From an uncultured Spirochaetota bacterium (GTDB lineage Bacteria > Spirochaetota > Brevinematia > Brevinematales > JAOACQ01), in contig CAVYGN010000002.1 of assembly GCA_963768055.1 (NCBI GenBank), positions 1,376,001-1,440,000 of the forward strand: DNA of 64,000 nucleotides, read 5' to 3'. Positions 1-64,000 of this stretch are shown here, piece by piece. The translations under genes and the position numbers were made by a program. The notes beneath the pieces were generated by a model that did not search any database, was not told the origin of the DNA, and saw nothing but the letters and a program-made list of their open reading frames with translations. How positions within the stretch are numbered: the first letter of the stretch is position 1; the number at the start of each line of letters is the position of its first letter.

Positions 1-798
1 CAATTGCCTTATACCCCCGGCACAGACGGCGCCGGAGTCATTGAAACCGCCGGAAAAGGCGTTACAAGATTCAAACCCGGGGACCGGGTTTATATTGGAA
101 GGTCGGTTTCCGGGACATACGCGGAATACTCCCTGGCCCTCGAGTCCCAGGTCCATCCCCTGCCTGAAAATATAACTTTTTCACAGGGTGCCGGTATTTA
201 TGTTCCGTACGGCACTGCTTTTCATGCCCTGAAACAGGCTTCAAAAGCAGAAAAGGGCGAAACCGTCCTGATCCATGGAGCCAGCGGCGGAGTCGGGATC
301 GCTGCGGTACAAATAGCCGGGGCCATGGGGCTTAAGGTATTTGGAACGGCCGGCACCTCGAAAGGCAGGGAACTTGTAAAAGAGGAGGGAGCGCATGAGG
401 TTTTCGACCATACCCGCGAGGGATATCTGGAAGATATCATGAAAGCATTCGGCGGGAAGGGGATCGATATAATCCTCGAGATGCTCGCTAATGTAAACCT
501 TAGCAATGACCTTAAGCTTCTGGCTATGAACGGCAGGGTAGTAATTGTAGGCAGCAGGGGGGACGCAACTATAACTCCCCGCGACCTGATGGCCAAAAGA
601 GGAAAGGTGATGGGTATGATGCTCTGGAATATTACTTTGGAAGAAGCCGCTGAAATTCATGAGGCCCTGCAGTCGGGACTGGTTAATGGGGCTTTCAGGC
701 CGGTGGTAAGGTGCGAAATGCCTCTTTCCGACGCGGACCGTTCCCACATCGAGGTAATGTCTCCCGGGGCTTACGGAAAGATCGTGCTTATACCATAG
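1..798 (+). CDS. qor: NADPH:quinone reductase (zeta-crystallin/MDR family), 5' truncated by window edge
   Basis: PYTPGTDGAGV, Rossmann VLIHGASGGVGIAAVQ, C-terminal GKIVL; frame is open to position 1. Confidence 0.85.
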   Translation, partial: QLPYTPGTDGAGVIETAGKGVTRFKPGDRVYIGRSVSGTYAEYSLALESQVHPLPENITFSQGAGIYVPYGTAFHALKQASKAEKGETVLIHGASGGVGIAAVQIAGAMGLKVFGTAGTSKGRELVKEEGAHEVFDHTREGYLEDIMKAFGGKGIDIILEMLANVNLSNDLKLLAMNGRVVIVGSRGDATITPRDLMAKRGKVMGMMLWNITLEEAAEIHEALQSGLVNGAFRPVVRCEMPLSDADRSHIEVMSPGAYGKIVLIP

Positions 799-801
799 GG
801 G

Positions 802-945
802 CGTTCAAACAATGTCCGGCTTGCATGGGGTCAATTTTTATCCCGCTGGATTCGAAAACGTTTTTCGATGGCAGTTCTGGCGTTTTCTCATAATACGGGA
901 TAAAAATTGACCCCCATTAAAACTGGATATTGTTTTGAATCCGGC
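802..945. repeat. Long imperfect inverted repeat (repeat family C, long copy)
   Basis: GGGGTCAATTTTTATCCCG (827-845) is the exact reverse complement of 896-914; outer arms TTCAAACAATGTCC / GGATATTGTTTTGAA. Confidence 0.8.
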
Positions 946-1191
946 GGGGAAGAACGGGGACTTTCTAACTACCGTTTTTCAGCGGCAGTTCTTACGCTTA
1001 CTTCATAATGTGCGTAAAAAATTAACTTCAAAGAGAATTGCATATTGTCTTAATTTCGGAAGCAATGGAGTGGTGTTTTTTTAGAGCTACTTTTTACCTA
1101 TAGGTTTTAATAGAAATGATCGATCTTTTATTAGAAACTGCGGCGGAAATGTTCTATAATATTGTCAAAGCAATTTCAGGAGGGAATTTAT

Positions 1192-2865
1192 ATGCGCAGC
1201 GATCTTGCAAAAAAGGGATTTCAAAGGGCGCCGAACAGATCTTTATTCAGGGCAATGGGTTTCGATGACTGGGAGACAAAGCGCCCGATCATCGGGATCG
1301 CTAATTCTTTCAGTGAATGCATTCCGGGGCATATACACTTGAATAAACTGGCGGACTCCGTGAAAAGGGGGATTTACGCGGCCGGAGGAATGCCGATGGA
1401 ATTTAACACTATAGGCATTTGTGACGGTATAGCAATGGGGCATTCCGGTATGAAGTATTCACTCCCGACCCGCGAACTTATTGCAGATTCTGTCGAATCG
1501 ATGGCGCAGGCCTATCAGTTTGACGGCCTTGTCCTTCTTTCCTCCTGCGATAAGATAATACCGGGTATGATGATCGCCGCGATGAGGCTCAATGTTCCTT
1601 CCATATTCCTGACGGGTGGGCCTATGCTTCCCGGTAATGTAGGTAAAGATAAGGTGCTCGATCTCAATGATGTTTTCGTCGGTGTAGGCAAAAAAGCGAT
1701 AAACGCCATAACAGACGAAGAACTTTACCAGCTTGAATGCGACGCCTGTCCGGGGGCCGGATCATGCGCCGGCATGTTTACCGCGAATACTATGTCGAAC
1801 CTCAGCGAGGCCCTCGGAATAGGTTTATTTTTTAACGGTTCCATTCCTGCTGTATTTTCCGAAAGGGAAATGCTGGCAAAAAAAGCGGGCTGGAAGATCA
1901 TGGAACTCGTCGAAAAAAACATAAAACCCCGCGACATTATGACGCGCAAGGCCTTTGAGAACGCTATAACGCTGGATATGGCCCTGGGAGGGTCGACGAA
2001 TACGGCGCTCCATCTTCCTGCCATCGCTTATTACGGCGATGTCGAACTTGAGCTTAAAGACTTTTCATATTTCTCCCAGAGGGTTCCACACCTTACGAAT
2101 ATGGTCCCCGCAGGCCCGTACAGCATACTCGACCTGTATTACGCGGGGGGCGTACCGGCGGTTCTCTCCGAACTGGCCAAGAAGAAGATGATTCACCTTG
2201 ATACGATAACCGTATCGGGTAAAACCCTTGGCGAGACCCTCAAGGAGTACAAGGCTGAAGTGAAAGATTATGATATCATTCATCCCATCGATAATCCGGT
2301 CCATGAGGCCGGGGGCCTGGCCGTTTTGACCGGGAACCTCGCTCCTGACGGGGCAATAGTCAAACAGGCTGCGGTAGCTCCCGAAATGATGCGCCATAGC
2401 GGCCCTGCAAGGGTATTCGATGATGAGGAAGATGCCGTAAAAGCTATATTGGGCAATAAGATCAAAAAAGGCGATGTTATTGTAATCCGCTACGAGGGCC
2501 CTAAAGGAGGCCCCGGAATGAGAGAAATGCTCTCTCCGACGTCGTCTATTGCGGGAATGGGCATGGACAAAGAGGTCGCTCTTATTACAGACGGCCGTTT
2601 CAGCGGCGCTACAAAGGGAGCGTCTATCGGGCATATATCGCCTGAAGCCGCTGTCGGAGGGCTGATCGGCCTTGTTGAAGAAGGCGATACGATCGAGATC
2701 GATATACCGGGCAAGACCGTTAACCTGAAGGTTTCCGATTCTGTTATAGAAAGTAGAAGGAAAAAATGGGTGCCCCATCCACCGAAAATATTGAACGGGT
2801 ACCTGGCGAGGTATTCAAGGATGGTGACATCCGCCAATAAGGGCGCGGTGTACGATTCGAAGTAG
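1192..2865 (+). CDS. ilvD: Dihydroxy-acid dehydratase
   Basis: [50 protein letters not shown] at 1192 follows AGGAGG. Confidence 0.97.
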
Positions 2866-2882
2866 GCTTTTTTCACCGGCAA

Positions 2883-2980
2883 TGTCATTTTGAGGATAAC
2901 AGCCCCTAAAGGGGCTGTATGACGAGAAATCTTCCATCGGGGAGGATTTCTCGCCCCGCAGGTGCAGGGCTCGAAATGAC
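2883..2980. repeat. Cloverleaf palindromic REP-like element (family A, copy 1) between convergent ilvD and argD
   Basis: Terminal GTCATTTTGAG/CTCGAAATGAC plus three internal hairpins; homologous to 56453-56555. Confidence 0.8.
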
Positions 2981-3029
2981 GACTTCCATATTGTTCGATA
3001 AAATTGGGATAGGACGACTAACTTAAGGA

Positions 3030-4226
3030 TCAAATACTTTTAAAAGCGTCTCTCAAAACAGACAGCCCTTTTTCCATATCACACATGCCGATCGTCAGGG
3101 CGGGGAATATCCTGACCACGTTTCCATGGGTTACATTGATGAGGACCCTGTTCCTTAGGCAGAACTCCTTGACTTTTATCGCGGTATCGGCAGAAAAAAG
3201 CTCGAGTGCGAGAAGAAGTCCTTTTCCCCTTACTTCTTTAATTATATCGGCGAATTCATTTTTCATATTTCTCATTATGTCCAGGCTGATTCGGCCTGTC
3301 TTTTCGACGTGTAAACCGATGTCATGATCAAGCATAAATTTTATAACATCATGAGAGACTGCGCAACCGAGTGGATTGCAGCAATAAGTTCCTCCATGAT
3401 CCCCTTCTGAAAGCTTATCCATGATTTCCCCGCTCATTGCGAAAGCGGCAAACGGGAACCCGCCGGCCATTCCCTTGGCCATTGTGATAATATCCGGCCT
3501 TACATTTTCATAAAGACAGGCGAAAGCCCTGCCTGTCCTGAAGAATCCTGTTTGTATTTCATCCGCAATGAAATAAGCCCCAGACTTTCTGCATATTTCC
3601 GAAACTTCCGCGAGGTAGCCCTCCGACGGGACATTTACACCCCCTTCACCCTGGATGGGTTCGAGTATTACGGCCGCAACGCTTTCGTCGACGGCTTTTT
3701 CCATCGACCCTGCGTCGTTAAAGGGGACAAAAGTGAAACCGTCGACCAGGGGCCTGAACTTGCCCCGCAGGTTTTCGTTTCCTGTGGCTGAAAGCGTACC
3801 GATAGTCCTGCCATGGAAACTACCGTGCGTGGACACTACCTTTAACCTGCCCGAAGCCTTCCTGGCCAGCTTTATCGCTGCATCATTGGCCTCGCAGCCG
3901 CTGTTTTGAAAAAAGATATATTGAAGATTTTCTGGCAGGACTTTTTCCAATATCTCAAGAAGTCCGGACCGGGCTGGATTATAGTTTTTCCATGAATCCG
4001 GGCACTGGATGATCTTTTTACTCTGGCGGGAAAGGGCATTTGTTATTACCGGGCTGGCATGGCCCAGGGAAGTAACACCCCAGCCGGCAATCAAGTCGAG
4101 ATATTTTTTCCCTACCTCATCCCATACGTATACTCCCCTGCCTTTTTTGAAAGATATGGGGAATTTTTCTGCAAAGTGAGCCATATGTTCATTTTCGATA
4201 AAAATAGTTCCACGTTTAATTTTCAT
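3030..4226 (-). CDS. argD: Acetylornithine aminotransferase (class III PLP)
   Basis: NSGCEANDAAIKLAR, SFHGRT, LEPIQGEGGV, DEIQTG, MAKGMAGG, HGGTY; start placed at ATG 4226, overlapping the end of hisS. Confidence 0.85.
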   Translation of the reverse strand: MKIKRGTIFIENEHMAHFAEKFPISFKKGRGVYVWDEVGKKYLDLIAGWGVTSLGHASPVITNALSRQSKKIIQCPDSWKNYNPARSGLLEILEKVLPENLQYIFFQNSGCEANDAAIKLARKASGRLKVVSTHGSFHGRTIGTLSATGNENLRGKFRPLVDGFTFVPFNDAGSMEKAVDESVAAVILEPIQGEGGVNVPSEGYLAEVSEICRKSGAYFIADEIQTGFFRTGRAFACLYENVRPDIITMAKGMAGGFPFAAFAMSGEIMDKLSEGDHGGTYCCNPLGCAVSHDVIKFMLDHDIGLHVEKTGRISLDIMRNMKNEFADIIKEVRGKGLLLALELFSADTAIKVKEFCLRNRVLINVTHGNVVRIFPALTIGMCDMEKGLSVLRDAFKSI

Positions 4227-5496
4227 AAGCGTTTCCTGAATCAAGCTTTCTTGTAAGCATTTCAAGGCTTCCCGAGCTCTGTACCCCGGTTGAAAGGTTT
4301 CTCAGGGTATAATTTCCGCTCGATACCTCGTCGGAACCTACAAAAAGGGCGTACCTGGCTTTCATGGAGTCGGCGGATTTCAGGTGTTTTTTAAGCGAAG
4401 AAAACCTGTATTCGGTAACCGAGGTCAGTCCGAGAGACCGGAGTTTTGCGATTATATTTACAGCATGTGAACGGTTTTCTTCGCCGATAAATGCTATGTA
4501 GATCATAGGCGGCTTGTAATAATCTTTTTTCGAAAGCCCTGCCTCAGCTTCAAGGACTGCCGCCAGCCTTTCCATTCCAAATGCGAATCCGGCTGCCGGC
4601 GTCTCAGGGCCCCCGAGTTCTTTAACAAGGTAGTCGTACCTTCCACCGGCAGATACCGTGCTTTGCGCTCCAAGTGTCGAGGATTTAATTTCGAACACAG
4701 TCCGGTTATAATAATCGAGTCCCCTTACAAGTTTTTCATCTATTTCATAAGGAATTCCCGAAAATTCAAGGCCTGACCTGACTTCATTAAAATGCGAAGC
4801 GCATTCTGGGCATAGAGAACCAAGAGGCGACGGAGCGCCGGCTATATCCTGCGCGCATGCTTCATCCTTGCAGTCGAGGATACGGAGCATGTTCGTTTCA
4901 TAACGCGACAGGCAGTCGGAACACATATTTTGAATACGGTCTTTGAAATAATCTTTGAGGGCGCTATAATAAACAGGTCTGCATGCCCTGCAGCCGATGG
5001 AATTTATGTAAATCAAAACACCCTTTATTCCCAGGGTTTTAAAAAAATCATAGTTCAGGTTTATAAGCTCGACATCGATTTCGGGCCTGCCGTCGCCTAT
5101 GTATTCGACCCCGTACTGGACGAACTGGCGGTATCTTCCGGCCTGCGGGTTTTCAGCCCTGAACATGGGGCCGCTGTAGTACATCCTTGCCGAATAACCC
5201 TGCATCGAAAGTCCGTTCTCAATGTAAAGCCTCACTGCCGATGCGGTTCCCTCGGGCCTCAATGCGATGACTCGCCCGCCCCTGTCCTTGAAAATATACA
5301 TTTCTTTTTTTACAACAATATCTGAAGAATCGCCTACCCCTCTCTTGAAAAGATCTGCATACTCGATAATCGGGAAGGATATGCTTTTATAACCGTATCT
5401 GTGAAGGATCTTTTCGACAACAGTGCTTATGTGAGAGTAAAAATCGGATTCAAGCGGCTCTATATCGTAAGTTCCTTTCAGTTTAGTGTAGTCCAT
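4216..5496 (-). CDS. hisS: Histidine--tRNA ligase
   Basis: LRPEGTAS, MFRAENPQAGRYRQF, LVRGLDYY, GGRYD, GFAFGMERL and anticodon-binding domain. Confidence 0.97.
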   Translation of the reverse strand: MDYTKLKGTYDIEPLESDFYSHISTVVEKILHRYGYKSISFPIIEYADLFKRGVGDSSDIVVKKEMYIFKDRGGRVIALRPEGTASAVRLYIENGLSMQGYSARMYYSGPMFRAENPQAGRYRQFVQYGVEYIGDGRPEIDVELINLNYDFFKTLGIKGVLIYINSIGCRACRPVYYSALKDYFKDRIQNMCSDCLSRYETNMLRILDCKDEACAQDIAGAPSPLGSLCPECASHFNEVRSGLEFSGIPYEIDEKLVRGLDYYNRTVFEIKSSTLGAQSTVSAGGRYDYLVKELGGPETPAAGFAFGMERLAAVLEAEAGLSKKDYYKPPMIYIAFIGEENRSHAVNIIAKLRSLGLTSVTEYRFSSLKKHLKSADSMKARYALFVGSDEVSSGNYTLRNLSTGVQSSGSLEMLTRKLDSGNAYEN

Positions 5497-5830
5497 GACA
5501 GCGCCTCCTTAAGACAAATATTATAACTAAAATAATTGATTTTACATAATTTTCCCGGACTCTATGTTTATAAAAAGATCTTTTTGGTATAAACAGTGTC
5601 AATCCGGTTAAAAAAATGATGGTAATTTAATGAAAGTCCTCAATTATTCTATATCCTGATTTATTATTTAAGACTTTATTTTATATGATACAAACATATA
5701 TTAAAACTATCATGTCCCGTTTAAAAGGATTTGTAATTCCGGCTGCAATCAGACTATTTGTTGTTTTTTTTAGCCGGATTTTGTATAATTACCTTTAACA
5801 AGAAAGGAATAAGGAAGAGGTTTTATTATT

Positions 5831-6853
5831 ATGATTATTGTCCTTAAACCCTCAGCCTCGAAAGAGGAAATCGATCATATTGTTTCAATGATAGAAAAAG
5901 CAGGCCTTAGAACTAATATTTCTATGGGGGAGACGCAGTCCATTATAGGAGTGATCGGGGATAAAACAAAGCTTGCCAATACTCCGTTAGCGTCGCTTGC
6001 AAGCGTCGATTCCATCGTTCAGGTTTCAAAACCCTATAAGCTTGCCAGCAGGGATTTTCACCCGGACGATACAGTGATTAATATAAAAGGCGTGAAGATC
6101 GGTAATGGAAACCTCGGTATTATCGCCGGGCCCTGCACTATTGAAAATGAACTTCAACTTATGACCATAGCCAAATCCGTAAAAGAGTCGGGCGCTAATA
6201 TACTCAGGGGCGGCGTCTTTAAACCCAGGACTTCTCCTTACTCCTATCAGGGGATGGGGGATGAAGGCCTGAAACTATTAAAGAAAGCCGGTTCGGAATT
6301 CGATATGCCCGTGATAACCGAGATTATGGATACCTCCATGGCCGGTTTGATAGCGGAATATTCCGACATACTGCAGATAGGGACGCGCAACGCCCAGAAT
6401 TTCAGCCTGCTACGAGAGGTGGGAAAAATAAATAAACCGGTGGTGCTTAAACGGGGCATGGCCCAGACTATAGAAGAATGGCTGATGTCGGCTGAATATA
6501 TCATGTCCGAAGGGAATAGGGAAGTGGTTTTATGCGAAAGGGGGATCAGGACTTTTGAAACGGCCACCAGAAACACTCTTGACCTCATAGCTGTTCCTGT
6601 AGTAAAAGAAAAAACTCACCTTCCTATAATTGTCGATCCCAGTCATGCCGCTGGTAAATGGCAGTATGTAATACCGATGGCGCTTGCTGCCGTTACTGCC
6701 GGCGCCGACGGTATCATGGTCGAAGTTCATAATGAGCCTGAAAAAGCCGTTTCAGACGGTGCGCAATCTCTCAAGATGGAAAAATTCGCATCATTGATGG
6801 GAGAGATAAAAAAGATAGCGCCTGTAATCGGCGTGGGGATCAATCTTAACTAA
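5831..6853 (+). CDS. aroF: DAHP synthase, type I-beta with N-terminal regulatory domain
   Basis: IAGPC, FKPRTSPYSYQG, QIGTRNAQN, LKRG, CERGIRTFE, DPSH. Confidence 0.95.
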   Translation: MIIVLKPSASKEEIDHIVSMIEKAGLRTNISMGETQSIIGVIGDKTKLANTPLASLASVDSIVQVSKPYKLASRDFHPDDTVINIKGVKIGNGNLGIIAGPCTIENELQLMTIAKSVKESGANILRGGVFKPRTSPYSYQGMGDEGLKLLKKAGSEFDMPVITEIMDTSMAGLIAEYSDILQIGTRNAQNFSLLREVGKINKPVVLKRGMAQTIEEWLMSAEYIMSEGNREVVLCERGIRTFETATRNTLDLIAVPVVKEKTHLPIIVDPSHAAGKWQYVIPMALAAVTAGADGIMVEVHNEPEKAVSDGAQSLKMEKFASLMGEIKKIAPVIGVGINLN

Positions 6854-6864
6854 CTGGAGATTAA

Positions 6865-7713
6865 ATGAACAGAAAAATTTTTGGGATATACGGGCTCGGG
6901 TTGTTAGGAGGTTCCCTGGCTCTTGCTATCAAGAGTTTTATACCCGGTTCGAAGATCGTAGGATTCGGCAGGAATATAGAAAAGCTGGATTCGGCAAAAA
7001 AATTAGGCATAATTGATAAAGTCGCTCAGGAGGATTCCGAGATTGTCGGGGAACTTGATTGTTTTATTATCGGTACTCCGATCGAGATGGTGGCGAATGT
7101 GTTCGCCAAGTATATGAAGAGCCTGCCGGATGACGTCATTATAATGGATGTCGGATCTGTAAAAAGGCCTGTACTTAATGAAATCAACAGGATAAATTCA
7201 AGGGGCTTGAATTTCGTGAGCACTCATCCTATGGTAGGAGGGGAGAAATCAGGCCTTGAATTTGCAAGAGCGGACCTTTTCGACAAAAAAATAGTTGGGG
7301 TGATAGGAGAAGGTCCCGAGGAAATTTTAACTGAAGTCAGAGATTTCTGGAAAATCCTGGGAGCCCAAATTGTCCTCGTTTCGGCTGATTTTCATGATGA
7401 AATCGTTGCATCGACCAGTCATGCTCCCCATCTGATCGCTGCGACGGTTTCCCGATGTCTGGAAAAGGACGGGTGGGCGGATGTGAGATTTTTTGGTTTG
7501 TATGGTAAAGGCCTGCTCGATACGACGAGGATAGCTCAGGGAAACCCTGAAATGTGGGCGGGCATCACTATTATGAACGCTGATAATATTGAAAGATCGC
7601 TGATTGACTTTTCCAGGGAAATCGATACGCTTATCCATATCATAAGGAATAAAAAGAGAAAAGAGCTTGTCGATTATCTGGAAAAAGCTAAAGAGTTTCG
7701 TGAAAAATTGTAG
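6865..7713 (+). CDS. tyrA: Prephenate dehydrogenase
   Basis: GLGLLGGSLA, DVGSVK, HPMVGGEKSG, HD..VA.TSHAPH, DTTRIA. Confidence 0.92.
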   Translation: MNRKIFGIYGLGLLGGSLALAIKSFIPGSKIVGFGRNIEKLDSAKKLGIIDKVAQEDSEIVGELDCFIIGTPIEMVANVFAKYMKSLPDDVIIMDVGSVKRPVLNEINRINSRGLNFVSTHPMVGGEKSGLEFARADLFDKKIVGVIGEGPEEILTEVRDFWKILGAQIVLVSADFHDEIVASTSHAPHLIAATVSRCLEKDGWADVRFFGLYGKGLLDTTRIAQGNPEMWAGITIMNADNIERSLIDFSREIDTLIHIIRNKKRKELVDYLEKAKEFREKL

Positions 7714-7802
7714 TAATTTACTTTTTGTTAACAATGAGTAACCAAGATTTCACAGATGGTACAGATAAGCCCCGCCCTTCAAAGAGCAGGACTTTAAAAT
7801 TA

Positions 7803-8717
7803 TTATTTAGAAATAGCAGCTACCCTGAAGCCGGTATCCCTCGAACTATAAGTAGGATCTTCAGGTACTCTGACTGCGGTTCTGAAATCATCCGTGGTTG
7901 AATTGAAACAGCCCCCCCGGATAATTCTGACCGATCCTGAAGCCGGGCCGGCAGGCTGAACTTCGTCCTGGGCTTTGTAATCGCCGTAAGCGTCAAAGCA
8001 CCACTCCCATACATTTCCGATAATATCGTAAAGACCCCAGCCGTTCGGGTTTTTCGTACCCGTTTCATGGGTTGAATTCATACTATTTTCCTTAAACCAG
8101 GTAAAGTCGGCGCTGTCGGCCGGATTACTTCCCCAAAAATATTCATTAGTAGAGGAAGCTTTGCAGGCATATTCCCACTGCGCCTCGGTTGGAAGCATGT
8201 ACCCGTCTGCGTCCCACTTGACATTTTTAATATTAACATCCGTGTCGCCTGTCCTGTAAACTTTTGAAAGTTTAGCATCAATATAATAAACGGGTGTTTT
8301 CTTTTCCATTTCAGAAAGGGCGTTGCACCATTTTACCGCGTCGTACCAATTAACAAAAACAACGGGATTGCTGCCTTTCAGGCCCTTAGCGTTATAACCC
8401 ATAGAACCTTCGTTTGTAAACGAATAGCCGTTAGCTATAGCCCAATCATAAACCTTTACCCAGTTAGAGTATGTGGTATCGAATTTTGAAATCATAAAAT
8501 TTGTAAGAGTTACCTTGTGCGCCGGCTGCTCATTGGATATTCCCTGGTTGTCTCCCATTATGAAAGAACCGGCAGGTATTCCGTTAAAGATCATGCCGAT
8601 GGAGTTTGTAGAAACGGTATAAAGGACCGATGCCGTTACGGTTTTCCCGCATCCGGAATATGATATAATACAGGCAAGTAAGATAAACGCTGTAAAAATC
8701 TTTGAACAGGTTTTCAT
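7803..8717 (-). CDS. FGE-sulfatase/SUMF1 (C-type lectin fold) domain lipoprotein
   Basis: Signal peptide with SGC lipobox; LPTEAQWEYAC, PNGWGLYDIIGNVWEW, RGG, GFRV; start reassigned to ATG 8717 after GGAGGA. Confidence 0.85.
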   Translation of the reverse strand: MKTCSKIFTAFILLACIISYSGCGKTVTASVLYTVSTNSIGMIFNGIPAGSFIMGDNQGISNEQPAHKVTLTNFMISKFDTTYSNWVKVYDWAIANGYSFTNEGSMGYNAKGLKGSNPVVFVNWYDAVKWCNALSEMEKKTPVYYIDAKLSKVYRTGDTDVNIKNVKWDADGYMLPTEAQWEYACKASSTNEYFWGSNPADSADFTWFKENSMNSTHETGTKNPNGWGLYDIIGNVWEWCFDAYGDYKAQDEVQPAGPASGSVRIIRGGCFNSTTDDFRTAVRVPEDPTYSSRDTGFRVAAISK

Positions 8718-8833
8718 TTTTTCCTCCCGATATAATTTTATAATAGTAATTATATAAGAGCCTTGGGAATAATTCAAGCCATTACAGGTTAGCGCTCTTG
8801 AGAAAGAAGGGAAAATCGGGTATAATATGGCAT

Positions 8834-9784
8834 ATGAAAATGATATGTTCAAGCATACTATTGATAATTTGCTCATATCCCTGTCATGCCAGGATGTACT
8901 ACACTTATTTAACCGGAAATTTCGAGGTAAAAAGCCCGAAGAATTTGAATGTGGTGAATGAATTTACAAACCGGCTGTATAAAGAGCTATATGCCAGGAA
9001 GTTTTACCCTGAAGAAGAAATACAGAATGTCTCGGTTCATCCGGATTTTATTATAAGTGGTGAGATAGATTCAACTTCAGAGAAATATGAATTTCATATC
9101 ATCGTTTCGGAATATACAAATAAGTTTAAGGAATGGTCCGACGACGTGTACACTGAGGATATTTTCGGGCTGTCGGGAACAAGGGATGCAGCAAAAGCTG
9201 CCGCAGACAGGATTGTCCGTATGACCAGGAATGAAAATCTCATTCCGTACAAGGAGCAGCATGATTATAAAAAGGATTACGCTATGAAAATAACGGCATC
9301 CGGAAGTCCGGAATCTTCCCTTATATTCAATTTTATCGATGTGCAGATGAAGTATCCGTACGGATTTATGTATGATTTTCCGCTTGCTTTCGGCATTGAT
9401 TTATTTGAGTTCGGTTATTCCATATTCATACCAGGTACAAGCCTGGGTATAGGATTCGGGACAAAGGTGATCGATATCCACGGTCCTACTGCCGGGAGTT
9501 TTTTGCCGATAATAATATTCGTTCCCCTGTATATTTCCCCCGGAGAATACAACTTTAAAAGGAACGATTTGTATTTGACTGCCGAATGGGGTTTTTTCCT
9601 TTCCCAATACAGTTACATTGATTTAAGCCTTGAATTGATGTTGAATGGAATTACCTTAATGGCCGGGTGGCTGATCCTGCCTCCTTACTCTGACAGTACA
9701 TATTCCAGGCCTTTATACAGCTCCTTTTACGCCGGAATAAAATTCAATTTTGGAGAATATAAAGTCAAACGAGGAGAAAAATAA
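8834..9784 (+). CDS. Exported hypothetical protein, possible C-terminal beta-barrel
   Basis: N-terminal hydrophobic leader; aromatic-rich amphipathic strands ending FYAGIKFNFG. Confidence 0.6.
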   Translation: MKMICSSILLIICSYPCHARMYYTYLTGNFEVKSPKNLNVVNEFTNRLYKELYARKFYPEEEIQNVSVHPDFIISGEIDSTSEKYEFHIIVSEYTNKFKEWSDDVYTEDIFGLSGTRDAAKAAADRIVRMTRNENLIPYKEQHDYKKDYAMKITASGSPESSLIFNFIDVQMKYPYGFMYDFPLAFGIDLFEFGYSIFIPGTSLGIGFGTKVIDIHGPTAGSFLPIIIFVPLYISPGEYNFKRNDLYLTAEWGFFLSQYSYIDLSLELMLNGITLMAGWLILPPYSDSTYSRPLYSSFYAGIKFNFGEYKVKRGEK

Positions 9785-9865
9785 CAGTTTGTAATCTTAT
9801 TTGTGATAATTCCGACTATTATTATAGCGTCCCTTTAAGGAGTTAAGAATCGGAGGATTAATTAA

Positions 9866-11431
9866 ATGATAAGAAATTTGTTACCATTTGCTTTTTTATT
9901 ATTAATCGGGCTATCACCGGTATTTGCCGATGAAGCCGGCGCACCGGGATCGGTCCTCTGGACTTATAATTCGGATAAGGCTGTAACCACAAGCCTCTCA
10001 GCAGTTAACGGCAGGCTGTATTTTGGCGGATTGTCGGATAATTTGTATTCGCTTTCCGCATCTACAGGTGAAAAGTTTTGGTCCTTTAAATCCGGGAACC
10101 CCGGGAATTCTTTTGTTTCCAGCCCGTTTTATGCAAATGGAAATATATTTGTAGGTGCGAATCAATCGAAAACGATATACTGTATTGACGGATCTGCCGG
10201 CGCTGCCGTTTGGAATTTTACCTCGGGCGGCGGGATCGAATCCAGTCCTCGTGTTTTCGGGGGAAGGGTATATTTCGGGGCCGATAACAATACCCTTTAC
10301 TGCCTCGATACGGAGTACGGCGGTAAAATCTGGGAATTTATGGCAAAGGGTGTCATTCGTTCCAGTCCTCTAATTATTAGCGGAAAGGTTTATTTTGGCT
10401 CGGAAGATGGGGTCTTTTATTGTATCGATGCCGGCGACGGCCATAAGGTCTGGGAATTCCAGGCCGGAGGCCCGGTCAATTCAAGCCCCTCTTTTTCCGC
10501 TGCCAGGGTTTATTTCGGCTCAGAAAAGGGGAAAATGTTTTGCCTGGATTATATGACAGGGCATGAAATCTGGGATTTTACAGCCCGCAACGGGATTATT
10601 TCAAGCCCGGCCGTCGACGAGGGAAAGGTTATTTTCGGAAGCCTTGATAATAATCTTTACTGCCTTAATTTTATTTCCGGGAAGAAGATCTGGGAATTCA
10701 AGACAGAGAGTAATATTGTTTCTTCTCCAAGCATAGCCGACGGCAAGGTATATTTCGGAAGCCTCGATAAGAAATTCTATTGCCTGAACGAAGATACAGG
10801 CACAAATCTCTGGGAATTGGAGACAAGCGGCTCCGTCAGGTCAAGCCCTGTTATATACGACGGTAAGATTTATTTCGGGAATGATGCGGGAAGGGTTTAC
10901 TGCCTCGATAGCGGTTCGAGGGATATCGAGGGAGTAAATACCCTGGGCGGGCAGGATTATTTTATAACGGAAACAATCCTGGACACGAACTCCAATGAAG
11001 TGACAGCTGAAGATACAAATGCAGAAAATACCAATATTTCGGAAGAAACTAATACTGAAACAAATACTAATGCCGTGGAAAATACGGCTGTTGCTCCTGT
11101 AACCGTTACTAATTACATTACAAATTTCGTGACAAATTTCATAACGGTGACTGTTAAAAATAAAAGCCTTGAATCAGGTTTATCCAACCCCTCTCATTAT
11201 AAATATACGATACAGGCCGGTTCATTTAAGACTTTGAAGAACGCGAAAAAGCTGTACAATATTCTCAGGAAAAACGGCTACAACGCTTTCTATTCAGATA
11301 TCAAAATTGGAAAAACAAGGTATTACAGGGTCAGAGTCGGAAAACTGCAAACCCTGCCTGATACCGAAATATTGATACAAAAATTGACTGACGATGGATT
11401 TAAACCAGTTCTTGTTAAAATTGTCAATTAG
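9866..11431 (+). CDS. PQQ-like/BamB-type beta-propeller protein with C-terminal SPOR domain
   Basis: Signal peptide; about eight 40-aa SSP..GKVYFGS..YCLD..TG..WEF repeats; T/N/E-rich linker; YTIQAGSF...NA...YRVRVG SPOR signature. Confidence 0.85.
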   Translation: MIRNLLPFAFLLLIGLSPVFADEAGAPGSVLWTYNSDKAVTTSLSAVNGRLYFGGLSDNLYSLSASTGEKFWSFKSGNPGNSFVSSPFYANGNIFVGANQSKTIYCIDGSAGAAVWNFTSGGGIESSPRVFGGRVYFGADNNTLYCLDTEYGGKIWEFMAKGVIRSSPLIISGKVYFGSEDGVFYCIDAGDGHKVWEFQAGGPVNSSPSFSAARVYFGSEKGKMFCLDYMTGHEIWDFTARNGIISSPAVDEGKVIFGSLDNNLYCLNFISGKKIWEFKTESNIVSSPSIADGKVYFGSLDKKFYCLNEDTGTNLWELETSGSVRSSPVIYDGKIYFGNDAGRVYCLDSGSRDIEGVNTLGGQDYFITETILDTNSNEVTAEDTNAENTNISEETNTETNTNAVENTAVAPVTVTNYITNFVTNFITVTVKNKSLESGLSNPSHYKYTIQAGSFKTLKNAKKLYNILRKNGYNAFYSDIKIGKTRYYRVRVGKLQTLPDTEILIQKLTDDGFKPVLVKIVN

Positions 11432-11463
11432 ACGAATGCAAGGGGTTGGAAATATAAGGAATT

Positions 11464-12057
11464 ATGAGTATTTTTAATTCGGATAAAACAAACGAAAATC
11501 TTTTGAATGCGGTAATTGAGAAGGATGAAGGGCGGGTCTCGGCATTTCTGTCAAAGGGAGCAAATGTAAATTTTTCCGATGATGAGGGAGAGACTCCACT
11601 CATAAAAGCCTCCCGTGTTTCGAAAAGTATGGTCGAAATTCTTCTTAATAACGGTGCCGATATCAATGCCAGGGACAAGGACGGCTGGTGTGCTTTGATG
11701 TGGGCATCTGAGGCTAAAAAAAAAGATATAGTATTATTTTTGCTTGAAAAAGGCGCAGATATAGATAATCCCAATAATGATGGATGGACCCCTCTTATCG
11801 AAGCGATAATCAGCAGGAATAATGATATGGCGGGGCTTTTTATCAATAGAGGATCGAATATTGAACATGCCGACAGCGATGGAAAAACCCCGATATTCCA
11901 TTCGGTTGAAAACAGGAACATTGATGCATCCAGACTCTTAATAAGTGAAGGCGCGGCCCTGGATAAGAAAGATAATGACGGCAGGACCATCCTGTCAATT
12001 GCACAGGATAATAACGATACCAGAATGTTAGAACTGCTGAAAGGGCTGTTAAGCTGA
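11464..12057 (+). CDS. Ankyrin repeat protein
   Basis: Repeated G.TPL..A...LL..GADIN..D units. Confidence 0.9.
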   Translation: MSIFNSDKTNENLLNAVIEKDEGRVSAFLSKGANVNFSDDEGETPLIKASRVSKSMVEILLNNGADINARDKDGWCALMWASEAKKKDIVLFLLEKGADIDNPNNDGWTPLIEAIISRNNDMAGLFINRGSNIEHADSDGKTPIFHSVENRNIDASRLLISEGAALDKKDNDGRTILSIAQDNNDTRMLELLKGLLS

Positions 12058-12076
12058 ATCCCCGTTCCTCGATATT

Positions 12077-12105
12077 TTGACATATTTTGTCTTTGTTTCT
12101 ATAAT
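12077..12105 (+). promoter_or_regulatory. Consensus sigma70 promoter
   Basis: TTGACA-17 bp-TATAAT upstream of the RsbW-like gene. Confidence 0.75.
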
Positions 12106-12187
12106 TTTCCGCAAGTTTTATTAATACTCAGTCGATAAATACTGTAATCTTAACATACGCCTATATTAGCGTTTAGGAGGTTAAATT

Positions 12188-12817
12188 ATGGTCATTCAGG
12201 ACCTATACAAATATGAACAAACCGGCTGGAAAAATGAGAATACTCTCCTCTTAAAGCTTGAAGATGAAAAAGAGATCCAGATAAAACAGACATCCAGGGT
12301 CGATGATAACCATATTCTTTTTAATACGCATGGGATGTATTACAAAGAATTCCCGAGCGATTTTTCGAAAGTCAGGGCCTATACCTCATATATTATCCAA
12401 TATGCGCCTGAATTATATAAGGAAATAAACCTTCTTGAACAACAGATTAGCGAAATCGTGAAAAACGGGATAGAGCATGGTAACAAAATGGACCCCAATA
12501 AGAAAATAAAGGTGTGGTTTGATTTTAACAAAAGGGCGAAAATAATCGTCGAAGACGAAGGAAAGGGTTTCCATGTTATGGAAGATTGGAACAAATTCGC
12601 TTTGAACAGGACTATATGCCTTGTGAAACAGGATTTCGAGCATTTTGCCGAACTTGTGGCATGGTCCGGCCCGGACTCCAACGAAATGGACGGTGGCAAC
12701 GCCCTATTTGCAGCCCTCGAATACTGGAACGGCGGTTTCCTCTACAATCTCAAAGGTAATAAAGTAGCTGCAGTAAGGTATTTCCCGGATAATGTCGAAT
12801 ACAAAAATTATATTTAA
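12188..12817 (+). CDS. RsbW-like anti-sigma factor / ATP-binding (HATPase_c) protein
   Basis: SEIVKNGIEHGN (N box), VEDEGKGF (G1 box), no HisKA domain. Confidence 0.7.
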   Translation: MVIQDLYKYEQTGWKNENTLLLKLEDEKEIQIKQTSRVDDNHILFNTHGMYYKEFPSDFSKVRAYTSYIIQYAPELYKEINLLEQQISEIVKNGIEHGNKMDPNKKIKVWFDFNKRAKIIVEDEGKGFHVMEDWNKFALNRTICLVKQDFEHFAELVAWSGPDSNEMDGGNALFAALEYWNGGFLYNLKGNKVAAVRYFPDNVEYKNYI

Positions 12818-12830
12818 CTTCTAGGAATCC

Positions 12831-13859
12831 TTAATTAAGGACCTCGAAGCCTATTATCACCACATCATCCATTATCGGCGAAGGTCCCCGGAACCGGTCG
12901 AGCTTTTTCATTATATTTGTAAGCATGTCTCCGAGAGTCAGCCGGCTCTCTCCCGCTATTATATCGCAAAGATTCCTGATACCCAGGAGATTGTTGTCGG
13001 GATCGGTCATTTCATAAGCCCCGTCGGTATAAAGGAAAAGCCTGTCTCCTTTCTGGAGGTACAGTTCATGCTCTTCATAAGTCATTTTATTGGAAACTCC
13101 AAGTATTCCGCCTCCGGAGTTGAGAATTTCGATCTGGCCTGTGTTTTTCCTGAATAAAATCGGCGGCGGATGCCCTCCCTTGGTAAAATTGAAGATAACG
13201 CCCTGGTCTTTCGGGTTAAAATGGAAATGACCATAAACGGCTGTCAGAAAATGAGTTGTCATATTATTCAGGAGGCTGTTATTGAGGCGGGTCATAAATT
13301 CACCTGGTTTGAGCCCGTAATGCCGGCATGCCCTGTCTGCAAAAGCCTTCACGAGAGCGAGGAAGAGTGCCGCTGAAACCCCATGACCCATGATATCGCC
13401 CAGGAATACGCCCAGCCCTCCCTCCCTGAATAGGGTAAACGAGAAGTAATCCCCTCCGACAGTTTCCAGAGGAACATACCTGTAGTCTATTTTAAGTCTT
13501 TCAAAATTGGGGATGTGGCTTGGAAGCAGCGCGTTCTGTATCAATTGGGCGTTTTTTAGGTCCTGTTCGATCATCTCCGTCCTGTGCATCAATTCTTTTT
13601 CGCTTTTAAAGAGGGCCTCTTCAACCGATTTATCGGTGCAGACTGTTTCAAGGTATAATTTACCGTCATCCCGGGCACCAAGAACGATAATATCGAAGCC
13701 CTCGTTCTTCATTTTACTGAGGGCTTCCGAGTAGTTGCTTACCTTGTCCAGCCTTTTAATCGTAAATGAAACAAGGGGCTGAAGGAGGTTTTCAGCCATA
13801 GAATCTCCTTCGATATACACCACAGATAACATCTTTTTAAAATTATCGTTTGAGGCCAT
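12831..13859 (-). CDS. PP2C/SpoIIE (RsbU-like) phosphatase with degenerate N-terminal receiver remnant
   Basis: AQLIQNALLP, VGGDYF, GDIMGHGVSAAL, GHPPP, LYTDG, DD.VI. Confidence 0.88.
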   Translation of the reverse strand: MASNDNFKKMLSVVYIEGDSMAENLLQPLVSFTIKRLDKVSNYSEALSKMKNEGFDIIVLGARDDGKLYLETVCTDKSVEEALFKSEKELMHRTEMIEQDLKNAQLIQNALLPSHIPNFERLKIDYRYVPLETVGGDYFSFTLFREGGLGVFLGDIMGHGVSAALFLALVKAFADRACRHYGLKPGEFMTRLNNSLLNNMTTHFLTAVYGHFHFNPKDQGVIFNFTKGGHPPPILFRKNTGQIEILNSGGGILGVSNKMTYEEHELYLQKGDRLFLYTDGAYEMTDPDNNLLGIRNLCDIIAGESRLTLGDMLTNIMKKLDRFRGPSPIMDDVVIIGFEVLN

Positions 13860-13870
13860 ATTAATCCCCT

Positions 13871-13930
13871 GGCACTACTTATCCGGCCCTCACCAGTTTG
13901 CCTGGTGAGGGCCGGTTATTAGAAGTGCCC
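13871..13930 (-). repeat. Structured repeat family B, copy 1
   Basis: Minus strand reads GGGCACTTCTAATAACC-[perfect GC-rich stem]-GGATAAGTAGTGCC; homologues at 14969-15082 and 31755-31800. Confidence 0.8.
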
Positions 13931-14536
13931 TTAAATTATAATTGATTTTGAAGGATAATCAAGTCGAATATCATAACGGTTTGCAGGCGGCAGGCGGACT
14001 TCTTCAGGGTTTATTTTTATACCGCTGCCGGTAATACCCAGGGAAAACTTTTCGTTTTTTCCGTTTCTGTTGACAGAGACGACGACCTTCTCTTCACCGA
14101 GGTCGAAAACCTGGCCATTATAAAGGCTTTCAACTCCATCCGTGTTTCCTGAAACGAGCCTGTAAAATCCGGGCACATATCTTTCTTCATGCTGGAGGAC
14201 AGTATCCTCGATATAGGCGATATCTTTCGGAGGGGCGAAAAATCTCGCTTTTTTATTCCGGTACTGGATTATTGAATTAAGCCCGATATGTTCAGGCCTT
14301 GAGGACATATTTACCACAAAATCAAGATCGGAATAATTCAAGCCGGCAGTTTCAAAAAGCGCTTCGAGGTCGCTCTGGCTTTCAATTACACCTGAATTAA
14401 CGAGCATTTTTCTGGTATAACCGAGCAGTACGAAATACGAACTCTTTGACAGGGACTTCCCGTAAGGGAGAATAATCCTGTAGCTGAACACAGTGTAAAA
14501 GACGCTTTCATTTAAACCCGTTCTCAGGAAAACCAT
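13931..14536 (-). CDS. Metallo-beta-lactamase-fold protein with degenerate metal-binding motif
   Basis: MLVNSG (cf. LIDTG) and DLDFVVNMSSRPEHIG (cf. THxHxDHxG); GQVFDLG; GGAGG RBS. Confidence 0.6.
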   Translation of the reverse strand: MVFLRTGLNESVFYTVFSYRIILPYGKSLSKSSYFVLLGYTRKMLVNSGVIESQSDLEALFETAGLNYSDLDFVVNMSSRPEHIGLNSIIQYRNKKARFFAPPKDIAYIEDTVLQHEERYVPGFYRLVSGNTDGVESLYNGQVFDLGEEKVVVSVNRNGKNEKFSLGITGSGIKINPEEVRLPPANRYDIRLDYPSKSIII

Positions 14537-14568
14537 AACAGCCTCCGAATATTAAATTGGATTAGAAC

Positions 14569-14608
14569 AAAAAAAAACCCGCGGGCGCCTTGCGGGCCTG
14601 CGGGTTTT
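14569..14608 (-). terminator. Intrinsic terminator of a putative attenuator
   Basis: Minus strand CCCGCAGGCCC-GCAA-GGCGCCCGCGGG followed by T9, about 30 nt upstream of the MBL-fold start codon. Confidence 0.8.
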
Positions 14609-14625
14609 ATAATATTTTAAGCCTT

Positions 14626-14739
14626 TTATGGGCATAAAATATTACTTTCCGGGAACAGGCCGCCCATTTCAAAATCGACATAAATAAGCGCTGACTTGCA
14701 GATAAGCATTGCTACAAAAGATCTGTTCACGGAAATCAT
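14626..14739 (-). CDS. Putative attenuator leader peptide, 37 aa (MISVNRSFVAMLICKSALIYVDFEMGGLFPESNILCP)
   Basis: AGAGGT RBS, ATG at 14739, TAA at 14628-14626, directly followed by the terminator; absent from the ORF track. Confidence 0.6.
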   Translation of the reverse strand: MISVNRSFVAMLICKSALIYVDFEMGGLFPESNILCP

Positions 14740-14968
14740 AATATACCTCTAATATTATATCGGAAATATTCTACCACCAATAAATTATTTTGTCAAATAG
14801 CGATTGTAAAAAATAATTTTATTATTTATTCTTAAGGGCGGTTCCAATAACTACGAATGTTGTTAACAATTAACATTCTAATTATTTATAATCCGTCCAA
14901 TGGGCCCTAGTGCCTGTCCTGGAGCCAGTCACCAGGACAGGTGCATTTATACTTGCGTATAAACGCAA

Positions 14969-15082
14969 GCACTACCTATCAGCCTTGCCTGTACCGGCTC
15001 TTGTGCCCGTAAGGGTACTTGTGCCCGAAGGGTATGTCCGGTAAAAAGGCTATGTCCTGTAAGGAGGTTATTAGAAGTGCCC
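14969..15082 (-). repeat. Structured repeat family B, copy 2 (long internal arm with tandem CTTGTGCCCG(T)AAGGGTA)
   Basis: 26 nt identical to 13914-13939 at 15066-15091; other end GCACTACCTATC at 14969-14980. Confidence 0.75.
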
Positions 15083-15128
15083 TTAAATTATTTTTTATTC
15101 AATGTTTGATAAAATTTATCCGTTTGAT

Positions 15129-15165
15129 ACTTTATAAATATTATTTTAAAAGATGTTTAATTATT
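15129..15165. promoter_or_regulatory. Candidate XylR (ROK) operator(s) upstream of xylA
   Basis: ACTTTATAAA-N5-TTTTAAAAGA (15129-15153) and overlapping TTATTTTAAA-N5-TTTAATTATT (15141-15165), abutting the -35. Confidence 0.6.
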
Positions 15166-15193
15166 TGACATAGATATTAATAAATGATATAAT
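15165..15193 (+). promoter_or_regulatory. sigma70 promoter of xylA
   Basis: TTGACA-17 bp-TATAAT with TGn extended -10. Confidence 0.8.
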
Positions 15194-15222
15194 ATTTTAC
15201 TTTATTATGAAGAGAAGATTAA

Positions 15223-16545
15223 ATGGATGAATATTTTAGAGATGTGAAAGTTATTCAATTCGAAGGCCCGGGGTCGAAAAATCCGCTGAGTTTCAAGTAT
15301 TATAATGCCGAAGAAAAAATCGGCGGAAAAACTATGAAAGACCATCTAAGGTTTTCCGTAGCTTACTGGCATACCATGACAGGAGCGGGCACCGATCCTT
15401 TCGGTTCCGGGACGATGATCAGGCCATGGGATGATGTAAGCGACCCGATGGAAAAGGCAATGGTCAGGATGCGTGTGAATTTCGAATTCATAGAAAAGCT
15501 TGGCATCCCTTTCTACTGTTTTCATGACCGTGATATAGCACCTGAAGCTGATACGCTGACTCAATCCAACCTGCGCATTGACGAAATAGTCAAACTTGCA
15601 GGGGAATTACAAAAAGCATCGGGGATAAAACTTTTATGGGGAACAGCGAATTTGTTCAACAATCCCCGCTACGTACATGGAGCGTCGACCTCCTGTAATG
15701 CTGATGTTTTCGCATTTGCTGCGGCCCAGGTAAAAAAAGCCATTGAAGTTACAATGGAACTTGGAGGCGAGAACTATGTCTTCTGGGGCGGCCGCGAAGG
15801 ATACGAAACACTTCTCAATACAGATCTCAAGCTTGAACTGGATAATTTTGCACGATTCCTTGGTATGGCTGTAGATTACGCTAAAAAGATAGGCTTCAAG
15901 GGACAATTCCTTATCGAACCGAAACCGAAGGAGCCGACAAAGCACCAGTACGATTTCGATGCTGCTACAGTGATCGGTTTTCTAAAAACCTACGGGCTGG
16001 ATAAAAACTTCAAGCTGAATATTGAAGTAAATCATGCCACCCTTGCAGGGCACACTTTCCAGCATGAACTGAACCTTGCCAGGATCAATGGAATGCTTGG
16101 TTCTATTGATGCAAACCAGGGTGATCTGCTCCTTGGCTGGGATACAGACCAGTTCCCTACCGATTTGAATACTACCGCCCTGGCAATGGTAGAGATTTTG
16201 AAAAACGGAGGGCTGGGCTCCGGAGGGACAAATTTCGATGCGAAGGTCCGGAGGGGTTCGTTTGAACCCATCGATCTTTTTTATTCCCACATAGCCGGAA
16301 TGGACACTTTCGCCAGGGGCCTTAAAGTGGCGAAAAAGCTGATTGATGATAAAGTCCTCGATCAATTTATTAATAATAGATACTCAAGTTACAAAACTGG
16401 CATAGGCAGTGACATAGTAAACGGTAAAGCGGATTTCTCAACTCTTGAAAAATATGCCCTTTCAAATGAAAAGATCACAAACATATCCGGAAGGCAGGAA
16501 ATGCTCGAGGCTATCGTTAACCAATATATTCTCGAAACAAAATAG
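15223..16545 (+). CDS. xylA: Xylose isomerase (class II)
   Basis: [52 protein letters not shown]. Confidence 0.98.
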
Positions 16546-16578
16546 TATCAAAGCAAAATATTTTCCGGAAGGCATTTG

Positions 16579-17745
16579 ATGATTTCGCCTGTCATAAACC
16601 ATGAAGCGATCAAAAATTATAACCGTAGGAAGATCTTAAGTCTTTTATCTGTCAAAAGGGAATTGACAAGGCATGCTATTTCTTTAAGTACGGGCATAAG
16701 TATACCAACGATCACCATTAACATACAGGAATTGATTGAAGAAGGTCTTGTCGAGGAAGCGGGTAAAGCGGCGTCAACCGGAGGCCGAAAGGCGCGCATC
16801 GTGCGTTATCTGCCTGACGCGCTTGTTTCGTTCGGGGTTGAAATTAAGCCGGAAAAAGTCAGAATTCTCCTTTCTAACCTGGATCTGGAAGTCCGCTTTG
16901 AAACAGAGCTTAAAATGGAACCCTTCGGCCGTATCGACGATGTTTTGAAACAGACCTCGGCCGAAATCGAACGGATTCTGCTATCGCAGCAGATACCGGC
17001 TGAAAAGGTCCTTGGCGTCGGCTTTTCGCTTCCAGGCACTGTAAATCAGGAAAAGATGACGCTGGAACTGGCGCCCAATCTGGGAATGAAAGACATCCTG
17101 TTCAAGCCGTTTGAAAATGTATTCCGCTACCCGATATTTATCGAAAATGAAGCGAACGCAGGCGCGCTTGCTGAAATGAAACTTGGAAAATCAATAAAAT
17201 CGGACGAACTGGTTTATGTCTCGGTTGCCAGGGGAATCGGAACCGGGATCATTATTCATGGAAATTTATATAAGGGAAAAAACCAGCGCGCGGGCGAGTT
17301 CGGGCACATGATGATCATCCCCGGAGGAAAACTTTGCAATTGCGGCCGTAAAGGCTGCTGGGAGCTTTATGCCTCGGAAAAAGCCCTTATGGACCGCTTT
17401 ATTGCATCCTGGGGCGTACAGAATTCAACCGCTTATTCCATTTCAGATTTAGTCAAATCTTTAAAATCAGGTGAAAAAGCGACCCTCAGTTTATGGAACG
17501 AATACCTGGATTATTTCGCTTTCGGAATTCAAAACATCATGCTGGGGCTTGACCCTCAGGCTATTTTGATAGGCGGGGAAATAGGATCATTCGGTGATAT
17601 GCTCATCGAACCTCTGAAAGAGAGGGTGTTTACACCGCGGGGATTCGAGGGGGCCGGTGATGTCTTAATTACCCTTTCGAAACTCGGATCGCGGGCGCCG
17701 GCGCTCGGGGCAGCTTTACTTCCCATCCAGGAATACCTGAAATAA
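16579..17745 (+). CDS. xylR: ROK family transcriptional repressor (XylR-like)
   Basis: N-terminal wHTH with STGGRK, ENEANAGALAE, GEFGHM, CNCGRKGCWE; directly after xylA. Confidence 0.88.
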   Translation: MISPVINHEAIKNYNRRKILSLLSVKRELTRHAISLSTGISIPTITINIQELIEEGLVEEAGKAASTGGRKARIVRYLPDALVSFGVEIKPEKVRILLSNLDLEVRFETELKMEPFGRIDDVLKQTSAEIERILLSQQIPAEKVLGVGFSLPGTVNQEKMTLELAPNLGMKDILFKPFENVFRYPIFIENEANAGALAEMKLGKSIKSDELVYVSVARGIGTGIIIHGNLYKGKNQRAGEFGHMMIIPGGKLCNCGRKGCWELYASEKALMDRFIASWGVQNSTAYSISDLVKSLKSGEKATLSLWNEYLDYFAFGIQNIMLGLDPQAILIGGEIGSFGDMLIEPLKERVFTPRGFEGAGDVLITLSKLGSRAPALGAALLPIQEYLK

Positions 17746-17768
17746 CTGACGCGATAAGAGCGGAAATA

Positions 17769-18959
17769 TCAAGCAAGCCCGGATTTGCGGCGGGTGTAGA
17801 TATCGTATAGAACGGCCAGCAGAAGAACGCTGGCCTTGACGACATACTGCCAGTGAGCGCTGATATTCATCAGCGACATCCCGTTGTTTATCGACGCCAT
17901 TACAAGCCCGCCGGTTATTGCCCCTATAATAGTGCCGATTCCGCCCGAAGTCGACGCCCCCCCTATAAAACAGGCGCCGATGGCGTCGAGCTCGAAAAGG
18001 TTCCCGGCCTGCGGCAGCGCGGAATCCATGTATGCGGCGAAAATAACACCGGCCAGTCCGCAAAGCCCGCCCATTATAACATGTACTGTGAAGACCACAC
18101 GCTCTGTATTTATGCCCGACAGCTTTGCCGAACGCGCGTTCCCGCCTACAGCGTAGATGTAGCGGCCGAGAATCGTATTATTTGAGATAAAACTAAAGAG
18201 CGCAATGGTTATTCCTAAAAAAATTGCAACTATAGGCATGCCGCGGTAAGTAGCGAACTTCCAGGACAGAGCCCCTATAAAAAGGCCGATAAATAGAATT
18301 CTCGCCATAAATAATCCGATAGATATCACAGCAAAATTATAACGTTTCTTGTTATTTCGTGAAATGATTTCAAAAATTATATAAACGATGAAAACCAGGG
18401 CGCCTATGAGCAGCGCGGTATAATATACGTTATCTATTGTAAGCTCCGGTATATTGACCATGCCGGTAGCGATCTGTTTGAACTGGTCATCCTTGAGGGA
18501 GATCGGTGTTACATTGGTTATGATATATGTCAAACCGCGGAAAAGCAGCATTCCGGCGAGAGTTACAATAAACGCCGGTATCCTGAGATATGCAACCCAA
18601 TAACCCTGGAATGCGCCGATAAGAACACCGATGAAAATAGTCAGGACTACCGTGGAGAACATGCCGATTCCGGTATTATATAGAATGGCGCCTATCGCTC
18701 CGGTCATCGCGCAGAAGGACCCGACAGAAAGATCGATATTCCCGATAATGATAACCAGCATCATTCCTACTGCAAGCAGCAGGATATAGCTGTTCTGCAT
18801 AAAGATATTTGTTATATTGCGCGAACTCAAATTTATGCCGTTTGTCAAAAATGCAAAGCCGATCAGAATCAACGCTAACATTAGGATCATGGAATAATTA
18901 CGGATATTGCTTAAGAGCAATGAGCTTAATGAGGTTTTTTGCGATCCGCCGTCACTCAT
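17769..18959 (-). CDS. xylH: Monosaccharide ABC transporter permease (XylH/GguB)
   Basis: IDLSVGS, IPAFIVTLAG, GRYIYAVGGN, ELDAIGACFIGG. Confidence 0.9.
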   Translation of the reverse strand: MSDGGSQKTSLSSLLLSNIRNYSMILMLALILIGFAFLTNGINLSSRNITNIFMQNSYILLLAVGMMLVIIIGNIDLSVGSFCAMTGAIGAILYNTGIGMFSTVVLTIFIGVLIGAFQGYWVAYLRIPAFIVTLAGMLLFRGLTYIITNVTPISLKDDQFKQIATGMVNIPELTIDNVYYTALLIGALVFIVYIIFEIISRNNKKRYNFAVISIGLFMARILFIGLFIGALSWKFATYRGMPIVAIFLGITIALFSFISNNTILGRYIYAVGGNARSAKLSGINTERVVFTVHVIMGGLCGLAGVIFAAYMDSALPQAGNLFELDAIGACFIGGASTSGGIGTIIGAITGGLVMASINNGMSLMNISAHWQYVVKASVLLLAVLYDIYTRRKSGLA

Positions 18960-20497
18960 ACAGTTACTTCCTCCTGTTTGACTAATGCCATGTGCATTAC
19001 TTTTTCCTGGGTCGCTTCTTCGCGCATCAGCATGCCTTTGATCCTGCCTTCATTCATGACGTAGATGCGGTCCGCCATTGAGAGGGCTTCCGGCAGTTCC
19101 GATGTAATTATAATTATGCTTTTTCCCTCCTGAACAAGATTATTCAGGATGGAATGTATCTCGAACTTGGCGCCTACGTCAATTCCGCGCGTCGGTTCGT
19201 CAACAATAAAAATATCCGGATTGACAAGAAGAGTCCTGCTCAAAATAACCTTCTGCTGGTTTCCGCCGGACAGGTTCCGAGCCAGCTGGTTTATGGAAGG
19301 CGTCTTGATGCGCAATGTGTCACGGAATTTTTCGGCCGCAAGGATTTCTTCATGCGAACTGACAATTCCCATCTTCGAAAGTTTGCTTAAACTGGAGATG
19401 GAAATATTTGTCCTGACGCTCTGTATCAGAATCAAACCGAGAGTTTTACGGTCTTCAGTAACATAACCGATGCCCGATTTAAGGGCCATCATAGGAGTTG
19501 TAGTGTGGACCCGTTTCCCATGAAGATATATTTCCCCCTTGCAGGATGAACCGTAGGATTGCCCGTAAATGCTCATCATCAGTTCCGTCCTTCCTGCGCC
19601 CATGGGCCCGCAGAAAGCAAGGATTTCGCCCTTCCTAAGATAGAACGAGACATTGTCTACAACCTTCAGCGAATGATAATCGGGGTGATAAACAGTCCAG
19701 TTTTTAACCTCGAGGACTTTCTCCTCAGTTTCTACAGGATGTTTTTCAAGGCGTGTATCCAGATCGCGGCCTACCATATCCCTGATGAGCATCGTTTCGT
19801 TAAGAGAATCTTTTTTAACATCGTATGCCGATACAGACTTTCCATCGCGCAATATAGTAACGCTGTCGGCAATCTTGAGCACTTCTTTGAGCTTATGCGA
19901 AATCATAATGGAAGTAATTCCCTGCTTTTTAAGCTCCCGGATGAGGTCGAGCAGCTTGTCGCTTTCATCATCATTAAGAGATGAAGTCGGTTCATCAAGA
20001 ATAAGCAGCTCTACTTTTTTTGAAAGAGCGCGGGCAATTTCCACTAACTGCTGTTTTCCGACCCCCAGCTTGCTGACGATCGTTCCGGGGTTTTCCTTCA
20101 AACCGACATAATCGAGATATTTCCTCGATTCGACAATATATTTGTCCCAGTTTATTATGCCCATCCTGGTTTCCATATGCCCGAGGAAGATATTCTCATA
20201 AATAGACAGGTAAGGGCTCAGGGACAGCTCCTGGTGGATAATGGCAAGATTTTCCTTTTCGCTGTCCTTCACACTCAAATAGTGAGTTTCCCTTCCCTTG
20301 TAAAAAACCTTGCCCTCGTAACTCCCTTTCGGGAATACTCCGCTGATCACGCTCATAAGGGTGGATTTTCCGGCGCCGTTTTCTCCAACCAAGGAATGTA
20401 TTTCGCCCTTTTTAACCTTCAGATTTACCGAATCAAGAGCGCGCACTCCGGGAAAATCCTTGGTGAGATTCTGAATTTCAAGTAAATATTCGCTCAT
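18956..20497 (-). CDS. xylG: Monosaccharide ABC transporter ATP-binding protein (XylG/GguA)
   Basis: Two NBDs; GENGAGKST, LDEPT, LSGGNQQKV, DEPTRGIDVGAK. Confidence 0.92.
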   Translation of the reverse strand: MSEYLLEIQNLTKDFPGVRALDSVNLKVKKGEIHSLVGENGAGKSTLMSVISGVFPKGSYEGKVFYKGRETHYLSVKDSEKENLAIIHQELSLSPYLSIYENIFLGHMETRMGIINWDKYIVESRKYLDYVGLKENPGTIVSKLGVGKQQLVEIARALSKKVELLILDEPTSSLNDDESDKLLDLIRELKKQGITSIMISHKLKEVLKIADSVTILRDGKSVSAYDVKKDSLNETMLIRDMVGRDLDTRLEKHPVETEEKVLEVKNWTVYHPDYHSLKVVDNVSFYLRKGEILAFCGPMGAGRTELMMSIYGQSYGSSCKGEIYLHGKRVHTTTPMMALKSGIGYVTEDRKTLGLILIQSVRTNISISSLSKLSKMGIVSSHEEILAAEKFRDTLRIKTPSINQLARNLSGGNQQKVILSRTLLVNPDIFIVDEPTRGIDVGAKFEIHSILNNLVQEGKSIIIITSELPEALSMADRIYVMNEGRIKGMLMREEATQEKVMHMALVKQEEVTV

Positions 20498-20572
20498 CGC
20501 TATATTTTCCTGTCATTGAAAAAAATAAAAACAGGCTGAGCCTTTACAGGCCCAGCCGGATAAAACTGGAAA

Positions 20573-21658
20573 TTATTTGATTTCGTCTTCTTTGTAGTAA
20601 CCGCTGTCGATCAAAACAGCCTTGTAATTTTCTTTTGTAACACTAACGGGTTCAAGGAGATATGCCTTGACAAGTTTCTTCCCTGTATTATAGGAAGTTG
20701 TATCAAGACGTGCGCCCTTGATATTAGGAGTCTGATGTTTAAGTAAAGCATCGGCAAGTTCAATAGTTGCAGCCGCAAGGTTACGCGTATCCTTGAAAAC
20801 TGTCATATTCTGCTTTCCATCGCGGATAAATGCGATTGAAGCGGCTTCTCCGTCCTGGCCTGTTACAACAGGAAGCTTTGTAGCATATTTTGCATCGGAT
20901 GAGCAGGCTTCGATAATTGCACGGGCAAGAGTATCGTTAGGAGCAAGAATACCATCGAGAACTACATCTTTGCAATCGCCGCTGAGCAGGTTTTCCATAC
21001 GGGTCTTAGCAATATTCGGCATCCAGTTTTCTGTAGTGATCTTCGTGAAAGCCGCATCGGTATCTTTAAGCGGAGCAGGGCCGACGATCTTAAGTGATCC
21101 TTTCTCTGCATACGGGCGGAGCACGCTCATAGCGCCGTCAAAGAAAACCCTTGAATTATTGTCCGTAGGAGACCCTGCAAAAAGGGTAATGATCTTCGGT
21201 TTAGCCTTTGTCGCTCCGGGAAGATCGAGCGCTTTCTCGAGGGCCTTGCCCTGGAATTGTCCAACCTTGAAATTATCAAAAGTGATATAGTAGTCATAAT
21301 CCTTCGAACCGGTAATCAAACGGTCGTAAGCTATGACTATCACACCGTCTTTAGCGGCATCAGCTACTACAGGAACAACGCCTTCGTTAACATCACCGAT
21401 AACAATAAGCTTTGCGCCTTTTGTCAGGAAATCCTGAATCTGTTCATTCTGCTTGCTCTGATCCGCATCGCCATAAGCGACCTCAGACTTATAGCCTTTG
21501 GCTATCGCATCTGCAACAAGCGAGGCGCCGTCTTTGTACCAGCGCAGGACATGGGTTTCCGGCATGGCAACGCCGATAAACTGAGTACCTGAATCAGCCG
21601 CATAAAATAGCCCGGCTGTCGCTATAAGAACAGCCGCTGTCAAGAGATACTTCTTCAT
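20573..21658 (-). CDS. xylF: Monosaccharide-binding periplasmic protein (ChvE/XylF family)
   Basis: Signal peptide; RWYKDG, VIAYDRLI, FDNFKVG, GSPTDNN, VTGQD, MTVFKDTR; start at ATG 21658 after AGGAGG. Confidence 0.85.
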   Translation of the reverse strand: MKKYLLTAAVLIATAGLFYAADSGTQFIGVAMPETHVLRWYKDGASLVADAIAKGYKSEVAYGDADQSKQNEQIQDFLTKGAKLIVIGDVNEGVVPVVADAAKDGVIVIAYDRLITGSKDYDYYITFDNFKVGQFQGKALEKALDLPGATKAKPKIITLFAGSPTDNNSRVFFDGAMSVLRPYAEKGSLKIVGPAPLKDTDAAFTKITTENWMPNIAKTRMENLLSGDCKDVVLDGILAPNDTLARAIIEACSSDAKYATKLPVVTGQDGEAASIAFIRDGKQNMTVFKDTRNLAAATIELADALLKHQTPNIKGARLDTTSYNTGKKLVKAYLLEPVSVTKENYKAVLIDSGYYKEDEIK

Positions 21659-21736
21659 AACTACTCCTCCTATAAAATTTTCCATTTAATGTAATGATAT
21701 TATCATTTTTTTTGTTTCATGTCAATTAATTAAACA

Positions 21737-21761
21737 AAATATTAAATGTTATTTAAAAAGT
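21737..21761. promoter_or_regulatory. Candidate XylR operator upstream of the sugar ABC operon
   Basis: AAATATTAAA-N5-TTTAAAAAGT, just upstream of a minus-strand TTGACA (21725-21720)-17 bp-TAATAT promoter. Confidence 0.65.
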
Positions 21762-21907
21762 TTCAACCGTAGCCCCGCGGCAACCAGTCTTACTGACGAT
21801 AAAGACCAATATAAAATTCTTGCTGTAACACAACAAGATAAAACAGCTTGACAATAAGGCATTTAGGGATTAAAATTACAAATATGCGTGTTCAACAGGG
21901 AGGTCCG

Positions 21908-22279
21908 ATGCACAGGATTCTCGCGGTCGATGATTATCAGGAAATTCTCAATATTGTAAAAACAAAACTTACCAGGAGCGGGTATGAGGTCGAAACCACG
22001 AATAATTCATCGGAAGTTATGGAACTGATCAAGAAATTCAATCCCGAGGTTATATTGATGGACATTATGATGCCAAAAATAACCGGTTTTGAACTATGTA
22101 AAATTATCAAGGATAATAAAAATCTTAAGCAAATAAAAGTTATTTTTTTAACGGCAAAGGATCTTGATTTTGCCCGAAAAAAGGCGGAGGAAGTTTGCGC
22201 CGACGGGTTTATTGCAAAACCCTTTTCACCCAATGAACTGGTTGAATACATAGACGCTCTCTTCAAAAAAGAGGAATGA
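21908..22279 (+). CDS. Single-domain response regulator
   Basis: ILAVDD, ILMDIMMP, FLTA, IAKPF; start after GGGAGG. Confidence 0.9.
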   Translation: MHRILAVDDYQEILNIVKTKLTRSGYEVETTNNSSEVMELIKKFNPEVILMDIMMPKITGFELCKIIKDNKNLKQIKVIFLTAKDLDFARKKAEEVCADGFIAKPFSPNELVEYIDALFKKEE

Positions 22280-23043
22280 TGACCGCGATATCCTATATCT
22301 TCGACAGATTTCTTGAAAAACACGACAGGATGCTTGAAAAAAAAATTCGCCGCCAGCTTGAGGTAAGCCTTACCCATGAGCTTAAAACCCCTCTTACCTG
22401 TATACTGGCTTATTCTGAAATGCTGACGGAAAACCTCGGCAAGGGTATTAACAAGGAATATGCCGAGCTAATTAATAAAAAAAGCGTAGAGCTATTGCGC
22501 CTTATCGATAATGTGGTCAATATATCGATTCTGGAATTGAATCCTCAGATCGTCAGCCTGACAGTCATTAATGTAACCGAACTTTCAAAAGAAATTATTT
22601 CGGAGTTTAAAAAGATATATGATAAAAATGACTATATAATTACAGCGGAATTTGACGAGGCGGTACCTCTTTACGGAAATGAAAAAATGTTCAAAAAAAT
22701 GGTCCAGGAGATCCTTGTAAACTCGTATTTATATTCGAAGGAATACGAACATTCTTTAATAAACTTAAAGGTTAAAAAGAACGACAACGGTGTATTTATA
22801 AATATTAAAGACAATGGAATCGGGATCGAAGGGAAATACCTGAACAGGATATTCGATAAGTTCTATAGGGTAGGGGAAATAGAGACGGCCAAAATTCCGG
22901 GCCTCGGCATCGGATTGCCGCTTGTTAAGAAGATTGTCGAATTGTTTAACGGAGAAATTACAGTAAACAGCAAAGTAAATGAAGGGACCGTAGTAAACCT
23001 TCAATTTCCTCCGGCCCGTCCCCATCCCGTATACAGGCAGTGA
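22276..23043 (+). CDS. Histidine kinase lacking any sensor or transmembrane domain
   Basis: HELKTPL at about residue 34; N box, DNGIGI, IFDKFYR, GLGIGL. Confidence 0.88.
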   Translation: MMTAISYIFDRFLEKHDRMLEKKIRRQLEVSLTHELKTPLTCILAYSEMLTENLGKGINKEYAELINKKSVELLRLIDNVVNISILELNPQIVSLTVINVTELSKEIISEFKKIYDKNDYIITAEFDEAVPLYGNEKMFKKMVQEILVNSYLYSKEYEHSLINLKVKKNDNGVFINIKDNGIGIEGKYLNRIFDKFYRVGEIETAKIPGLGIGLPLVKKIVELFNGEITVNSKVNEGTVVNLQFPPARPHPVYRQ

Positions 23044-23127
23044 TTTTCAATCCGAATTCTTTACAATAACGATCATTATTTTTATAATTAACGTCTATTT
23101 TAATATCTTAAAAAACGGGGAATGATT

Positions 23128-23580
23128 ATGAAAATTGCAATTGCCGGTGATCACGCGGGTTTTAAATTAAAGGAAGAGGTCAAGGTCTACCTTAAGGAAA
23201 AGGGGCATGAGATTGTCGATTTCGGTGCATTCTCCGAGGACCATACGGATGATTACCCGGACACTATAAAACTCGCAGCAAGGGCCGTCTCAAGGGGCGA
23301 ATGCTCCCAGGGAGTCGTCGTTTGCGGTTCAGGGGTCGGAGCTTCGATCACAGCTAATAAGATCAAGGGTGTGAGGGCGGTCCTCTGCATGGATGAATAC
23401 TTAGCCGAACATTCCAGGGGCCATAACGATGCTAATGTCATTGCACTTTCAGGTAGGAGAATGACCATGACCGATGTGTCGCGTTACCTGGATATCTGGT
23501 TTAACACGCCCTTTGAAGGCGGCAGGCATAAGAGAAGGGTCGATAAAATATCTGAAATAGAAAAAGAGGAATGCAGGTGA
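23128..23580 (+). CDS. rpiB: Ribose-5-phosphate isomerase B
   Basis: DHAG, DYP, CGSGVG, ANKIKGVRA, HNDANV, FEGGRH..RV. Confidence 0.95.
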   Translation: MKIAIAGDHAGFKLKEEVKVYLKEKGHEIVDFGAFSEDHTDDYPDTIKLAARAVSRGECSQGVVVCGSGVGASITANKIKGVRAVLCMDEYLAEHSRGHNDANVIALSGRRMTMTDVSRYLDIWFNTPFEGGRHKRRVDKISEIEKEECR

Positions 23581-24440
23581 TCGATGCAAAAACATCGGTA
23601 TACTGTATAATAGGCAAACCTGTCAGGCACTCTTTTTCTCCTGCTATCCAGAATGCCGCCTTTATGGATAAAGGCATAAATGCGGTTTACACCGCTTTCG
23701 AGGTAGGCGATGCCGGCGATTCGGTTCGCGCTATAAAAGCGCTCGGTATTTCCGGGGCAAGCGTGACTATTCCATACAAGGTCGATGTGATTCCTTTTCT
23801 GGACGGTATTTCTGAAATATCGGGTATGATCGGTTCGGTCAATACACTGATTTCGAGAGACGGGAAGATCTTCGGGGACAATACTGACGCCAGAGGCTTT
23901 TACCGTGCGCTTACCGGAAAGACTTCAACTGACGGCAAAAAAATAGCCTTATTCGGTGCGGGCGGGGCCGGAAGGGCGATTATTTTCGCCCTGTTTTATT
24001 ATTCGGAACCCTTTGAAGTTTATCTGATCGATCCGGATAAGCAAAGGGCTATAGATCTTGCTGAAAATATCAGGAGATCTATCCCGCAAGCCGGCAGAAA
24101 GAAAGCGGCTCAAATAGAAATTATCGGCAGGGATAACTGGCGCGATATAAAAGATACGACAGATATAATTATCAATGCCACACCGATAGGAATGGAGCCG
24201 GATACCGGATCGTCGGTCCTCGATGAGGATGAAATCCCGGAAGGCCGTGTGCTGATGGACATAGTATACCATCCCCATGAAACGGCCCTGATAAAATCCG
24301 GAAAAAACAGGAATTGTGAAATTGTTTATGGAGCGGATATGCTCCTTTACCAGGGGGCCATGCAGTTCGAGTTATGGACAGGCCTTGAAGCGCCGGTAGA
24401 AGTAATGCGAAGTGAATTGGAAAAGAAAATTTACGGCTAG
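23571..24440 (+). CDS. aroE: Shikimate dehydrogenase
   Basis: HSFSPAIQN, SVTIPYK, SVNT, NTDARG, GAGGAG, NATPIGM, QG..QFELW. Confidence 0.95.
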   Translation: MQVIDAKTSVYCIIGKPVRHSFSPAIQNAAFMDKGINAVYTAFEVGDAGDSVRAIKALGISGASVTIPYKVDVIPFLDGISEISGMIGSVNTLISRDGKIFGDNTDARGFYRALTGKTSTDGKKIALFGAGGAGRAIIFALFYYSEPFEVYLIDPDKQRAIDLAENIRRSIPQAGRKKAAQIEIIGRDNWRDIKDTTDIIINATPIGMEPDTGSSVLDEDEIPEGRVLMDIVYHPHETALIKSGKNRNCEIVYGADMLLYQGAMQFELWTGLEAPVEVMRSELEKKIYG

Positions 24441-24479
24441 GGTGGATGAGTTGGCCTGTTGAAGCTCCTAGCCTTTCCT

Positions 24480-24524
24480 GCCGATTTCAAAACAATATTC
24501 ATCCGGAAGGATGTTGTTTGAACG
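24480..24524. repeat. Short copy of repeat family C (hairpin between convergent genes)
   Basis: GCCGATTTCAAAACAATATTC...GGATGTTGTTTGAACG reproduces both ends of 802-945 in reverse orientation. Confidence 0.65.
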
Positions 24525-24526
24525 GC

Positions 24527-26176
24527 TCAATCCCTTGGCTTGCCATATCTCTTTTCGACGGTTTCGAGAAGATCAGGGATTCCATGGGTATTAAAATATG
24601 TTTTCATTTCCTCATAAACTTCCCTGCTGTTTCCTGATAGCAGGTATGCTGTTATATAGTTATAAACTGCGTCGGGATTTTTAACAATTTCCTGAAACTC
24701 GGCCAGGGCTAGATAATTTCTATACTCTTCAGGATAGACCCACATTATCGAATTTATATAATACGAAGCTTTATTGTAATCATGCAAGGATATGCTATCG
24801 TTAATGATCCTGTTGAAGGCGGCGTCTTCACTCAAACCCGATATCGAGCGGTCTTTAAAGAAAGGGTTTGAAAGGGGGGGCCTTGATACAAAGGGTATCC
24901 GCATTGTGCTGAATGGAGGCTGGGCGGCTAAAGCAATTATAGCATTGTAGGCGTAAAATTCATTGAGGGGTGTAAAAAATATCCTCTTTTTAACATTTTC
25001 CGGGTCATTAAAAAAAGCGGTTAATCTGTTCATTGTCTTTTTATCAAAATGAAAAATATCGGCCAGTTTTCCGGCAAGGATTTGAGCCATTATAATATGC
25101 CCGGTAATATTAAAGTGCACATGGTCGAGGAATATTGTATTTCCAAGGATTCCCGGCCCGTATTTCCCGGTGAGGAGGCCCTGGAGCGGAATAAAATGGT
25201 AATATGGATTTGCTTCCTCACGGTGCGAAGAATAATTCGAAATAGCGGTATAAATTTCGCTTCTGGCGCGGAAGGGTATCACATCGTAATCCCTGGCGGC
25301 GATATAATTCGACAGGCCGGAGCCGTTATTCTTCTCATCAAAGAGCTTCGCTTCCCTATACAAATCGCCGGCCCGGTCTCCTCCGAACGGCGGAAAGTCA
25401 ACAAGGTTGCAGGCAGGTTCGACAACAATTACATGGACTCTCCTGGATGAACAGGCTTTAACGATTATATCGAGGTTTTTTATAAAATCTCCGGCTATGA
25501 GGGCGTCCTTCTCATGGTCCCTGGGTAATGTTTTCCGGTTAAACTGTTCAGCCATCATAGTTGTCTTCCCGTGCATTACCGGCCTGGTCAGATCACCGAA
25601 TAAATTGAATAAAAGCTGAAAAATCCTGAACTCTTTCAGACTGAGATAGAGCTTTTTTATAAAAAAATTCCCGCCTGTCGTCGCGCTTACGGTACCGTAA
25701 TATTCATTATGCCCGGAAAAAATTATTATAAAATCGGGGTCGTAATCGAGGATTTTCAGGGCCGTATCGGCATCGTAAAAGCTTGACATAGCGGAGAATC
25801 CCATATTGAGGATTTCCACTCCGTTGTAATGCCCGGTAGTCCTTAGTGCAGTTTCAAGGACCTTTGAAAAAGAGTGATTTGAATAATAGGGGAATCCCTC
25901 GGCGGTGGAACCGCCGATCACAAACCCGCGCAGGACGCCGTTCATTTTTCTATAAGAGAAAAAGTTCTTGACCGGCTGCTTTGAAAAGTCTATAAAGCGG
26001 TTATAGTACTTGTTCCTGTACTGCCGGTTGTCAATATAAAACTGTCCCATATAAGGGTGCCGGATAAAAGGCTTTGTATCGAACCCCGCGCCTGAGAGTC
26101 TCAAAACGGCTTCAAGGAGGACAAACGCAGAAAGAACAATGAATGTAAATACAGCCGCAAATAAAATCCGCTTCAT
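24527..26176 (-). CDS. Membrane-anchored SGNH/GDSL-fold protein with helical (TPR-like) C-terminus, paralogue 1
   Basis: N-terminal TM (LLEAVLRL), IGGST, GHNE and DHVH matching SGNH blocks I, III and V. Confidence 0.75.
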   Translation of the reverse strand: MKRILFAAVFTFIVLSAFVLLEAVLRLSGAGFDTKPFIRHPYMGQFYIDNRQYRNKYYNRFIDFSKQPVKNFFSYRKMNGVLRGFVIGGSTAEGFPYYSNHSFSKVLETALRTTGHYNGVEILNMGFSAMSSFYDADTALKILDYDPDFIIIFSGHNEYYGTVSATTGGNFFIKKLYLSLKEFRIFQLLFNLFGDLTRPVMHGKTTMMAEQFNRKTLPRDHEKDALIAGDFIKNLDIIVKACSSRRVHVIVVEPACNLVDFPPFGGDRAGDLYREAKLFDEKNNGSGLSNYIAARDYDVIPFRARSEIYTAISNYSSHREEANPYYHFIPLQGLLTGKYGPGILGNTIFLDHVHFNITGHIIMAQILAGKLADIFHFDKKTMNRLTAFFNDPENVKKRIFFTPLNEFYAYNAIIALAAQPPFSTMRIPFVSRPPLSNPFFKDRSISGLSEDAAFNRIINDSISLHDYNKASYYINSIMWVYPEEYRNYLALAEFQEIVKNPDAVYNYITAYLLSGNSREVYEEMKTYFNTHGIPDLLETVEKRYGKPRD

Positions 26177-26781
26177 TACATACTGGAGGGCGAGGAAAAA
26201 TAGAGCCCCTTGGGCACAATAATCTTATTTGTAAGCGATATAAACTCGAAACCGCCTGTTTTACCGTTCTCCCTCCCGAGGTCTGAAATATCAGATGGCA
26301 AGGTATTCGTTCCGGAGGAAGCGCTTATCATGATATTGCCGAGAACATCGCTTGTTAGCAGGAGCGTTAGTCTTCCCATGCAGGCTATTTGCCCGTTTGT
26401 TACTGTAAAGAAAAAGTTGTGCATACTGGAAACAGTCATATTCTGGTTCATCGAATGGAGTAAAAGTTCTTTCACCTTGTAATTTCCCTGTTTTAATGAG
26501 TAAAGAAACGAACCATCTTCTTTTACCATGTTTATGTAAAAGGGTTTTTCGCCGGGATTATCGGCAGGTTCGATAAGAAGGGACAGATAGCCGATATCGT
26601 TACCGAAAAGTGAAGTCGATTTTTTCTCATAACCATATGAACCGAATAGATAAGCGGAATTTGTAGCATCCATCCGTGATAATACCTGGGGGTCGATATT
26701 CGGCTTATTTAAAGAACCGCCGCATGCCGCCACCAGAGCCAGCATGAAAAGCGCACTGAGATATTTAATAAAGCTTTTCAT
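26176..26781 (-). CDS. Hypothetical lipoprotein
   Basis: VAAC lipobox; stop overlaps the start of the SGNH gene; similar to its upstream neighbour. Confidence 0.7.
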   Translation of the reverse strand: MKSFIKYLSALFMLALVAACGGSLNKPNIDPQVLSRMDATNSAYLFGSYGYEKKSTSLFGNDIGYLSLLIEPADNPGEKPFYINMVKEDGSFLYSLKQGNYKVKELLLHSMNQNMTVSSMHNFFFTVTNGQIACMGRLTLLLTSDVLGNIMISASSGTNTLPSDISDLGRENGKTGGFEFISLTNKIIVPKGLYFSSPSSM

Positions 26782-26795
26782 AAACACCCCTGGGG

Positions 26796-27350
26796 CTATT
26801 CTGTCTTAAAACGGCCGTTAGTCACGGGAACGTTTATAAATTCCATGTTGGATAACGAGGGAAATAAATCGAGTATCTCGAGTTTGTCATGCGCAAGCGT
26901 ATTAGTAATATACAATGTATCCCAGCTTGCCTGGGTGTTGTCCTGCTCAAGGACAAATCTGCCCAGATAATTTATCTTGTTCGATTCAAGCTTGAATTTA
27001 CATACGGGATCGAACCAATCTGACGGGACCTGTGTCTCGAATACTACGCCGGTCCGTCCTATGCCCGTACAGCCGAAGGGAACATCGAGAAGTACATAAT
27101 TCACATCATTCGGAGTATAAATCGTATAACTTGCCGTGTCTGAAAACATCAGCATAAAGGTCGTCGCCGACATGTACTTTTCCCTGTCGATCGATAAAGC
27201 GACAATGGCCCCCCTGGGTTCATAATGTTTGCTTTCTTCAGGCCTGATCACTTTGCCTATCGCAAGAGTCGCTATATTCATACATCCGCTGAATAGCGCA
27301 GTTAAGGCGATAAGAACGATTATAACACGGAACCGTACTAAAATACTCAT
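26796..27350 (-). CDS. Hypothetical lipoprotein (paralogue of neighbour)
   Basis: FSGC lipobox; shared G-R...TNTL..D...EFI pattern; start at ATG 27350 after AGGAG. Confidence 0.7.
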   Translation of the reverse strand: MSILVRFRVIIVLIALTALFSGCMNIATLAIGKVIRPEESKHYEPRGAIVALSIDREKYMSATTFMLMFSDTASYTIYTPNDVNYVLLDVPFGCTGIGRTGVVFETQVPSDWFDPVCKFKLESNKINYLGRFVLEQDNTQASWDTLYITNTLAHDKLEILDLFPSLSNMEFINVPVTNGRFKTE

Positions 27351-27447
27351 CTGTTTCTCCTTTGAAATAAATTCAATATATATTTTATATTTGTCTTTCA
27401 ATTAACGCAAGTAACGCAAGGATTCGCGCGGATATCGGGTAGAAAAT

Positions 27448-27483
27448 AAAAAAACGGCGGAGAAAAAACTCCGCCGTTTTTTT
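27448..27483. terminator. Strong bidirectional intrinsic terminator after the major OMP gene
   Basis: A7-CGGCGGAG-loop-CTCCGCCG-T7. Confidence 0.9.
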
Positions 27484-27500
27484 AAAAGTACTATGTTACG

Positions 27501-29051
27501 CTAGAACTTGATACCAACATCGATTGCACCGAAGAGACCGAGAAGTCCGCCGGGGCCGCCGCCGTTGCCGAAAGCAGTCCAGCATTTAACAGAGAAGTTG
27601 TCTTTCGAGTATCCGATGTAGCAAGAAGATCCGCCGAGTCCATCCCAGTCGCCTATGTTATTGAAGCTAAGCCAGTTGTAAGAAGTCATATAAGCGATTG
27701 TAGAACCGTTAGCATTATAAGTAGAAGTGGTCGAGTTCTGCTGGTTGAAAGCGTCCCATCCCTGGAGGTAAGGGCCGTCGTCGCCGGTACCTGCGATGGA
27801 GTTAAGATAAACAATGAATCTCAGACCTGCACTCCAGTCTCCGGCAAACTTTGTGTCAGCCGAGAGGCTTACGAACGGATGATGGTAGCCATGGATTTCA
27901 TACCAGTCATACTCGGTTTCAGGAACAGAACCGTAAGAAGTTGTCTGGTTTAAATTAGTAGCTCCGGCTGTAGTATTAAGAGTGGTAGAAGTATAGCCGA
28001 GGGAGAACATATAGCCGTAACCGAGGTTGATAGTCCATACGGGAGCGGGAGTCAGCGTGATGCCGAAAATAGTAGGAACAAGAGCTCCGCTGTAAGAACT
28101 GGTGTTGGTTGTGCCATGGTCGCCGTCGTTAAGAGATGATCCACCGGAAAGATAAACGATACCTACATCAACGTAAACACCGAAGAGTTCGCCTGCAACC
28201 AGGTTCATCTTTGCAACAGCGCCTAACTGTGAATCGTTATAACTTCCGATAAGACCGTTCTGCCAGTAATTCTGGCCGTCAGCGATCCATTTGGCCTCAA
28301 TAGTAAGACTGAAAGGCCCGAAAGCCATGTCAATGTTCAAAGGAACGATTGCACCCCAACCGTTAACTGCTGAATTGTAGTTATTGGTTGATAATCCGCC
28401 TGCTGTGCCGTTATTCGTTCCACCAGCGCTATTCATAGAATCTTCTGCGCCTGAATAGAAACAGAATGTCACTTTGTTCCAAGGATCAGCATGGAAGCGA
28501 AGATTGTCTCCGGCAGCTATGCTGTAGGTTAAGTCGAATGCGACAAGGTTGTAAGAACCTGCGCCCGAAACGGTACTGCCATTTGTGCTCTGGACAAGAG
28601 AGTTGGTAAAGATAGTGGTGCTGTTATCACTGGAAGATACGCTGGCATTCCACCATGATATACCGATAGACCAGTCAAGAACGCCCGCCTTTAGGCCGTT
28701 AAGCTGAAGGTAACCGGGAGAAGTTGCTGTCATGCTGGGCAGTGCGCCGCCGAGAGCCAACTTGTCAAGACCCTGCACGCCACTAAGGGTTTCGCGCAGT
28801 TTGTAGGTCAATGTAAAGGTGTCGAAGTTGAGGTCGACGCCTGTGCCCTGACGCCCAACCCTAAGGTCGGCGAGAGGTGTCTGGCTTCCTGCAGCCCAAG
28901 GTTCTGCAAGATAGAATCCGCCGCCGGATGCGGGGGTTTCGCCGCCGCCGCCAGTGTTTCCTGCTTCAAGTCTGGTGTAAACCTGGCCGCTGACAGAAAA
29001 GCCGAGAGACGCAACCGCGACAAATAAGAGAACTACTAAAATCCTCTTCAT
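27501..29051 (-). CDS. Putative major outer-membrane beta-barrel protein
   Basis: Signal peptide; G/S/T/N/aromatic-rich; C-terminal AIDVGIKF beta-signal; codon usage typical of high expression; own promoter and terminator. Confidence 0.75.
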   Translation of the reverse strand: MKRILVVLLFVAVASLGFSVSGQVYTRLEAGNTGGGGETPASGGGFYLAEPWAAGSQTPLADLRVGRQGTGVDLNFDTFTLTYKLRETLSGVQGLDKLALGGALPSMTATSPGYLQLNGLKAGVLDWSIGISWWNASVSSSDNSTTIFTNSLVQSTNGSTVSGAGSYNLVAFDLTYSIAAGDNLRFHADPWNKVTFCFYSGAEDSMNSAGGTNNGTAGGLSTNNYNSAVNGWGAIVPLNIDMAFGPFSLTIEAKWIADGQNYWQNGLIGSYNDSQLGAVAKMNLVAGELFGVYVDVGIVYLSGGSSLNDGDHGTTNTSSYSGALVPTIFGITLTPAPVWTINLGYGYMFSLGYTSTTLNTTAGATNLNQTTSYGSVPETEYDWYEIHGYHHPFVSLSADTKFAGDWSAGLRFIVYLNSIAGTGDDGPYLQGWDAFNQQNSTTSTYNANGSTIAYMTSYNWLSFNNIGDWDGLGGSSCYIGYSKDNFSVKCWTAFGNGGGPGGLLGLFGAIDVGIKF

Positions 29052-29082
29052 CAGAAAATCCTCCTATAAAAATTTTTATATT

Positions 29083-29111
29083 ACTATACCAAAGTTTTTC
29101 GCAATTGTCAA
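29083..29111 (-). promoter_or_regulatory. sigma70 promoter of the major OMP gene
   Basis: TTGACA-17 bp-TATAGT with TGn extension. Confidence 0.7.
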
Positions 29112-29183
29112 GAGAAAATCTTTTATTTAAAAAATAAATTTCCTCAATGAAATACAATGCTTTGTGAGGATATTATCAGCAAA

Positions 29184-29723
29184 TTAAAAAGAAAACCCGG
29201 CATTAGCGCCGATAAAAAAAGCCCAGGTTGCATAAAAGCCGTTAGTAATGTCTATCTTGGGCAAAAGTACAAGTTTAGCCGCCGGCTCGAGATAAAATCC
29301 GGATGCATCGTCCAGGATATATTTATATCCCATCTCTATAGGGAGAATGAAATGTATATATGGTACGTTCGTATCCACGTTCAACAAATCCTCCCGTATT
29401 CCCAGGCCAAGGCCTGCCCATGGCCCTGCCAGAGCGTCATATGTGAGATAATACCTGAAACCGCCGTAAATGTAATAAAGCTGGCTGTTGGTAATACCTG
29501 TATATATATTCTGGTAGCCCCCGTCTACGAAAAAGGACAAATTTCCCAGAAAGCAGATCTCGCCAACCAGGCCCGCTCCATAACCGCTGTTAAAGGCCGA
29601 CATCAGCGTATATCCGGTATCTATACCTATCGCGTAATTCTTGAAATTGCCCTCGTAAGAGACGCTGGAAGCGGTCATAACTATGAACAAGGCCGATAAG
29701 CCTGCGAGATATATCTTTTTCAT
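29184..29723 (-). CDS. Small outer-membrane beta-barrel protein
   Basis: Signal peptide, GFRYY and GYKY strands, C-terminal GANAGFSF. Confidence 0.65.
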   Translation of the reverse strand: MKKIYLAGLSALFIVMTASSVSYEGNFKNYAIGIDTGYTLMSAFNSGYGAGLVGEICFLGNLSFFVDGGYQNIYTGITNSQLYYIYGGFRYYLTYDALAGPWAGLGLGIREDLLNVDTNVPYIHFILPIEMGYKYILDDASGFYLEPAAKLVLLPKIDITNGFYATWAFFIGANAGFSF

Positions 29724-29749
29724 GGCAATCCTCCGTTTTTATTGCATTA

Positions 29750-31531
29750 TTATTGTTTTATTCCGTTCTTTACGGAATCAGCCTCCCAGGGATAAGACAG
29801 CGCAAATTCACCGTATATTTCGGGGTTTTTATCGGATAGAAAATAAGACGTTTCATAAAAATAGACTGTCAGCTGTTTATCGGAACCTGTTTTCCTGTAA
29901 AGCCGGGCAAGGTAGAGGTAAGGCCAGTACGACCCGGGATAAAGTGTCAGGCATGCCATCATATAGTCATGCATTTTCTTGAGAGCATCGTTTCCGCTGC
30001 TGAAGTATTTCAGGATAGTTTCTTCAAAATTCAAAGGGCCTGAGTCGCCTGCGCCGGCCGGAAGACTTGCAATAAGCCTGGCCAGGGCCGGGTCTTCTTT
30101 TATTATAGAGTTATTGGACAGAGCCGACATATCGAATTTATAGGGGATCAGCATTCCACGGTAGGGATAATCTGCCGTAAGTGCATTGACCCGGTGCAGG
30201 GCGAGAATTTCGTTGACGGGAGAAAAATACATGCTCCGTAGAAGGCCTGCTTCGTTCGTAAAGATATTAGACATGCGGGAAATCATAGCGGGTCCGAGCT
30301 GAAATATCTGAGCTATTTTATCGGCCAGGATTTGAGCCACGGCTAATTGCCCCTTCATATTGAAATGAACATGTTCGGCGAAAATGGCGTTCCCGAAGGC
30401 CCTTTCGCCGTAACGGTTGGTCAGTTCGTCAAATAAAGGAATATAATAAAGATTGGGATAGATTTTTGAGTTTTTGATGATGTAATCCCTTAAACTATTA
30501 ATAAGGGTGCTCCTGGCCCGGAACGGGACCGTATCGAGGTCTTTTGCCGTAATAAGGCCGGGAATGACCGAGTTCGTCCAGAGGACCGACCTGTACAGGC
30601 TGTCAAGGTAAGATATGTTGGCGTTGCAGTCATATTCGCCGTGTTTTATCCTCTCGTTGTATATTGAAGCCATAAGTTTTTTATCTTTAGTCAGATATGT
30701 TTTGTAATACTCCGCGATAAAATTTGAATAAATATCATCCTTCTCACCGGCGAAGGGCGGCAGGTCGTAAAGATTGCAGACCGGTTCCATAATTATAACG
30801 GGTATATTTTTGTCCTTATAGATCCTCACGACCTCGTCGATGTTCTCAATAAAATCATTCGCGACCCTGCCGTCCGCAGCATCGTTTTTCAGGAAGTGCC
30901 TGCTTTTAGAAAGTGTTTCCATGAGGGTCCTTCTGCCCTTGTCGGCCTGCACCGGCAGAATTGAAAATATGAGCTGGAAGATTTTGAACTCTTTAAGCCC
31001 CAGAAACATTTTTTTTAAAAAACGTCCGCCTCCCGTCGATGAACTTACCGTCCCGAAATATTCGTTATGGCCTGCGTATATTATAATGAAGTCGGGGTCG
31101 TAGGCGAGTGCTTTTCTTGCCGCGTCGCTTACATAGTAACTGGACATGGCTGTGTAGCTGAGGTTGACGATCTCAAAAGCCTGCCTGTTCTCGCTCCAGT
31201 TCAGGGCGTTTTCGGCAATCTTCCCGAAGGCGTTATTCGATTCGAAGGGGTAACCCTGCGGGGTGGATTCGCCGATAAGAAAGCCCCTGCCATGACTCTT
31301 ATTCGAGTCGAACATGTTCTTTCTGCGAAGGGAGCTGTAACTTCTTGTTTCAGTAGTGTATTTATTAAGGAAATCATAATTGTCCACATATACCGACTGG
31401 TAGAAAGCGGGCTTTACAAAGGGCCTCGTGTCGTAACCGTAATGGAAAAGCCTGAGAACAAGTTCAAAACAAACGAGAACGGCAAGTATCATAGCTATAT
31501 ACGTTATAAGAAACAGGCTTTTTTTACCCAT
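29750..31531 (-). CDS. Membrane-anchored SGNH/GDSL-fold protein with TPR-like C-terminus, paralogue 2
   Basis: FELVLRL anchor, IGEST, GHNE, EHVH; colinear similarity to 24527-26176. Confidence 0.75.
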   Translation of the reverse strand: MGKKSLFLITYIAMILAVLVCFELVLRLFHYGYDTRPFVKPAFYQSVYVDNYDFLNKYTTETRSYSSLRRKNMFDSNKSHGRGFLIGESTPQGYPFESNNAFGKIAENALNWSENRQAFEIVNLSYTAMSSYYVSDAARKALAYDPDFIIIYAGHNEYFGTVSSSTGGGRFLKKMFLGLKEFKIFQLIFSILPVQADKGRRTLMETLSKSRHFLKNDAADGRVANDFIENIDEVVRIYKDKNIPVIIMEPVCNLYDLPPFAGEKDDIYSNFIAEYYKTYLTKDKKLMASIYNERIKHGEYDCNANISYLDSLYRSVLWTNSVIPGLITAKDLDTVPFRARSTLINSLRDYIIKNSKIYPNLYYIPLFDELTNRYGERAFGNAIFAEHVHFNMKGQLAVAQILADKIAQIFQLGPAMISRMSNIFTNEAGLLRSMYFSPVNEILALHRVNALTADYPYRGMLIPYKFDMSALSNNSIIKEDPALARLIASLPAGAGDSGPLNFEETILKYFSSGNDALKKMHDYMMACLTLYPGSYWPYLYLARLYRKTGSDKQLTVYFYETSYFLSDKNPEIYGEFALSYPWEADSVKNGIKQ

Positions 31532-31754
31532 CAAGTTTCTCCTTACATATGAAAAGGAATGCGAACTTTCATTATATTGATTTCATCACATTGTGTCAAA
31601 TAAGAGTCAATTAAATGATTTTGCAATGACAAATTTCGAATGATGAAGGGGAATTTAATAATTCATACTATTAATATGAGTGAAATAATACTAAAAGTCT
31701 ATATAATTTTTTATATTTATTTTTATAATAAAAAAAGATTGTTGTATAATATTA

Positions 31755-31800
31755 GGGCGCTTCTAAAAACCGCCTTTATCAAGGCGGATAGGTAGCGCCC
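31755..31800 (+). repeat. Structured repeat family B, copy 3
   Basis: GGGCGCTTCTAAAAACC-GCCTTTATCAAGGC-GGATAGGTAGCGCCC. Confidence 0.75.
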
Positions 31801-31892
31801 ATAGGGCAAATTTTAAGAATTATTATGTCGATCATTAACAACGATATTAGTTATTGGATTGCCCATTAATAAATTTTTTATAGGAGGAACTA

Positions 31893-32489
31893 ATGGAGAA
31901 AGTTATGAAGTTAGGGACTGCGGTTCTCTGCTTCGCAGTGATGCTGGCTTTCGTGTCATGCGGAGGCGCGAAAGGGGCCGCTGAAAAGCTGGGCGACGAA
32001 ATAGTCAAGACCGGCATGTTTCCGGACGGCAGCGTCACTAACTACGGCATCTACAATGCCTTTTCTCAGCAGGTAAAGGACGATCTTACCGGGAAATGGG
32101 GCCTTCTGCAGGCATTACCCGGCAAGGGGCATTTTGAAGTTACGGGAGGCGTATGCAAGGTTATTATCGATTCTCCCGGCAGCGCTACCTATATGGTTCA
32201 GCTCTGTTATTTTCCCTGCCCCATCAAATTCGGAAAACCTTTTAAAGTCTCTTTCGACGCCAAGGCCGACTCTCCCAGAAAGATAGAAATGAAGGTCGGC
32301 AGGATTGCAGGCGACTGGCTCGCATATTCCGGAAATAAAACTTATGATTTGACCACGGACTGGCAGACTTTTTCTTTCGTGTTCAAATCCCTTGGGACAG
32401 ACGATTCAGCCAGATTTGAATTCGAATGCGCAAATGATAAGCCTTCCATGTATTTCCGCAATGTCAGCATGAAACCTGTATTGGAATAA
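31893..32489 (+). CDS. Lipoprotein with carbohydrate-binding module (CBM4/9-like)
   Basis: FVSC lipobox; VQL...G..FKVSFDAKA..PR.I...LTTDWQTFSF..ARFEF...YFRNVS. Confidence 0.75.
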   Translation: MEKVMKLGTAVLCFAVMLAFVSCGGAKGAAEKLGDEIVKTGMFPDGSVTNYGIYNAFSQQVKDDLTGKWGLLQALPGKGHFEVTGGVCKVIIDSPGSATYMVQLCYFPCPIKFGKPFKVSFDAKADSPRKIEMKVGRIAGDWLAYSGNKTYDLTTDWQTFSFVFKSLGTDDSARFEFECANDKPSMYFRNVSMKPVLE

Positions 32490-32537
32490 CGGGAGTAGTC
32501 TAGGGGGAATTAATTATCTACAGATAGATTTAAAAAG

Positions 32538-32567
32538 CGGAAACCTTAACCGGTTTCCGTTTTTTTT
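32538..32567 (+). terminator. Intrinsic terminator
   Basis: CGGAAACC-loop-GGTTTCCG followed by T8. Confidence 0.85.
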
Positions 32568-32701
32568 CAATTGATGGGAGCTTCCCTTCGGGAAATAGTA
32601 ATTTGAATTATCAGGATTGCCCTTGATACTTTGATTTTTTTTTTGTGTTCAGGCATACTTTTTCAAAGTTAAAAAGTTTTTATTCAAAAAAGAGGCCTGA
32701 A

Positions 32702-33361
32702 ATGATATCTAACAGCAATCCCGCCGGGTCCACGGCCGAGCTAAGGCTCGAAAATATTCCCGCCATCATTTTCGAAACCGATTTGAACCTCAATATTTTA
32801 TATATCAATTCAACTGGCAGGGCGGTACTTAGACTTTCGGAATTGCCGAATAAAGGCGGCTGTTCCCTGCTTGAATTCGTGCACCGCGACGACAGGCCGG
32901 TCTTAAGGGATTATTGCTCGAGGCTGGCCGGCGGCGGGCCGGGAAATATCATTGTTTTCAGAATATCAGGGGGGGACAAAACTCTCACGGCTATCCTTTG
33001 CAAAGCGGCCCTCACTTCCGGAAGCACTGTAATAAGAAGCATACTATGGAACGCAATGGACCTGAGAGAGATTGCCGATTTTATCACGATCCCGGCAGAA
33101 AGTTTTTTCATAGTTTACAAGCTGAGCCCCCGGGAAAGGGAGGTCTTAAAATTAATGCTGACGGGATATAAAACAAGAGAAATTGCACGAACTCTATTCA
33201 TAACCGAAAGCACGGTTAAAAATCATATAAGCGCAATTTATTCGGCTGTAGGCGTTAAAAACAAGGATGGTTTGTTCAACGTCCTGAAAGACTACCAGGC
33301 CTCAAAATTCGGCCGGGAATCTTTCGTGTTTTCCGCTTTATCGAGCCTTCTCAAAGATTAG
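32702..33361 (+). CDS. PAS domain + LuxR-type HTH transcriptional regulator
   Basis: IIFETD..ILYIN, FVHRDD (PAS); LSPREREVL...EIARTLFITESTVKNHISAIY (LuxR HTH). Confidence 0.85.
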   Translation: MISNSNPAGSTAELRLENIPAIIFETDLNLNILYINSTGRAVLRLSELPNKGGCSLLEFVHRDDRPVLRDYCSRLAGGGPGNIIVFRISGGDKTLTAILCKAALTSGSTVIRSILWNAMDLREIADFITIPAESFFIVYKLSPREREVLKLMLTGYKTREIARTLFITESTVKNHISAIYSAVGVKNKDGLFNVLKDYQASKFGRESFVFSALSSLLKD

Positions 33362-33437
33362 AGGGCTGTCTGCTCAAGAATAGCACCTTTTGCCTTATGG
33401 TGCGTTTGCGCCCGTAGGGCCCGCAGGGAGAAGCGCA

Positions 33438-33830
33438 CTAATACAATTTTACGATCCTTGAAGTGCTGTTATCCTTTTCGCCTACCTCTGCCCATCCGGG
33501 AAATAATGAGTTTTCCCTTATTTTGTCATGTGAAGTGAGCCTTAAAATTACAGCTATCGGGGTGAAGAAGAGGAAATACACGATTGTAAAAATTGAATTA
33601 GTAATTATTATTCCTATTATTCTGCCAGCGGTTTTCAGGACTATGAAAGATGGTACGGTGCCCCTGTAAAAAAAAATCCCGCAAAATAAATGATACAAAG
33701 ATAAAATGAGGGCCGAAAGTGTCAAAATAAGCGGGAAACCTTTCAAAATCGAAATTGCACAAAAAATTGCCATCCCGGCGGAAAACGAATAAGCGAAATT
33801 TCTTAATCCTTTAAAAGGGTTTTTTTCCAT
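33438..33830 (-). CDS. SxtJ-family membrane protein
   Basis: LRNF start, TM segments, IVYFLFFTPIAVILRL..HD motif; overlaps the carbamoyltransferase stop. Confidence 0.75.
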   Translation of the reverse strand: MEKNPFKGLRNFAYSFSAGMAIFCAISILKGFPLILTLSALILSLYHLFCGIFFYRGTVPSFIVLKTAGRIIGIIITNSIFTIVYFLFFTPIAVILRLTSHDKIRENSLFPGWAEVGEKDNSTSRIVKLY

Positions 33831-35623
33831 TTACGGTACTCCTTATTCAAAGGCTGGTCTTTCTTATATAATAAATAATGGCCGATCGCCAGGATATCGA
33901 TGTTTGTGCCCATGAAGCAGCGGTAGGCGTCTGAAGGGCAGGCTACGATAGGTTCACCCCGCACATTGAAACTGGTATTGATCATGAGGGGGCAGCCGCT
34001 GATTCTTTCGAATTCTTTCAAAAGACTGTAAAATAAATTGTTTGTATCTTTTGAGACAGTCTGCAGCCTTGCTGTGTTATCAAGGTGGGTCACAGCGGGA
34101 ATAACCGAACGTTTCACCTTCAAAAGTTCCAGGCCCTTTTTGCCGGACGTATCCGCGTTTAAAAGCCTGTCCTTCCTGACCCTTGCAGTGAAGAGCATAT
34201 AGGGAGAGGCCTTTTTACATTCGAAATAGTCCCGGGATTTTTCCTCGAGGACCGATGGAGCAAAAGGCCTGAAAGACTCGCGGAATTTAATTTTTAAATT
34301 CATTGTGCTCTGCATATCTTCAGAACGCGCGTCACCAAGAATAGAACGGTTCCCGAGGGCCCTCGGCCCGAATTCCATCCTTCCCTGGAACCAGCCTATA
34401 ACCCTGAGCGATTTTATTTCATCAGCTACTGTTCTTATCAATTCGCTGTCCGTCACCTTTTTATAAACGGCCCCGTAACCTTTAAGGACTTCCTCAATGG
34501 CGACATCGGAATATGATGGCCCCAGGCAGGACCCTTTCTGAAGATCGTTTTTTTCATCCGCGTTTCTTTTATTGCCCAGGTAACAGTAATGAACGTAAAG
34601 AGCGGCGCCTAAAGCGCCCCCCGCATCCCCGGCGGCGGGCTGTACCCATATGTCGTCAAAGAGCCCCTCTTCCATTATATATGAGTTCGCGACACAATTC
34701 AAACCGACCCCCCCGGCGATGCAGAGTTTGTTCATCCCGGTGATTTTCTTCGCATATGCGGCAATGCTGACAAGAGTTTCGTTGAAGTATTCCTGTATCG
34801 ACGCCGCAACGTCCATATAGAACTGGTCGGGCGCGACATCGGGGGAAAGGGCTTTTCTTCCAAAAAGCTTTTCGAATTTTGTACTGACCATACGGAGTCC
34901 CGAAATATAGTCGAAGTATTTTTCATTCAATAGAAAAGAACCCTCGCCGGAGGTCCTGACCAGTTCTTTTTTTATCAAATCAAGATACACAGGCTTGCCG
35001 TACGGGGCCAGTCCCATTAATTTATATTCCCCTGAATTGACCCTGAAGCCGCAGTAATATGTGAAAGCCGAATAGAGCAGCCCCAGTGAATTGGGGAATT
35101 CAATTTTTTTCAGGAGTTTAATTGAATTACCCTCACCGACTCCGATTGCCGTAGTCGTCCATTCCCCGGCTCCGTCCAGGGTGATTATGGCGGCTTTATG
35201 ATACGGCGATGGAAGGAAAGCGCTGGCGGCATGGGATTGATGGTGTTCTGTAAATAATATATCCCTCTTATACCCCAATTCTTTTTTTATTACATCTTCA
35301 ACCCAGAGCTTCGATTTGAGCCACATAGGAACGGCCTGAAGAAAAGACATCAGTCCTTTTGGAGCCCGGTGTATATACCCTGCCAGGATCCTGTCGAACT
35401 TCAAAACAGGCTTGTCGTAAAAAACCACATGGTCTAGTTCGGAGGCTTTTAGGCCCCCTTCCGAAAGGCAGTAATCGACCGCTCCGGAGGGGAATGACGA
35501 ATCGCCCTTCCTGCGGGAAAAGCGCTCTTCCTGTGCGGCGGCTATTATTTCTCCGTCTTGCACTAGACTAGCCGCTGAATCATGGTAAAAAGCCGAAATG
35601 CCCAGGACTTTAACGCTAGCCAT
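33803..35623 (-). CDS. O-carbamoyltransferase (NodU/CmcH/SxtI family)
   Basis: YHDSAA, EERFSR, EHHQSHAASAF, DGAGE, EYKLMGLAPYG, AGGVGLNC, GPRALGNRS, KFRESFRPFAP, NTSFN. Confidence 0.95.
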   Translation of the reverse strand: MASVKVLGISAFYHDSAASLVQDGEIIAAAQEERFSRRKGDSSFPSGAVDYCLSEGGLKASELDHVVFYDKPVLKFDRILAGYIHRAPKGLMSFLQAVPMWLKSKLWVEDVIKKELGYKRDILFTEHHQSHAASAFLPSPYHKAAIITLDGAGEWTTTAIGVGEGNSIKLLKKIEFPNSLGLLYSAFTYYCGFRVNSGEYKLMGLAPYGKPVYLDLIKKELVRTSGEGSFLLNEKYFDYISGLRMVSTKFEKLFGRKALSPDVAPDQFYMDVAASIQEYFNETLVSIAAYAKKITGMNKLCIAGGVGLNCVANSYIMEEGLFDDIWVQPAAGDAGGALGAALYVHYCYLGNKRNADEKNDLQKGSCLGPSYSDVAIEEVLKGYGAVYKKVTDSELIRTVADEIKSLRVIGWFQGRMEFGPRALGNRSILGDARSEDMQSTMNLKIKFRESFRPFAPSVLEEKSRDYFECKKASPYMLFTARVRKDRLLNADTSGKKGLELLKVKRSVIPAVTHLDNTARLQTVSKDTNNLFYSLLKEFERISGCPLMINTSFNVRGEPIVACPSDAYRCFMGTNIDILAIGHYLLYKKDQPLNKEYRKWKKTLLKD

Positions 35624-35629
35624 TGCGTA

Positions 35630-35788
35630 TCAAAAAAGGGAATAAATAAAAGGCGCCAGGGCTTGCGACTGGGAAATAAGCACGGCTACGCCGACAAGAA
35701 AAAGTATTATCAGCAGGGGTATCAGCCAAAGTTTTTTATTTTCCCGGATATATTGAAAAAATTCTTTTACAAGGCGTGTTTTTGACAT
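35630..35788 (-). CDS. 52-aa single-TM peptide, DUF5989/SxtK-like (MSKTRLVKEFFQYIRENKKLWLIPLLIILFLVGVAVLISQSQALAPFIYSLF)
   Basis: Read directly from the minus strand; GGAGGT RBS; KK.WL.P-TM-APFIY.LF; 6 nt before the carbamoyltransferase ATG; absent from the ORF track. Confidence 0.85.
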   Translation of the reverse strand: MSKTRLVKEFFQYIRENKKLWLIPLLIILFLVGVAVLISQSQALAPFIYSLF

Positions 35789-35956
35789 CCCGATTACCTC
35801 CCGTATTCGTTTCCTGCTGGAAATTTAAAGATAGATTTTAGAGGGAGGGCGGATATATTTCAAATTATTGAAAACTCGATGTAAATTTCAAATAACTCAC
35901 TCATCTTGACTTTTTCCATAATTCAAGTAAACTTAATTTAATATTGGAGGGTAATA

Positions 35957-37405
35957 ATGTTTAAAAAACAATTATTTCTTATAATACCGTTATTCATAGG
36001 CGTTTTATTGCCGCTGACGTCATGCCAGTCATTAATACCCCCCAATATCCATCCGGGGTCTTCTTCTTCAAGCCAATCCAGTTCTTCAAGTTCATCGTCT
36101 TCATTCATTGTTACTTTTGACAGCCAGGGGGCAACTGTAGCGGCGAATCCGTCCAGCATAGTCGTAACAACCCCGGCAACGACGGTCGGCGCTCTTCCGA
36201 TTGCGCCGTTTAAAAAAGGCTATACCTTTGCCGGCTGGTATACGGTGCCCGGGGGCGGAGGAACGCAATTTACATCCAGTACAATTGTTAAAGCGGATAT
36301 TACCCTTTTCGCTTATTGGAGCCCTAATCCGGTTTATACGGTGACATATGACAGCCAGGGCGGGTCGGCCGTCGGATCGCAATTTGTGACCCAGCCCGCG
36401 ACAACTGTCGTTGCATTGCCGACAGCGCCGACTTTAACAGCATTTTTCTTCAATGGCTGGTTTACCCTGCCGAACGGAGGCGGGAAGGCATTTACGTCAA
36501 CTACAGTTGTTACGGCGAATATAACGGTTTATGCATACTGGAAAGCTTCGGGATCTGTCTGGAGGCCGGGATTCCTCCCGAATGCCACAGGCTGGACTTC
36601 GGTAACCTACGGGAACCCCTTAGGAGTCCCCACATTTGTCGCGGTCGGGTTGAACGAAGCTGCGACATCGCCCGACGGGATTACCTGGACGAGCCAACCC
36701 ATTCCCGCCGGCAGCTGGACTTCGGTAACTTACGGGAACAACCAATTTGTCGCTGTCGGAGCCAACCAGGCGGCGACATCTCCCGACGGTATAAACTGGA
36801 CGGCACAATTTGGCATTCCTGTTCAGGCTTGGTCGTCGGTAGCTTTCGGAAACAATATTTATTTCGCCGTTTCCAGCGCCAATGTTACAACCGGGGTTTC
36901 ATCTCCTGACGGGATAATCTGGACGTCAAGAAGTCTCGGCGGGCCTCTTGATAACTGGTTTGTAGTAGCGTACGGCGTCCCGGGTTTTATCGCAATCGGC
37001 GGGATTCCCGGGAATTCCAGTTCACTCGATGGAATAGGCTGGACCGGTATAAACACCCTGGCAGCCGCGGGGACGGGGTGGACTTCGGCAGCTTATGGGA
37101 ACGGAATTTTTATCGCTGTTGCCGGAAACACAAGTATATCGGCGATATCGCCCGACGGGGGGACCACTTGGTCGTATGCCAACTCCATTCCTTTAGGCAA
37201 CTGGACTTCTGTAACATTCGGCAACGGCGTTTTTGTCGCTGTCGCGACCGGCGGCACTCTTGCGGCGACATCACCAAACGGGACGGTATGGACGCCGCAA
37301 ACCCTTCCGTTTAATACTAGCTGGGTTTCTGTCACCTGGGGCAACGGTATATTCGCAGCGATTGCCAACAATTTACCAGCTCAAAATGCGGCAGCCTCGT
37401 ATTGA
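35957..37405 (+). CDS. Surface lipoprotein with two InlB B-repeat (Listeria-Bacteroides repeat) domains and a WxxVxYGN beta-propeller
   Basis: LTSC lipobox, poly-Ser linker, two VT(F/Y)DSQG...F.GW.T...GG..F...IT..AYW units, repeated WTSVTYGN..FVAV..SPDG..W. Confidence 0.8.
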   Translation: MFKKQLFLIIPLFIGVLLPLTSCQSLIPPNIHPGSSSSSQSSSSSSSSSFIVTFDSQGATVAANPSSIVVTTPATTVGALPIAPFKKGYTFAGWYTVPGGGGTQFTSSTIVKADITLFAYWSPNPVYTVTYDSQGGSAVGSQFVTQPATTVVALPTAPTLTAFFFNGWFTLPNGGGKAFTSTTVVTANITVYAYWKASGSVWRPGFLPNATGWTSVTYGNPLGVPTFVAVGLNEAATSPDGITWTSQPIPAGSWTSVTYGNNQFVAVGANQAATSPDGINWTAQFGIPVQAWSSVAFGNNIYFAVSSANVTTGVSSPDGIIWTSRSLGGPLDNWFVVAYGVPGFIAIGGIPGNSSSLDGIGWTGINTLAAAGTGWTSAAYGNGIFIAVAGNTSISAISPDGGTTWSYANSIPLGNWTSVTFGNGVFVAVATGGTLAATSPNGTVWTPQTLPFNTSWVSVTWGNGIFAAIANNLPAQNAAASY

Positions 37406-37441
37406 TACGCCGCCTGATCATGTTAAAAAAATGAGGTTTAC

Positions 37442-37984
37442 ATGAATATTTCTTTGCAGGCTTCGGTTGTGCGAAAGCTGATTGAAAAAAAACTTAAAAT
37501 ATCCACAGCCGAGTCATGCACGGGCGGGCTGCTTTCAAAACTGCTTACCGATGTTCCAGGGTCGTCAGAAGTATTTATGGGCGGGGTCGTCGCTTATGAT
37601 AACAGCGTGAAAAAAAGACTGCTCGACGTTCCTGAAAAATTATTAAAAAGTTACGGGGCTGTTAGTTTCGAATGCGCCGCTGCGATGGCCGGCGGTCTTA
37701 AATCATCAATCCCATCCGATCTTCATGTATCGATAACAGGGATCGCGGGCCCGGGAGGAGGAACAAAGGAAAAACCTGTAGGTATGGTGTTCATCGGAAT
37801 TGCCGTGAAAAAAAGAACGACTGTATTCAGGTGTTTTTTCAGAGGGGCGAGAGAGACCATCAGGAAATCCTCAGCGAGAAAAGCGCTTGAACTTATTCTG
37901 GAGGAACTTATATCCGGTGATCCGGGCAGAAACGGCGGGGATGGGATTGTTGAAAAAAGATTATATAAACTGCGCTCGAAATGA
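37442..37984 (+). CDS. pncC: CinA C-terminal domain / NMN amidohydrolase
   Basis: TAESCTGG, PGSS, GAVS, SITGIAGPGGG, KPVG.V. Confidence 0.9.
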   Translation: MNISLQASVVRKLIEKKLKISTAESCTGGLLSKLLTDVPGSSEVFMGGVVAYDNSVKKRLLDVPEKLLKSYGAVSFECAAAMAGGLKSSIPSDLHVSITGIAGPGGGTKEKPVGMVFIGIAVKKRTTVFRCFFRGARETIRKSSARKALELILEELISGDPGRNGGDGIVEKRLYKLRSK

Positions 37985-38068
37985 CACCTTGTTGATTTAA
38001 ATCTTATATATAGTGGATGAAATAATTGATTCATGTCATAATCTAAACTCTTGCATCGGGAGAATTAA

Positions 38069-38386
38069 ATGAAACTATTGAAATATATCTTATTTATTGC
38101 CGGGATCGTTATAGTAGAATGTTCCATAGTATACGGCCTTTATTTTTTCGCCGGTATGTCAAAATCCCTTTATGTGCTCTTTTCTTCAGCCGTTATACTC
38201 TTTATTGTATTTTACCTTATTTATGGGAGATACAGGGAAGAAATCAAGATAAGGCATAAAAACGAGGTCAGGAAAAAATATTTTAAGAGGGCCTTTTCTA
38301 TCGTTATATTTATTTGCGTGCTGACAGCCGGAGCGATTTTAATTTCCGGATCGCTGTTCCTGGTATCAAGAGCATTCAGAGGATGA
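38069..38386 (+). CDS. Small hypothetical membrane protein (3 TM)
   Basis: GGAGA RBS, three hydrophobic segments, abuts prmC. Confidence 0.6.
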   Translation: MKLLKYILFIAGIVIVECSIVYGLYFFAGMSKSLYVLFSSAVILFIVFYLIYGRYREEIKIRHKNEVRKKYFKRAFSIVIFICVLTAGAILISGSLFLVSRAFRG

Positions 38387-39229
38387 ATGACGGCAGGAGA
38401 AATATATAACAGCTTCAAGGCTTATCTTGAAAATCGGGGCATACCTGACCCGGGAACCGATGCTCTTTATATTATATCCCATCACCTCGGTTTGAAACCT
38501 TACGAGATCTTTTTAAAAAGAAATTTGAAAGTTCCGCTACTGACAATGGCTTTAATCAAACATTCAATGATAGAAAGGGGAAGGTCTAAACCGGTTGCTT
38601 ATATCCTGGGCTATAAATATTTTTACCTGGATAAATTTATCGTTAATTCAGGAACCATTATACCAAGGTCCGATTCAGAACATCTTATTTATGCCGCCGA
38701 AGAGCTTCAGTCTGATTTTAAAAATATTATCGATATCGGCACCGGCAGCGGGGCTCTGGCTGTATCACTTTCCAGGATAAACCCCTCTTCCCGTATAACG
38801 GCTATTGATATAGATATAGGGGTTGCCGCTCAAAATATCAAAAGGCTTGGGGCTAAAAATATCACTCTTATAAAATCGGATTTTCTGAAAAACCGGGACG
38901 GAATAAAGGGAAACAGGACCTTTTGTTACGACCTGATAGTTTCAAATCCGCCCTATCTTTCCATGGAGGATATGAAAAAATTCTCAGGGACCCTTTGTTA
39001 CGAACCGTTCAGGGCTTTTTACGGGGGTGAAAACGGCCTGGCTTTTTATTGTGCGATTTCAGAGTTCGCTAAGGCGGGATTATTGAAAGGCGGGTTTATT
39101 ATAATTGAGATCGGCTACAAGTGGCCTGAAGTCATGAAAATATTCGAAGACCATGGGTTTTCAATAATCGGTATCAGGAAAGATTACGGCGGCCTTGAAA
39201 GGGTAATGGTGATAAGAAAGGATTTTTGA
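38387..39229 (+). CDS. prmC: Release factor glutamine methyltransferase
   Basis: PVAYILG, IPR..SE, DIGTGSG, VSNPPY, GG.NGL. Confidence 0.9.
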   Translation: MTAGEIYNSFKAYLENRGIPDPGTDALYIISHHLGLKPYEIFLKRNLKVPLLTMALIKHSMIERGRSKPVAYILGYKYFYLDKFIVNSGTIIPRSDSEHLIYAAEELQSDFKNIIDIGTGSGALAVSLSRINPSSRITAIDIDIGVAAQNIKRLGAKNITLIKSDFLKNRDGIKGNRTFCYDLIVSNPPYLSMEDMKKFSGTLCYEPFRAFYGGENGLAFYCAISEFAKAGLLKGGFIIIEIGYKWPEVMKIFEDHGFSIIGIRKDYGGLERVMVIRKDF

Positions 39230-39308
39230 GTGGAAGAAATCAATGAAATAAGTGCAATCTTTGATTACAACCTGCAATATAATGTATAATGTTATTGGAG
39301 GTTCGGGC

Positions 39309-39896
39309 ATGCGTTTCACTATCGCTTCGGTGTTTTTATTATGGATTATGATATTTTCACAGGTATTCACTCAAAGTGAAACCAATACTAATTCTAATAT
39401 CAACGGTTTCGGGATAGGGATCAACGCCGAATTTAATTGGAACCAGCTTCCCAATGATAATAGAATTGGAATATCGGCGAACACTCCCTTCTTTCTGGAC
39501 CGCTGGGTGGCGCTGAGGTTTGAAGCCGACTATGGACTTATAAGGGGAATACCCGCAACCAATACTTTATCGAATTCTATCTGGGCTAATTATTATGCCT
39601 TTAAAGCAGGAATAGTCGTTGCGGCTAACAGGAGATCGGATATTATAAGGCCTTTTATCGAGACAGGATTTATCTACATCATTCCAAACAGTTCGTTTAC
39701 AAGCGATACTTCCGCATGGGGCATATACGGGGTCTTCGGACTCGATGTAATTTTTCCCGGCGACTTTTCAGGCTACTTTTTTGAAATAGGGGGGACGGGC
39801 CTGCTTTCGCCCGGCGGATATGCGGACCAATATAAGGGTCTTATGCCATATGCAACGGGTTTGAATATAGTGCTCGGCTGGCGTTTTTATTTATGA
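39309..39896 (+). CDS. Outer-membrane beta-barrel hypothetical protein
   Basis: Signal peptide, GFGIG and amphipathic strands, C-terminal LGWRFYL; start after GGAGG. Confidence 0.65.
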   Translation: MRFTIASVFLLWIMIFSQVFTQSETNTNSNINGFGIGINAEFNWNQLPNDNRIGISANTPFFLDRWVALRFEADYGLIRGIPATNTLSNSIWANYYAFKAGIVVAANRRSDIIRPFIETGFIYIIPNSSFTSDTSAWGIYGVFGLDVIFPGDFSGYFFEIGGTGLLSPGGYADQYKGLMPYATGLNIVLGWRFYL

Positions 39897-40906
39897 AAGG
39901 TAAGAAAACAGCGGTTTTCAGGGACATTTTACACAATTATAACGAATTGAAAGAAGCTTCCGATTTGATCAAAAACGGAGGAACCGTAGTATTTCCGACT
40001 GAAACCGTTTACGGGCTCGGAGCGGATGCATACAACAGCGAGGCTGTTAGAAAAATTTTTCTTGCCAAGGGGAGGCCGCCGGATAATCCCCTTATAACCC
40101 ATATCGCAGATATCGATGATCTTCATCTCACAGCTTCAGATATACCAGCGGCGGCTTATTTTCTTTTCGAGAAATTTTCACCGGGTCCTTTGACCCTGAT
40201 CCTGAAAAAAAACGACCGCATTTCAGACCTGGCCACGGCCGGGCTTTCAACTGTTGCGGTAAGAATACCCTCTCATGCCGCTGCACGTGCTCTGATTAAA
40301 TCAAGCGGCGTGCCTATCGCGGCTCCCTCGGCGAACAGGTCCGGCCGGCCAAGCCCCACTACATTCGATATGACTATGACCGATATGGATGGAAGAGTTG
40401 ACGCCGTTATCGACGGGGGCGACTGTGAAATAGGGCTCGAATCTACAGTAATTCTGATAAAAGAAAAGTCGATCGGGATCGTCCGGCCCGGGGCCGTAAC
40501 GGAAGAAATGATTGAAAGATCTATCGAATCACTTCCCGGTTATAAAATTATGCATTCCTATTTAAAGAAAAAGGAACCGGTATCCCCGGGAATGAAATAT
40601 ATTCATTATAAACCGAAAGCGGAGGTCTACCTGTCATTAAATGCCGATATTGATAAGATTACCGGAAATTTTCCGGGAAAAAAGGTCGGCGTCATCTCAA
40701 TCGGGGACGTATCTATATATAGATCGAAACCGGAGGTTCTCAGTTTCGGGACCCTTGGCGAATACGCAAGGGGGCTTTACAAAAGTTTCACTATGCTCGA
40801 CGGCCTCGGGTGCGATATCATAGTGGCCCAAACGGTTGAGCAGAAAGGTCTCGGCAGGGCTATTATGAACCGCCTGAACAAGGCAAGCGGCGGGAAAACG
40901 ATATGA
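39893..40906 (+). CDS. sua5: L-threonylcarbamoyladenylate synthase (Sua5 type)
   Basis: PTETVYGLGA, KGRPPDNPLI.H, PSANRSG, G.ESTV, PGMKY.HY, AIMNRL.KA. Confidence 0.95.
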   Translation: MKGKKTAVFRDILHNYNELKEASDLIKNGGTVVFPTETVYGLGADAYNSEAVRKIFLAKGRPPDNPLITHIADIDDLHLTASDIPAAAYFLFEKFSPGPLTLILKKNDRISDLATAGLSTVAVRIPSHAAARALIKSSGVPIAAPSANRSGRPSPTTFDMTMTDMDGRVDAVIDGGDCEIGLESTVILIKEKSIGIVRPGAVTEEMIERSIESLPGYKIMHSYLKKKEPVSPGMKYIHYKPKAEVYLSLNADIDKITGNFPGKKVGVISIGDVSIYRSKPEVLSFGTLGEYARGLYKSFTMLDGLGCDIIVAQTVEQKGLGRAIMNRLNKASGGKTI

Positions 40907-40919
40907 GGAGGAATCCCTT

Positions 40920-41131
40920 ATGGGCGCCGGGCAGGAAAAAACGATACCATTTTCACCCCCTGATATTACAGCTATTCGATCGATCTTCCGGGATATAAAT
41001 ACAATATGACCGATATACAGGCCGCGCTGGGAATAGTCCAGTTATCAAGATATGAAAATCTGCGCGAAGAGGACGCCCGTCTGGTTTGCAGCGAACTGTG
41101 CGGGGCGCTTGAAAAGGTGCTTGGCGAATGA
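40920..41131 (+). pseudogene. Relic of a DegT/DnrJ/EryC1/StrS sugar aminotransferase
   Basis: GAGGAGG-ATG...IPFSPPDIT in one frame, then LPGYKYNMTDIQAALGIVQLSR and a C-terminal-like helix in another frame, ending in an ATGA overlap with tsaD. Confidence 0.8.
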
Positions 41132-42162
41132 AAATACTCGGCATAGAAACGTCATGTGACGAAACTTCTGCGGCCGTCGTTCTCGACGGACTGACCATAC
41201 TATCGAATGTTGTTTATTCCCAGGTTGAAATCCATAAAGCCTATGACGGCGTAGTGCCGGAGATAGCATCAAGGAACCATATTATCAAAATACTCGAGGT
41301 ACTCGACGGGGCGTTAAAGGATATACCGCTCAAGGATATTGACGCGATTGCGGTCACTAACGGGCCCGGGCTTATAGGAAGCCTTCTTGTGGGCTTATCG
41401 GCCGCTAAGGGAATTGCCTTTTCACTTTCTAAACCTGTTATACCGGTTAATCATATCGAAGCCCATATGTATGCGCCCCATCTTTTTAATAATATCGACT
41501 TTCCCTATATCGGGCTTGTGGCTTCCGGCGGCCATACACTCCTGTACCTTGTGAATGGTTTTAACGCTCTCGAGCTTATCGGTACGACTATCGATGACGC
41601 CGTAGGGGAAGCGTACGATAAAGTGGCAAAACTGCTGGGCCTGGGTTATCCCGGAGGACCGGTTATCGATTCCCTCGCGAGGGCGGGAAATCCGGAGTTC
41701 GATGAATTCTCCGACATGCCCAGGATCCTGCCGGATACTGAAAAGGACAGGTATAATTTCAGCTACAGCGGGCTTAAAACCGCCATTGCTTACAGGCTTA
41801 AAAGGATTGAAAACTTAAAAGGGTTTAACCTGGAAGATGTGAAAAAAGATATAGCGGCGGTTTTTCAGAAAACTGCTATAGAATTACTCTGCCGGAAGGC
41901 TAAAAACGCCCTCAGGGATTTTAATATTCAGAGGCTGTCTGTTTCGGGCGGTGTCGCGGCCAATTCGCTTTTAAGGGAGGAGCTTATTAAACTGAAAAAC
42001 GAGGGGATCGAGGTTTATACCGCCCCTGTCGAATACTGCTCCGATAACGCGGCCATGGTTGCGGGGAGGGGCTACCGGGATTATATGGCCGGCAGGACCG
42101 GTGATTTGAGGACCGAGGCCTTCTCGAGGCTGCCGGCGGTTAAAAAGGGCAAACGCCTGTAA
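41128..42162 (+). CDS. tsaD: tRNA N6-adenosine threonylcarbamoyltransferase
   Basis: LGIETSCDET, VVPEIASR.H, HIEAH, SGGHT, DDAVGEAYDK, FSYSGLKT, DNAAMVA. Confidence 0.97.
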   Translation: MKILGIETSCDETSAAVVLDGLTILSNVVYSQVEIHKAYDGVVPEIASRNHIIKILEVLDGALKDIPLKDIDAIAVTNGPGLIGSLLVGLSAAKGIAFSLSKPVIPVNHIEAHMYAPHLFNNIDFPYIGLVASGGHTLLYLVNGFNALELIGTTIDDAVGEAYDKVAKLLGLGYPGGPVIDSLARAGNPEFDEFSDMPRILPDTEKDRYNFSYSGLKTAIAYRLKRIENLKGFNLEDVKKDIAAVFQKTAIELLCRKAKNALRDFNIQRLSVSGGVAANSLLREELIKLKNEGIEVYTAPVEYCSDNAAMVAGRGYRDYMAGRTGDLRTEAFSRLPAVKKGKRL

Positions 42163-42359
42163 AAAAATTTGACTTTTTTGATCCGGAATGTTTAAAATTA
42201 AAGTAAATAGTTTTACGGGCCCGGAAGCCGGATTATGATGTCAAACGTGCCATAGAAAAACTTCTCTTAGTGCCGGTTGGTATTCCTGTAAAAAGATAAA
42301 ATAAATTTACAAGAATATCATGAAATAAATCATCCATGAGGATAAGAGGAGGTCTCGGT

Positions 42360-44063
42360 ATGGCGGGCGACATTATTTTTGCTATTATATTTTTTGCAGT
42401 CATGGTAATTCTGGCGATTTTTGTCGGTAAATTCATGGCCAGGGTTTTCGAAGGCGGGAGGACTTTCCTATCGCCTGTCTTTTCACCTCTTGAAAAATCG
42501 ATTTACAGGATTTGCGGTATCGATCCCTCCGAGGAAATGGGCTGGAAAAGGTACGCGCTCGCTCTTGTATGGTTTAATTTAGCCGGTTTTTTACTTCTTT
42601 TCATAATCCAGCTCGCACAGGGATTACTTCCCTTCAACCCCCAGAAATTCGGGCCTGTCCGCTGGGACACGGCTCTGAATACGGCGATCTCCTTCATGAC
42701 GAACACAAACTGGCAGGCTTACGCGGGAGAAAGCACTCTGAGCTACTTTACCCAGATGGCGGGCCTTACAGTTCAAAATTTTGTTTCCGCTGCTACGGGT
42801 TTCGGAGCTATGCTTGCGCTTTTCCGGGGTTTTACGCGCAAGAACGCGGATAATATAGGGAATTTCTGGGTCGATATGACCAGGACAGTCCTATATGTCC
42901 TTATTCCCCTGTCGATAATCTGGGCTTTAATACTGGCCTCCCAGGGAGTCATACAAACATTAGGCGGCTATGTTAATGCATTGCCCCTTCAGGGGCACCA
43001 GCAGATGATCGCGATGGGGCCGGTCGCGTCCCAGGAAGCCATCAAGATGCTGGGATCGAACGGGGGCGGTTTTTTCAATGTCAACTCGGCCCACCCATTT
43101 GAGAATCCGAACTGGTTTACTAATTTTCTCGAGGACCTGGCAATTGTCCTTCTCCCCGCGGCTTTTCCCTTTACAATGGGTTACATGTTCAAAAGCCGGA
43201 GAAAAGGGGCCGCCATGTTCATGGCGATGTTCGTCCTTCTGATCGCCGGGCTTATATTTTCGGTTTATACAGAGTATAAGGGCAGTCCTATTTTAAAAAC
43301 AGCCGGGATAGTCCATGGGGTCAATATGGAGGGCAAGGAAACCCGCTTCGGCGTATTCGCCTCCGTGTTATGGGGGGTAACGACCACGGCCGTAGCTAAC
43401 GGGTCGGTCAATGCGATGCATGACAGTTTCCTGCCTCTTACAGCCCTGGTCCCGATGTTCAACATGCTTATCGGAGAGGTGATTTTCGGCGGAGTAGGTG
43501 TGGGGATAATCGGAATGCTGTTCTACGCATTTATGACCATGTTCCTGGCCGGGCTGATGATAGGGCGGACGCCCGAGATATATAATAAGAAGCTTGAAGT
43601 ACGCGAGATGGTATGGACGCTGGTCGGGATAATTACCGGCCCTCTCTGCGCACTTATTTTTACGGCAATAGCCTGCGTCCTTCCCGGCGGCCTTTCAAGT
43701 CTTAACAACGGCGGGCCTCATGGGTTTTCCGAAATACTTTACGCCTTCGCTTCCGCTCATGGGAATAACGGTTCGGCCTTCGCCGGGCTTAACGCCAATA
43801 CCGTATTTTACAACCTTATGACCGGCGCAGCCATGCTGATCGGTCGCACGGCGACGATAATTCCGGCGCTTGCAATTGCCGGGTCGCTGGCGAAAAAGAA
43901 ATACATACCGGACACTTCAGCCACATTTCAGACATCGACGCCTCTTTATGTCATAATGCTGGTATCGGTCGTGGTGATTTTCGGCGGACTGACATTTTTC
44001 ATACCGTTCGTGATCGGCCCCGTACTTGACCATATTTTCATGAACGCATGGCAATTGTATTAA
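42360..44063 (+). CDS. kdpA: K+-transporting ATPase subunit A
   Basis: NTNWQAY, NGGGFF, EGKETRFG, NNGSAFAG; start at 42360 after GAGGAGG. Confidence 0.96.
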   Translation: MAGDIIFAIIFFAVMVILAIFVGKFMARVFEGGRTFLSPVFSPLEKSIYRICGIDPSEEMGWKRYALALVWFNLAGFLLLFIIQLAQGLLPFNPQKFGPVRWDTALNTAISFMTNTNWQAYAGESTLSYFTQMAGLTVQNFVSAATGFGAMLALFRGFTRKNADNIGNFWVDMTRTVLYVLIPLSIIWALILASQGVIQTLGGYVNALPLQGHQQMIAMGPVASQEAIKMLGSNGGGFFNVNSAHPFENPNWFTNFLEDLAIVLLPAAFPFTMGYMFKSRRKGAAMFMAMFVLLIAGLIFSVYTEYKGSPILKTAGIVHGVNMEGKETRFGVFASVLWGVTTTAVANGSVNAMHDSFLPLTALVPMFNMLIGEVIFGGVGVGIIGMLFYAFMTMFLAGLMIGRTPEIYNKKLEVREMVWTLVGIITGPLCALIFTAIACVLPGGLSSLNNGGPHGFSEILYAFASAHGNNGSAFAGLNANTVFYNLMTGAAMLIGRTATIIPALAIAGSLAKKKYIPDTSATFQTSTPLYVIMLVSVVVIFGGLTFFIPFVIGPVLDHIFMNAWQLY

Positions 44064-44075
44064 CGGAGGAAGAAT

Positions 44076-46136
44076 ATGACAAGCGATAAAATGAAGAAAA
44101 TAGACTGGAAGCCTGTACTGCTTGACGCGTTAAAGGAATCGTTCGTAAGGCTCAACCCTTACCTCATGCTGAGGAATATAGTCATGTTCGTCGTGGAATT
44201 AGGTGCTATAGTTACAACCATCATTACTATAGTCAATATTATAAATAGCCAGCCTTATTCATTTAACCTCAATATCAGCCTGTGGCTGTGGTTTACAGTG
44301 GTCTTTTCAAACTTCGCCGAGGCTGTCGCGGAAAGCCGGGGAAAGGCGCAGACAGAGGCCCTTAAAAGCACCCGGAGCACGCTTACAGCCGGCAAGGTTG
44401 CCGAAAAATCCACAATCGACAATCCCGGGGAAATAACGGAAGTTCCGGCGCTAAATCTGAAGAAGGGCGATTATATCCTTATCAGGAAGGGCGAACTTAT
44501 AGCCGGTGACGGCGAGATAGTACAGGGCACGGCCCTTGTGGATGAATCGGCTATTACCGGCGAATCGGCCCCCGTTATAAGGGAATCGGGCGGGGACAGG
44601 AGCGGCGTCACGGGCGGCACGCGTATTATCGAAGGGACCCTGAAAGTGGAAATTACCACCAACCCCGGGGAAAGTTTCCTGGACACGATGATCTCGATGG
44701 TGGAAAGCGCTAAAAGGCAAAAAACGCCTAACGAGATAGCCCTTGAAATCCTTCTTATAGCTCTTACGATACTTTTCATAGTTGTAGTCGGAACTTTGAT
44801 CCCTTATGATAAATATACCGGGGTCACCGGGGTTTACGTGGGCATTCCGGTTTTAATCTCTCTGCTCGTTTGTCTTATGCCTACAACAATCGGGGCGCTG
44901 CTCCCGGCTATAGGTATCGCCGGCATGGACAGGCTTATTGAAAAAAATGTTATTGCGTTTTCAGGCCGGGCGGTGGAAGCGTCGGGGGATGTAAGCATAG
45001 TTCTCCTTGATAAAACAGGAACAATAACCCTTGGGAACCGTATGGCCAAAAAATTCATACCCGCCGACGGCGTTTCAATGGAAGAACTTGCCAGGAAAGC
45101 CCTTTACGCCTCCCTGGCTGATGAAACGCCGGAAGGGAGAAGCATATTAGGCCTTGCAAAAGAAACCCTCAATATAAGAGGCAGGGATATTACCGACTAT
45201 GACCACTATAAATTCATCCCCTTTACTCCCGAGAGCAGGATGAGCGGTGTGGATATGAACGGCGTCCAGGTCTGGAAGGGTTCGTTTGAAGCAATTGAAG
45301 AGCATATAACATCCAGGGGCGGAAAAGTACCCGGCGAGGTCAAAGCAAGCGTGAGGTCCATATCGGAAAAGGGAGGCACCCCGCTGGTCGTTGCCGAGGA
45401 AAAGAGGGTCCTCGGAGTCATCCGGCTTACAGACATACTGAAGGTCGGGATCAGCGAGAGGCTCACGCACCTTCGTAAAATGGGCATCAAATCCGTTATG
45501 ATCACAGGCGACAACCAGCTGACCGCTGCATCGATAGCTGCCGAAGCGGGTATCGACGATTTTGTGGCCCAGGCCAGGCCCGAGGCGAAGCTTGAATTGA
45601 TACGCAAATACCAGGCCGAGGGTTACCTCGTGGCTATGATCGGCGACGGAACGAACGACGCCCCGGCGCTTGCCCAGGCTGATGTTGCCGTTGCGATGAA
45701 CGCGGGCACCCAGGTGGCCAGGGAGGCGTCCAACATGATCGACCTCGATTCGAACCCCACCAAACTCCTCGATATCGTCGAAATAGGCAAGGAAATCCTG
45801 ATAACTAGGGGAGCCATGACCACTTTCAGTATTGCCAACGACGTATCCAAATACTTCGCAATCGTACCGGCAATGTTCATGGTCGCTTTCCCGGCGCTCG
45901 GGTTTTTGAATATAATGCAATTATCAACTCCTTTATCTGCCGTGCTTTCTGCCGTCATTTTCAACGCTATAATTATTCCTATGCTGATCCCGCTTTCGCT
46001 TCGGGGAGTTAAATATAAAACCCAGTCTCCCGCGTCGCTTCTGGCAAGAAATCTTTTGATTTATGGTCTTGGCGGCGTGATACTGCCTTTCCCCGGGATC
46101 AAGCTCATCGACATGATCCTGAATTTGTTTAAATAG
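44076..46136 (+). CDS. kdpB: K+-transporting ATPase subunit B
   Basis: TGES, PTTIG, DKTGT, TGDN, GDGTND. Confidence 0.97.
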
Positions 46137-46145
46137 GAGAATAAT

Positions 46146-46709
46146 ATGAAATTATTGATACAGTCCGTTCTCATGCTGGTAGTATTTACCGCCCTTACAG
46201 GTTTTTTCTATCCCCTGTTCATAACCCTTGTCGCTCAGACGGCGTTCAATCGCCAGGCAAACGGGAGCCTTGTGATGGTAAACGGTAAAATTATCGGGTC
46301 CGAACTTATCGGCCAGCCGGTTACCAATGATGCATATTTTACAGGGAGGCCGTCTGAGTGCGATTATGACGCGACTAATTCGGGCGCGTATAATTACGGC
46401 CCGGCCAGTTCAAACCTTATTGTTATGGTTAACGCCCGGATATCGGACGCTATGAATAAATACGGCCTCGCCCCGGGCACTGCCATCCCTTCCGATATGG
46501 TGACGGCTTCAGCCAGCGGCCTGGACCCTGACATAAGCATAGAAAATGCTGCGATCCAGGCAAAAAAGATATCCGCGTTAAGGCATATCCCCATCGAAAA
46601 GATTATGATGATCATCTCCAATACAATGGATTCAAGGGTGATGGATTTCTGGGGGATAGATAAAGTGAATGTACTTAAATTAAACCTCGCCCTGGGTGGA
46701 TTGAAATAA
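46146..46709 (+). CDS. kdpC: K+-transporting ATPase subunit C
   Basis: GSELIGQ, YF.GRPS, VTASASGLDPDIS, VNVLKLNLAL. Confidence 0.95.
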   Translation: MKLLIQSVLMLVVFTALTGFFYPLFITLVAQTAFNRQANGSLVMVNGKIIGSELIGQPVTNDAYFTGRPSECDYDATNSGAYNYGPASSNLIVMVNARISDAMNKYGLAPGTAIPSDMVTASASGLDPDISIENAAIQAKKISALRHIPIEKIMMIISNTMDSRVMDFWGIDKVNVLKLNLALGGLK

Positions 46710-46736
46710 CTTAGTTACGATTTTGGAGGCGGCATT

Positions 46737-48755
46737 ATGCCCGAACAGAGAAGGCTCGATCCTGAAACAATTCTGAAAAGAATGAAAATGGAAGAAGCCG
46801 ACGAGAGCGATAATAGCGGAATATTAAAAATTTATCTGGGGTATTCGGCGGGAGTCGGCAAGACTTACAGGATGCTGTTAAACGCCCAGAATTTGAAAAA
46901 AAACGGCGTCGATGCAGTCGTGGGAATAGCGGAAACCCATGGCAGGGTCGATACGGACGCGCTTTTAAACGGACTCGAAATAGTGCCGAGGAAAAAAGTT
47001 GTGTACCAGGGCATAACCGTTGACGAATTCGATATAGACGCAGTTTTAAAAAGAAGGCCCGGGCTTGTCCTGGTCGATGAACTCGCCCACACCAACATTC
47101 CAGGCTCCAGGCATAACAAAAGGTACGAAGATATCGAAGAGCTCATAAATAACGGGATCAATGTGGCGACAACGCTTAATGTCCAGCACCTGGAGAGCAT
47201 AAACGATATAATCGAACAAATGACCGGTGTGAATGTTAAAGAAACGGTCCCCGACAACTTTTTCGACAAGGCTGATGAAATAGAACTCGTGGATATCCCG
47301 ATAGAAGAGCTTGAAACAAGGCTAAAGGAGGGGAAGGTTTATATACCGGAAAAGGCCAGGATCGCTATGCTGGAATTCTTCAAGAGAAGCAACCTCATGG
47401 GCCTCAGGGAATTGTCGCTGCGTTATACGGCACGGCAGGTCAGCGATGAATTGCTCGATTATATGAGGCAGAACGCCATTAAAAGCCCGATTCCCGTAGG
47501 GTCCAGGATACTTGTCGCGATAAGCCCGAGCCTGTCGTCTCAGAAGCTTATAAGGATCGGCCACAGGATGTCGGAGGACCTGGATGCGGAATGGTTCACT
47601 GTGCATGTAGAATCGGTTCAATTCGGGAATCTGGAAGAGCTGCAGCGGACTCAAGTTTCTAAAAATTTAAAACTGGCGGAAGACCTCGGCGCGAAAACCG
47701 TAACTCTGATCGCGGACAGGGTAGCAGATGAACTGGCCTCCTTTGCCAAGGAAAACCATATAACCCTGATACTTATCGGGTTTTCTTCAAGGTCCCGGTT
47801 TGATAATTTTATCCGGGGTTCTGTAGTCGACGAACTTATCAGGAAAGCGAGGCCTGTTCAGGTAATGCTTGTGGATACGTCGCCCGAACCGCGCCGGAAG
47901 GTTAAAAAAACCGAGGGTGTTAAAGTACTTGAATGGACTAAATATCTGGCTTCGGCGTCAGTCATTATAGCATTTACCCTGCTCTCATATCTATTTTTCA
48001 AAATACTTGGTTTTACAAATATCATAATGATAATGCTCATTCCCGTTCTCCTGGTCAGCTATTTCGGCGGCAGGAGCCAGGGAATCTGGGCTTCCCTTCT
48101 TGCGGTAATAGCCTTGGATTTTTTCTTCGTAAAACCCTATTACAGCTTTGCAATCAGCGATATTTTGTATTTGCCTATTTTTATCATATTCTTTGTAGTC
48201 GGCGTTACGACAAGCGTCCTTTCCGACCTTGTAAGATGGCGGATCGACCGCTACAGGAGGCAGGAAAAATTCCTTAACACGATTTACAACTTCAGCAAGG
48301 AACTGCTGACCCATAATTTCCTTAACGAAATACTGGGTTCGATAACAAACAATTTCGGAGATTTTTTTAAATGCGATGTTATGGCGCTCCTTCCGGGAAA
48401 GGAGGATACTGTTAAAATAATGGCGAGCACGGAAAGGAGCATGAAATTCGGGGAGAACGAGATAGGAATCTCTCAATGGGTTTATAAAAACGGCAAGACG
48501 GCCGGGAAGGGGACCGATACGCTTTCTTCATCCCCGTGGTATTACATCCCCATGTCGGCAAATAATTCGGTAATCGGTGTCATTGCGGTTTACAAGCGGG
48601 GCGGGGGGGGCGATTCATTCACAAAGGAAGAAATCGCTTACCTGGATTCCTTTGCCAATATAGCGGCCATGTCGGTTTCGAGGGCGCTGTCTATGAGTTC
48701 CTACATGGATTACGTGATCAAGAGCCTGGAAACGACGAAAACCGAAGGGGAATAA
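46737..48755 (+). CDS. kdpD: KdpD sensor lacking the histidine kinase transmitter (KdpD-N + USP + 4TM + GAF only)
   Basis: GVGKTY, VDELAHTN, NVQHLES, USP-like domain, TM block, GAF; ends without H box or ATPase motifs. Confidence 0.9.
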   Translation: MPEQRRLDPETILKRMKMEEADESDNSGILKIYLGYSAGVGKTYRMLLNAQNLKKNGVDAVVGIAETHGRVDTDALLNGLEIVPRKKVVYQGITVDEFDIDAVLKRRPGLVLVDELAHTNIPGSRHNKRYEDIEELINNGINVATTLNVQHLESINDIIEQMTGVNVKETVPDNFFDKADEIELVDIPIEELETRLKEGKVYIPEKARIAMLEFFKRSNLMGLRELSLRYTARQVSDELLDYMRQNAIKSPIPVGSRILVAISPSLSSQKLIRIGHRMSEDLDAEWFTVHVESVQFGNLEELQRTQVSKNLKLAEDLGAKTVTLIADRVADELASFAKENHITLILIGFSSRSRFDNFIRGSVVDELIRKARPVQVMLVDTSPEPRRKVKKTEGVKVLEWTKYLASASVIIAFTLLSYLFFKILGFTNIIMIMLIPVLLVSYFGGRSQGIWASLLAVIALDFFFVKPYYSFAISDILYLPIFIIFFVVGVTTSVLSDLVRWRIDRYRRQEKFLNTIYNFSKELLTHNFLNEILGSITNNFGDFFKCDVMALLPGKEDTVKIMASTERSMKFGENEIGISQWVYKNGKTAGKGTDTLSSSPWYYIPMSANNSVIGVIAVYKRGGGGDSFTKEEIAYLDSFANIAAMSVSRALSMSSYMDYVIKSLETTKTEGE

Positions 48756-48793
48756 GAGACTCGCCTACTTAGGAAGATTTCTCTCCGCTCCTT

Positions 48794-49621
48794 TTAGGGG
48801 CGGGATAAACATTTCATTCGAAATGACACGTATAGTTTATAAAGCTTCACCCATCCGGGCGGATCTATGTCCTGGGGCCTTAAAGAAGGATCAAGGCCCA
48901 GGGCTTCTATTCCGGCAATCGAGAATCCCATCAGTTTTAAATTGTTGTACAGGGTTTTCCTTCGGGCCAGGAATCCCTTTCTCAAAAACTTGTTGAAATC
49001 GTCCTGGGGTATTTTGAATCCCTTTTTTTCCATCCGGATTACTATGGAATCCACTGAAGGTTCGGGATAAAAGCTTTTTCTGACGACAGTGAAAAGTTTT
49101 TTAATATCGAGATAAAGGCAGCATAAGATTGCAAAAGGGCCGTACGAGGCTGAGGAAACGTCCGCGGCCATCCTCCGGACCATTTCATCCTGCAGCATGC
49201 AGAGGCCCTGAGAGAATTTTACGCTGCCGACGAATTTCCTGACAATCTCCCCTGCTATTGAATACGGGGTGTTGGAAACGAAAAAAAGCCTGTTCTCTTT
49301 TATCGCTCCAAGGTCGTATTTCAGAAAATCGCCGTTGATTAGAACGAGGTTATCGTTGGAAAGATATGCTTTTAAAAGATCGTATATACCGCCGTCCAAT
49401 TCTATCGAATAGGTTTTGAATTGCCTGACCATCAAATGGGTAAGGGCTCCGAGCCCGCTCCCCGCCTCAAGGACAACCGAATTATCCGGAATATGAGAAA
49501 TTAATTTCTCGGCTATATTTTTATCTGTGAGGTAATTCTGCCCTCTCCTGCTTGAAAGCCATAAGTTATTATGCCGTAAGGCAGACCTTAAAAACTGGAC
49601 TGAAAACGGATTGTATGTCAT
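48794..49621 (-). CDS. rsmA: 16S rRNA dimethyltransferase
   Basis: GQNYL, EAGSGLGALT, IELD, SNTPYSI, F.P.PSVDS. Confidence 0.9.
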   Translation of the reverse strand: MTYNPFSVQFLRSALRHNNLWLSSRRGQNYLTDKNIAEKLISHIPDNSVVLEAGSGLGALTHLMVRQFKTYSIELDGGIYDLLKAYLSNDNLVLINGDFLKYDLGAIKENRLFFVSNTPYSIAGEIVRKFVGSVKFSQGLCMLQDEMVRRMAADVSSASYGPFAILCCLYLDIKKLFTVVRKSFYPEPSVDSIVIRMEKKGFKIPQDDFNKFLRKGFLARRKTLYNNLKLMGFSIAGIEALGLDPSLRPQDIDPPGWVKLYKLYVSFRMKCLSRP

Positions 49622-49685
49622 AGTAAAGTATAAGTCAAATTGCTTAAAGTTTAAAGCAATATGATAAAAACACCCGGAGAATCAA

Positions 49686-50063
49686 TTGAATATAGAGATT
49701 GATAGTGTAAAAATAGGTAAAAGGGTCAGAAAAGATATCGGGGATTTGACAAATCTTAAAGCCAGCATACAAAAATACGGTCTGATAAACCCTATAGTGG
49801 TTTCCCCTCTTTATGAACTGATCAGCGGTTTCAGGAGGATCACAGCGGCTAAGGAACTGGGATGGAAGTATATTGAAGCGAGGGTGATGGAACCTGGCGG
49901 CGGGCTTGATTTTCTTGAGATGGAAATGCATGAAAATATAGTCAGGAAGGATTTCACGGTTGATGAACTTCGAGAAGGACTTGCTAAAAAAAAGAAACTA
50001 TTGAACCCGAATATATTCAAGAGGATCTGGGATTTTATTAAAAGGCTGATTGGTTTAAGGTAA
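49686..50063 (+). CDS. Stand-alone ParB N-terminal domain protein
   Basis: L..SI.KYGLINPIVV, LISGFRR, E..EN..RKDFT; no HTH; TTG start. Confidence 0.8.
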   Translation: MNIEIDSVKIGKRVRKDIGDLTNLKASIQKYGLINPIVVSPLYELISGFRRITAAKELGWKYIEARVMEPGGGLDFLEMEMHENIVRKDFTVDELREGLAKKKKLLNPNIFKRIWDFIKRLIGLR

Positions 50064-50095
50064 CTTGATTAATCGCCGTATGGAGTCAGTTCAGG

Positions 50096-52054
50096 ATGTC
50101 ATTTAGCAAAGCCTTTGTCATTCCAGGGTTGTTTTTTATCCTGTTCTTCGTGTCATGCGATGAATTCCTGCTTAAAAAAACTGTTTCGGTAAGTTTTCTG
50201 GAAGGGGATATAAAGTTTGATCCCTCAAATGTAGCCATGACAGGAGACCTTGTTTATACAATTGAAAACAAGCAAAATAAAACTCTCCAGGAAATATACT
50301 TTATTTCACATTCTAACGTTCTTGTCGATTCAATCAAATATAACGGAGAACTTACAAGCTTCGAGATAGGTATTGGATACGGGAGCGGTATATACAGGAT
50401 AAAGGTTCCATCCCTTCCGAAAGGCTCAACGGCTAAAATCGGAATTAAATTTCATGTAAACGGCCCGATAGAGGAAGACCGTTTCCTGCTTAATGAAGAA
50501 ACTGTCTTTATGGATGCTAAAAAGATATGGCTTCCCGTTCCTTTTGCCGATTCCCCTAATTTTCTTTATTCGATAAAAATTACCGTCCCTGAAAATTACT
50601 TTTCTGTGCTCGGGGGAAAACTAACTGAAGAAACGGTAAAAAATGAAGAAAAAACATCGGTCTGGGTAAGCGAAAGTACCGATGTACTTCATACGGGAAA
50701 TCTTTTCATAGGATTGTTCGACAGGGATCAAAAAGGGAATACGATCATTTATTCGTCCGATACGAACAATGATTCCCTGCTTTTTGATTATACTGAAAAA
50801 ACGATAGATATTCTCACAAACAAGCTTGGAAATTACCCATATACCCAGATTCATCTAGTCAACCAGCTTTATCAATATAGGGATATCGAAGGAATAGACG
50901 GCGAAAATATGGCAAATACCATACAGATTTCTCCGGAATTGTCCCTTACAAATCTAATGGATGTTCAGACCCTATTGTCGTCTTCTATTCCTTATGTACC
51001 GAGGAAGAGTTACCCAAGACTCTTAGAGGTGCTTGCCCATGAACTATGCCATGCCTATATTCCCCATATACTTAAATTCAATGAGAAAGACTATATTGAA
51101 TCCGAATCGGTAACCGAATACATGGCCCTTGCAGTCATAGCGTCATATTATCCTGATATTTATGCGAAGATGATAAAGAGAAACAGGATCGACCTTGTCA
51201 ATCTTGAACTTGCAGGTCAATCCGGGCAAACTCTTTATAAATATATTTACGGTGTTAATCTTCTCCATGCAGTTTTCGGGGACAATAGGGAAGAGTTTTT
51301 TAATTTTGTAAACACGCTGATCCAGAAATATGCATATACCGAGATCGGAATGGATGAACTACTCCAGACGGCAAAGGAAATTCAGGATGGTGAAAATTCA
51401 AACTTTATCGACAGTGATGCCCTCCAATTATGGCCTTCCTACAAACTTTATAATTACGGGCTGACAAGCACAAATATCATGATAACAAATATTACGAAGA
51501 AGGGTTTTTATCTCGAAATGAAGAGACAGATTACAATTACTCATGATTTTCCTGTACCTTTCGAGGTATCTGTTATATCGATTTTTCCTAAAAAGGTCAT
51601 AACGAACATTCTCAAGTTGGATAAAAATTCATCTACAAACCTTATAATGGGCGGTAATGTGATCTCGGTAGAGGCGGTTTCGAAGAGAGATTCGTTTGAA
51701 AACGATCGTTCCGATAACCGAATCGACTTTGATACGAATAGCAGCGGGATAATGATTCTTGAAGCCGTTAACAATTATTACAATGGTCAGAAATTGACAA
51801 ATAAGTATGTTAAAATAAATAACGACATCGATCCTGAGAACAATTTTATCTCCCTTATTCAGGATAAAGACAAGAGTCATGCAAAGAACACGGATGTAAG
51901 GTTCCAGTTCGACTCCCTAAACGAGAATAATGATCAATTGTATATACAGGCATATAAATTGTTAGGCGGTAAACCTTATTCATATGCGCTGATCCAGGTG
52001 AAAAAGGACGGGAAGAACTACATCGTTACGGGTATTATGGACCCATTATTATAA
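50096..52054 (+). CDS. Lipoprotein, putative M1/gluzincin-type metallopeptidase
   Basis: FVSC lipobox; AHELCH (HExxH) with downstream Glu in ESVTEY. Confidence 0.65.
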   Translation: MSFSKAFVIPGLFFILFFVSCDEFLLKKTVSVSFLEGDIKFDPSNVAMTGDLVYTIENKQNKTLQEIYFISHSNVLVDSIKYNGELTSFEIGIGYGSGIYRIKVPSLPKGSTAKIGIKFHVNGPIEEDRFLLNEETVFMDAKKIWLPVPFADSPNFLYSIKITVPENYFSVLGGKLTEETVKNEEKTSVWVSESTDVLHTGNLFIGLFDRDQKGNTIIYSSDTNNDSLLFDYTEKTIDILTNKLGNYPYTQIHLVNQLYQYRDIEGIDGENMANTIQISPELSLTNLMDVQTLLSSSIPYVPRKSYPRLLEVLAHELCHAYIPHILKFNEKDYIESESVTEYMALAVIASYYPDIYAKMIKRNRIDLVNLELAGQSGQTLYKYIYGVNLLHAVFGDNREEFFNFVNTLIQKYAYTEIGMDELLQTAKEIQDGENSNFIDSDALQLWPSYKLYNYGLTSTNIMITNITKKGFYLEMKRQITITHDFPVPFEVSVISIFPKKVITNILKLDKNSSTNLIMGGNVISVEAVSKRDSFENDRSDNRIDFDTNSSGIMILEAVNNYYNGQKLTNKYVKINNDIDPENNFISLIQDKDKSHAKNTDVRFQFDSLNENNDQLYIQAYKLLGGKPYSYALIQVKKDGKNYIVTGIMDPLL

Positions 52055-52065
52055 TCGGAGGAATA

Positions 52066-53631
52066 ATGTCAGTTAGTTTTAATGATATGGGGCTTTCCCC
52101 AAAAATTTTAAAGGCGATCGGGGAAATGGAGTTCATAGAACCTTCCCCTATCCAGGCACTTGCAATTCCGGCAATGATGTCCGGAGATGATATTGTCGGA
52201 CAGGCGCAAACAGGAACCGGAAAAACAGCGGCTTTCGGCATTCCGATAATTGAGAAAATGAATTATCACTCCAAGCATATACAGGCACTGGTGCTTACCC
52301 CAACACGGGAACTTGCAATTCAGGTTTCCGAGGAGATCAATAAAATTGCAAGGTTCCACAAAGGTTTCACCATCGTTCCCATATACGGGGGCCAGTCTAT
52401 CGACAGGCAGATAAGGACTCTCCGGCAGGGGGTTCAAGTTGTTGTCGGTACTCCCGGGAGAATTCTAGACCACTTAAGGCGGGGCACTATCCACTTCGGC
52501 AAGGTCTCTATCGTTGTACTCGACGAGGCGGATGAAATGCTGGATATGGGTTTTCTTGACGACGTCAGGGAAATACTCTCGAATCTTGAGAATCCTGAAA
52601 AACAGACTGTGATGTTTTCGGCGACTATGCCTGGCGAAATTTTAAATATAGCTAAAACATTCCAGAATAAACCGAACTTTATTAAGATTGTACATAAGGA
52701 ACTTACCGTCCCGCTTGTCAAACAGTTCTATTTCGAAGTGAGGGAAAGCGATAAACCGGCCCTTCTTATACGGCTCATCGATTTTTACAACCCGAAATTA
52801 TCAATTGTTTTTGTTAAAACAAAAGTCGGCGTCGAGGAACTAAAAGAAAAGATCCATGCTGCGGGATATTCCGTAGAGGGTCTTCATGGCGATATGAAAC
52901 AGACCCAGCGTGACTATGTGATGAAGAGGTTCAGGAATAACGACTTCGATATTCTGATAGCGACGGATGTTGCGGCAAGGGGTATCGACGTTTATGATAT
53001 TACTATAGTCTTTAATTACGATCTGCCCCAGGACGAGGAATATTACGTTCACAGGATAGGAAGAACGGCCCGTGCCGGGAAAGACGGCATGGCGATATCG
53101 TTTGTTACAGGCAGGGAAATCAGAAAACTGAAAGAGATTGAAAATTTTATTAAATTAAGGATAGAAAGGAGAAACATACCGACTTTAAAAGACGTCGAAA
53201 GCAGCAGGAAAGACGCATTCCTTACAACAGTGAAGGAAACAATTGAAACCGGCGAACTGGATAAATATATCAATATAATATCCGAGGATCTTTACGAGTT
53301 CTCATCGGTCGAGGTAGCGGCCGCTTTAATGAGCATGATGCTTGAAAAGAAAGGCGGCGATGGGGATAGCCTTGCCGGTACTTCAAGCGATGATACTGTC
53401 CGTTTTTTTATTACTCTTGGCAGAAAGGATGATATAGGAATTAAAGACCTGATCGATTGGATCAGGGAGCGTTCTGGATTACGAGGGCAGGATTTGATGG
53501 ATATAGCACTGATGGAAAAATTTTCCTTTGTCAGCGTTCCTTCGTCCAATTCATCCCATTTCCTTGAGTCGGTTAACGGGGCTTCTTTTAAAGGAAGAAA
53601 GATCCATGTTGAATTGGCGACAAAAAGATGA
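52066..53631 (+). CDS. deaD: DEAD-box RNA helicase with DbpA-type RNA-binding domain
   Basis: AQTGTGKT, PTRELA, TPGR, DEAD, SAT, ARGID, HRIGRTAR. Confidence 0.92.
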   Translation: MSVSFNDMGLSPKILKAIGEMEFIEPSPIQALAIPAMMSGDDIVGQAQTGTGKTAAFGIPIIEKMNYHSKHIQALVLTPTRELAIQVSEEINKIARFHKGFTIVPIYGGQSIDRQIRTLRQGVQVVVGTPGRILDHLRRGTIHFGKVSIVVLDEADEMLDMGFLDDVREILSNLENPEKQTVMFSATMPGEILNIAKTFQNKPNFIKIVHKELTVPLVKQFYFEVRESDKPALLIRLIDFYNPKLSIVFVKTKVGVEELKEKIHAAGYSVEGLHGDMKQTQRDYVMKRFRNNDFDILIATDVAARGIDVYDITIVFNYDLPQDEEYYVHRIGRTARAGKDGMAISFVTGREIRKLKEIENFIKLRIERRNIPTLKDVESSRKDAFLTTVKETIETGELDKYINIISEDLYEFSSVEVAAALMSMMLEKKGGDGDSLAGTSSDDTVRFFITLGRKDDIGIKDLIDWIRERSGLRGQDLMDIALMEKFSFVSVPSSNSSHFLESVNGASFKGRKIHVELATKR

Positions 53632-53643
53632 TAGTATTATTAT

Positions 53644-54093
53644 ATGGCAAAAATAGAAGTCAGGGTTGAAGCTGTCATTTATTCCCAGGCACAAGAAATA
53701 CTTTTGGTCAAGCATAGAAAACATGGCCAGTCCTACTGGGTTCTCCCGGGAGGTCATCTTGAACAGGAGGAAACTCTTTCGGAATGCATCGAGAGGGAAC
53801 TGCTGGAGGAGCTTTATATTGAGAACCCCAGGGCGAAAGAGCTCGTTTTTGTTGATGAATTTATTGACCGGGAAAACCCCAGGCATGTGGTAAAAATAGG
53901 GTTTCTTGTTGAAATTATTCCAGGGAAAGAGAATAAGATAAACGTGAGAGCTTCTGAGGAAGCGGTTGTGGATGCCCGTTTTTATAGCATTGATAATATA
54001 AAAAACTCGAAGGAAGAATTCTATCCTTCCAGCGAATTTTTCCTGGAGCTACTGGAATTTAAATACCGGGAACAATCAATGGACGATAATTAA
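53644..54093 (+). CDS. NUDIX hydrolase
   Basis: LPGGHLEQEETLSECIERELLEEL Nudix box. Confidence 0.85.
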   Translation: MAKIEVRVEAVIYSQAQEILLVKHRKHGQSYWVLPGGHLEQEETLSECIERELLEELYIENPRAKELVFVDEFIDRENPRHVVKIGFLVEIIPGKENKINVRASEEAVVDARFYSIDNIKNSKEEFYPSSEFFLELLEFKYREQSMDDN

Positions 54094-55211
54094 TGAAATC
54101 TATTCCTTTCCTGGAAACTCTCAATGAATGGGCTTCTTTTGATTTTAAAGGATATCTTGGAAGTATAAGTGAAAATGACATCGAAAAAAGCCTGTTTAAA
54201 CAAAATCTTTCAAATTTGGATTTTTTAAACCTCCTGTCAGAAGCAGCCTCCCCTTATCTTGAAAAAATGGCGCAAAAATCATCAAGTCTGACGATTAAAA
54301 ATTTCGGTAAGGCCATTGCGCTTTATATTCCTCTTTATATCTCGAATTATTGTGTGAATGAATGCTCCTATTGCGGATTTAATAAATCGAACAGGATCTC
54401 CCGTTCTAAACTTTCAATGGAAGAAATTGAAAAAAATGCCAGGGAAATATTCAGGACCGGCCTTAAGCATATACTTGTACTGACGGGAGAGTCAAGGGAT
54501 GAGACGCCGGTAAACTATCTGGAAGAAGCTGTGCGTTTGTTAAAAAAAATCTTCTCATCGGTTTCAATTGAAGTATTTCCGATGGACGTTCCGGATTATA
54601 AAAAACTGGTGCAGGCGGGAGCCGACGGATTGACCATATATCAGGAGACATATAACAGGGCATTATACGGCAAAGTCCACCTGAGCGGTCCTAAGAAGAA
54701 TTTCGATTACAGGCTGGGGGCGCCTGAAAGGGGGGCAGCCGCCTTCTTCAGATCGGTAAGCATAGGACCCCTTTTCGGGCTCGGCGACCCTCTGGAGGAA
54801 GCGTTTTTTTGCGGCCTGCATGCCAGGCATCTTTTCACGAGCTTTCCCGGGGTCGAAGTGGGGATATCACTTCCCCGGTTAAACGAGGCGGAAGGGAAAT
54901 TTAAAGCGATCTATCCCCTTTCCGATAAAAATTTCGTACAGTATCTCGCCGCTTTGAGGCTTTTCCTGCCCAGGGCCGGTATAGCTCTTTCAACAAGGGA
55001 AAGGGCCGCATTCAGGGACAACCTTATAGGTCTGGGAATAACAAAGATGTCGGGTGGCTCAAGCACGAGCGTCGGGGGTTATTGCGGCAAGCCCGATACT
55101 CCCCAGTTCGAAGTGTCCGATCACAGGAGCGTGGCCGAAATCGCTCATGTCATTATGGAAAAGGGTTATGACCCGGTTTATAAGGATTGGGACAATTTTA
55201 ATTTAAATTAG
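54093..55211 (+). CDS. thiH: 2-iminoacetate synthase (radical SAM tyrosine lyase)
   Basis: PLYISNYCVNECSYCGF, YQETY, STRE, QFE.SD.RS; 372 aa with no HydG C-terminal extension. Confidence 0.9.
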   Translation: MKSIPFLETLNEWASFDFKGYLGSISENDIEKSLFKQNLSNLDFLNLLSEAASPYLEKMAQKSSSLTIKNFGKAIALYIPLYISNYCVNECSYCGFNKSNRISRSKLSMEEIEKNAREIFRTGLKHILVLTGESRDETPVNYLEEAVRLLKKIFSSVSIEVFPMDVPDYKKLVQAGADGLTIYQETYNRALYGKVHLSGPKKNFDYRLGAPERGAAAFFRSVSIGPLFGLGDPLEEAFFCGLHARHLFTSFPGVEVGISLPRLNEAEGKFKAIYPLSDKNFVQYLAALRLFLPRAGIALSTRERAAFRDNLIGLGITKMSGGSSTSVGGYCGKPDTPQFEVSDHRSVAEIAHVIMEKGYDPVYKDWDNFNLN

Positions 55212-55221
55212 GCGCTTTTTC

Positions 55222-56409
55222 ATGAAAACAAAAAAAAATAAATTTTTCGACACAGATAAATTTGTATCAGTGTTATTCTCGTTGAGGCATATTGTTCTTC
55301 CGGTTATATCATTTCTCATACTCGGCATTATCCTGCTTTTAAGCTATTTATTTATTTCAAATGAAAGGGACGCAATTATCAAAAAAACGGAAGAGATGTG
55401 CATTTCTACAGCCAAGGGTCTGTCAAGCGCTGCAATCGAGGCAATCACCCAGGAAAGAACAGTCCTGATCAACGATTATATAAGCGACCTTAAAGGATTT
55501 GCAATTGACGGCCTCGACAAAACGTACGTGATTGAATATGAAAGAGTTAAAGGAAAAGACAGCCGGATCAATTATAAGGGAGTGATCATCGGAAGTCTTG
55601 ATTACAGGGATGTGGGCAAGCCTGTAACGGATAATGAAATAAAAAATTTTTTATCCGTCAAGGAATTAAAATTAAATGTTTTGAAAAGGAACGGCAGGAA
55701 CTATTACGTGTACTATTATCCGATCGTGTGGAAAGTTAAATCGTCATCCTACGTTCTTGGAATGATAATGATAGAGTTTCTGGAATCGAAGATCCTTAAA
55801 ACTTTTTACTCCGCTATGACTGTGACCCTATCGATCAGTATAACCGGTTTTCTTGTAACTCTCTTTCTAGTCGGTATGAATATGGTCCTGACGAGGAGAC
55901 TGGAAAACACCCTGGAAAAAGTAAGGCTTTTGTCTGTCACGGATGAATTAACTAAAATTTACAATCGGAAAAAATTTAACGAAGTCTTTAATGATGAAAT
56001 CGGAAAGTTCAAAAGGTATGGCAGGCCTTTATCCCTTATTATGTTCGATATAGATCATTTCAAAAAAATTAACGATACCTACGGTCATAATACCGGTGAT
56101 GTTATTCTTGCGAATGTCGTTTCCACGATTAAACCCATGATAAGAGAAACCGATCTTTTTGCGCGCTGGGGTGGTGAAGAGTTTATGATACTTACTCCGG
56201 ACACCGGAAAAAGCGGGGCATCGGAATTTGCAGAAAGGATCAGGATTAAAATATGCGGTAAAATTTTCGATAAAATCGGATCTCTGACCTGTAGTTTCGG
56301 GGTTTCTACTCTAACCGGAACGGAAACCGGCGATGATTTGTTGAGACGCGTTGATGGTGCTCTTTATGAAGCCAAAGATAACGGAAGGAACAGGGTGGTG
56401 ACAATTTAA
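55222..56409 (+). CDS. Membrane-bound diguanylate cyclase
   Basis: Two TM segments; DIDHFK.IND.YGH, RETD I-site, RWGGEEF. Confidence 0.92.
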   Translation: MKTKKNKFFDTDKFVSVLFSLRHIVLPVISFLILGIILLLSYLFISNERDAIIKKTEEMCISTAKGLSSAAIEAITQERTVLINDYISDLKGFAIDGLDKTYVIEYERVKGKDSRINYKGVIIGSLDYRDVGKPVTDNEIKNFLSVKELKLNVLKRNGRNYYVYYYPIVWKVKSSSYVLGMIMIEFLESKILKTFYSAMTVTLSISITGFLVTLFLVGMNMVLTRRLENTLEKVRLLSVTDELTKIYNRKKFNEVFNDEIGKFKRYGRPLSLIMFDIDHFKKINDTYGHNTGDVILANVVSTIKPMIRETDLFARWGGEEFMILTPDTGKSGASEFAERIRIKICGKIFDKIGSLTCSFGVSTLTGTETGDDLLRRVDGALYEAKDNGRNRVVTI

Positions 56410-56452
56410 GATATAAGGGATCCGAAGGGGACGTATCAATGATTATAATGAC

Positions 56453-56555
56453 TTGTCATTTCGAGGAGCGAAGCGTTTATCCCCGTAGGGGGACGAGAAA
56501 TCTTCCTCTTGGGAAGATTTTTCCCACAAGGTAAACCCTTCGGTCGAAATGACAA
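56453..56555. repeat. Cloverleaf palindromic REP-like element (family A, copy 2) between convergent DGC and recO
   Basis: Perfect 12-bp TTGTCATTTCGA/TCGAAATGACAA ends; GACGAGAAATCTTCC shared with 2883-2980. Confidence 0.8.
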
Positions 56556-56562
56556 ATCTATA

Positions 56563-56600
56563 TTCGCGAATCGTCATTCGAACTTCGAAATTCGTAATTC
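56563..56600. repeat. Degenerate 7-bp tandem repeat
   Basis: TTCGCGA ATCGTCA TTCGAAC TTCGAAA TTCGTAA TTC. Confidence 0.6.
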
Positions 56601-57312
56601 ATTGCTTTATCATGGATAAAGAGTTTATCTTCCTGTCATAGTTGGAAGATATTAACAGTGAGATCAAATCCAGTAGATTTATTATGACCGACCGTGAAAT
56701 CTTTTTATCGTCCATAAATGCAAGATCCGGGCTGGCGGCTATGTCTTTAATAAGCCTTATGGAGCCGTTTCCCAGTTTGAAACCGGATTTCTCAATATCT
56801 GTCTTGAAGATAGAATAATCATCTGGAATCTTAAAACCGGGGAGAAGGCCTTCAGCCTCCAGGAGTTTAATAATAAAGTAAATAGAGTATTTTTCCGCGC
56901 TCCCGTTGTCGTTTAAGCGAACCATGGTTTTAAGGAGCAGGTCGAACTGTGCAAATGGTTCTTCCCTCGCAAGCATAATGGTCAGAATTTCGAATATGAA
57001 AAAAACATATGAAAGTGAATGAAAATTTGAAGTGATCCCGTCAAAAGACCTTTCGCAGGACGCTTCTTTTAATGCGGGCAGGGACTCGGGGTTTTTTCTA
57101 CTGCAGACGCCGGAAATAAGTTCGGTTACCAGAAGTGCTTCCCTTCTGGAACTTTTTTCCGCCCCTGAACCGTATGAGACAATATCCAGCAAACCCTTTT
57201 CCCTGTCGATTACTGTAAGTATGGAGCTGCCTTCCCCGAAATCGCGTTTTGTTATAGCAAATCCGTAAAAAGAGAGGTATCTGCTTTCGGTCGGGGGCAT
57301 CGGCTTATTCAA
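56599..57312 (-). CDS. recO: DNA repair protein RecO (divergent)
   Basis: N-terminal G..I.KRDFGE...ILT.....G.....YG pattern, F..KLL..EG..P; typical length. Confidence 0.65.
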   Translation of the reverse strand: MNKPMPPTESRYLSFYGFAITKRDFGEGSSILTVIDREKGLLDIVSYGSGAEKSSRREALLVTELISGVCSRKNPESLPALKEASCERSFDGITSNFHSLSYVFFIFEILTIMLAREEPFAQFDLLLKTMVRLNDNGSAEKYSIYFIIKLLEAEGLLPGFKIPDDYSIFKTDIEKSGFKLGNGSIRLIKDIAASPDLAFMDDKKISRSVIINLLDLISLLISSNYDRKINSLSMIKQ

Positions 57313-57803
57313 GCCTTGTTTTCGTAATTTATTTTTTCAAGGATCTCGTAACCCTTCAGATGTCCCCTCTTATCGAAAAATTCTTTAACTATAGCAAAAT
57401 CGCCGGACCCGACATAATAAATCCTCTTGTACTTACCAAGCTTGGGAGAGTTCTCCCTTGAAAGTTCCCTTAGTACGCAATCGAAATGAGTGAGTTCATC
57501 GGTTACCCTCCTGCGGATGGCTGTGTAATGGTTTCGAATAGGCATTCCGCAAATCCGGCAGATGACATCGCCTGCGGTCGTCTGCAGGGGCTCCTGGTCT
57601 GGCGCCGGCTGCTCGGGAGCCGCCTGCTCGAGAACCTCGGGAAACTCGGATGACGCCGGGGTTTCCCGGGGAGTAGACTCAGGCTCCGGGGATGGGGCGT
57701 CTGCTTCTGTATTAACAATAGATTTCTCATCGGGCTGGTTAATAGAACCTTTTTTATAATTAGGTTTTTGATTGAACCAGTGTTTTTTCTTTTTATTGAA
57801 CAT
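57309..57803 (-). CDS. Conserved hypothetical protein with CxxC...HxxC motif
   Basis: Basic N-terminus, P/E-rich linker, CRICGMPI...HFDCV...YVGSGDFAIV; start after GGAGGA. Confidence 0.65.
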   Translation of the reverse strand: MFNKKKKHWFNQKPNYKKGSINQPDEKSIVNTEADAPSPEPESTPRETPASSEFPEVLEQAAPEQPAPDQEPLQTTAGDVICRICGMPIRNHYTAIRRRVTDELTHFDCVLRELSRENSPKLGKYKRIYYVGSGDFAIVKEFFDKRGHLKGYEILEKINYENKA

Positions 57804-57872
57804 GGGTTTCCTCCGGGTCAATATTTTAAACAATACCGGTGTTTTTGGCAATAATTGGAGGCGAGCATAACC

Positions 57873-58727
57873 TTATTGAATGGTTAAATTCCAATTCTGT
57901 ATTGTCGTAGTGCCCGTTCCTCCCATCACCTCGTTCCCGAATTCTATCGAAGCGATATAAAGGGAACTTGAAACACCCCATTTATTAATCATATCTTTAA
58001 AAATTCCGGAGATGTCGATGCTTCCATTATATAATGGTGACTCGGCGACATAGGCTATGTAAGTCCATGATTCTGAAGTTCCACTCGCCATGTTATCGTT
58101 TGTCCATGCATCGAAAACCGTACCGCTTATATTAATACCCGTGGCCACCAGCTTACCCGCAGGATTGAAACCCGAATGGTCCAGCCAGATCATGATCTCG
58201 TACCGTATGTCAGCGCTTGAAGGCGAGGATGTCGCAGTGACCCAGATGTCGAATGCAAGGTCGTATTTACCCGTATGCGAGGATAATATATTGAAATTTG
58301 CAGTAATGGTTTTACCAGCGCTGATTTGAACGGGGATGCCTGACGGCGTGCCCCACGATCCGCCCCCCCATGGGGAATATCCGTACCCGACTTCGGGGTA
58401 GGCGACAACGGAAGAATCAGAAAGGGGCCAATTCCATGTCCACCCGAAAGTTTTGCCTGTTGCATCGGAAAAAATGCCCTGGCTGTATGATCCGGTGGCT
58501 GCACCGCTATTCCATTCGTTATTTTCAACCCTGAAACTCCCGAGCTGAATTGTCGCGTAAGCAGCTCCAGAATTCTGAGTTGAACTGATCTGCGGGCTGT
58601 AGGATGGACCATTATTAACGCCGCCTCCCCCGCTGTTTCCCCCGTTTCCGGGGTTTAAGTTGCAAGCGGAAAGAGCCATGATGCAGATCAAAGCCGCCGA
58701 CATGCTGATTTTATGCATTAATGTCAC
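57873..58727 (-). CDS. Glycoside hydrolase family 12 lipoprotein (endoglucanase/xyloglucanase)
   Basis: LSAC lipobox, G/N linker; NNEWN, AYP, YDLAFDIW, YEIMIWL (nucleophile), IEFGNE (acid/base). Confidence 0.88.
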   Translation of the reverse strand: MTLMHKISMSAALICIMALSACNLNPGNGGNSGGGGVNNGPSYSPQISSTQNSGAAYATIQLGSFRVENNEWNSGAATGSYSQGIFSDATGKTFGWTWNWPLSDSSVVAYPEVGYGYSPWGGGSWGTPSGIPVQISAGKTITANFNILSSHTGKYDLAFDIWVTATSSPSSADIRYEIMIWLDHSGFNPAGKLVATGINISGTVFDAWTNDNMASGTSESWTYIAYVAESPLYNGSIDISGIFKDMINKWGVSSSLYIASIEFGNEVMGGTGTTTIQNWNLTIQ

Positions 58728-58913
58728 CCCTGTTGGTTAATTCAACCTATATATATACAATATACTAAAAAAAAACACAAACATTTTATCCTAGCCTGGA
58801 ATTAACCACAGATTAAACAGATGGCAAATGAAAAACATCTTAGTCCCCTTTACAGTGAGTTATAATCTCTGTTATAATTTTATATGGATTTCACAATTCG
58901 GGAGGAATTATTC

Positions 58914-60821
58914 ATGCCTAATAGAACAATACCACGGCTTTTTGAGGATAGTACCGAGAGGTTCGGGAAAAATATCCTTATCTGGGAAAAATTAAATAAT
59001 CAATACGAAGGAATGACATATAATGAAATGAGGGAGCGGGTCCGTCATTTCTCTTCAGGGCTCCAGCTTATCGGCCTGGAAAGAAATAACAGGGCTGCAC
59101 TTCTGGCCGAAGGCCGGAATGACTGGGTAATGAGCGAGCTGGCGGTGCTTTATGCCGGGGCTGTCAATGTGCCCCTCTCCGTTAAAATCGACGAACTCTC
59201 CGAACTGAAATTCCGTTTATCACACTCGGAATCCAGGCTTGCAATAGTATCCAAAAGCCAGATATCTAAAATCCGCAAAATTAAAGCAGATCTTCCGGAC
59301 CTGGAATATATTGTTTCACTTGACCCGCTGGAATTTTATGAAACCGATGAATTTTTTGCCGGAAACTTGCTCGAAAGAGGCAGGGAATATTTCAGGGAAC
59401 ATCAGGTACAATTTGAGAAGGTCTGGAAATCCGTGGAAGAAAATGATTATGCCAATATCTGCTATACCTCCGGCACTGTAGCGGACCCGAAGGGCGTTAT
59501 CTTAACTCACCGGAACTACACCGCCAATATCGAGCAGGCTTCGGAACTATTTTACGTCCCGGAATGGTACATATCGCTCTTAATTTTGCCATGGGACCAT
59601 TGTTTTGCCCATACTTGCGGCATTTATGCCCTTATGAAAAATGGCGGAAGCATGGCTTCCGTCAAGCCGGGCTCGACGCCCCTTGAAACTTTAAAAAATA
59701 TTCCGGTCAATATCAGGGAAACCCGTCCGACGTTTTTACTCTCCGTTCCTGCCCTGGCTAAGAGTTTTAAAAAAAACATTGAAAAAGCTATTCATGAAAA
59801 AGGGCCTTTACTTGAGAATCTTTTTTACAGCGCTCTAAATCTGGCTTACAGCTACAACGCCGAGGGGTATAATAAGGGCCGTGGTTTAAAAATACTTGAA
59901 AAGCCGCTTTATTTAATGGCGGATAAACTGATTTTCAGCAGGATCAGGGAAAATTTTGGAGGGAGGCTGAAGTTTTTTTCCGGCGGCGGCGCGCTTCTGG
60001 ATATCGAGCTTCAGCGTTTTTTCTACGCGATAGGCATTCCCATGTACCAGGGCTATGGACTGACGGAATCCTCCCCTGTAATTTCTTCAAATACTCCGGA
60101 TAAGCACAAATTGGGTTCTTCAGGCATAATAGCAAAAAATATCGAGGTTAAAATATGCGATCCGGCGGGAAAAGAGCTTCCGGCCGGAGAAAGCGGTGAA
60201 ATAACCGTCAGGGGCGAAAATATTATGGCAGGCTACTGGAAGAATGAGAAAGCGACGCTGGAAACATTACGCGGCGGCTGGCTTTGGACCGGGGATATGG
60301 GGTATCTTGACGGGGATGGTTTCCTATATGTACTTGGCAGGTATAAAAGCCTTTTGATCGGTAATGACGGTGAAAAATTCAGCCCCGAGGGTATAGAGGA
60401 GACTATTACCGAACATTCTGAATATATTGAGCAGATCATGCTTTATAATAACCAGAATCCCTATACGGTAGCGCTGCTGGTGCCGAATAAAGAAGCGATT
60501 ACAAGATATTTAAAGGATTGCAACCTGACCTGCCTTACCGAGGAAGGCCAGGACAGGGCGCTTCTTCTATTAAAAAGTGAAATCGATAAATACAGGGACG
60601 GAGGGAAGAATGAGGGCCTCTTTCCTGTTAAATGGCTTCCATCGGCTATTGCCGTTCTGGGGGAAGGATTTACAGAACAGAATCATTTTTTAAACAGTAC
60701 TTTGAAAATAGTCAGGGGAAGGATTATCGAGTTTTATAAAAACAGGATTGAATTTCTCTACACTCCCCAGGCAAAGGAAATATGCAATCATTCAAACAGG
60801 ATAATCATAGGGCGAATATAG
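58914..60821 (+). CDS. Long-chain-fatty-acid--CoA ligase
   Basis: YTSGT..DPKGV.LTH, QGYGLTE, TGDMG, GR.K. Confidence 0.9.
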   Translation: MPNRTIPRLFEDSTERFGKNILIWEKLNNQYEGMTYNEMRERVRHFSSGLQLIGLERNNRAALLAEGRNDWVMSELAVLYAGAVNVPLSVKIDELSELKFRLSHSESRLAIVSKSQISKIRKIKADLPDLEYIVSLDPLEFYETDEFFAGNLLERGREYFREHQVQFEKVWKSVEENDYANICYTSGTVADPKGVILTHRNYTANIEQASELFYVPEWYISLLILPWDHCFAHTCGIYALMKNGGSMASVKPGSTPLETLKNIPVNIRETRPTFLLSVPALAKSFKKNIEKAIHEKGPLLENLFYSALNLAYSYNAEGYNKGRGLKILEKPLYLMADKLIFSRIRENFGGRLKFFSGGGALLDIELQRFFYAIGIPMYQGYGLTESSPVISSNTPDKHKLGSSGIIAKNIEVKICDPAGKELPAGESGEITVRGENIMAGYWKNEKATLETLRGGWLWTGDMGYLDGDGFLYVLGRYKSLLIGNDGEKFSPEGIEETITEHSEYIEQIMLYNNQNPYTVALLVPNKEAITRYLKDCNLTCLTEEGQDRALLLLKSEIDKYRDGGKNEGLFPVKWLPSAIAVLGEGFTEQNHFLNSTLKIVRGRIIEFYKNRIEFLYTPQAKEICNHSNRIIIGRI

Positions 60822-60911
60822 GAAAAATTTTATATTAGGGCATTGAGGCAAAAAAATAATTTAATTAATATCTTTTCTATTGACATAATTCCGTTCATGC
60901 CTTATTATAAA

Positions 60912-60926
60912 TGATAATGATTATCA
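60912..60926. promoter_or_regulatory. Fur box (autoregulatory) just after TTGACA(60880)-17 bp-TATTAT promoter
   Basis: Perfect 7-1-7 palindrome TGATAAT-G-ATTATCA. Confidence 0.85.
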
Positions 60927-60954
60927 CTTATGATTTTAAGGAAAAAGATAAATT

Positions 60955-61383
60955 ATGGATACACAGAATATTTTCGATAAGTACCTGAAAAATAAAGGGA
61001 TCCGCCAGAGCGAACAAAGGCAGAAGATACTGGATGTATTTTTAGATGTTGAAAAACATGTGACTATGGCAGATCTTTACGATCTTGTAAGAAAGCGTGA
61101 TAAGAATATCGGGTATGCAACGGTATACCGCGCCATGAAAGTCATTTGCGACAGCGGTTTAGGTAGGGAGGTCGATTTTGGCGACGGAATCATGCGCTTT
61201 GAACACAGCTACGGGCATAAGCACCATGACCATTTGATATGTATTGAATGCGGCAAGGTCATAGAGGCGATGGACCCGGATATTGAAAAATTACAGGAAA
61301 AACTTGCTTATGAACATGGCTTGACGCCTATCAGCCATAACCTTCAGATATTCGGTATCTGCGGCGATTGCTCCGAACGATGA
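60955..61383 (+). CDS. fur: Ferric uptake regulator
   Basis: ATVYR, HHDHLICIECG, C-terminal CGDC. Confidence 0.93.
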   Translation: MDTQNIFDKYLKNKGIRQSEQRQKILDVFLDVEKHVTMADLYDLVRKRDKNIGYATVYRAMKVICDSGLGREVDFGDGIMRFEHSYGHKHHDHLICIECGKVIEAMDPDIEKLQEKLAYEHGLTPISHNLQIFGICGDCSER

Positions 61384-61409
61384 AATGCCGGGAATTTTAT
61401 TATACATGT

Positions 61410-61428
61410 GATAATGATTATCTTTATC
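61410..61428. promoter_or_regulatory. Fur box upstream of feoA
   Basis: GATAATGATTATCTTTATC, 17/19 to GATAATGATAATCATTATC. Confidence 0.85.
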
Positions 61429-61450
61429 ATTAAATAGGAAGTAAGAAAAT

Positions 61451-61693
61451 ATGGAAAAGAGATTGAATGAGCTCATGCCTGGAGAGGAAGCGGTAATTAT
61501 TAAAATTGAAGAAAAATCTACATTCAGGAAAAGGCTGACGGAAATGGGATTAAGAAAAGGCGGCAAGGTATTGATGCGGCGGGATGCGCCTATGGGGGAC
61601 CCTATGGAGATAAATGTGATGGGATATAATATCAGCCTTCGTAAATCCGAAGCAAGGTTTATAATTATCGATAATGTAAGTAACATAGCATAG
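61451..61693 (+). CDS. feoA: Ferrous iron transport protein A
   Basis: RLTEMGL..G, APMGDP, SLRKSEA. Confidence 0.93.
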   Translation: MEKRLNELMPGEEAVIIKIEEKSTFRKRLTEMGLRKGGKVLMRRDAPMGDPMEINVMGYNISLRKSEARFIIIDNVSNIA

Positions 61694-61706
61694 GGCGGAG
61701 CATGCA

Positions 61707-63830
61707 GTGAAAAAGGCGAGAGTCGCGCTTGTGGGTAATCCGAATTGCGGTAAAACAACCTTGTTTAATTTAATGACCGGTTCGCGTCAGCATGTCGGAA
61801 ACTGGCCGGGAGTAACAGTTGAAAAGAAGGAAGGTTCATTAACATATAACGATTATGAAATTGAATTTATAGATTTACCGGGAACATATAGTTTATCCCC
61901 GAATTCGATCGAAGAAAAAATTACCCGGAGTTTTATTGTAGATGAAAAACCCGATATTGTCCTTAATATCATTGACGGAACTACAATTGAACGAAGTATG
62001 TACCTTACAACTCAAATAATCGATGCCGGGGTTCCGTTCATACTTGCGGTCAATATGTTCGACGAGGTCCTGAACAAGGGGCTTGACATCGATCTCAACA
62101 AAATGGAGATTCTGTTAAAAGCGCCGGTTGTCAGGATAATCGCGTCGAAAGAGGAAGGGGCCGTCCCGCTGCTGAAGCTTATAGTCAATATGCTCAATGA
62201 AAATGAATCGAAAAAAACTTCTATCAATTACGGGGAAGAAATCGAACAGGCGATTACCGATATCGAATGCCGCCTGAAATGCGAGGCCAGGCTCTCCGAA
62301 TTATACGATGCCAGGTGGCTTGCCATCCAGATTTTGCAGCAGGACAGGGATATTATTGAAATCGCGCGAGGGGCCGGCAGGTATGAAGAGTGGCGGGGGA
62401 TTGCCGAAAAATATATAAAAGGATTGAGGGACGTTTATAATGAAAATCCCGACGACATTCTTTCAGAGAAGAGATACGGTTTTATTCTCGGGATTATAAG
62501 AGAATGCGTCCGGGTGAGAAAATCCCCGCTCCGCAAAATAGATATGACAGAGACTATCGACTCGATTCTGCTTAACAAATTTTTAAGTTTCCCGGTCTTT
62601 GCCCTTATTCTCTGGCTGACCTTCCAGTTGACATTCCTTGCCGGAGGATTTTTCAGCGTTCTGATCACCAGAGGCACACTTTTGTTTAACGCCTTTGTTC
62701 ATGAGTTCATGCCGGCAGGAATGCTTAAAGACCTTATTACCGACGGAATCATAAGCGGGGTTGGCTCGGTTCTGGCCTTCCTTCCCCAGATAATTATACT
62801 TTTTTTGATCGTTGCCATCCTTGAAGACTCCGGTTATATGGCTCGTGTCGCTTTTATCATGGACAGGATGATGCACCTTCTTGGAGTTCATGGAAAATCT
62901 TTCATTTCATTGTTTATGGGCGTCGGCTGTAATGTGCCGGGAATAATGGCGGCCAGGACCCTTGAGAATGATGACGACAGGAAAGTGACCGTTCTGATAA
63001 ACCCTTTCATGAGTTGTTCGGCCAGGCTGCCCATATATATCCTTATCGCCGGTATGTTTTTCGGCAAAGCGGCAGGTTCGGTGATTTTTTCACTTTATTT
63101 TCTCGGCATACTTATAGCTATAGTAACTGCGAAATTTTTAAAAATATTTTTCTTCCGGAATAAATCGGTGCCTTTTGTAATGGAATTACCGCCCTATCGT
63201 ATGCCGACTTTGAAATCACTCTTTATCCATATGTGGGAGAGAGCATCACAATTTTTAAGGAAAATGGGAGGCGTTATTCTGGTCGGTTCCATTTTGATCT
63301 GGGTTATGGGGTATTTTCCAAGGACCGTAATATTTTCAAATAAAGTAATGGAAAAGGAAATGATAAGACAAACAATTCCCGAAGGAAGAGAAAATGAAAA
63401 ATTATCGAAAGAAATAAATTTAATAAAATCGTCAGAGCAGATCGAAAACAGCTTTATAGGCACTCTCGGTAAAGCAATCGAGCCTTTTTTTAAACCGCTG
63501 GGCTTCAGCTGGAAGGAAGGTGTTGCCCTGATGACGGGAATCATCGGCAAGGAAATAGTTGTCAGCACTGTTTCGGTACTTTACGAAACCGGGGGAAAAG
63601 ATAACACGACATTAAAGCAGAATATGACCTCGCAAGGTATGACGGGGGTTACCGCTTTGGGTTTCCTGGTTTTCGTTCTGCTTTATATACCCTGCCTCGC
63701 GACTATTGCTGCAGTTTTAAGGGAAACAGGTTCCGTCAAATGGACTTTATTCTCTGTTTTATACGGGATCGGGGTAGGTTACCTTCTCAGTTATTCGGTC
63801 AATACTTTCGGGAAAATGATCATTCATTGA
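61707..63830 (+). CDS. feoB: Ferrous iron transport protein B
   Basis: GNPNCGKT, NWPGVTVE, DLPGTYS, EDSGYMAR, GCNVP, SCSARLP, ELPPY, PCLAT. Confidence 0.97.
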   Translation: MKKARVALVGNPNCGKTTLFNLMTGSRQHVGNWPGVTVEKKEGSLTYNDYEIEFIDLPGTYSLSPNSIEEKITRSFIVDEKPDIVLNIIDGTTIERSMYLTTQIIDAGVPFILAVNMFDEVLNKGLDIDLNKMEILLKAPVVRIIASKEEGAVPLLKLIVNMLNENESKKTSINYGEEIEQAITDIECRLKCEARLSELYDARWLAIQILQQDRDIIEIARGAGRYEEWRGIAEKYIKGLRDVYNENPDDILSEKRYGFILGIIRECVRVRKSPLRKIDMTETIDSILLNKFLSFPVFALILWLTFQLTFLAGGFFSVLITRGTLLFNAFVHEFMPAGMLKDLITDGIISGVGSVLAFLPQIIILFLIVAILEDSGYMARVAFIMDRMMHLLGVHGKSFISLFMGVGCNVPGIMAARTLENDDDRKVTVLINPFMSCSARLPIYILIAGMFFGKAAGSVIFSLYFLGILIAIVTAKFLKIFFFRNKSVPFVMELPPYRMPTLKSLFIHMWERASQFLRKMGGVILVGSILIWVMGYFPRTVIFSNKVMEKEMIRQTIPEGRENEKLSKEINLIKSSEQIENSFIGTLGKAIEPFFKPLGFSWKEGVALMTGIIGKEIVVSTVSVLYETGGKDNTTLKQNMTSQGMTGVTALGFLVFVLLYIPCLATIAAVLRETGSVKWTLFSVLYGIGVGYLLSYSVNTFGKMIIH

Positions 63831-63841
63831 CAGGGGGGAAA

Positions 63842-64000
63842 ATGCTGCAGACTATAATTGCGGGTATTATAATTACGGCTGCCGTTATTCTATCGGTAAT
63901 TTATATTATCAGAAGTATAATAAGGATTAAAAATAAGGATAAGGAATGCGGCTGCTGCGACCAGAAGAAAACAACCGTTTGCAGGGATAACCGTATAAAA
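63842..64000 (+). CDS. FeoB-associated Cys-rich membrane protein (runs off window end)
   Basis: MLQTIIAGIIITAAVILSVIYIIRSIIRIKNKDKECGCCDQKKTTVC...; purine-rich RBS; absent from the ORF track. Confidence 0.75.
   Translation, partial: MLQTIIAGIIITAAVILSVIYIIRSIIRIKNKDKECGCCDQKKTTVCRDNRIK

Follow-up and report, generated by a model that had tools for sequence, protein, structure and literature searches.

A DUF5989 microprotein with an acyl-shuttle-type C-terminus, encoded with a carbamoyltransferase and SxtJ, as a candidate for MBOAT-independent carbamoylation of envelope glycans

A gene for a 52-aa DUF5989/SxtK-type peptide, an O-carbamoyltransferase (CT) gene and a gene for an SxtJ-family membrane protein lie together in a 64,000-nucleotide stretch of DNA from an uncultured Spirochaetota bacterium (contig CAVYGN010000002.1; hereafter the window). 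We propose, at slightly below even chances, that a widespread MBOAT-independent module with this trio at its core carbamoylates an envelope glycan via a tyrosine-carbamate shuttle on the peptide. The module is encoded with a membrane-anchored SGNH enzyme about half of the time. The features of the window locus are listed in Table 1.

Table 1. Features of the trio locus in the window, with the basis of each assignment.
Feature	Position in window	Strand	Basis
DUF5989/SxtK-type microprotein gene, 52 aa	35630..35788	-	Pfam match, terminal motif, charge, Tyr conservation
NodU/CmcH/TobZ-type O-carbamoyltransferase (CT) gene, 606 aa, cytoplasmic	33803..35623	-	Pfam and PDB matches
SxtJ-family small membrane protein gene, 130 aa	33438..33830	-	HMM built from loci, AF2 model
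Membrane-anchored SGNH hydrolase-fold protein with C-terminal TPR region, 594 aa	29750..31534	-	Conserved blocks, anchor
Second SGNH-TPR paralog, 549 aa	24527..26176	-	36% identity to 594-aa paralog
Two overlapping sigma-70-like promoter matches, weak consensus match only	35835..35891	-	10/12 each, upstream of peptide gene

The initial annotation had described a 52-aa peptide ending in APFIYSLF, followed 6 nt later by a carbamoyltransferase gene and an overlapping SxtJ-like gene, and this arrangement was confirmed by the open reading frames and the family matches. The peptide TGA stop and the ATG of the CT gene are separated by the spacer TACGCA, and the 3' end of the CT gene shares 28 nt with the SxtJ-family ORF. 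Read from the DNA, the ATG of the peptide gene is preceded by a GGAGG Shine-Dalgarno sequence, and no obvious one is found at the CT gene start. Near the peptide gene 14 sigma-70-like sites were counted, compared to 8.7 +/- 2.8 in shuffled sequences. The genes of the SGNH-TPR paralogs follow 1.9 and 7.3 kb downstream of the trio, and TPR, outer-membrane beta-barrel and CBM proteins provide a polysaccharide-export context in the window.

With E 6.2e-20 and 71.4 bits (cut-off 27) the peptide matches Pfam DUF5989 (PF19451; SxtK) from position 2 to position 49 of the 49-position model. Relatives were found in 2231 representative clusters (50% identity) at E<=1e-3 and confirmed at no fewer than 534 sites (>=534) in species-representative genomes; no look-alike cluster was found outside PF19451. 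The window peptide consists of an amphipathic N-helix (hydrophobic moment 0.72, reached by 18 of 2000 shuffles), a KK-W-L-x-P start of the transmembrane (TM) segment, a single TM helix with a mid-helix glycine, and the uncharged C-terminus S-Q-A-L-A-P-F-I-Y-S-L-F-COOH, in which Tyr49 is the candidate carrier residue. Among the best 150 of the 2231 family representatives FxYxxF is the exact C-terminal end in 134 and the motif tyrosine is kept in all 150, bearing out a terminal motif and a conserved tyrosine across homologues. Conservation along the peptide peaks in the tail: P, F, Y and the terminal F are fixed in all 134 exact-motif representatives, none of which carries a charged side chain in its last 12 aa. 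Together with a mean net charge of +2.8 in the N-terminal 20 aa across the family, this fits an N-in/C-out topology as predicted earlier from the KK before the TM helix. The loci surveyed below were fetched with two patterns, one being the motif itself; since the motif served as fetch pattern its count of 80/80 in these loci is circular, and only the 2231 clusters and the values 134/150 and 150/150 are independent motif counts.

According to the available sections of PMC12148441, FXYXXF is the motif of DltX and of MBOAT C-termini, with FIYANF in NgPatA, and those of PMC13653941 describe the 49-aa DltX of L. plantarum with TM-TM and tail-pocket contacts to DltD. In the Dlt system (DltA/DltC, the MBOAT DltB, DltX, DltD), as far as these sections go, DltX is like DUF5989 a single-pass microprotein of about 50 aa ending in FxYxxF, and, like the module, the system combines a cytoplasmic adenylate-forming activating enzyme with an N-terminally anchored SGNH partner (PMC12148441, PMC13653941). 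The architectures agree in these accounts also in detail, with 49-52 aa, a basic N-side, one TM helix and some 12 uncharged aa as outer tail. However, the DltX tail is described there to carry the transferred group extracytoplasmically, whereas the DUF5989 tail is only proposed to do so (PMC12148441, PMC13653941). Moreover, the module lacks both an MBOAT and a carrier protein, it would transfer carbamoyl and not D-alanyl, the loader would be a Kae1/YrdC-type CT with SxtJ, and an SGNH gene is found in cis in only about half of the loci. The window peptide thus has the features of a DltX-type protein, i.e., a C-terminal FxYxxF with an invariant tyrosine on a single-pass protein of about 50 aa with a predicted extracytoplasmic end. 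The likeness to DltX, of which the initial annotation put forward the C-terminal motif, comprises the FxYxxF end, the amphipathic N-helix, the one TM helix and the short uncharged tail. It does not extend to sequence homology: DltX was not among the Pfam matches of the peptide at E<=10, and no DltX chain was among the PDB matches with the peptide or its family profile (A1). As no homology between DUF5989 and DltX is detectable, the motif may be convergent.

To place the peptide in its genomic context 81 loci from >11 phyla were compared, with ORFs called crudely from six frames. Of the 81 loci 71 encode the CT and 76 encode SxtJ, the latter within 130 nt and on the same strand in 61 of 76. These data bear on the reading that the small ORF lacks any specific role and resembles the acyl-shuttle motif by mere chance. 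With only three fixed residues in the motif and no DltX homology such a coincidence is conceivable in principle, but we consider it barely credible in view of the 2231 clusters, the exact terminal motif in 134 of their best 150 representatives and the close association with SxtJ. In addition, among 9594 further ORFs called in six frames from the fetched loci the ending FxYxxF occurs in 2, one of them a genuine MBOAT tail, and its expectation from composition is 4e-5 per protein.

The 606-aa CT matches Carbam_trans_N (4.9e-95; Kae1-like N-domain) and Carbam_trans_C (2.5e-70; YrdC-like C-domain), and its solved relatives in the PDB are NovN, GdmN and TobZ (E 2.5e-87 to 1.9e-72). The protein does not score as NodU proper, with 168.4 bits against NCBIfam NF041651 (NodU equivalog), far under the cut-off of 1000. 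In its two domains the window CT is the same enzyme as the stand-alone CTs TobZ, NovN, GdmN, NodU and WapO; trio-type CTs differ from these by a conserved segment of their own (residues 68-107 in the window CT), which is common to 47 trio-type CTs, has the consensus FYDKPFLKFERLLETYLAFAPxGFxSFxxAMPxWLKEKLF and contains an 8-aa insertion relative to NovN/GdmN. The formation of carbamoyl-AMP from carbamoyl phosphate and ATP is established chemistry of NodU/TobZ-type enzymes, and the window CT is proposed to make carbamoyl-AMP and to load the peptide. To our knowledge the soluble enzymes TobZ, NovN and GdmN require no membrane partners, and we know of no SxtJ or DUF5989 partner of a stand-alone CT.

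The 130-aa window protein stays under the cut-off of Pfam SxtJ (PF19588; 18 bits, E 0.0049, cut-off 24.4) and matches with E 4.6e-16 an HMM of 66 SxtJ ORFs located beside DUF5989 peptides elsewhere, members of which reach the Pfam cut-off (39.9 bits in L024, 54.1 bits in L052). Its AF2 model (pLDDT 89.2) has helices at residues 5-30, 34-53 and 55-98; two TM helices are followed by a long helix of interfacial or hydrophobic character, and the tail is basic. By positive-inside counts the N-terminus, the middle segment and the C-tail are cytoplasmic and about 4 aa lie outside. No conserved His, Ser, Cys or Tyr was found, and the PDB contains no fold relative of the model. The proposal that SxtJ takes the place of the MBOAT is therefore unsupported: lacking an invariant nucleophile or histidine, with about 4 residues outside and no fold relative, the protein is no visible cross-membrane carrier. 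From sequence and model it rather looks like a scaffold on the cytoplasmic face that would serve the CT and the peptide.

An anchor of this kind, without catalytic residues, would also suit a module in which SxtJ and the peptide only hold the CT at the inner side of the membrane. The CT, whose conserved amphipathic segment could dock on SxtJ, would then directly carbamoylate a lipid-linked sugar (a small molecule in sxt clusters), the tail would be a structural or assembly element, and the SGNH protein would act separately on the exported polymer, e.g., as esterase or decarbamoylase, as proposed for SxtL. We regard this reading as unlikely, yet worth serious consideration. It does not account for the fact that conservation in the peptide is highest in the extracytoplasmic tail, whose invariant tyrosine sits in a motif identical to that of acyl shuttles. 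Furthermore, WapO (PA5005) carbamoylates the membrane-bound LPS core, and no small membrane partner is named for PA5001-5006 in the available part of PMC8005017.

Far less probable is a route over a lipid carrier, in which the CT carbamoylates a carrier of the polyprenyl-phosphate type, SxtJ and the peptide form a small flippase pair, the SGNH protein transfers the group outside and the tyrosine is not acylated. The analogy comes from GtrA and ArnE/F, which are small flippases, and small multi-helix membrane proteins whose neighbours are an activating enzyme in the cytoplasm and a transferase facing outward would agree with it, as would the PMT_2/GT-C and Wzy/Wzx genes, users of lipid-linked donors, which are common neighbours. 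However, SxtJ matches no flippase by homology or fold, the invariant terminal tyrosine motif remains without explanation, and no lipid-carbamate donor was found in the parts of the literature searched. SGNH enzymes, on the other hand, are known to take acyl groups from tyrosine esters, as stated in the available sections of PMC12148441.

A membrane-anchored SGNH protein with intact catalytic blocks is encoded in 41 of the 81 loci. In 30 of these 41, in varied gene orders and from >11 phyla, its gene lies at most 600 bp from the trio or inside it (binomial P 1.8e-26 under uniform placement), and in five loci it starts at the peptide stop. In L001, the nearest relative, the ortholog of the 594-aa protein follows directly after SxtJ. 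Such frequent SGNH genes inside or abutting the trio are left unexplained if SxtJ and the peptide are a mere tether. Among the 48 loci with full flanks an SGNH gene is present in 27, and none was found within 10 kb in 21, which speaks for the tether, as do two planctomycete plasmid loci that have a cytoplasmic-type sugar O-acetyltransferase instead of an SGNH gene. The link to SGNH proteins hence holds for about half of the loci and is not seen in cis in the others. Conversely, in the cyanobacterial loci L052 and L078 SxtJ and the peptide occur with 3-4 tandem SGNH paralogs and no CT within reach. This gene content ties SxtJ and the peptide to the SGNH proteins and not to the CT alone, which a tether does not account for.

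The neighbours of the module are glycan genes (GT2, GT4, epimerases, DegT, Wzz/tyrosine kinase, Wzy, Wzx, PMT_2, exosortase), and carbamoyl-phosphate synthase genes adjoin it in L034 and L069. It occurs in SAR11, Trichodesmium, rhizobia, Flavobacteria, Acidobacteriota, CPR bacteria and Methanosarcinales. PGAP-annotated modules on Ensifer and Sinorhizobium plasmids agree with the survey; on pSymB of Sinorhizobium meliloti 1021 the four genes stand together (SM_b20469-20472), and one Tn-seq study treated the CT of this module as ornithine carbamoyltransferase (PMC7268258).

The 594-aa SGNH protein has an N-terminal anchor ending in E-x-x-L-R and TPRs at its C-terminus. It remains under the Pfam GDSL cut-offs (21.8 vs 32.9 and 20 vs 23.6); 37 of 49 SGNH family neighbours match Lipase_GDSL_2 at E<=0.01. 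Blocks I (GxS), II (G), III (GxN) and V (DxxH-type His) are conserved in the family of the 594-aa and 549-aa proteins, and G88, S90, G94, N124, D148, G155, N157, E158, H390 and G395 are invariant in 46 sequences. In 46 of 50 SGNH neighbours an N-terminal anchor precedes block I, and the catalytic Ser and His and the oxyanion residues are conserved. This position of the anchor places the SGNH domain on the outer side, and as judged from its sequence the 594-aa protein is a candidate extracytoplasmic acceptor that would pass the carbamoyl group from the peptide to the glycan. The SGNH profile (A6) finds AlgJ (1.2e-10), AlgX (7.5e-7) and PatB1 (1.9e-3), although GDSL esterases score better (best 2.8e-18), a ranking in favour of the tether; Pfam ALGX is matched by 6 of 49 family members. 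The window SGNH domain searched alone gave no solved-structure match.

The absence of an MBOAT from the window was borne out by a Pfam scan, which covered 44 of 47 ORFs with at least 200 aa and detected neither MBOAT nor Acyl_transf_3; of the other three, one (1..798) is a duplicate start and two run antisense to strong-match genes (2065..2778 and 45147..45920, both minus strand). MBOATs are likewise absent from 80 of the 81 loci. The exception is L037, where the MBOAT is paired with its own SGNH protein and ends in QPFIYFQF, compared to the ending APFIYTLF. The SGNH family is homologous to this partner (E 1.3e-23), and hhalign of the window-type profile against the partner gives a probability of only 38.6%. 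PatA/PatB, AlgI/AlgJ/AlgX and WssH/WssI likewise have a PFIYxxF-type tail after a TM helix in a polysaccharide-export context, and their SGNH partners are related to the SGNH family of the module; in the module, however, the motif is on a free microprotein and not fused to an MBOAT, and the donor is not acyl-CoA. An AT3 domain was found neither in the window nor in the 61 polytopic neighbours scanned. AT3-SGNH proteins (OatA, OafA) share, in the sections of PMC12148441 available, the idea of transmembrane transfer through a tyrosine intermediate to an SGNH domain, but their tyrosine is in a loop and not terminal.

The same 44 ORFs match housekeeping, transport, regulatory and envelope families, with no Pfam match to polyketide-synthase, amidinotransferase or other biosynthetic-cluster families. 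Together with the glycan and envelope neighbours in the 81 loci this makes it highly improbable that the trio tailors a secondary metabolite here, by saxitoxin-like or antibiotic carbamoylation as sxtI/J/K, even though the names SxtJ and SxtK derive from saxitoxin clusters. That SxtI/J/K-like trios are known is borne out by the accessible part of PMC2679770: SxtI, SxtJ and SxtK are of the same three families as the window trio (sxtK 165 bp, sxtJ 405 bp), and in its Table 2 the protein accession of the GDSL-type gene sxtL (1281 bp) comes directly after those of I, J and K. In this part J and K are uncharacterised and the trio is assigned to a small-molecule (alkaloid) substrate (PMC2679770). 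The window, in contrast to the sxt cluster, contains no other sxt-type genes. SxtL is only proposed as a decarbamoylase in the available text (PMC2679770, PMC2885083), a proposal in line with the tether.

In the carbamoyl shuttle that we favour, the CT would make carbamoyl-AMP from carbamoyl phosphate and ATP while being held at the inner membrane face by SxtJ and the amphipathic N-helix of the peptide. It would then carbamoylate the invariant tyrosine within the PFIYxLF tail at the C-terminus. Measured from the end of the TM helix the outer tail has 9 residues up to the tyrosine, not enough to reach an active site in the cytoplasm. The group may be loaded in place through an oligomeric SxtJ/peptide assembly, or in the cytoplasm before insertion, with the peptide as a single-use or recycled carrier; insertion of a 52-aa peptide is necessarily post-translational. 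By analogy to DltX-DltD and PatA-PatB, the Ser/His site of the SGNH(-TPR) protein would be offered the tyrosine O-carbamate by the tail at the outer face. Serine hydrolases become carbamoylated on their active-site serines by aryl carbamates. As the gene neighbourhoods suggest, the SGNH protein would finally hand the group to a polysaccharide under export. Of the shuttle as outlined in the initial annotation, the terminal motif, the SGNH link, the absence of an MBOAT and the DltX-like build were retained, whereas SxtJ in the role of the MBOAT was not.

As far as our literature searches reach, they suggest that a carbamoyl-shuttle module is undescribed in print. The name DUF5989 was not mentioned in the literature searched; among the matches listed FXYXXF led only to versions of the PatA/PatB paper, none joined carbamoyltransferases with SGNH or MBOAT proteins, and nothing relevant appeared for acyl-shuttle, microprotein and carbamoyl. 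In the available sections of PMC12148441 two routes acylate extracytoplasmic polymers in bacteria, MBOAT/SGNH and AT3-SGNH, both via acyl-tyrosine. With somewhat less confidence than in the module itself, we suggest that a third route across the membrane, independent of MBOAT and AT3, may use DUF5989/SxtK as its carrier, for which CT and SxtJ would make the tyrosine O-carbamate and a membrane-anchored SGNH transferase would discharge it onto envelope glycans; by extension SxtJ/K/L would be the same machine and SxtL the final carbamoyl transferase and not a decarbamoylase. If true, this CT-driven version would be the third such route and the first to serve a carbamoyl group, and it is directly testable in the model bacterium Sinorhizobium meliloti 1021. 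It would also give a function to DUF5989, SxtJ and a large group of anchored SGNH(-TPR) proteins, and offer a mechanism for SxtJ/K, open since the description of the sxt cluster.

On the minus strand of the window the peptide, the NodU/CmcH/TobZ-type carbamoyltransferase (CT) and SxtJ form a compact trio, which is listed with the other features in the table below. Pfam assigns the peptide to DUF5989 (E 6.2e-20, above the cut-off), and its nearest named relatives come from Brevinematales/Brevinematia and Thermospira, which makes a Brevinematia-type spirochaete the probable source. The 606-aa protein carries both Carbam_trans_N and Carbam_trans_C, has NovN, GdmN and TobZ as solved relatives and scores far under the NodU equivalog cut-off. 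The 130-aa protein matches SxtJ weakly in Pfam (18 bits, cut-off 24.4). Scored with an HMM of 66 SxtJ ORFs adjoining DUF5989 peptides elsewhere it reaches E 4.6e-16, and it is therefore a divergent SxtJ. RefSeq labels such a trio 'carbamoyltransferase / SxtJ family membrane protein / DUF5989 family protein'. The gene layout described in the initial annotation was recovered in full, and its statement that the window holds no MBOAT agrees with the Pfam scan of 44 of the 47 window ORFs of at least 200 aa, where neither MBOAT nor AT3 was found. No Rfam family was found between 31400 and 36200; there was also no phage match, and the composition showed nothing odd.

Coordinates of the features in the window and in the loci from other genomes
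Feature	Stretch	Coordinates	Strand	Remarks
DUF5989 peptide	window	35630..35788	-	52 aa, MSKTR...ISQSQALAPFIYSLF, TGA stop
CT	window	33803..35623	-	606 aa; ATG 6 nt past peptide stop
SxtJ	window	33438..33830	-	130 aa; overlaps end of CT ORF by 28 nt
PAS-GerE (LuxR-type) regulator	window	32645-33361	+	between trio and SGNH gene
CBM_4_9 lipoprotein	window	31893-32489	+	between trio and SGNH gene
Sigma-70 consensus (TTGACA-17-TATAAT)	window	31599-31571	-	perfect 12/12; just upstream of SGNH-TPR gene
SGNH-TPR protein	window	29750..31534	-	594 aa
Small OMP-like protein	window	29184-29723	-	179 aa; no Pfam hit
Probable outer-membrane beta-barrel	window	27501-29051	-	516 aa, ends ...GIKF; no Pfam hit
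Two lipoproteins	window	26176-26787, 26796-27401	-	between SGNH-TPR paralogs; no Pfam hit
Second SGNH-TPR paralog	window	24527..26176	-	549 aa
Secreted protein	window	35957-37405	+	482 aa; divergently transcribed
Sua5/TsaC	window	39893-40906	+	t6A synthesis
TsaD	window	41128-42162	+	t6A synthesis
Carbamoyl-phosphate synthase, large + small chains	L034	5552-9463		adjoin module
Carbamoyl-phosphate synthase, large + small chains	L069	6479-7501		adjoin module
SGNH gene, then split MBOAT	L037	2686-5181	+	in-frame stop; ends PFIYFQF; 5-7 kb from trio
MBOAT C-terminal part	L037	4399-5181		ends ...QPFIYFQF; Pfam MBOAT E 6.2e-25
SxtJ, peptide, four SGNH paralogs, 451-aa protein	L052	9563-17031		Trichodesmium erythraeum IMS101, NC_008312.1
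Four-gene module	L081	482210-486412		S. meliloti 1021 pSymB, NC_003078.1
SM_b20469	L081			SGNH; on ABS7 (L082) ortholog HMM 1.2e-19, Pfam GDSL_2 1.2e-7, ALGX 8.9e-4
SM_b20470	L081			SxtJ; HMM 4e-31 on ABS7 (L082) ortholog
SM_b20471	L081			DUF5989, 49 aa, ends ...APFIYTLF; Pfam E 1.1e-24
SM_b20472	L081			NodU-type CT; Carbam_trans_N + Carbam_trans_C

The secreted protein on the far side of the trio combines Listeria-Bacteroides repeats with a Ser-rich linker and numerous short repeats of the 'WTS..YG' type. Sua5/TsaC and TsaD, the stand-alone relatives of the YrdC-like and Kae1-like domains of the CT, are encoded 4-6 kb from it, which is probably a coincidence.

The conservation of the peptide was analyzed across the family, for which a scan of 1.84 billion representatives gave 2231 clusters at E<=1e-3. 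Among the best 150 of these 2231 representatives the Tyr is present in all 150, the exact FxYxxF terminus in 134 and the motif at any position in 141. The remaining 16 comprise 9 variants (e.g., PFMYTPS, ALYGQ, IIYTLF) and 7 with an internal motif, which arose by read-through or frameshift. Over their last 11 residues the 134 exact-motif representatives give the logo S-A-[LVI]-A-P-F-I-Y-[TSA]-[LI]-F, with P, F, Y and the terminal F invariant in 134/134. None of these 134 has a charged side chain in the last 12 residues, and over the first 20 residues the net charge averages +2.8. An amphipathic helix spans residues 4-17 (hydrophobic moment 0.72, a value reached by 18 of 2000 shuffles), and the following TM helix has conserved K18, K19, W21, P24 and a mid-helix G33. 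Taken together, motif, charge and helices indicate that DUF5989 is a single-pass microprotein with a predicted N-in/C-out topology, and that its most conserved part is the uncharged outer tail with the Tyr motif at its end.

The same tail motif is known from the acyl shuttles, and DUF5989 has the architecture of DltX and of the last two helices of PatA as described in PMC12148441 and PMC13653941. When the C-termini were compared, the PFIYxxF end of the DUF5989 logo proved to be of the same motif type as those of DltX, of PatA and of an MBOAT encoded in L037, one of the loci fetched from other genomes, with which the tails share P-F-I-Y-x-x-F. As a background, only 2 of 9594 other six-frame ORFs of the fetched loci end in FxYxxF, and one of the two is the C-terminal part of this very MBOAT. 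No sequence homology between DUF5989 and DltX was detectable in PDB, Pfam or Atlas searches with peptide and profile queries; PDB returned no DltX-like chains and Atlas no look-alikes outside PF19451. What DUF5989 and DltX share is motif and architecture rather than demonstrated common descent. Long 'fused' peptide representatives turned out to be mostly upstream ORF extensions, and the family representative P0057, in which part of SxtJ precedes the peptide, appears to be a read-through or frameshift. The search for longer fused forms found none, which is weak evidence.

To place the peptide in its genomic context, genomes were scanned with a 13-sequence alignment. At least 534 sites were confirmed and the best 80 loci kept, giving 81 loci with the window. 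Since the FxYxxF motif itself was one of two search patterns, motif counts within the fetched loci are circular. For the neighbour counts, ORFs were called crudely in six frames and matched with local HMMs. A CT was found in 71/81 loci (45 of the 48 with at least 9 kb on both sides), SxtJ in 76/81 (46/48) and an SGNH-like family made up of two related clusters in 41/81 (27/48). SxtJ lies on the same strand and within 130 nt of the peptide in 61 of its 76 loci. The gene order varies (CT-J-K, J-K-CT, CT-K-J, K-CT-J, K being the peptide). In 30 of the 41 SGNH loci the SGNH gene sits inside the trio or within 600 bp of it (P 1.8e-26 under uniform placement); in 5 loci its ORF starts at the peptide stop, and in L059 and L049 it separates CT/SxtJ from the peptide. 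The 30 loci are spread over Spirochaetota, Acidobacteriota, Planctomycetota, Bacteroidota, Gemmatimonadota, Desulfobacterota, Pseudomonadota (SAR11, Magnetococcales and a gammaproteobacterium), Methylomirabilota, Patescibacteria, Bacillota and Cyanobacteriota. Among the 41, the SGNH of L037 belongs to the MBOAT, and an extra GDSL neighbour in L017 was missed by the HMMs.

An MBOAT was present in only 1/81 loci. The screen covered ORFs of at least 280 aa with at least 6 hydrophobic windows, namely 61 of 69 candidates, the 8 left out being duplicates of transporter clusters. It passed over the split MBOAT of L037, and a jackhmmer search with this protein revealed no further MBOAT in the loci. 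Together with its adjoining SGNH gene it serves as an internal positive control for the tail motif and the SGNH profile.

Recurrent neighbours belong to glycan synthesis: GT2 (22 loci), NAD-epimerases (15), DegT aminotransferases, methyltransferases, Wzz/tyrosine kinases and GT4, further Wzy_C, Wzx-type flippases, PMT_2, exosortase and archaeal STT3. Carbamoyl-phosphate synthase genes adjoin the module in L034 and L069, consistent with a dedicated supply of carbamoyl phosphate. A LuxR/GerE regulator was dismissed as a general partner, being found in only 1/81 loci and on rhizobial plasmids, and an apparent CT-SxtJ fusion in L031 is a frameshifted ORF that the CT matches only piecewise. The trio also occurs in archaea, in two Methanosarcinales MAGs (L067, L079), neither of which showed an SGNH in the stretch examined. 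In L067 a GT9 gene and an oligosaccharyltransferase of the STT3/AglB type lie nearby. Orphan DUF5989 peptides with intact motif are found in L015 and L051, with no CT, SxtJ or SGNH within 10 kb. In Trichodesmium (L052) four tandem SGNH paralogs of ~400 aa come after SxtJ and the peptide, together with an uncharacterised 451-aa protein with no PDB relative, and the 20 kb examined contain no CT. Another cyanobacterium (L078) resembles it; both have J, K and 3-4 SGNH paralogs.

The main rival reading is that J and K merely tether the CT for carbamoylation at the cytoplasmic face, the SGNH proteins being separate editing esterases. The 21 of 48 full-flank loci with no SGNH within 10 kb and two planctomycete plasmid loci lacking it would fit this tether, but the invariance of the outer tail speaks against it, as do the two cyanobacteria, which keep J, K and the SGNH paralogs with no CT nearby, and WapO, which acts on the LPS core and for which PMC8005017 names no such partners.

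Relatives of the 594-aa window protein are named SGNH/GDSL hydrolase or lysophospholipase L1-like esterase, and its C-terminal third is TPR. In 46 aligned sequences G88, S90, G94, N124, D148, G155, N157, E158, H390 and G395 are invariant, which correspond to SGNH blocks I, II, III and V. A hydrophobic N-terminal anchor, often ending in E-x-x-(L/V)-R, precedes block I in 46 of 50 family members; from this anchor and the basic extreme N-terminus the catalytic domain is predicted to face outward. In Pfam the 49 members tested match Lipase_GDSL_2 (37), Lipase_GDSL (30) and the AlgX SGNH-like acetyltransferase model (6), and PF16822 occurs in 15-54% of the members of Atlas neighbours of a Trichodesmium family member. 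A profile of 27 shorter members finds GDSL esterases best (2.8e-18), followed by AlgJ (1.2e-10), AlgX (7.5e-7) and PatB1 (1.9e-3). The same SGNH HMM matches the SGNH adjoining the L037 MBOAT with 1.3e-23, to which the window-type profile aligns weakly; the window SGNH domain alone had no PDB match. By these comparisons the family is a catalytically intact, anchored group related to the MBOAT partners, with sequences compatible with either a transferase or an esterase role.

In the window two plus-strand genes separate the trio from the SGNH gene. This pair is absent from that place in the nearest relative (L001), where the order is peptide-CT-SxtJ-SGNH on a single strand. The SGNH-TPR gene is preceded by a sigma-70 consensus, and two lipoproteins and two probable outer-membrane beta-barrels stand between it and the second paralog. 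With the TPR, SGNH and CBM proteins these resemble a polymer export/modification locus, a layout that, we assume, recalls TPR/porin/SGNH polymer-export loci such as alginate.

SxtJ was modelled with AF2 from 65 sequences (pLDDT 89.2), which gave helices at 5-30 and 34-53 and one long helix at 55-98. The model had no match to PDB folds at E<=1e-3, which leaves an Oxa1-like insertase or an MBOAT-like protein unsupported. Only W65 and P91 are conserved in at least 90% of the sequences, R97, GxDxL and a YW pair in 70-88%, and no His, Ser, Cys or Tyr is conserved. The mean K+R count (n=65) is 4.1 in the N-terminus, 0.6 in the 4-residue loop, 2.2 in the middle segment and 8.4 in the C-tail, so that N-terminus, middle segment and C-tail look cytoplasmic; the third of the hydrophobic stretches probably lies at the interface. 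SxtJ thus has the look of a scaffold at the cytoplasmic face rather than of a catalyst or an evident conduit, and the MBOAT role once proposed for it found no support. A conserved amphipathic stretch common to the trio-type CTs (residues 68-107 of the window protein), which carries an insertion compared with NovN/GdmN, could be where SxtJ docks.

According to PMC12148441 bacteria have two polymer-acylation systems, MBOAT/SGNH and AT3-SGNH, and MBOAT pathways besides Dlt have no DltX-like microprotein. In the saxitoxin literature sxtJ and sxtK are called uncharacterised and are presumed to act with SxtI (PMC2679770, PMC2885083 and a 2026 bioRxiv preprint). For the T3 cluster PMC2679770 gives consecutive accessions for SxtI, J, K and L and describes sxtL (1281 bp) as of GDSL type, with decarbamoylation as its proposed but untested role. 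This run of accessions fits the four-gene module found here, SxtL being compared by its published description. The literature search found no link of DUF5989, SxtK or carbamoyltransferases to a Tyr-shuttle mechanism.

The window peptide itself had no match on plasmids. With the typical family member P0122, tblastn matched 49 plasmid records, most of them Sinorhizobium/Ensifer replicons of the pSymB type. In S. meliloti 1021 the module adjoins a LuxR-type response regulator, and a galE-GT-DUF995-GH26-DUF995 polysaccharide cluster lies ~6 kb away; the coordinates of SM_b20469-20472 agree with Dataset EV1 of PMC7268258. In Ensifer canadensis the order is HK-RR-GDSL-SxtJ-DUF5989-CT-GT4 on one strand. 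The Tn-seq study PMC7268258 treats SM_b20472 as the ornithine carbamoyltransferase arcB2 and lists it as a symbiosis gene. Its table gives 59 recovered insertions vs 44.6 expected, so that the call rests on the gap statistic. SM_b20472 is a NodU-type enzyme in an SGNH/SxtJ/DUF5989/CT module, not an ornithine carbamoyltransferase.

The best-supported reading, drawn by analogy, is a four-part carbamoylation module resembling the Tyr shuttles of Dlt, Pat and Alg. The CT as cytoplasmic activating enzyme would load carbamoyl onto the Tyr-tailed microprotein as carrier, from which the outward-facing SGNH protein, acting as final transferase, would pass it to a glycan. By the predicted topology the Tyr faces outward, on the opposite side of the membrane from the CT; the tail lacks the length to reach back, and no path is visible in SxtJ. 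With only 12 residues between the end of the TM helix and the C-terminus, the peptide must insert post-translationally, and loading before insertion is possible; it would then be a single-use carrier unless recycled. Alternatively, an oligomeric J/K assembly might let tail and CT meet.

What the initial annotation had observed was confirmed. Of its interpretation, the conserved terminal Tyr, the N-in/C-out topology predicted from the KK before the TM helix, the absence of MBOAT (80/81 loci) and, in part of the loci, the SGNH link were retained; the bridging of the membrane by SxtJ was not. If the shuttle is real, to which we give slightly less than an even chance, the module would be a variant of the Tyr-shuttle/SGNH principle. 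At the least, we are fairly confident that it is an uncharacterised module, widespread and associated with the membrane, for the carbamoylation of envelope glycans.
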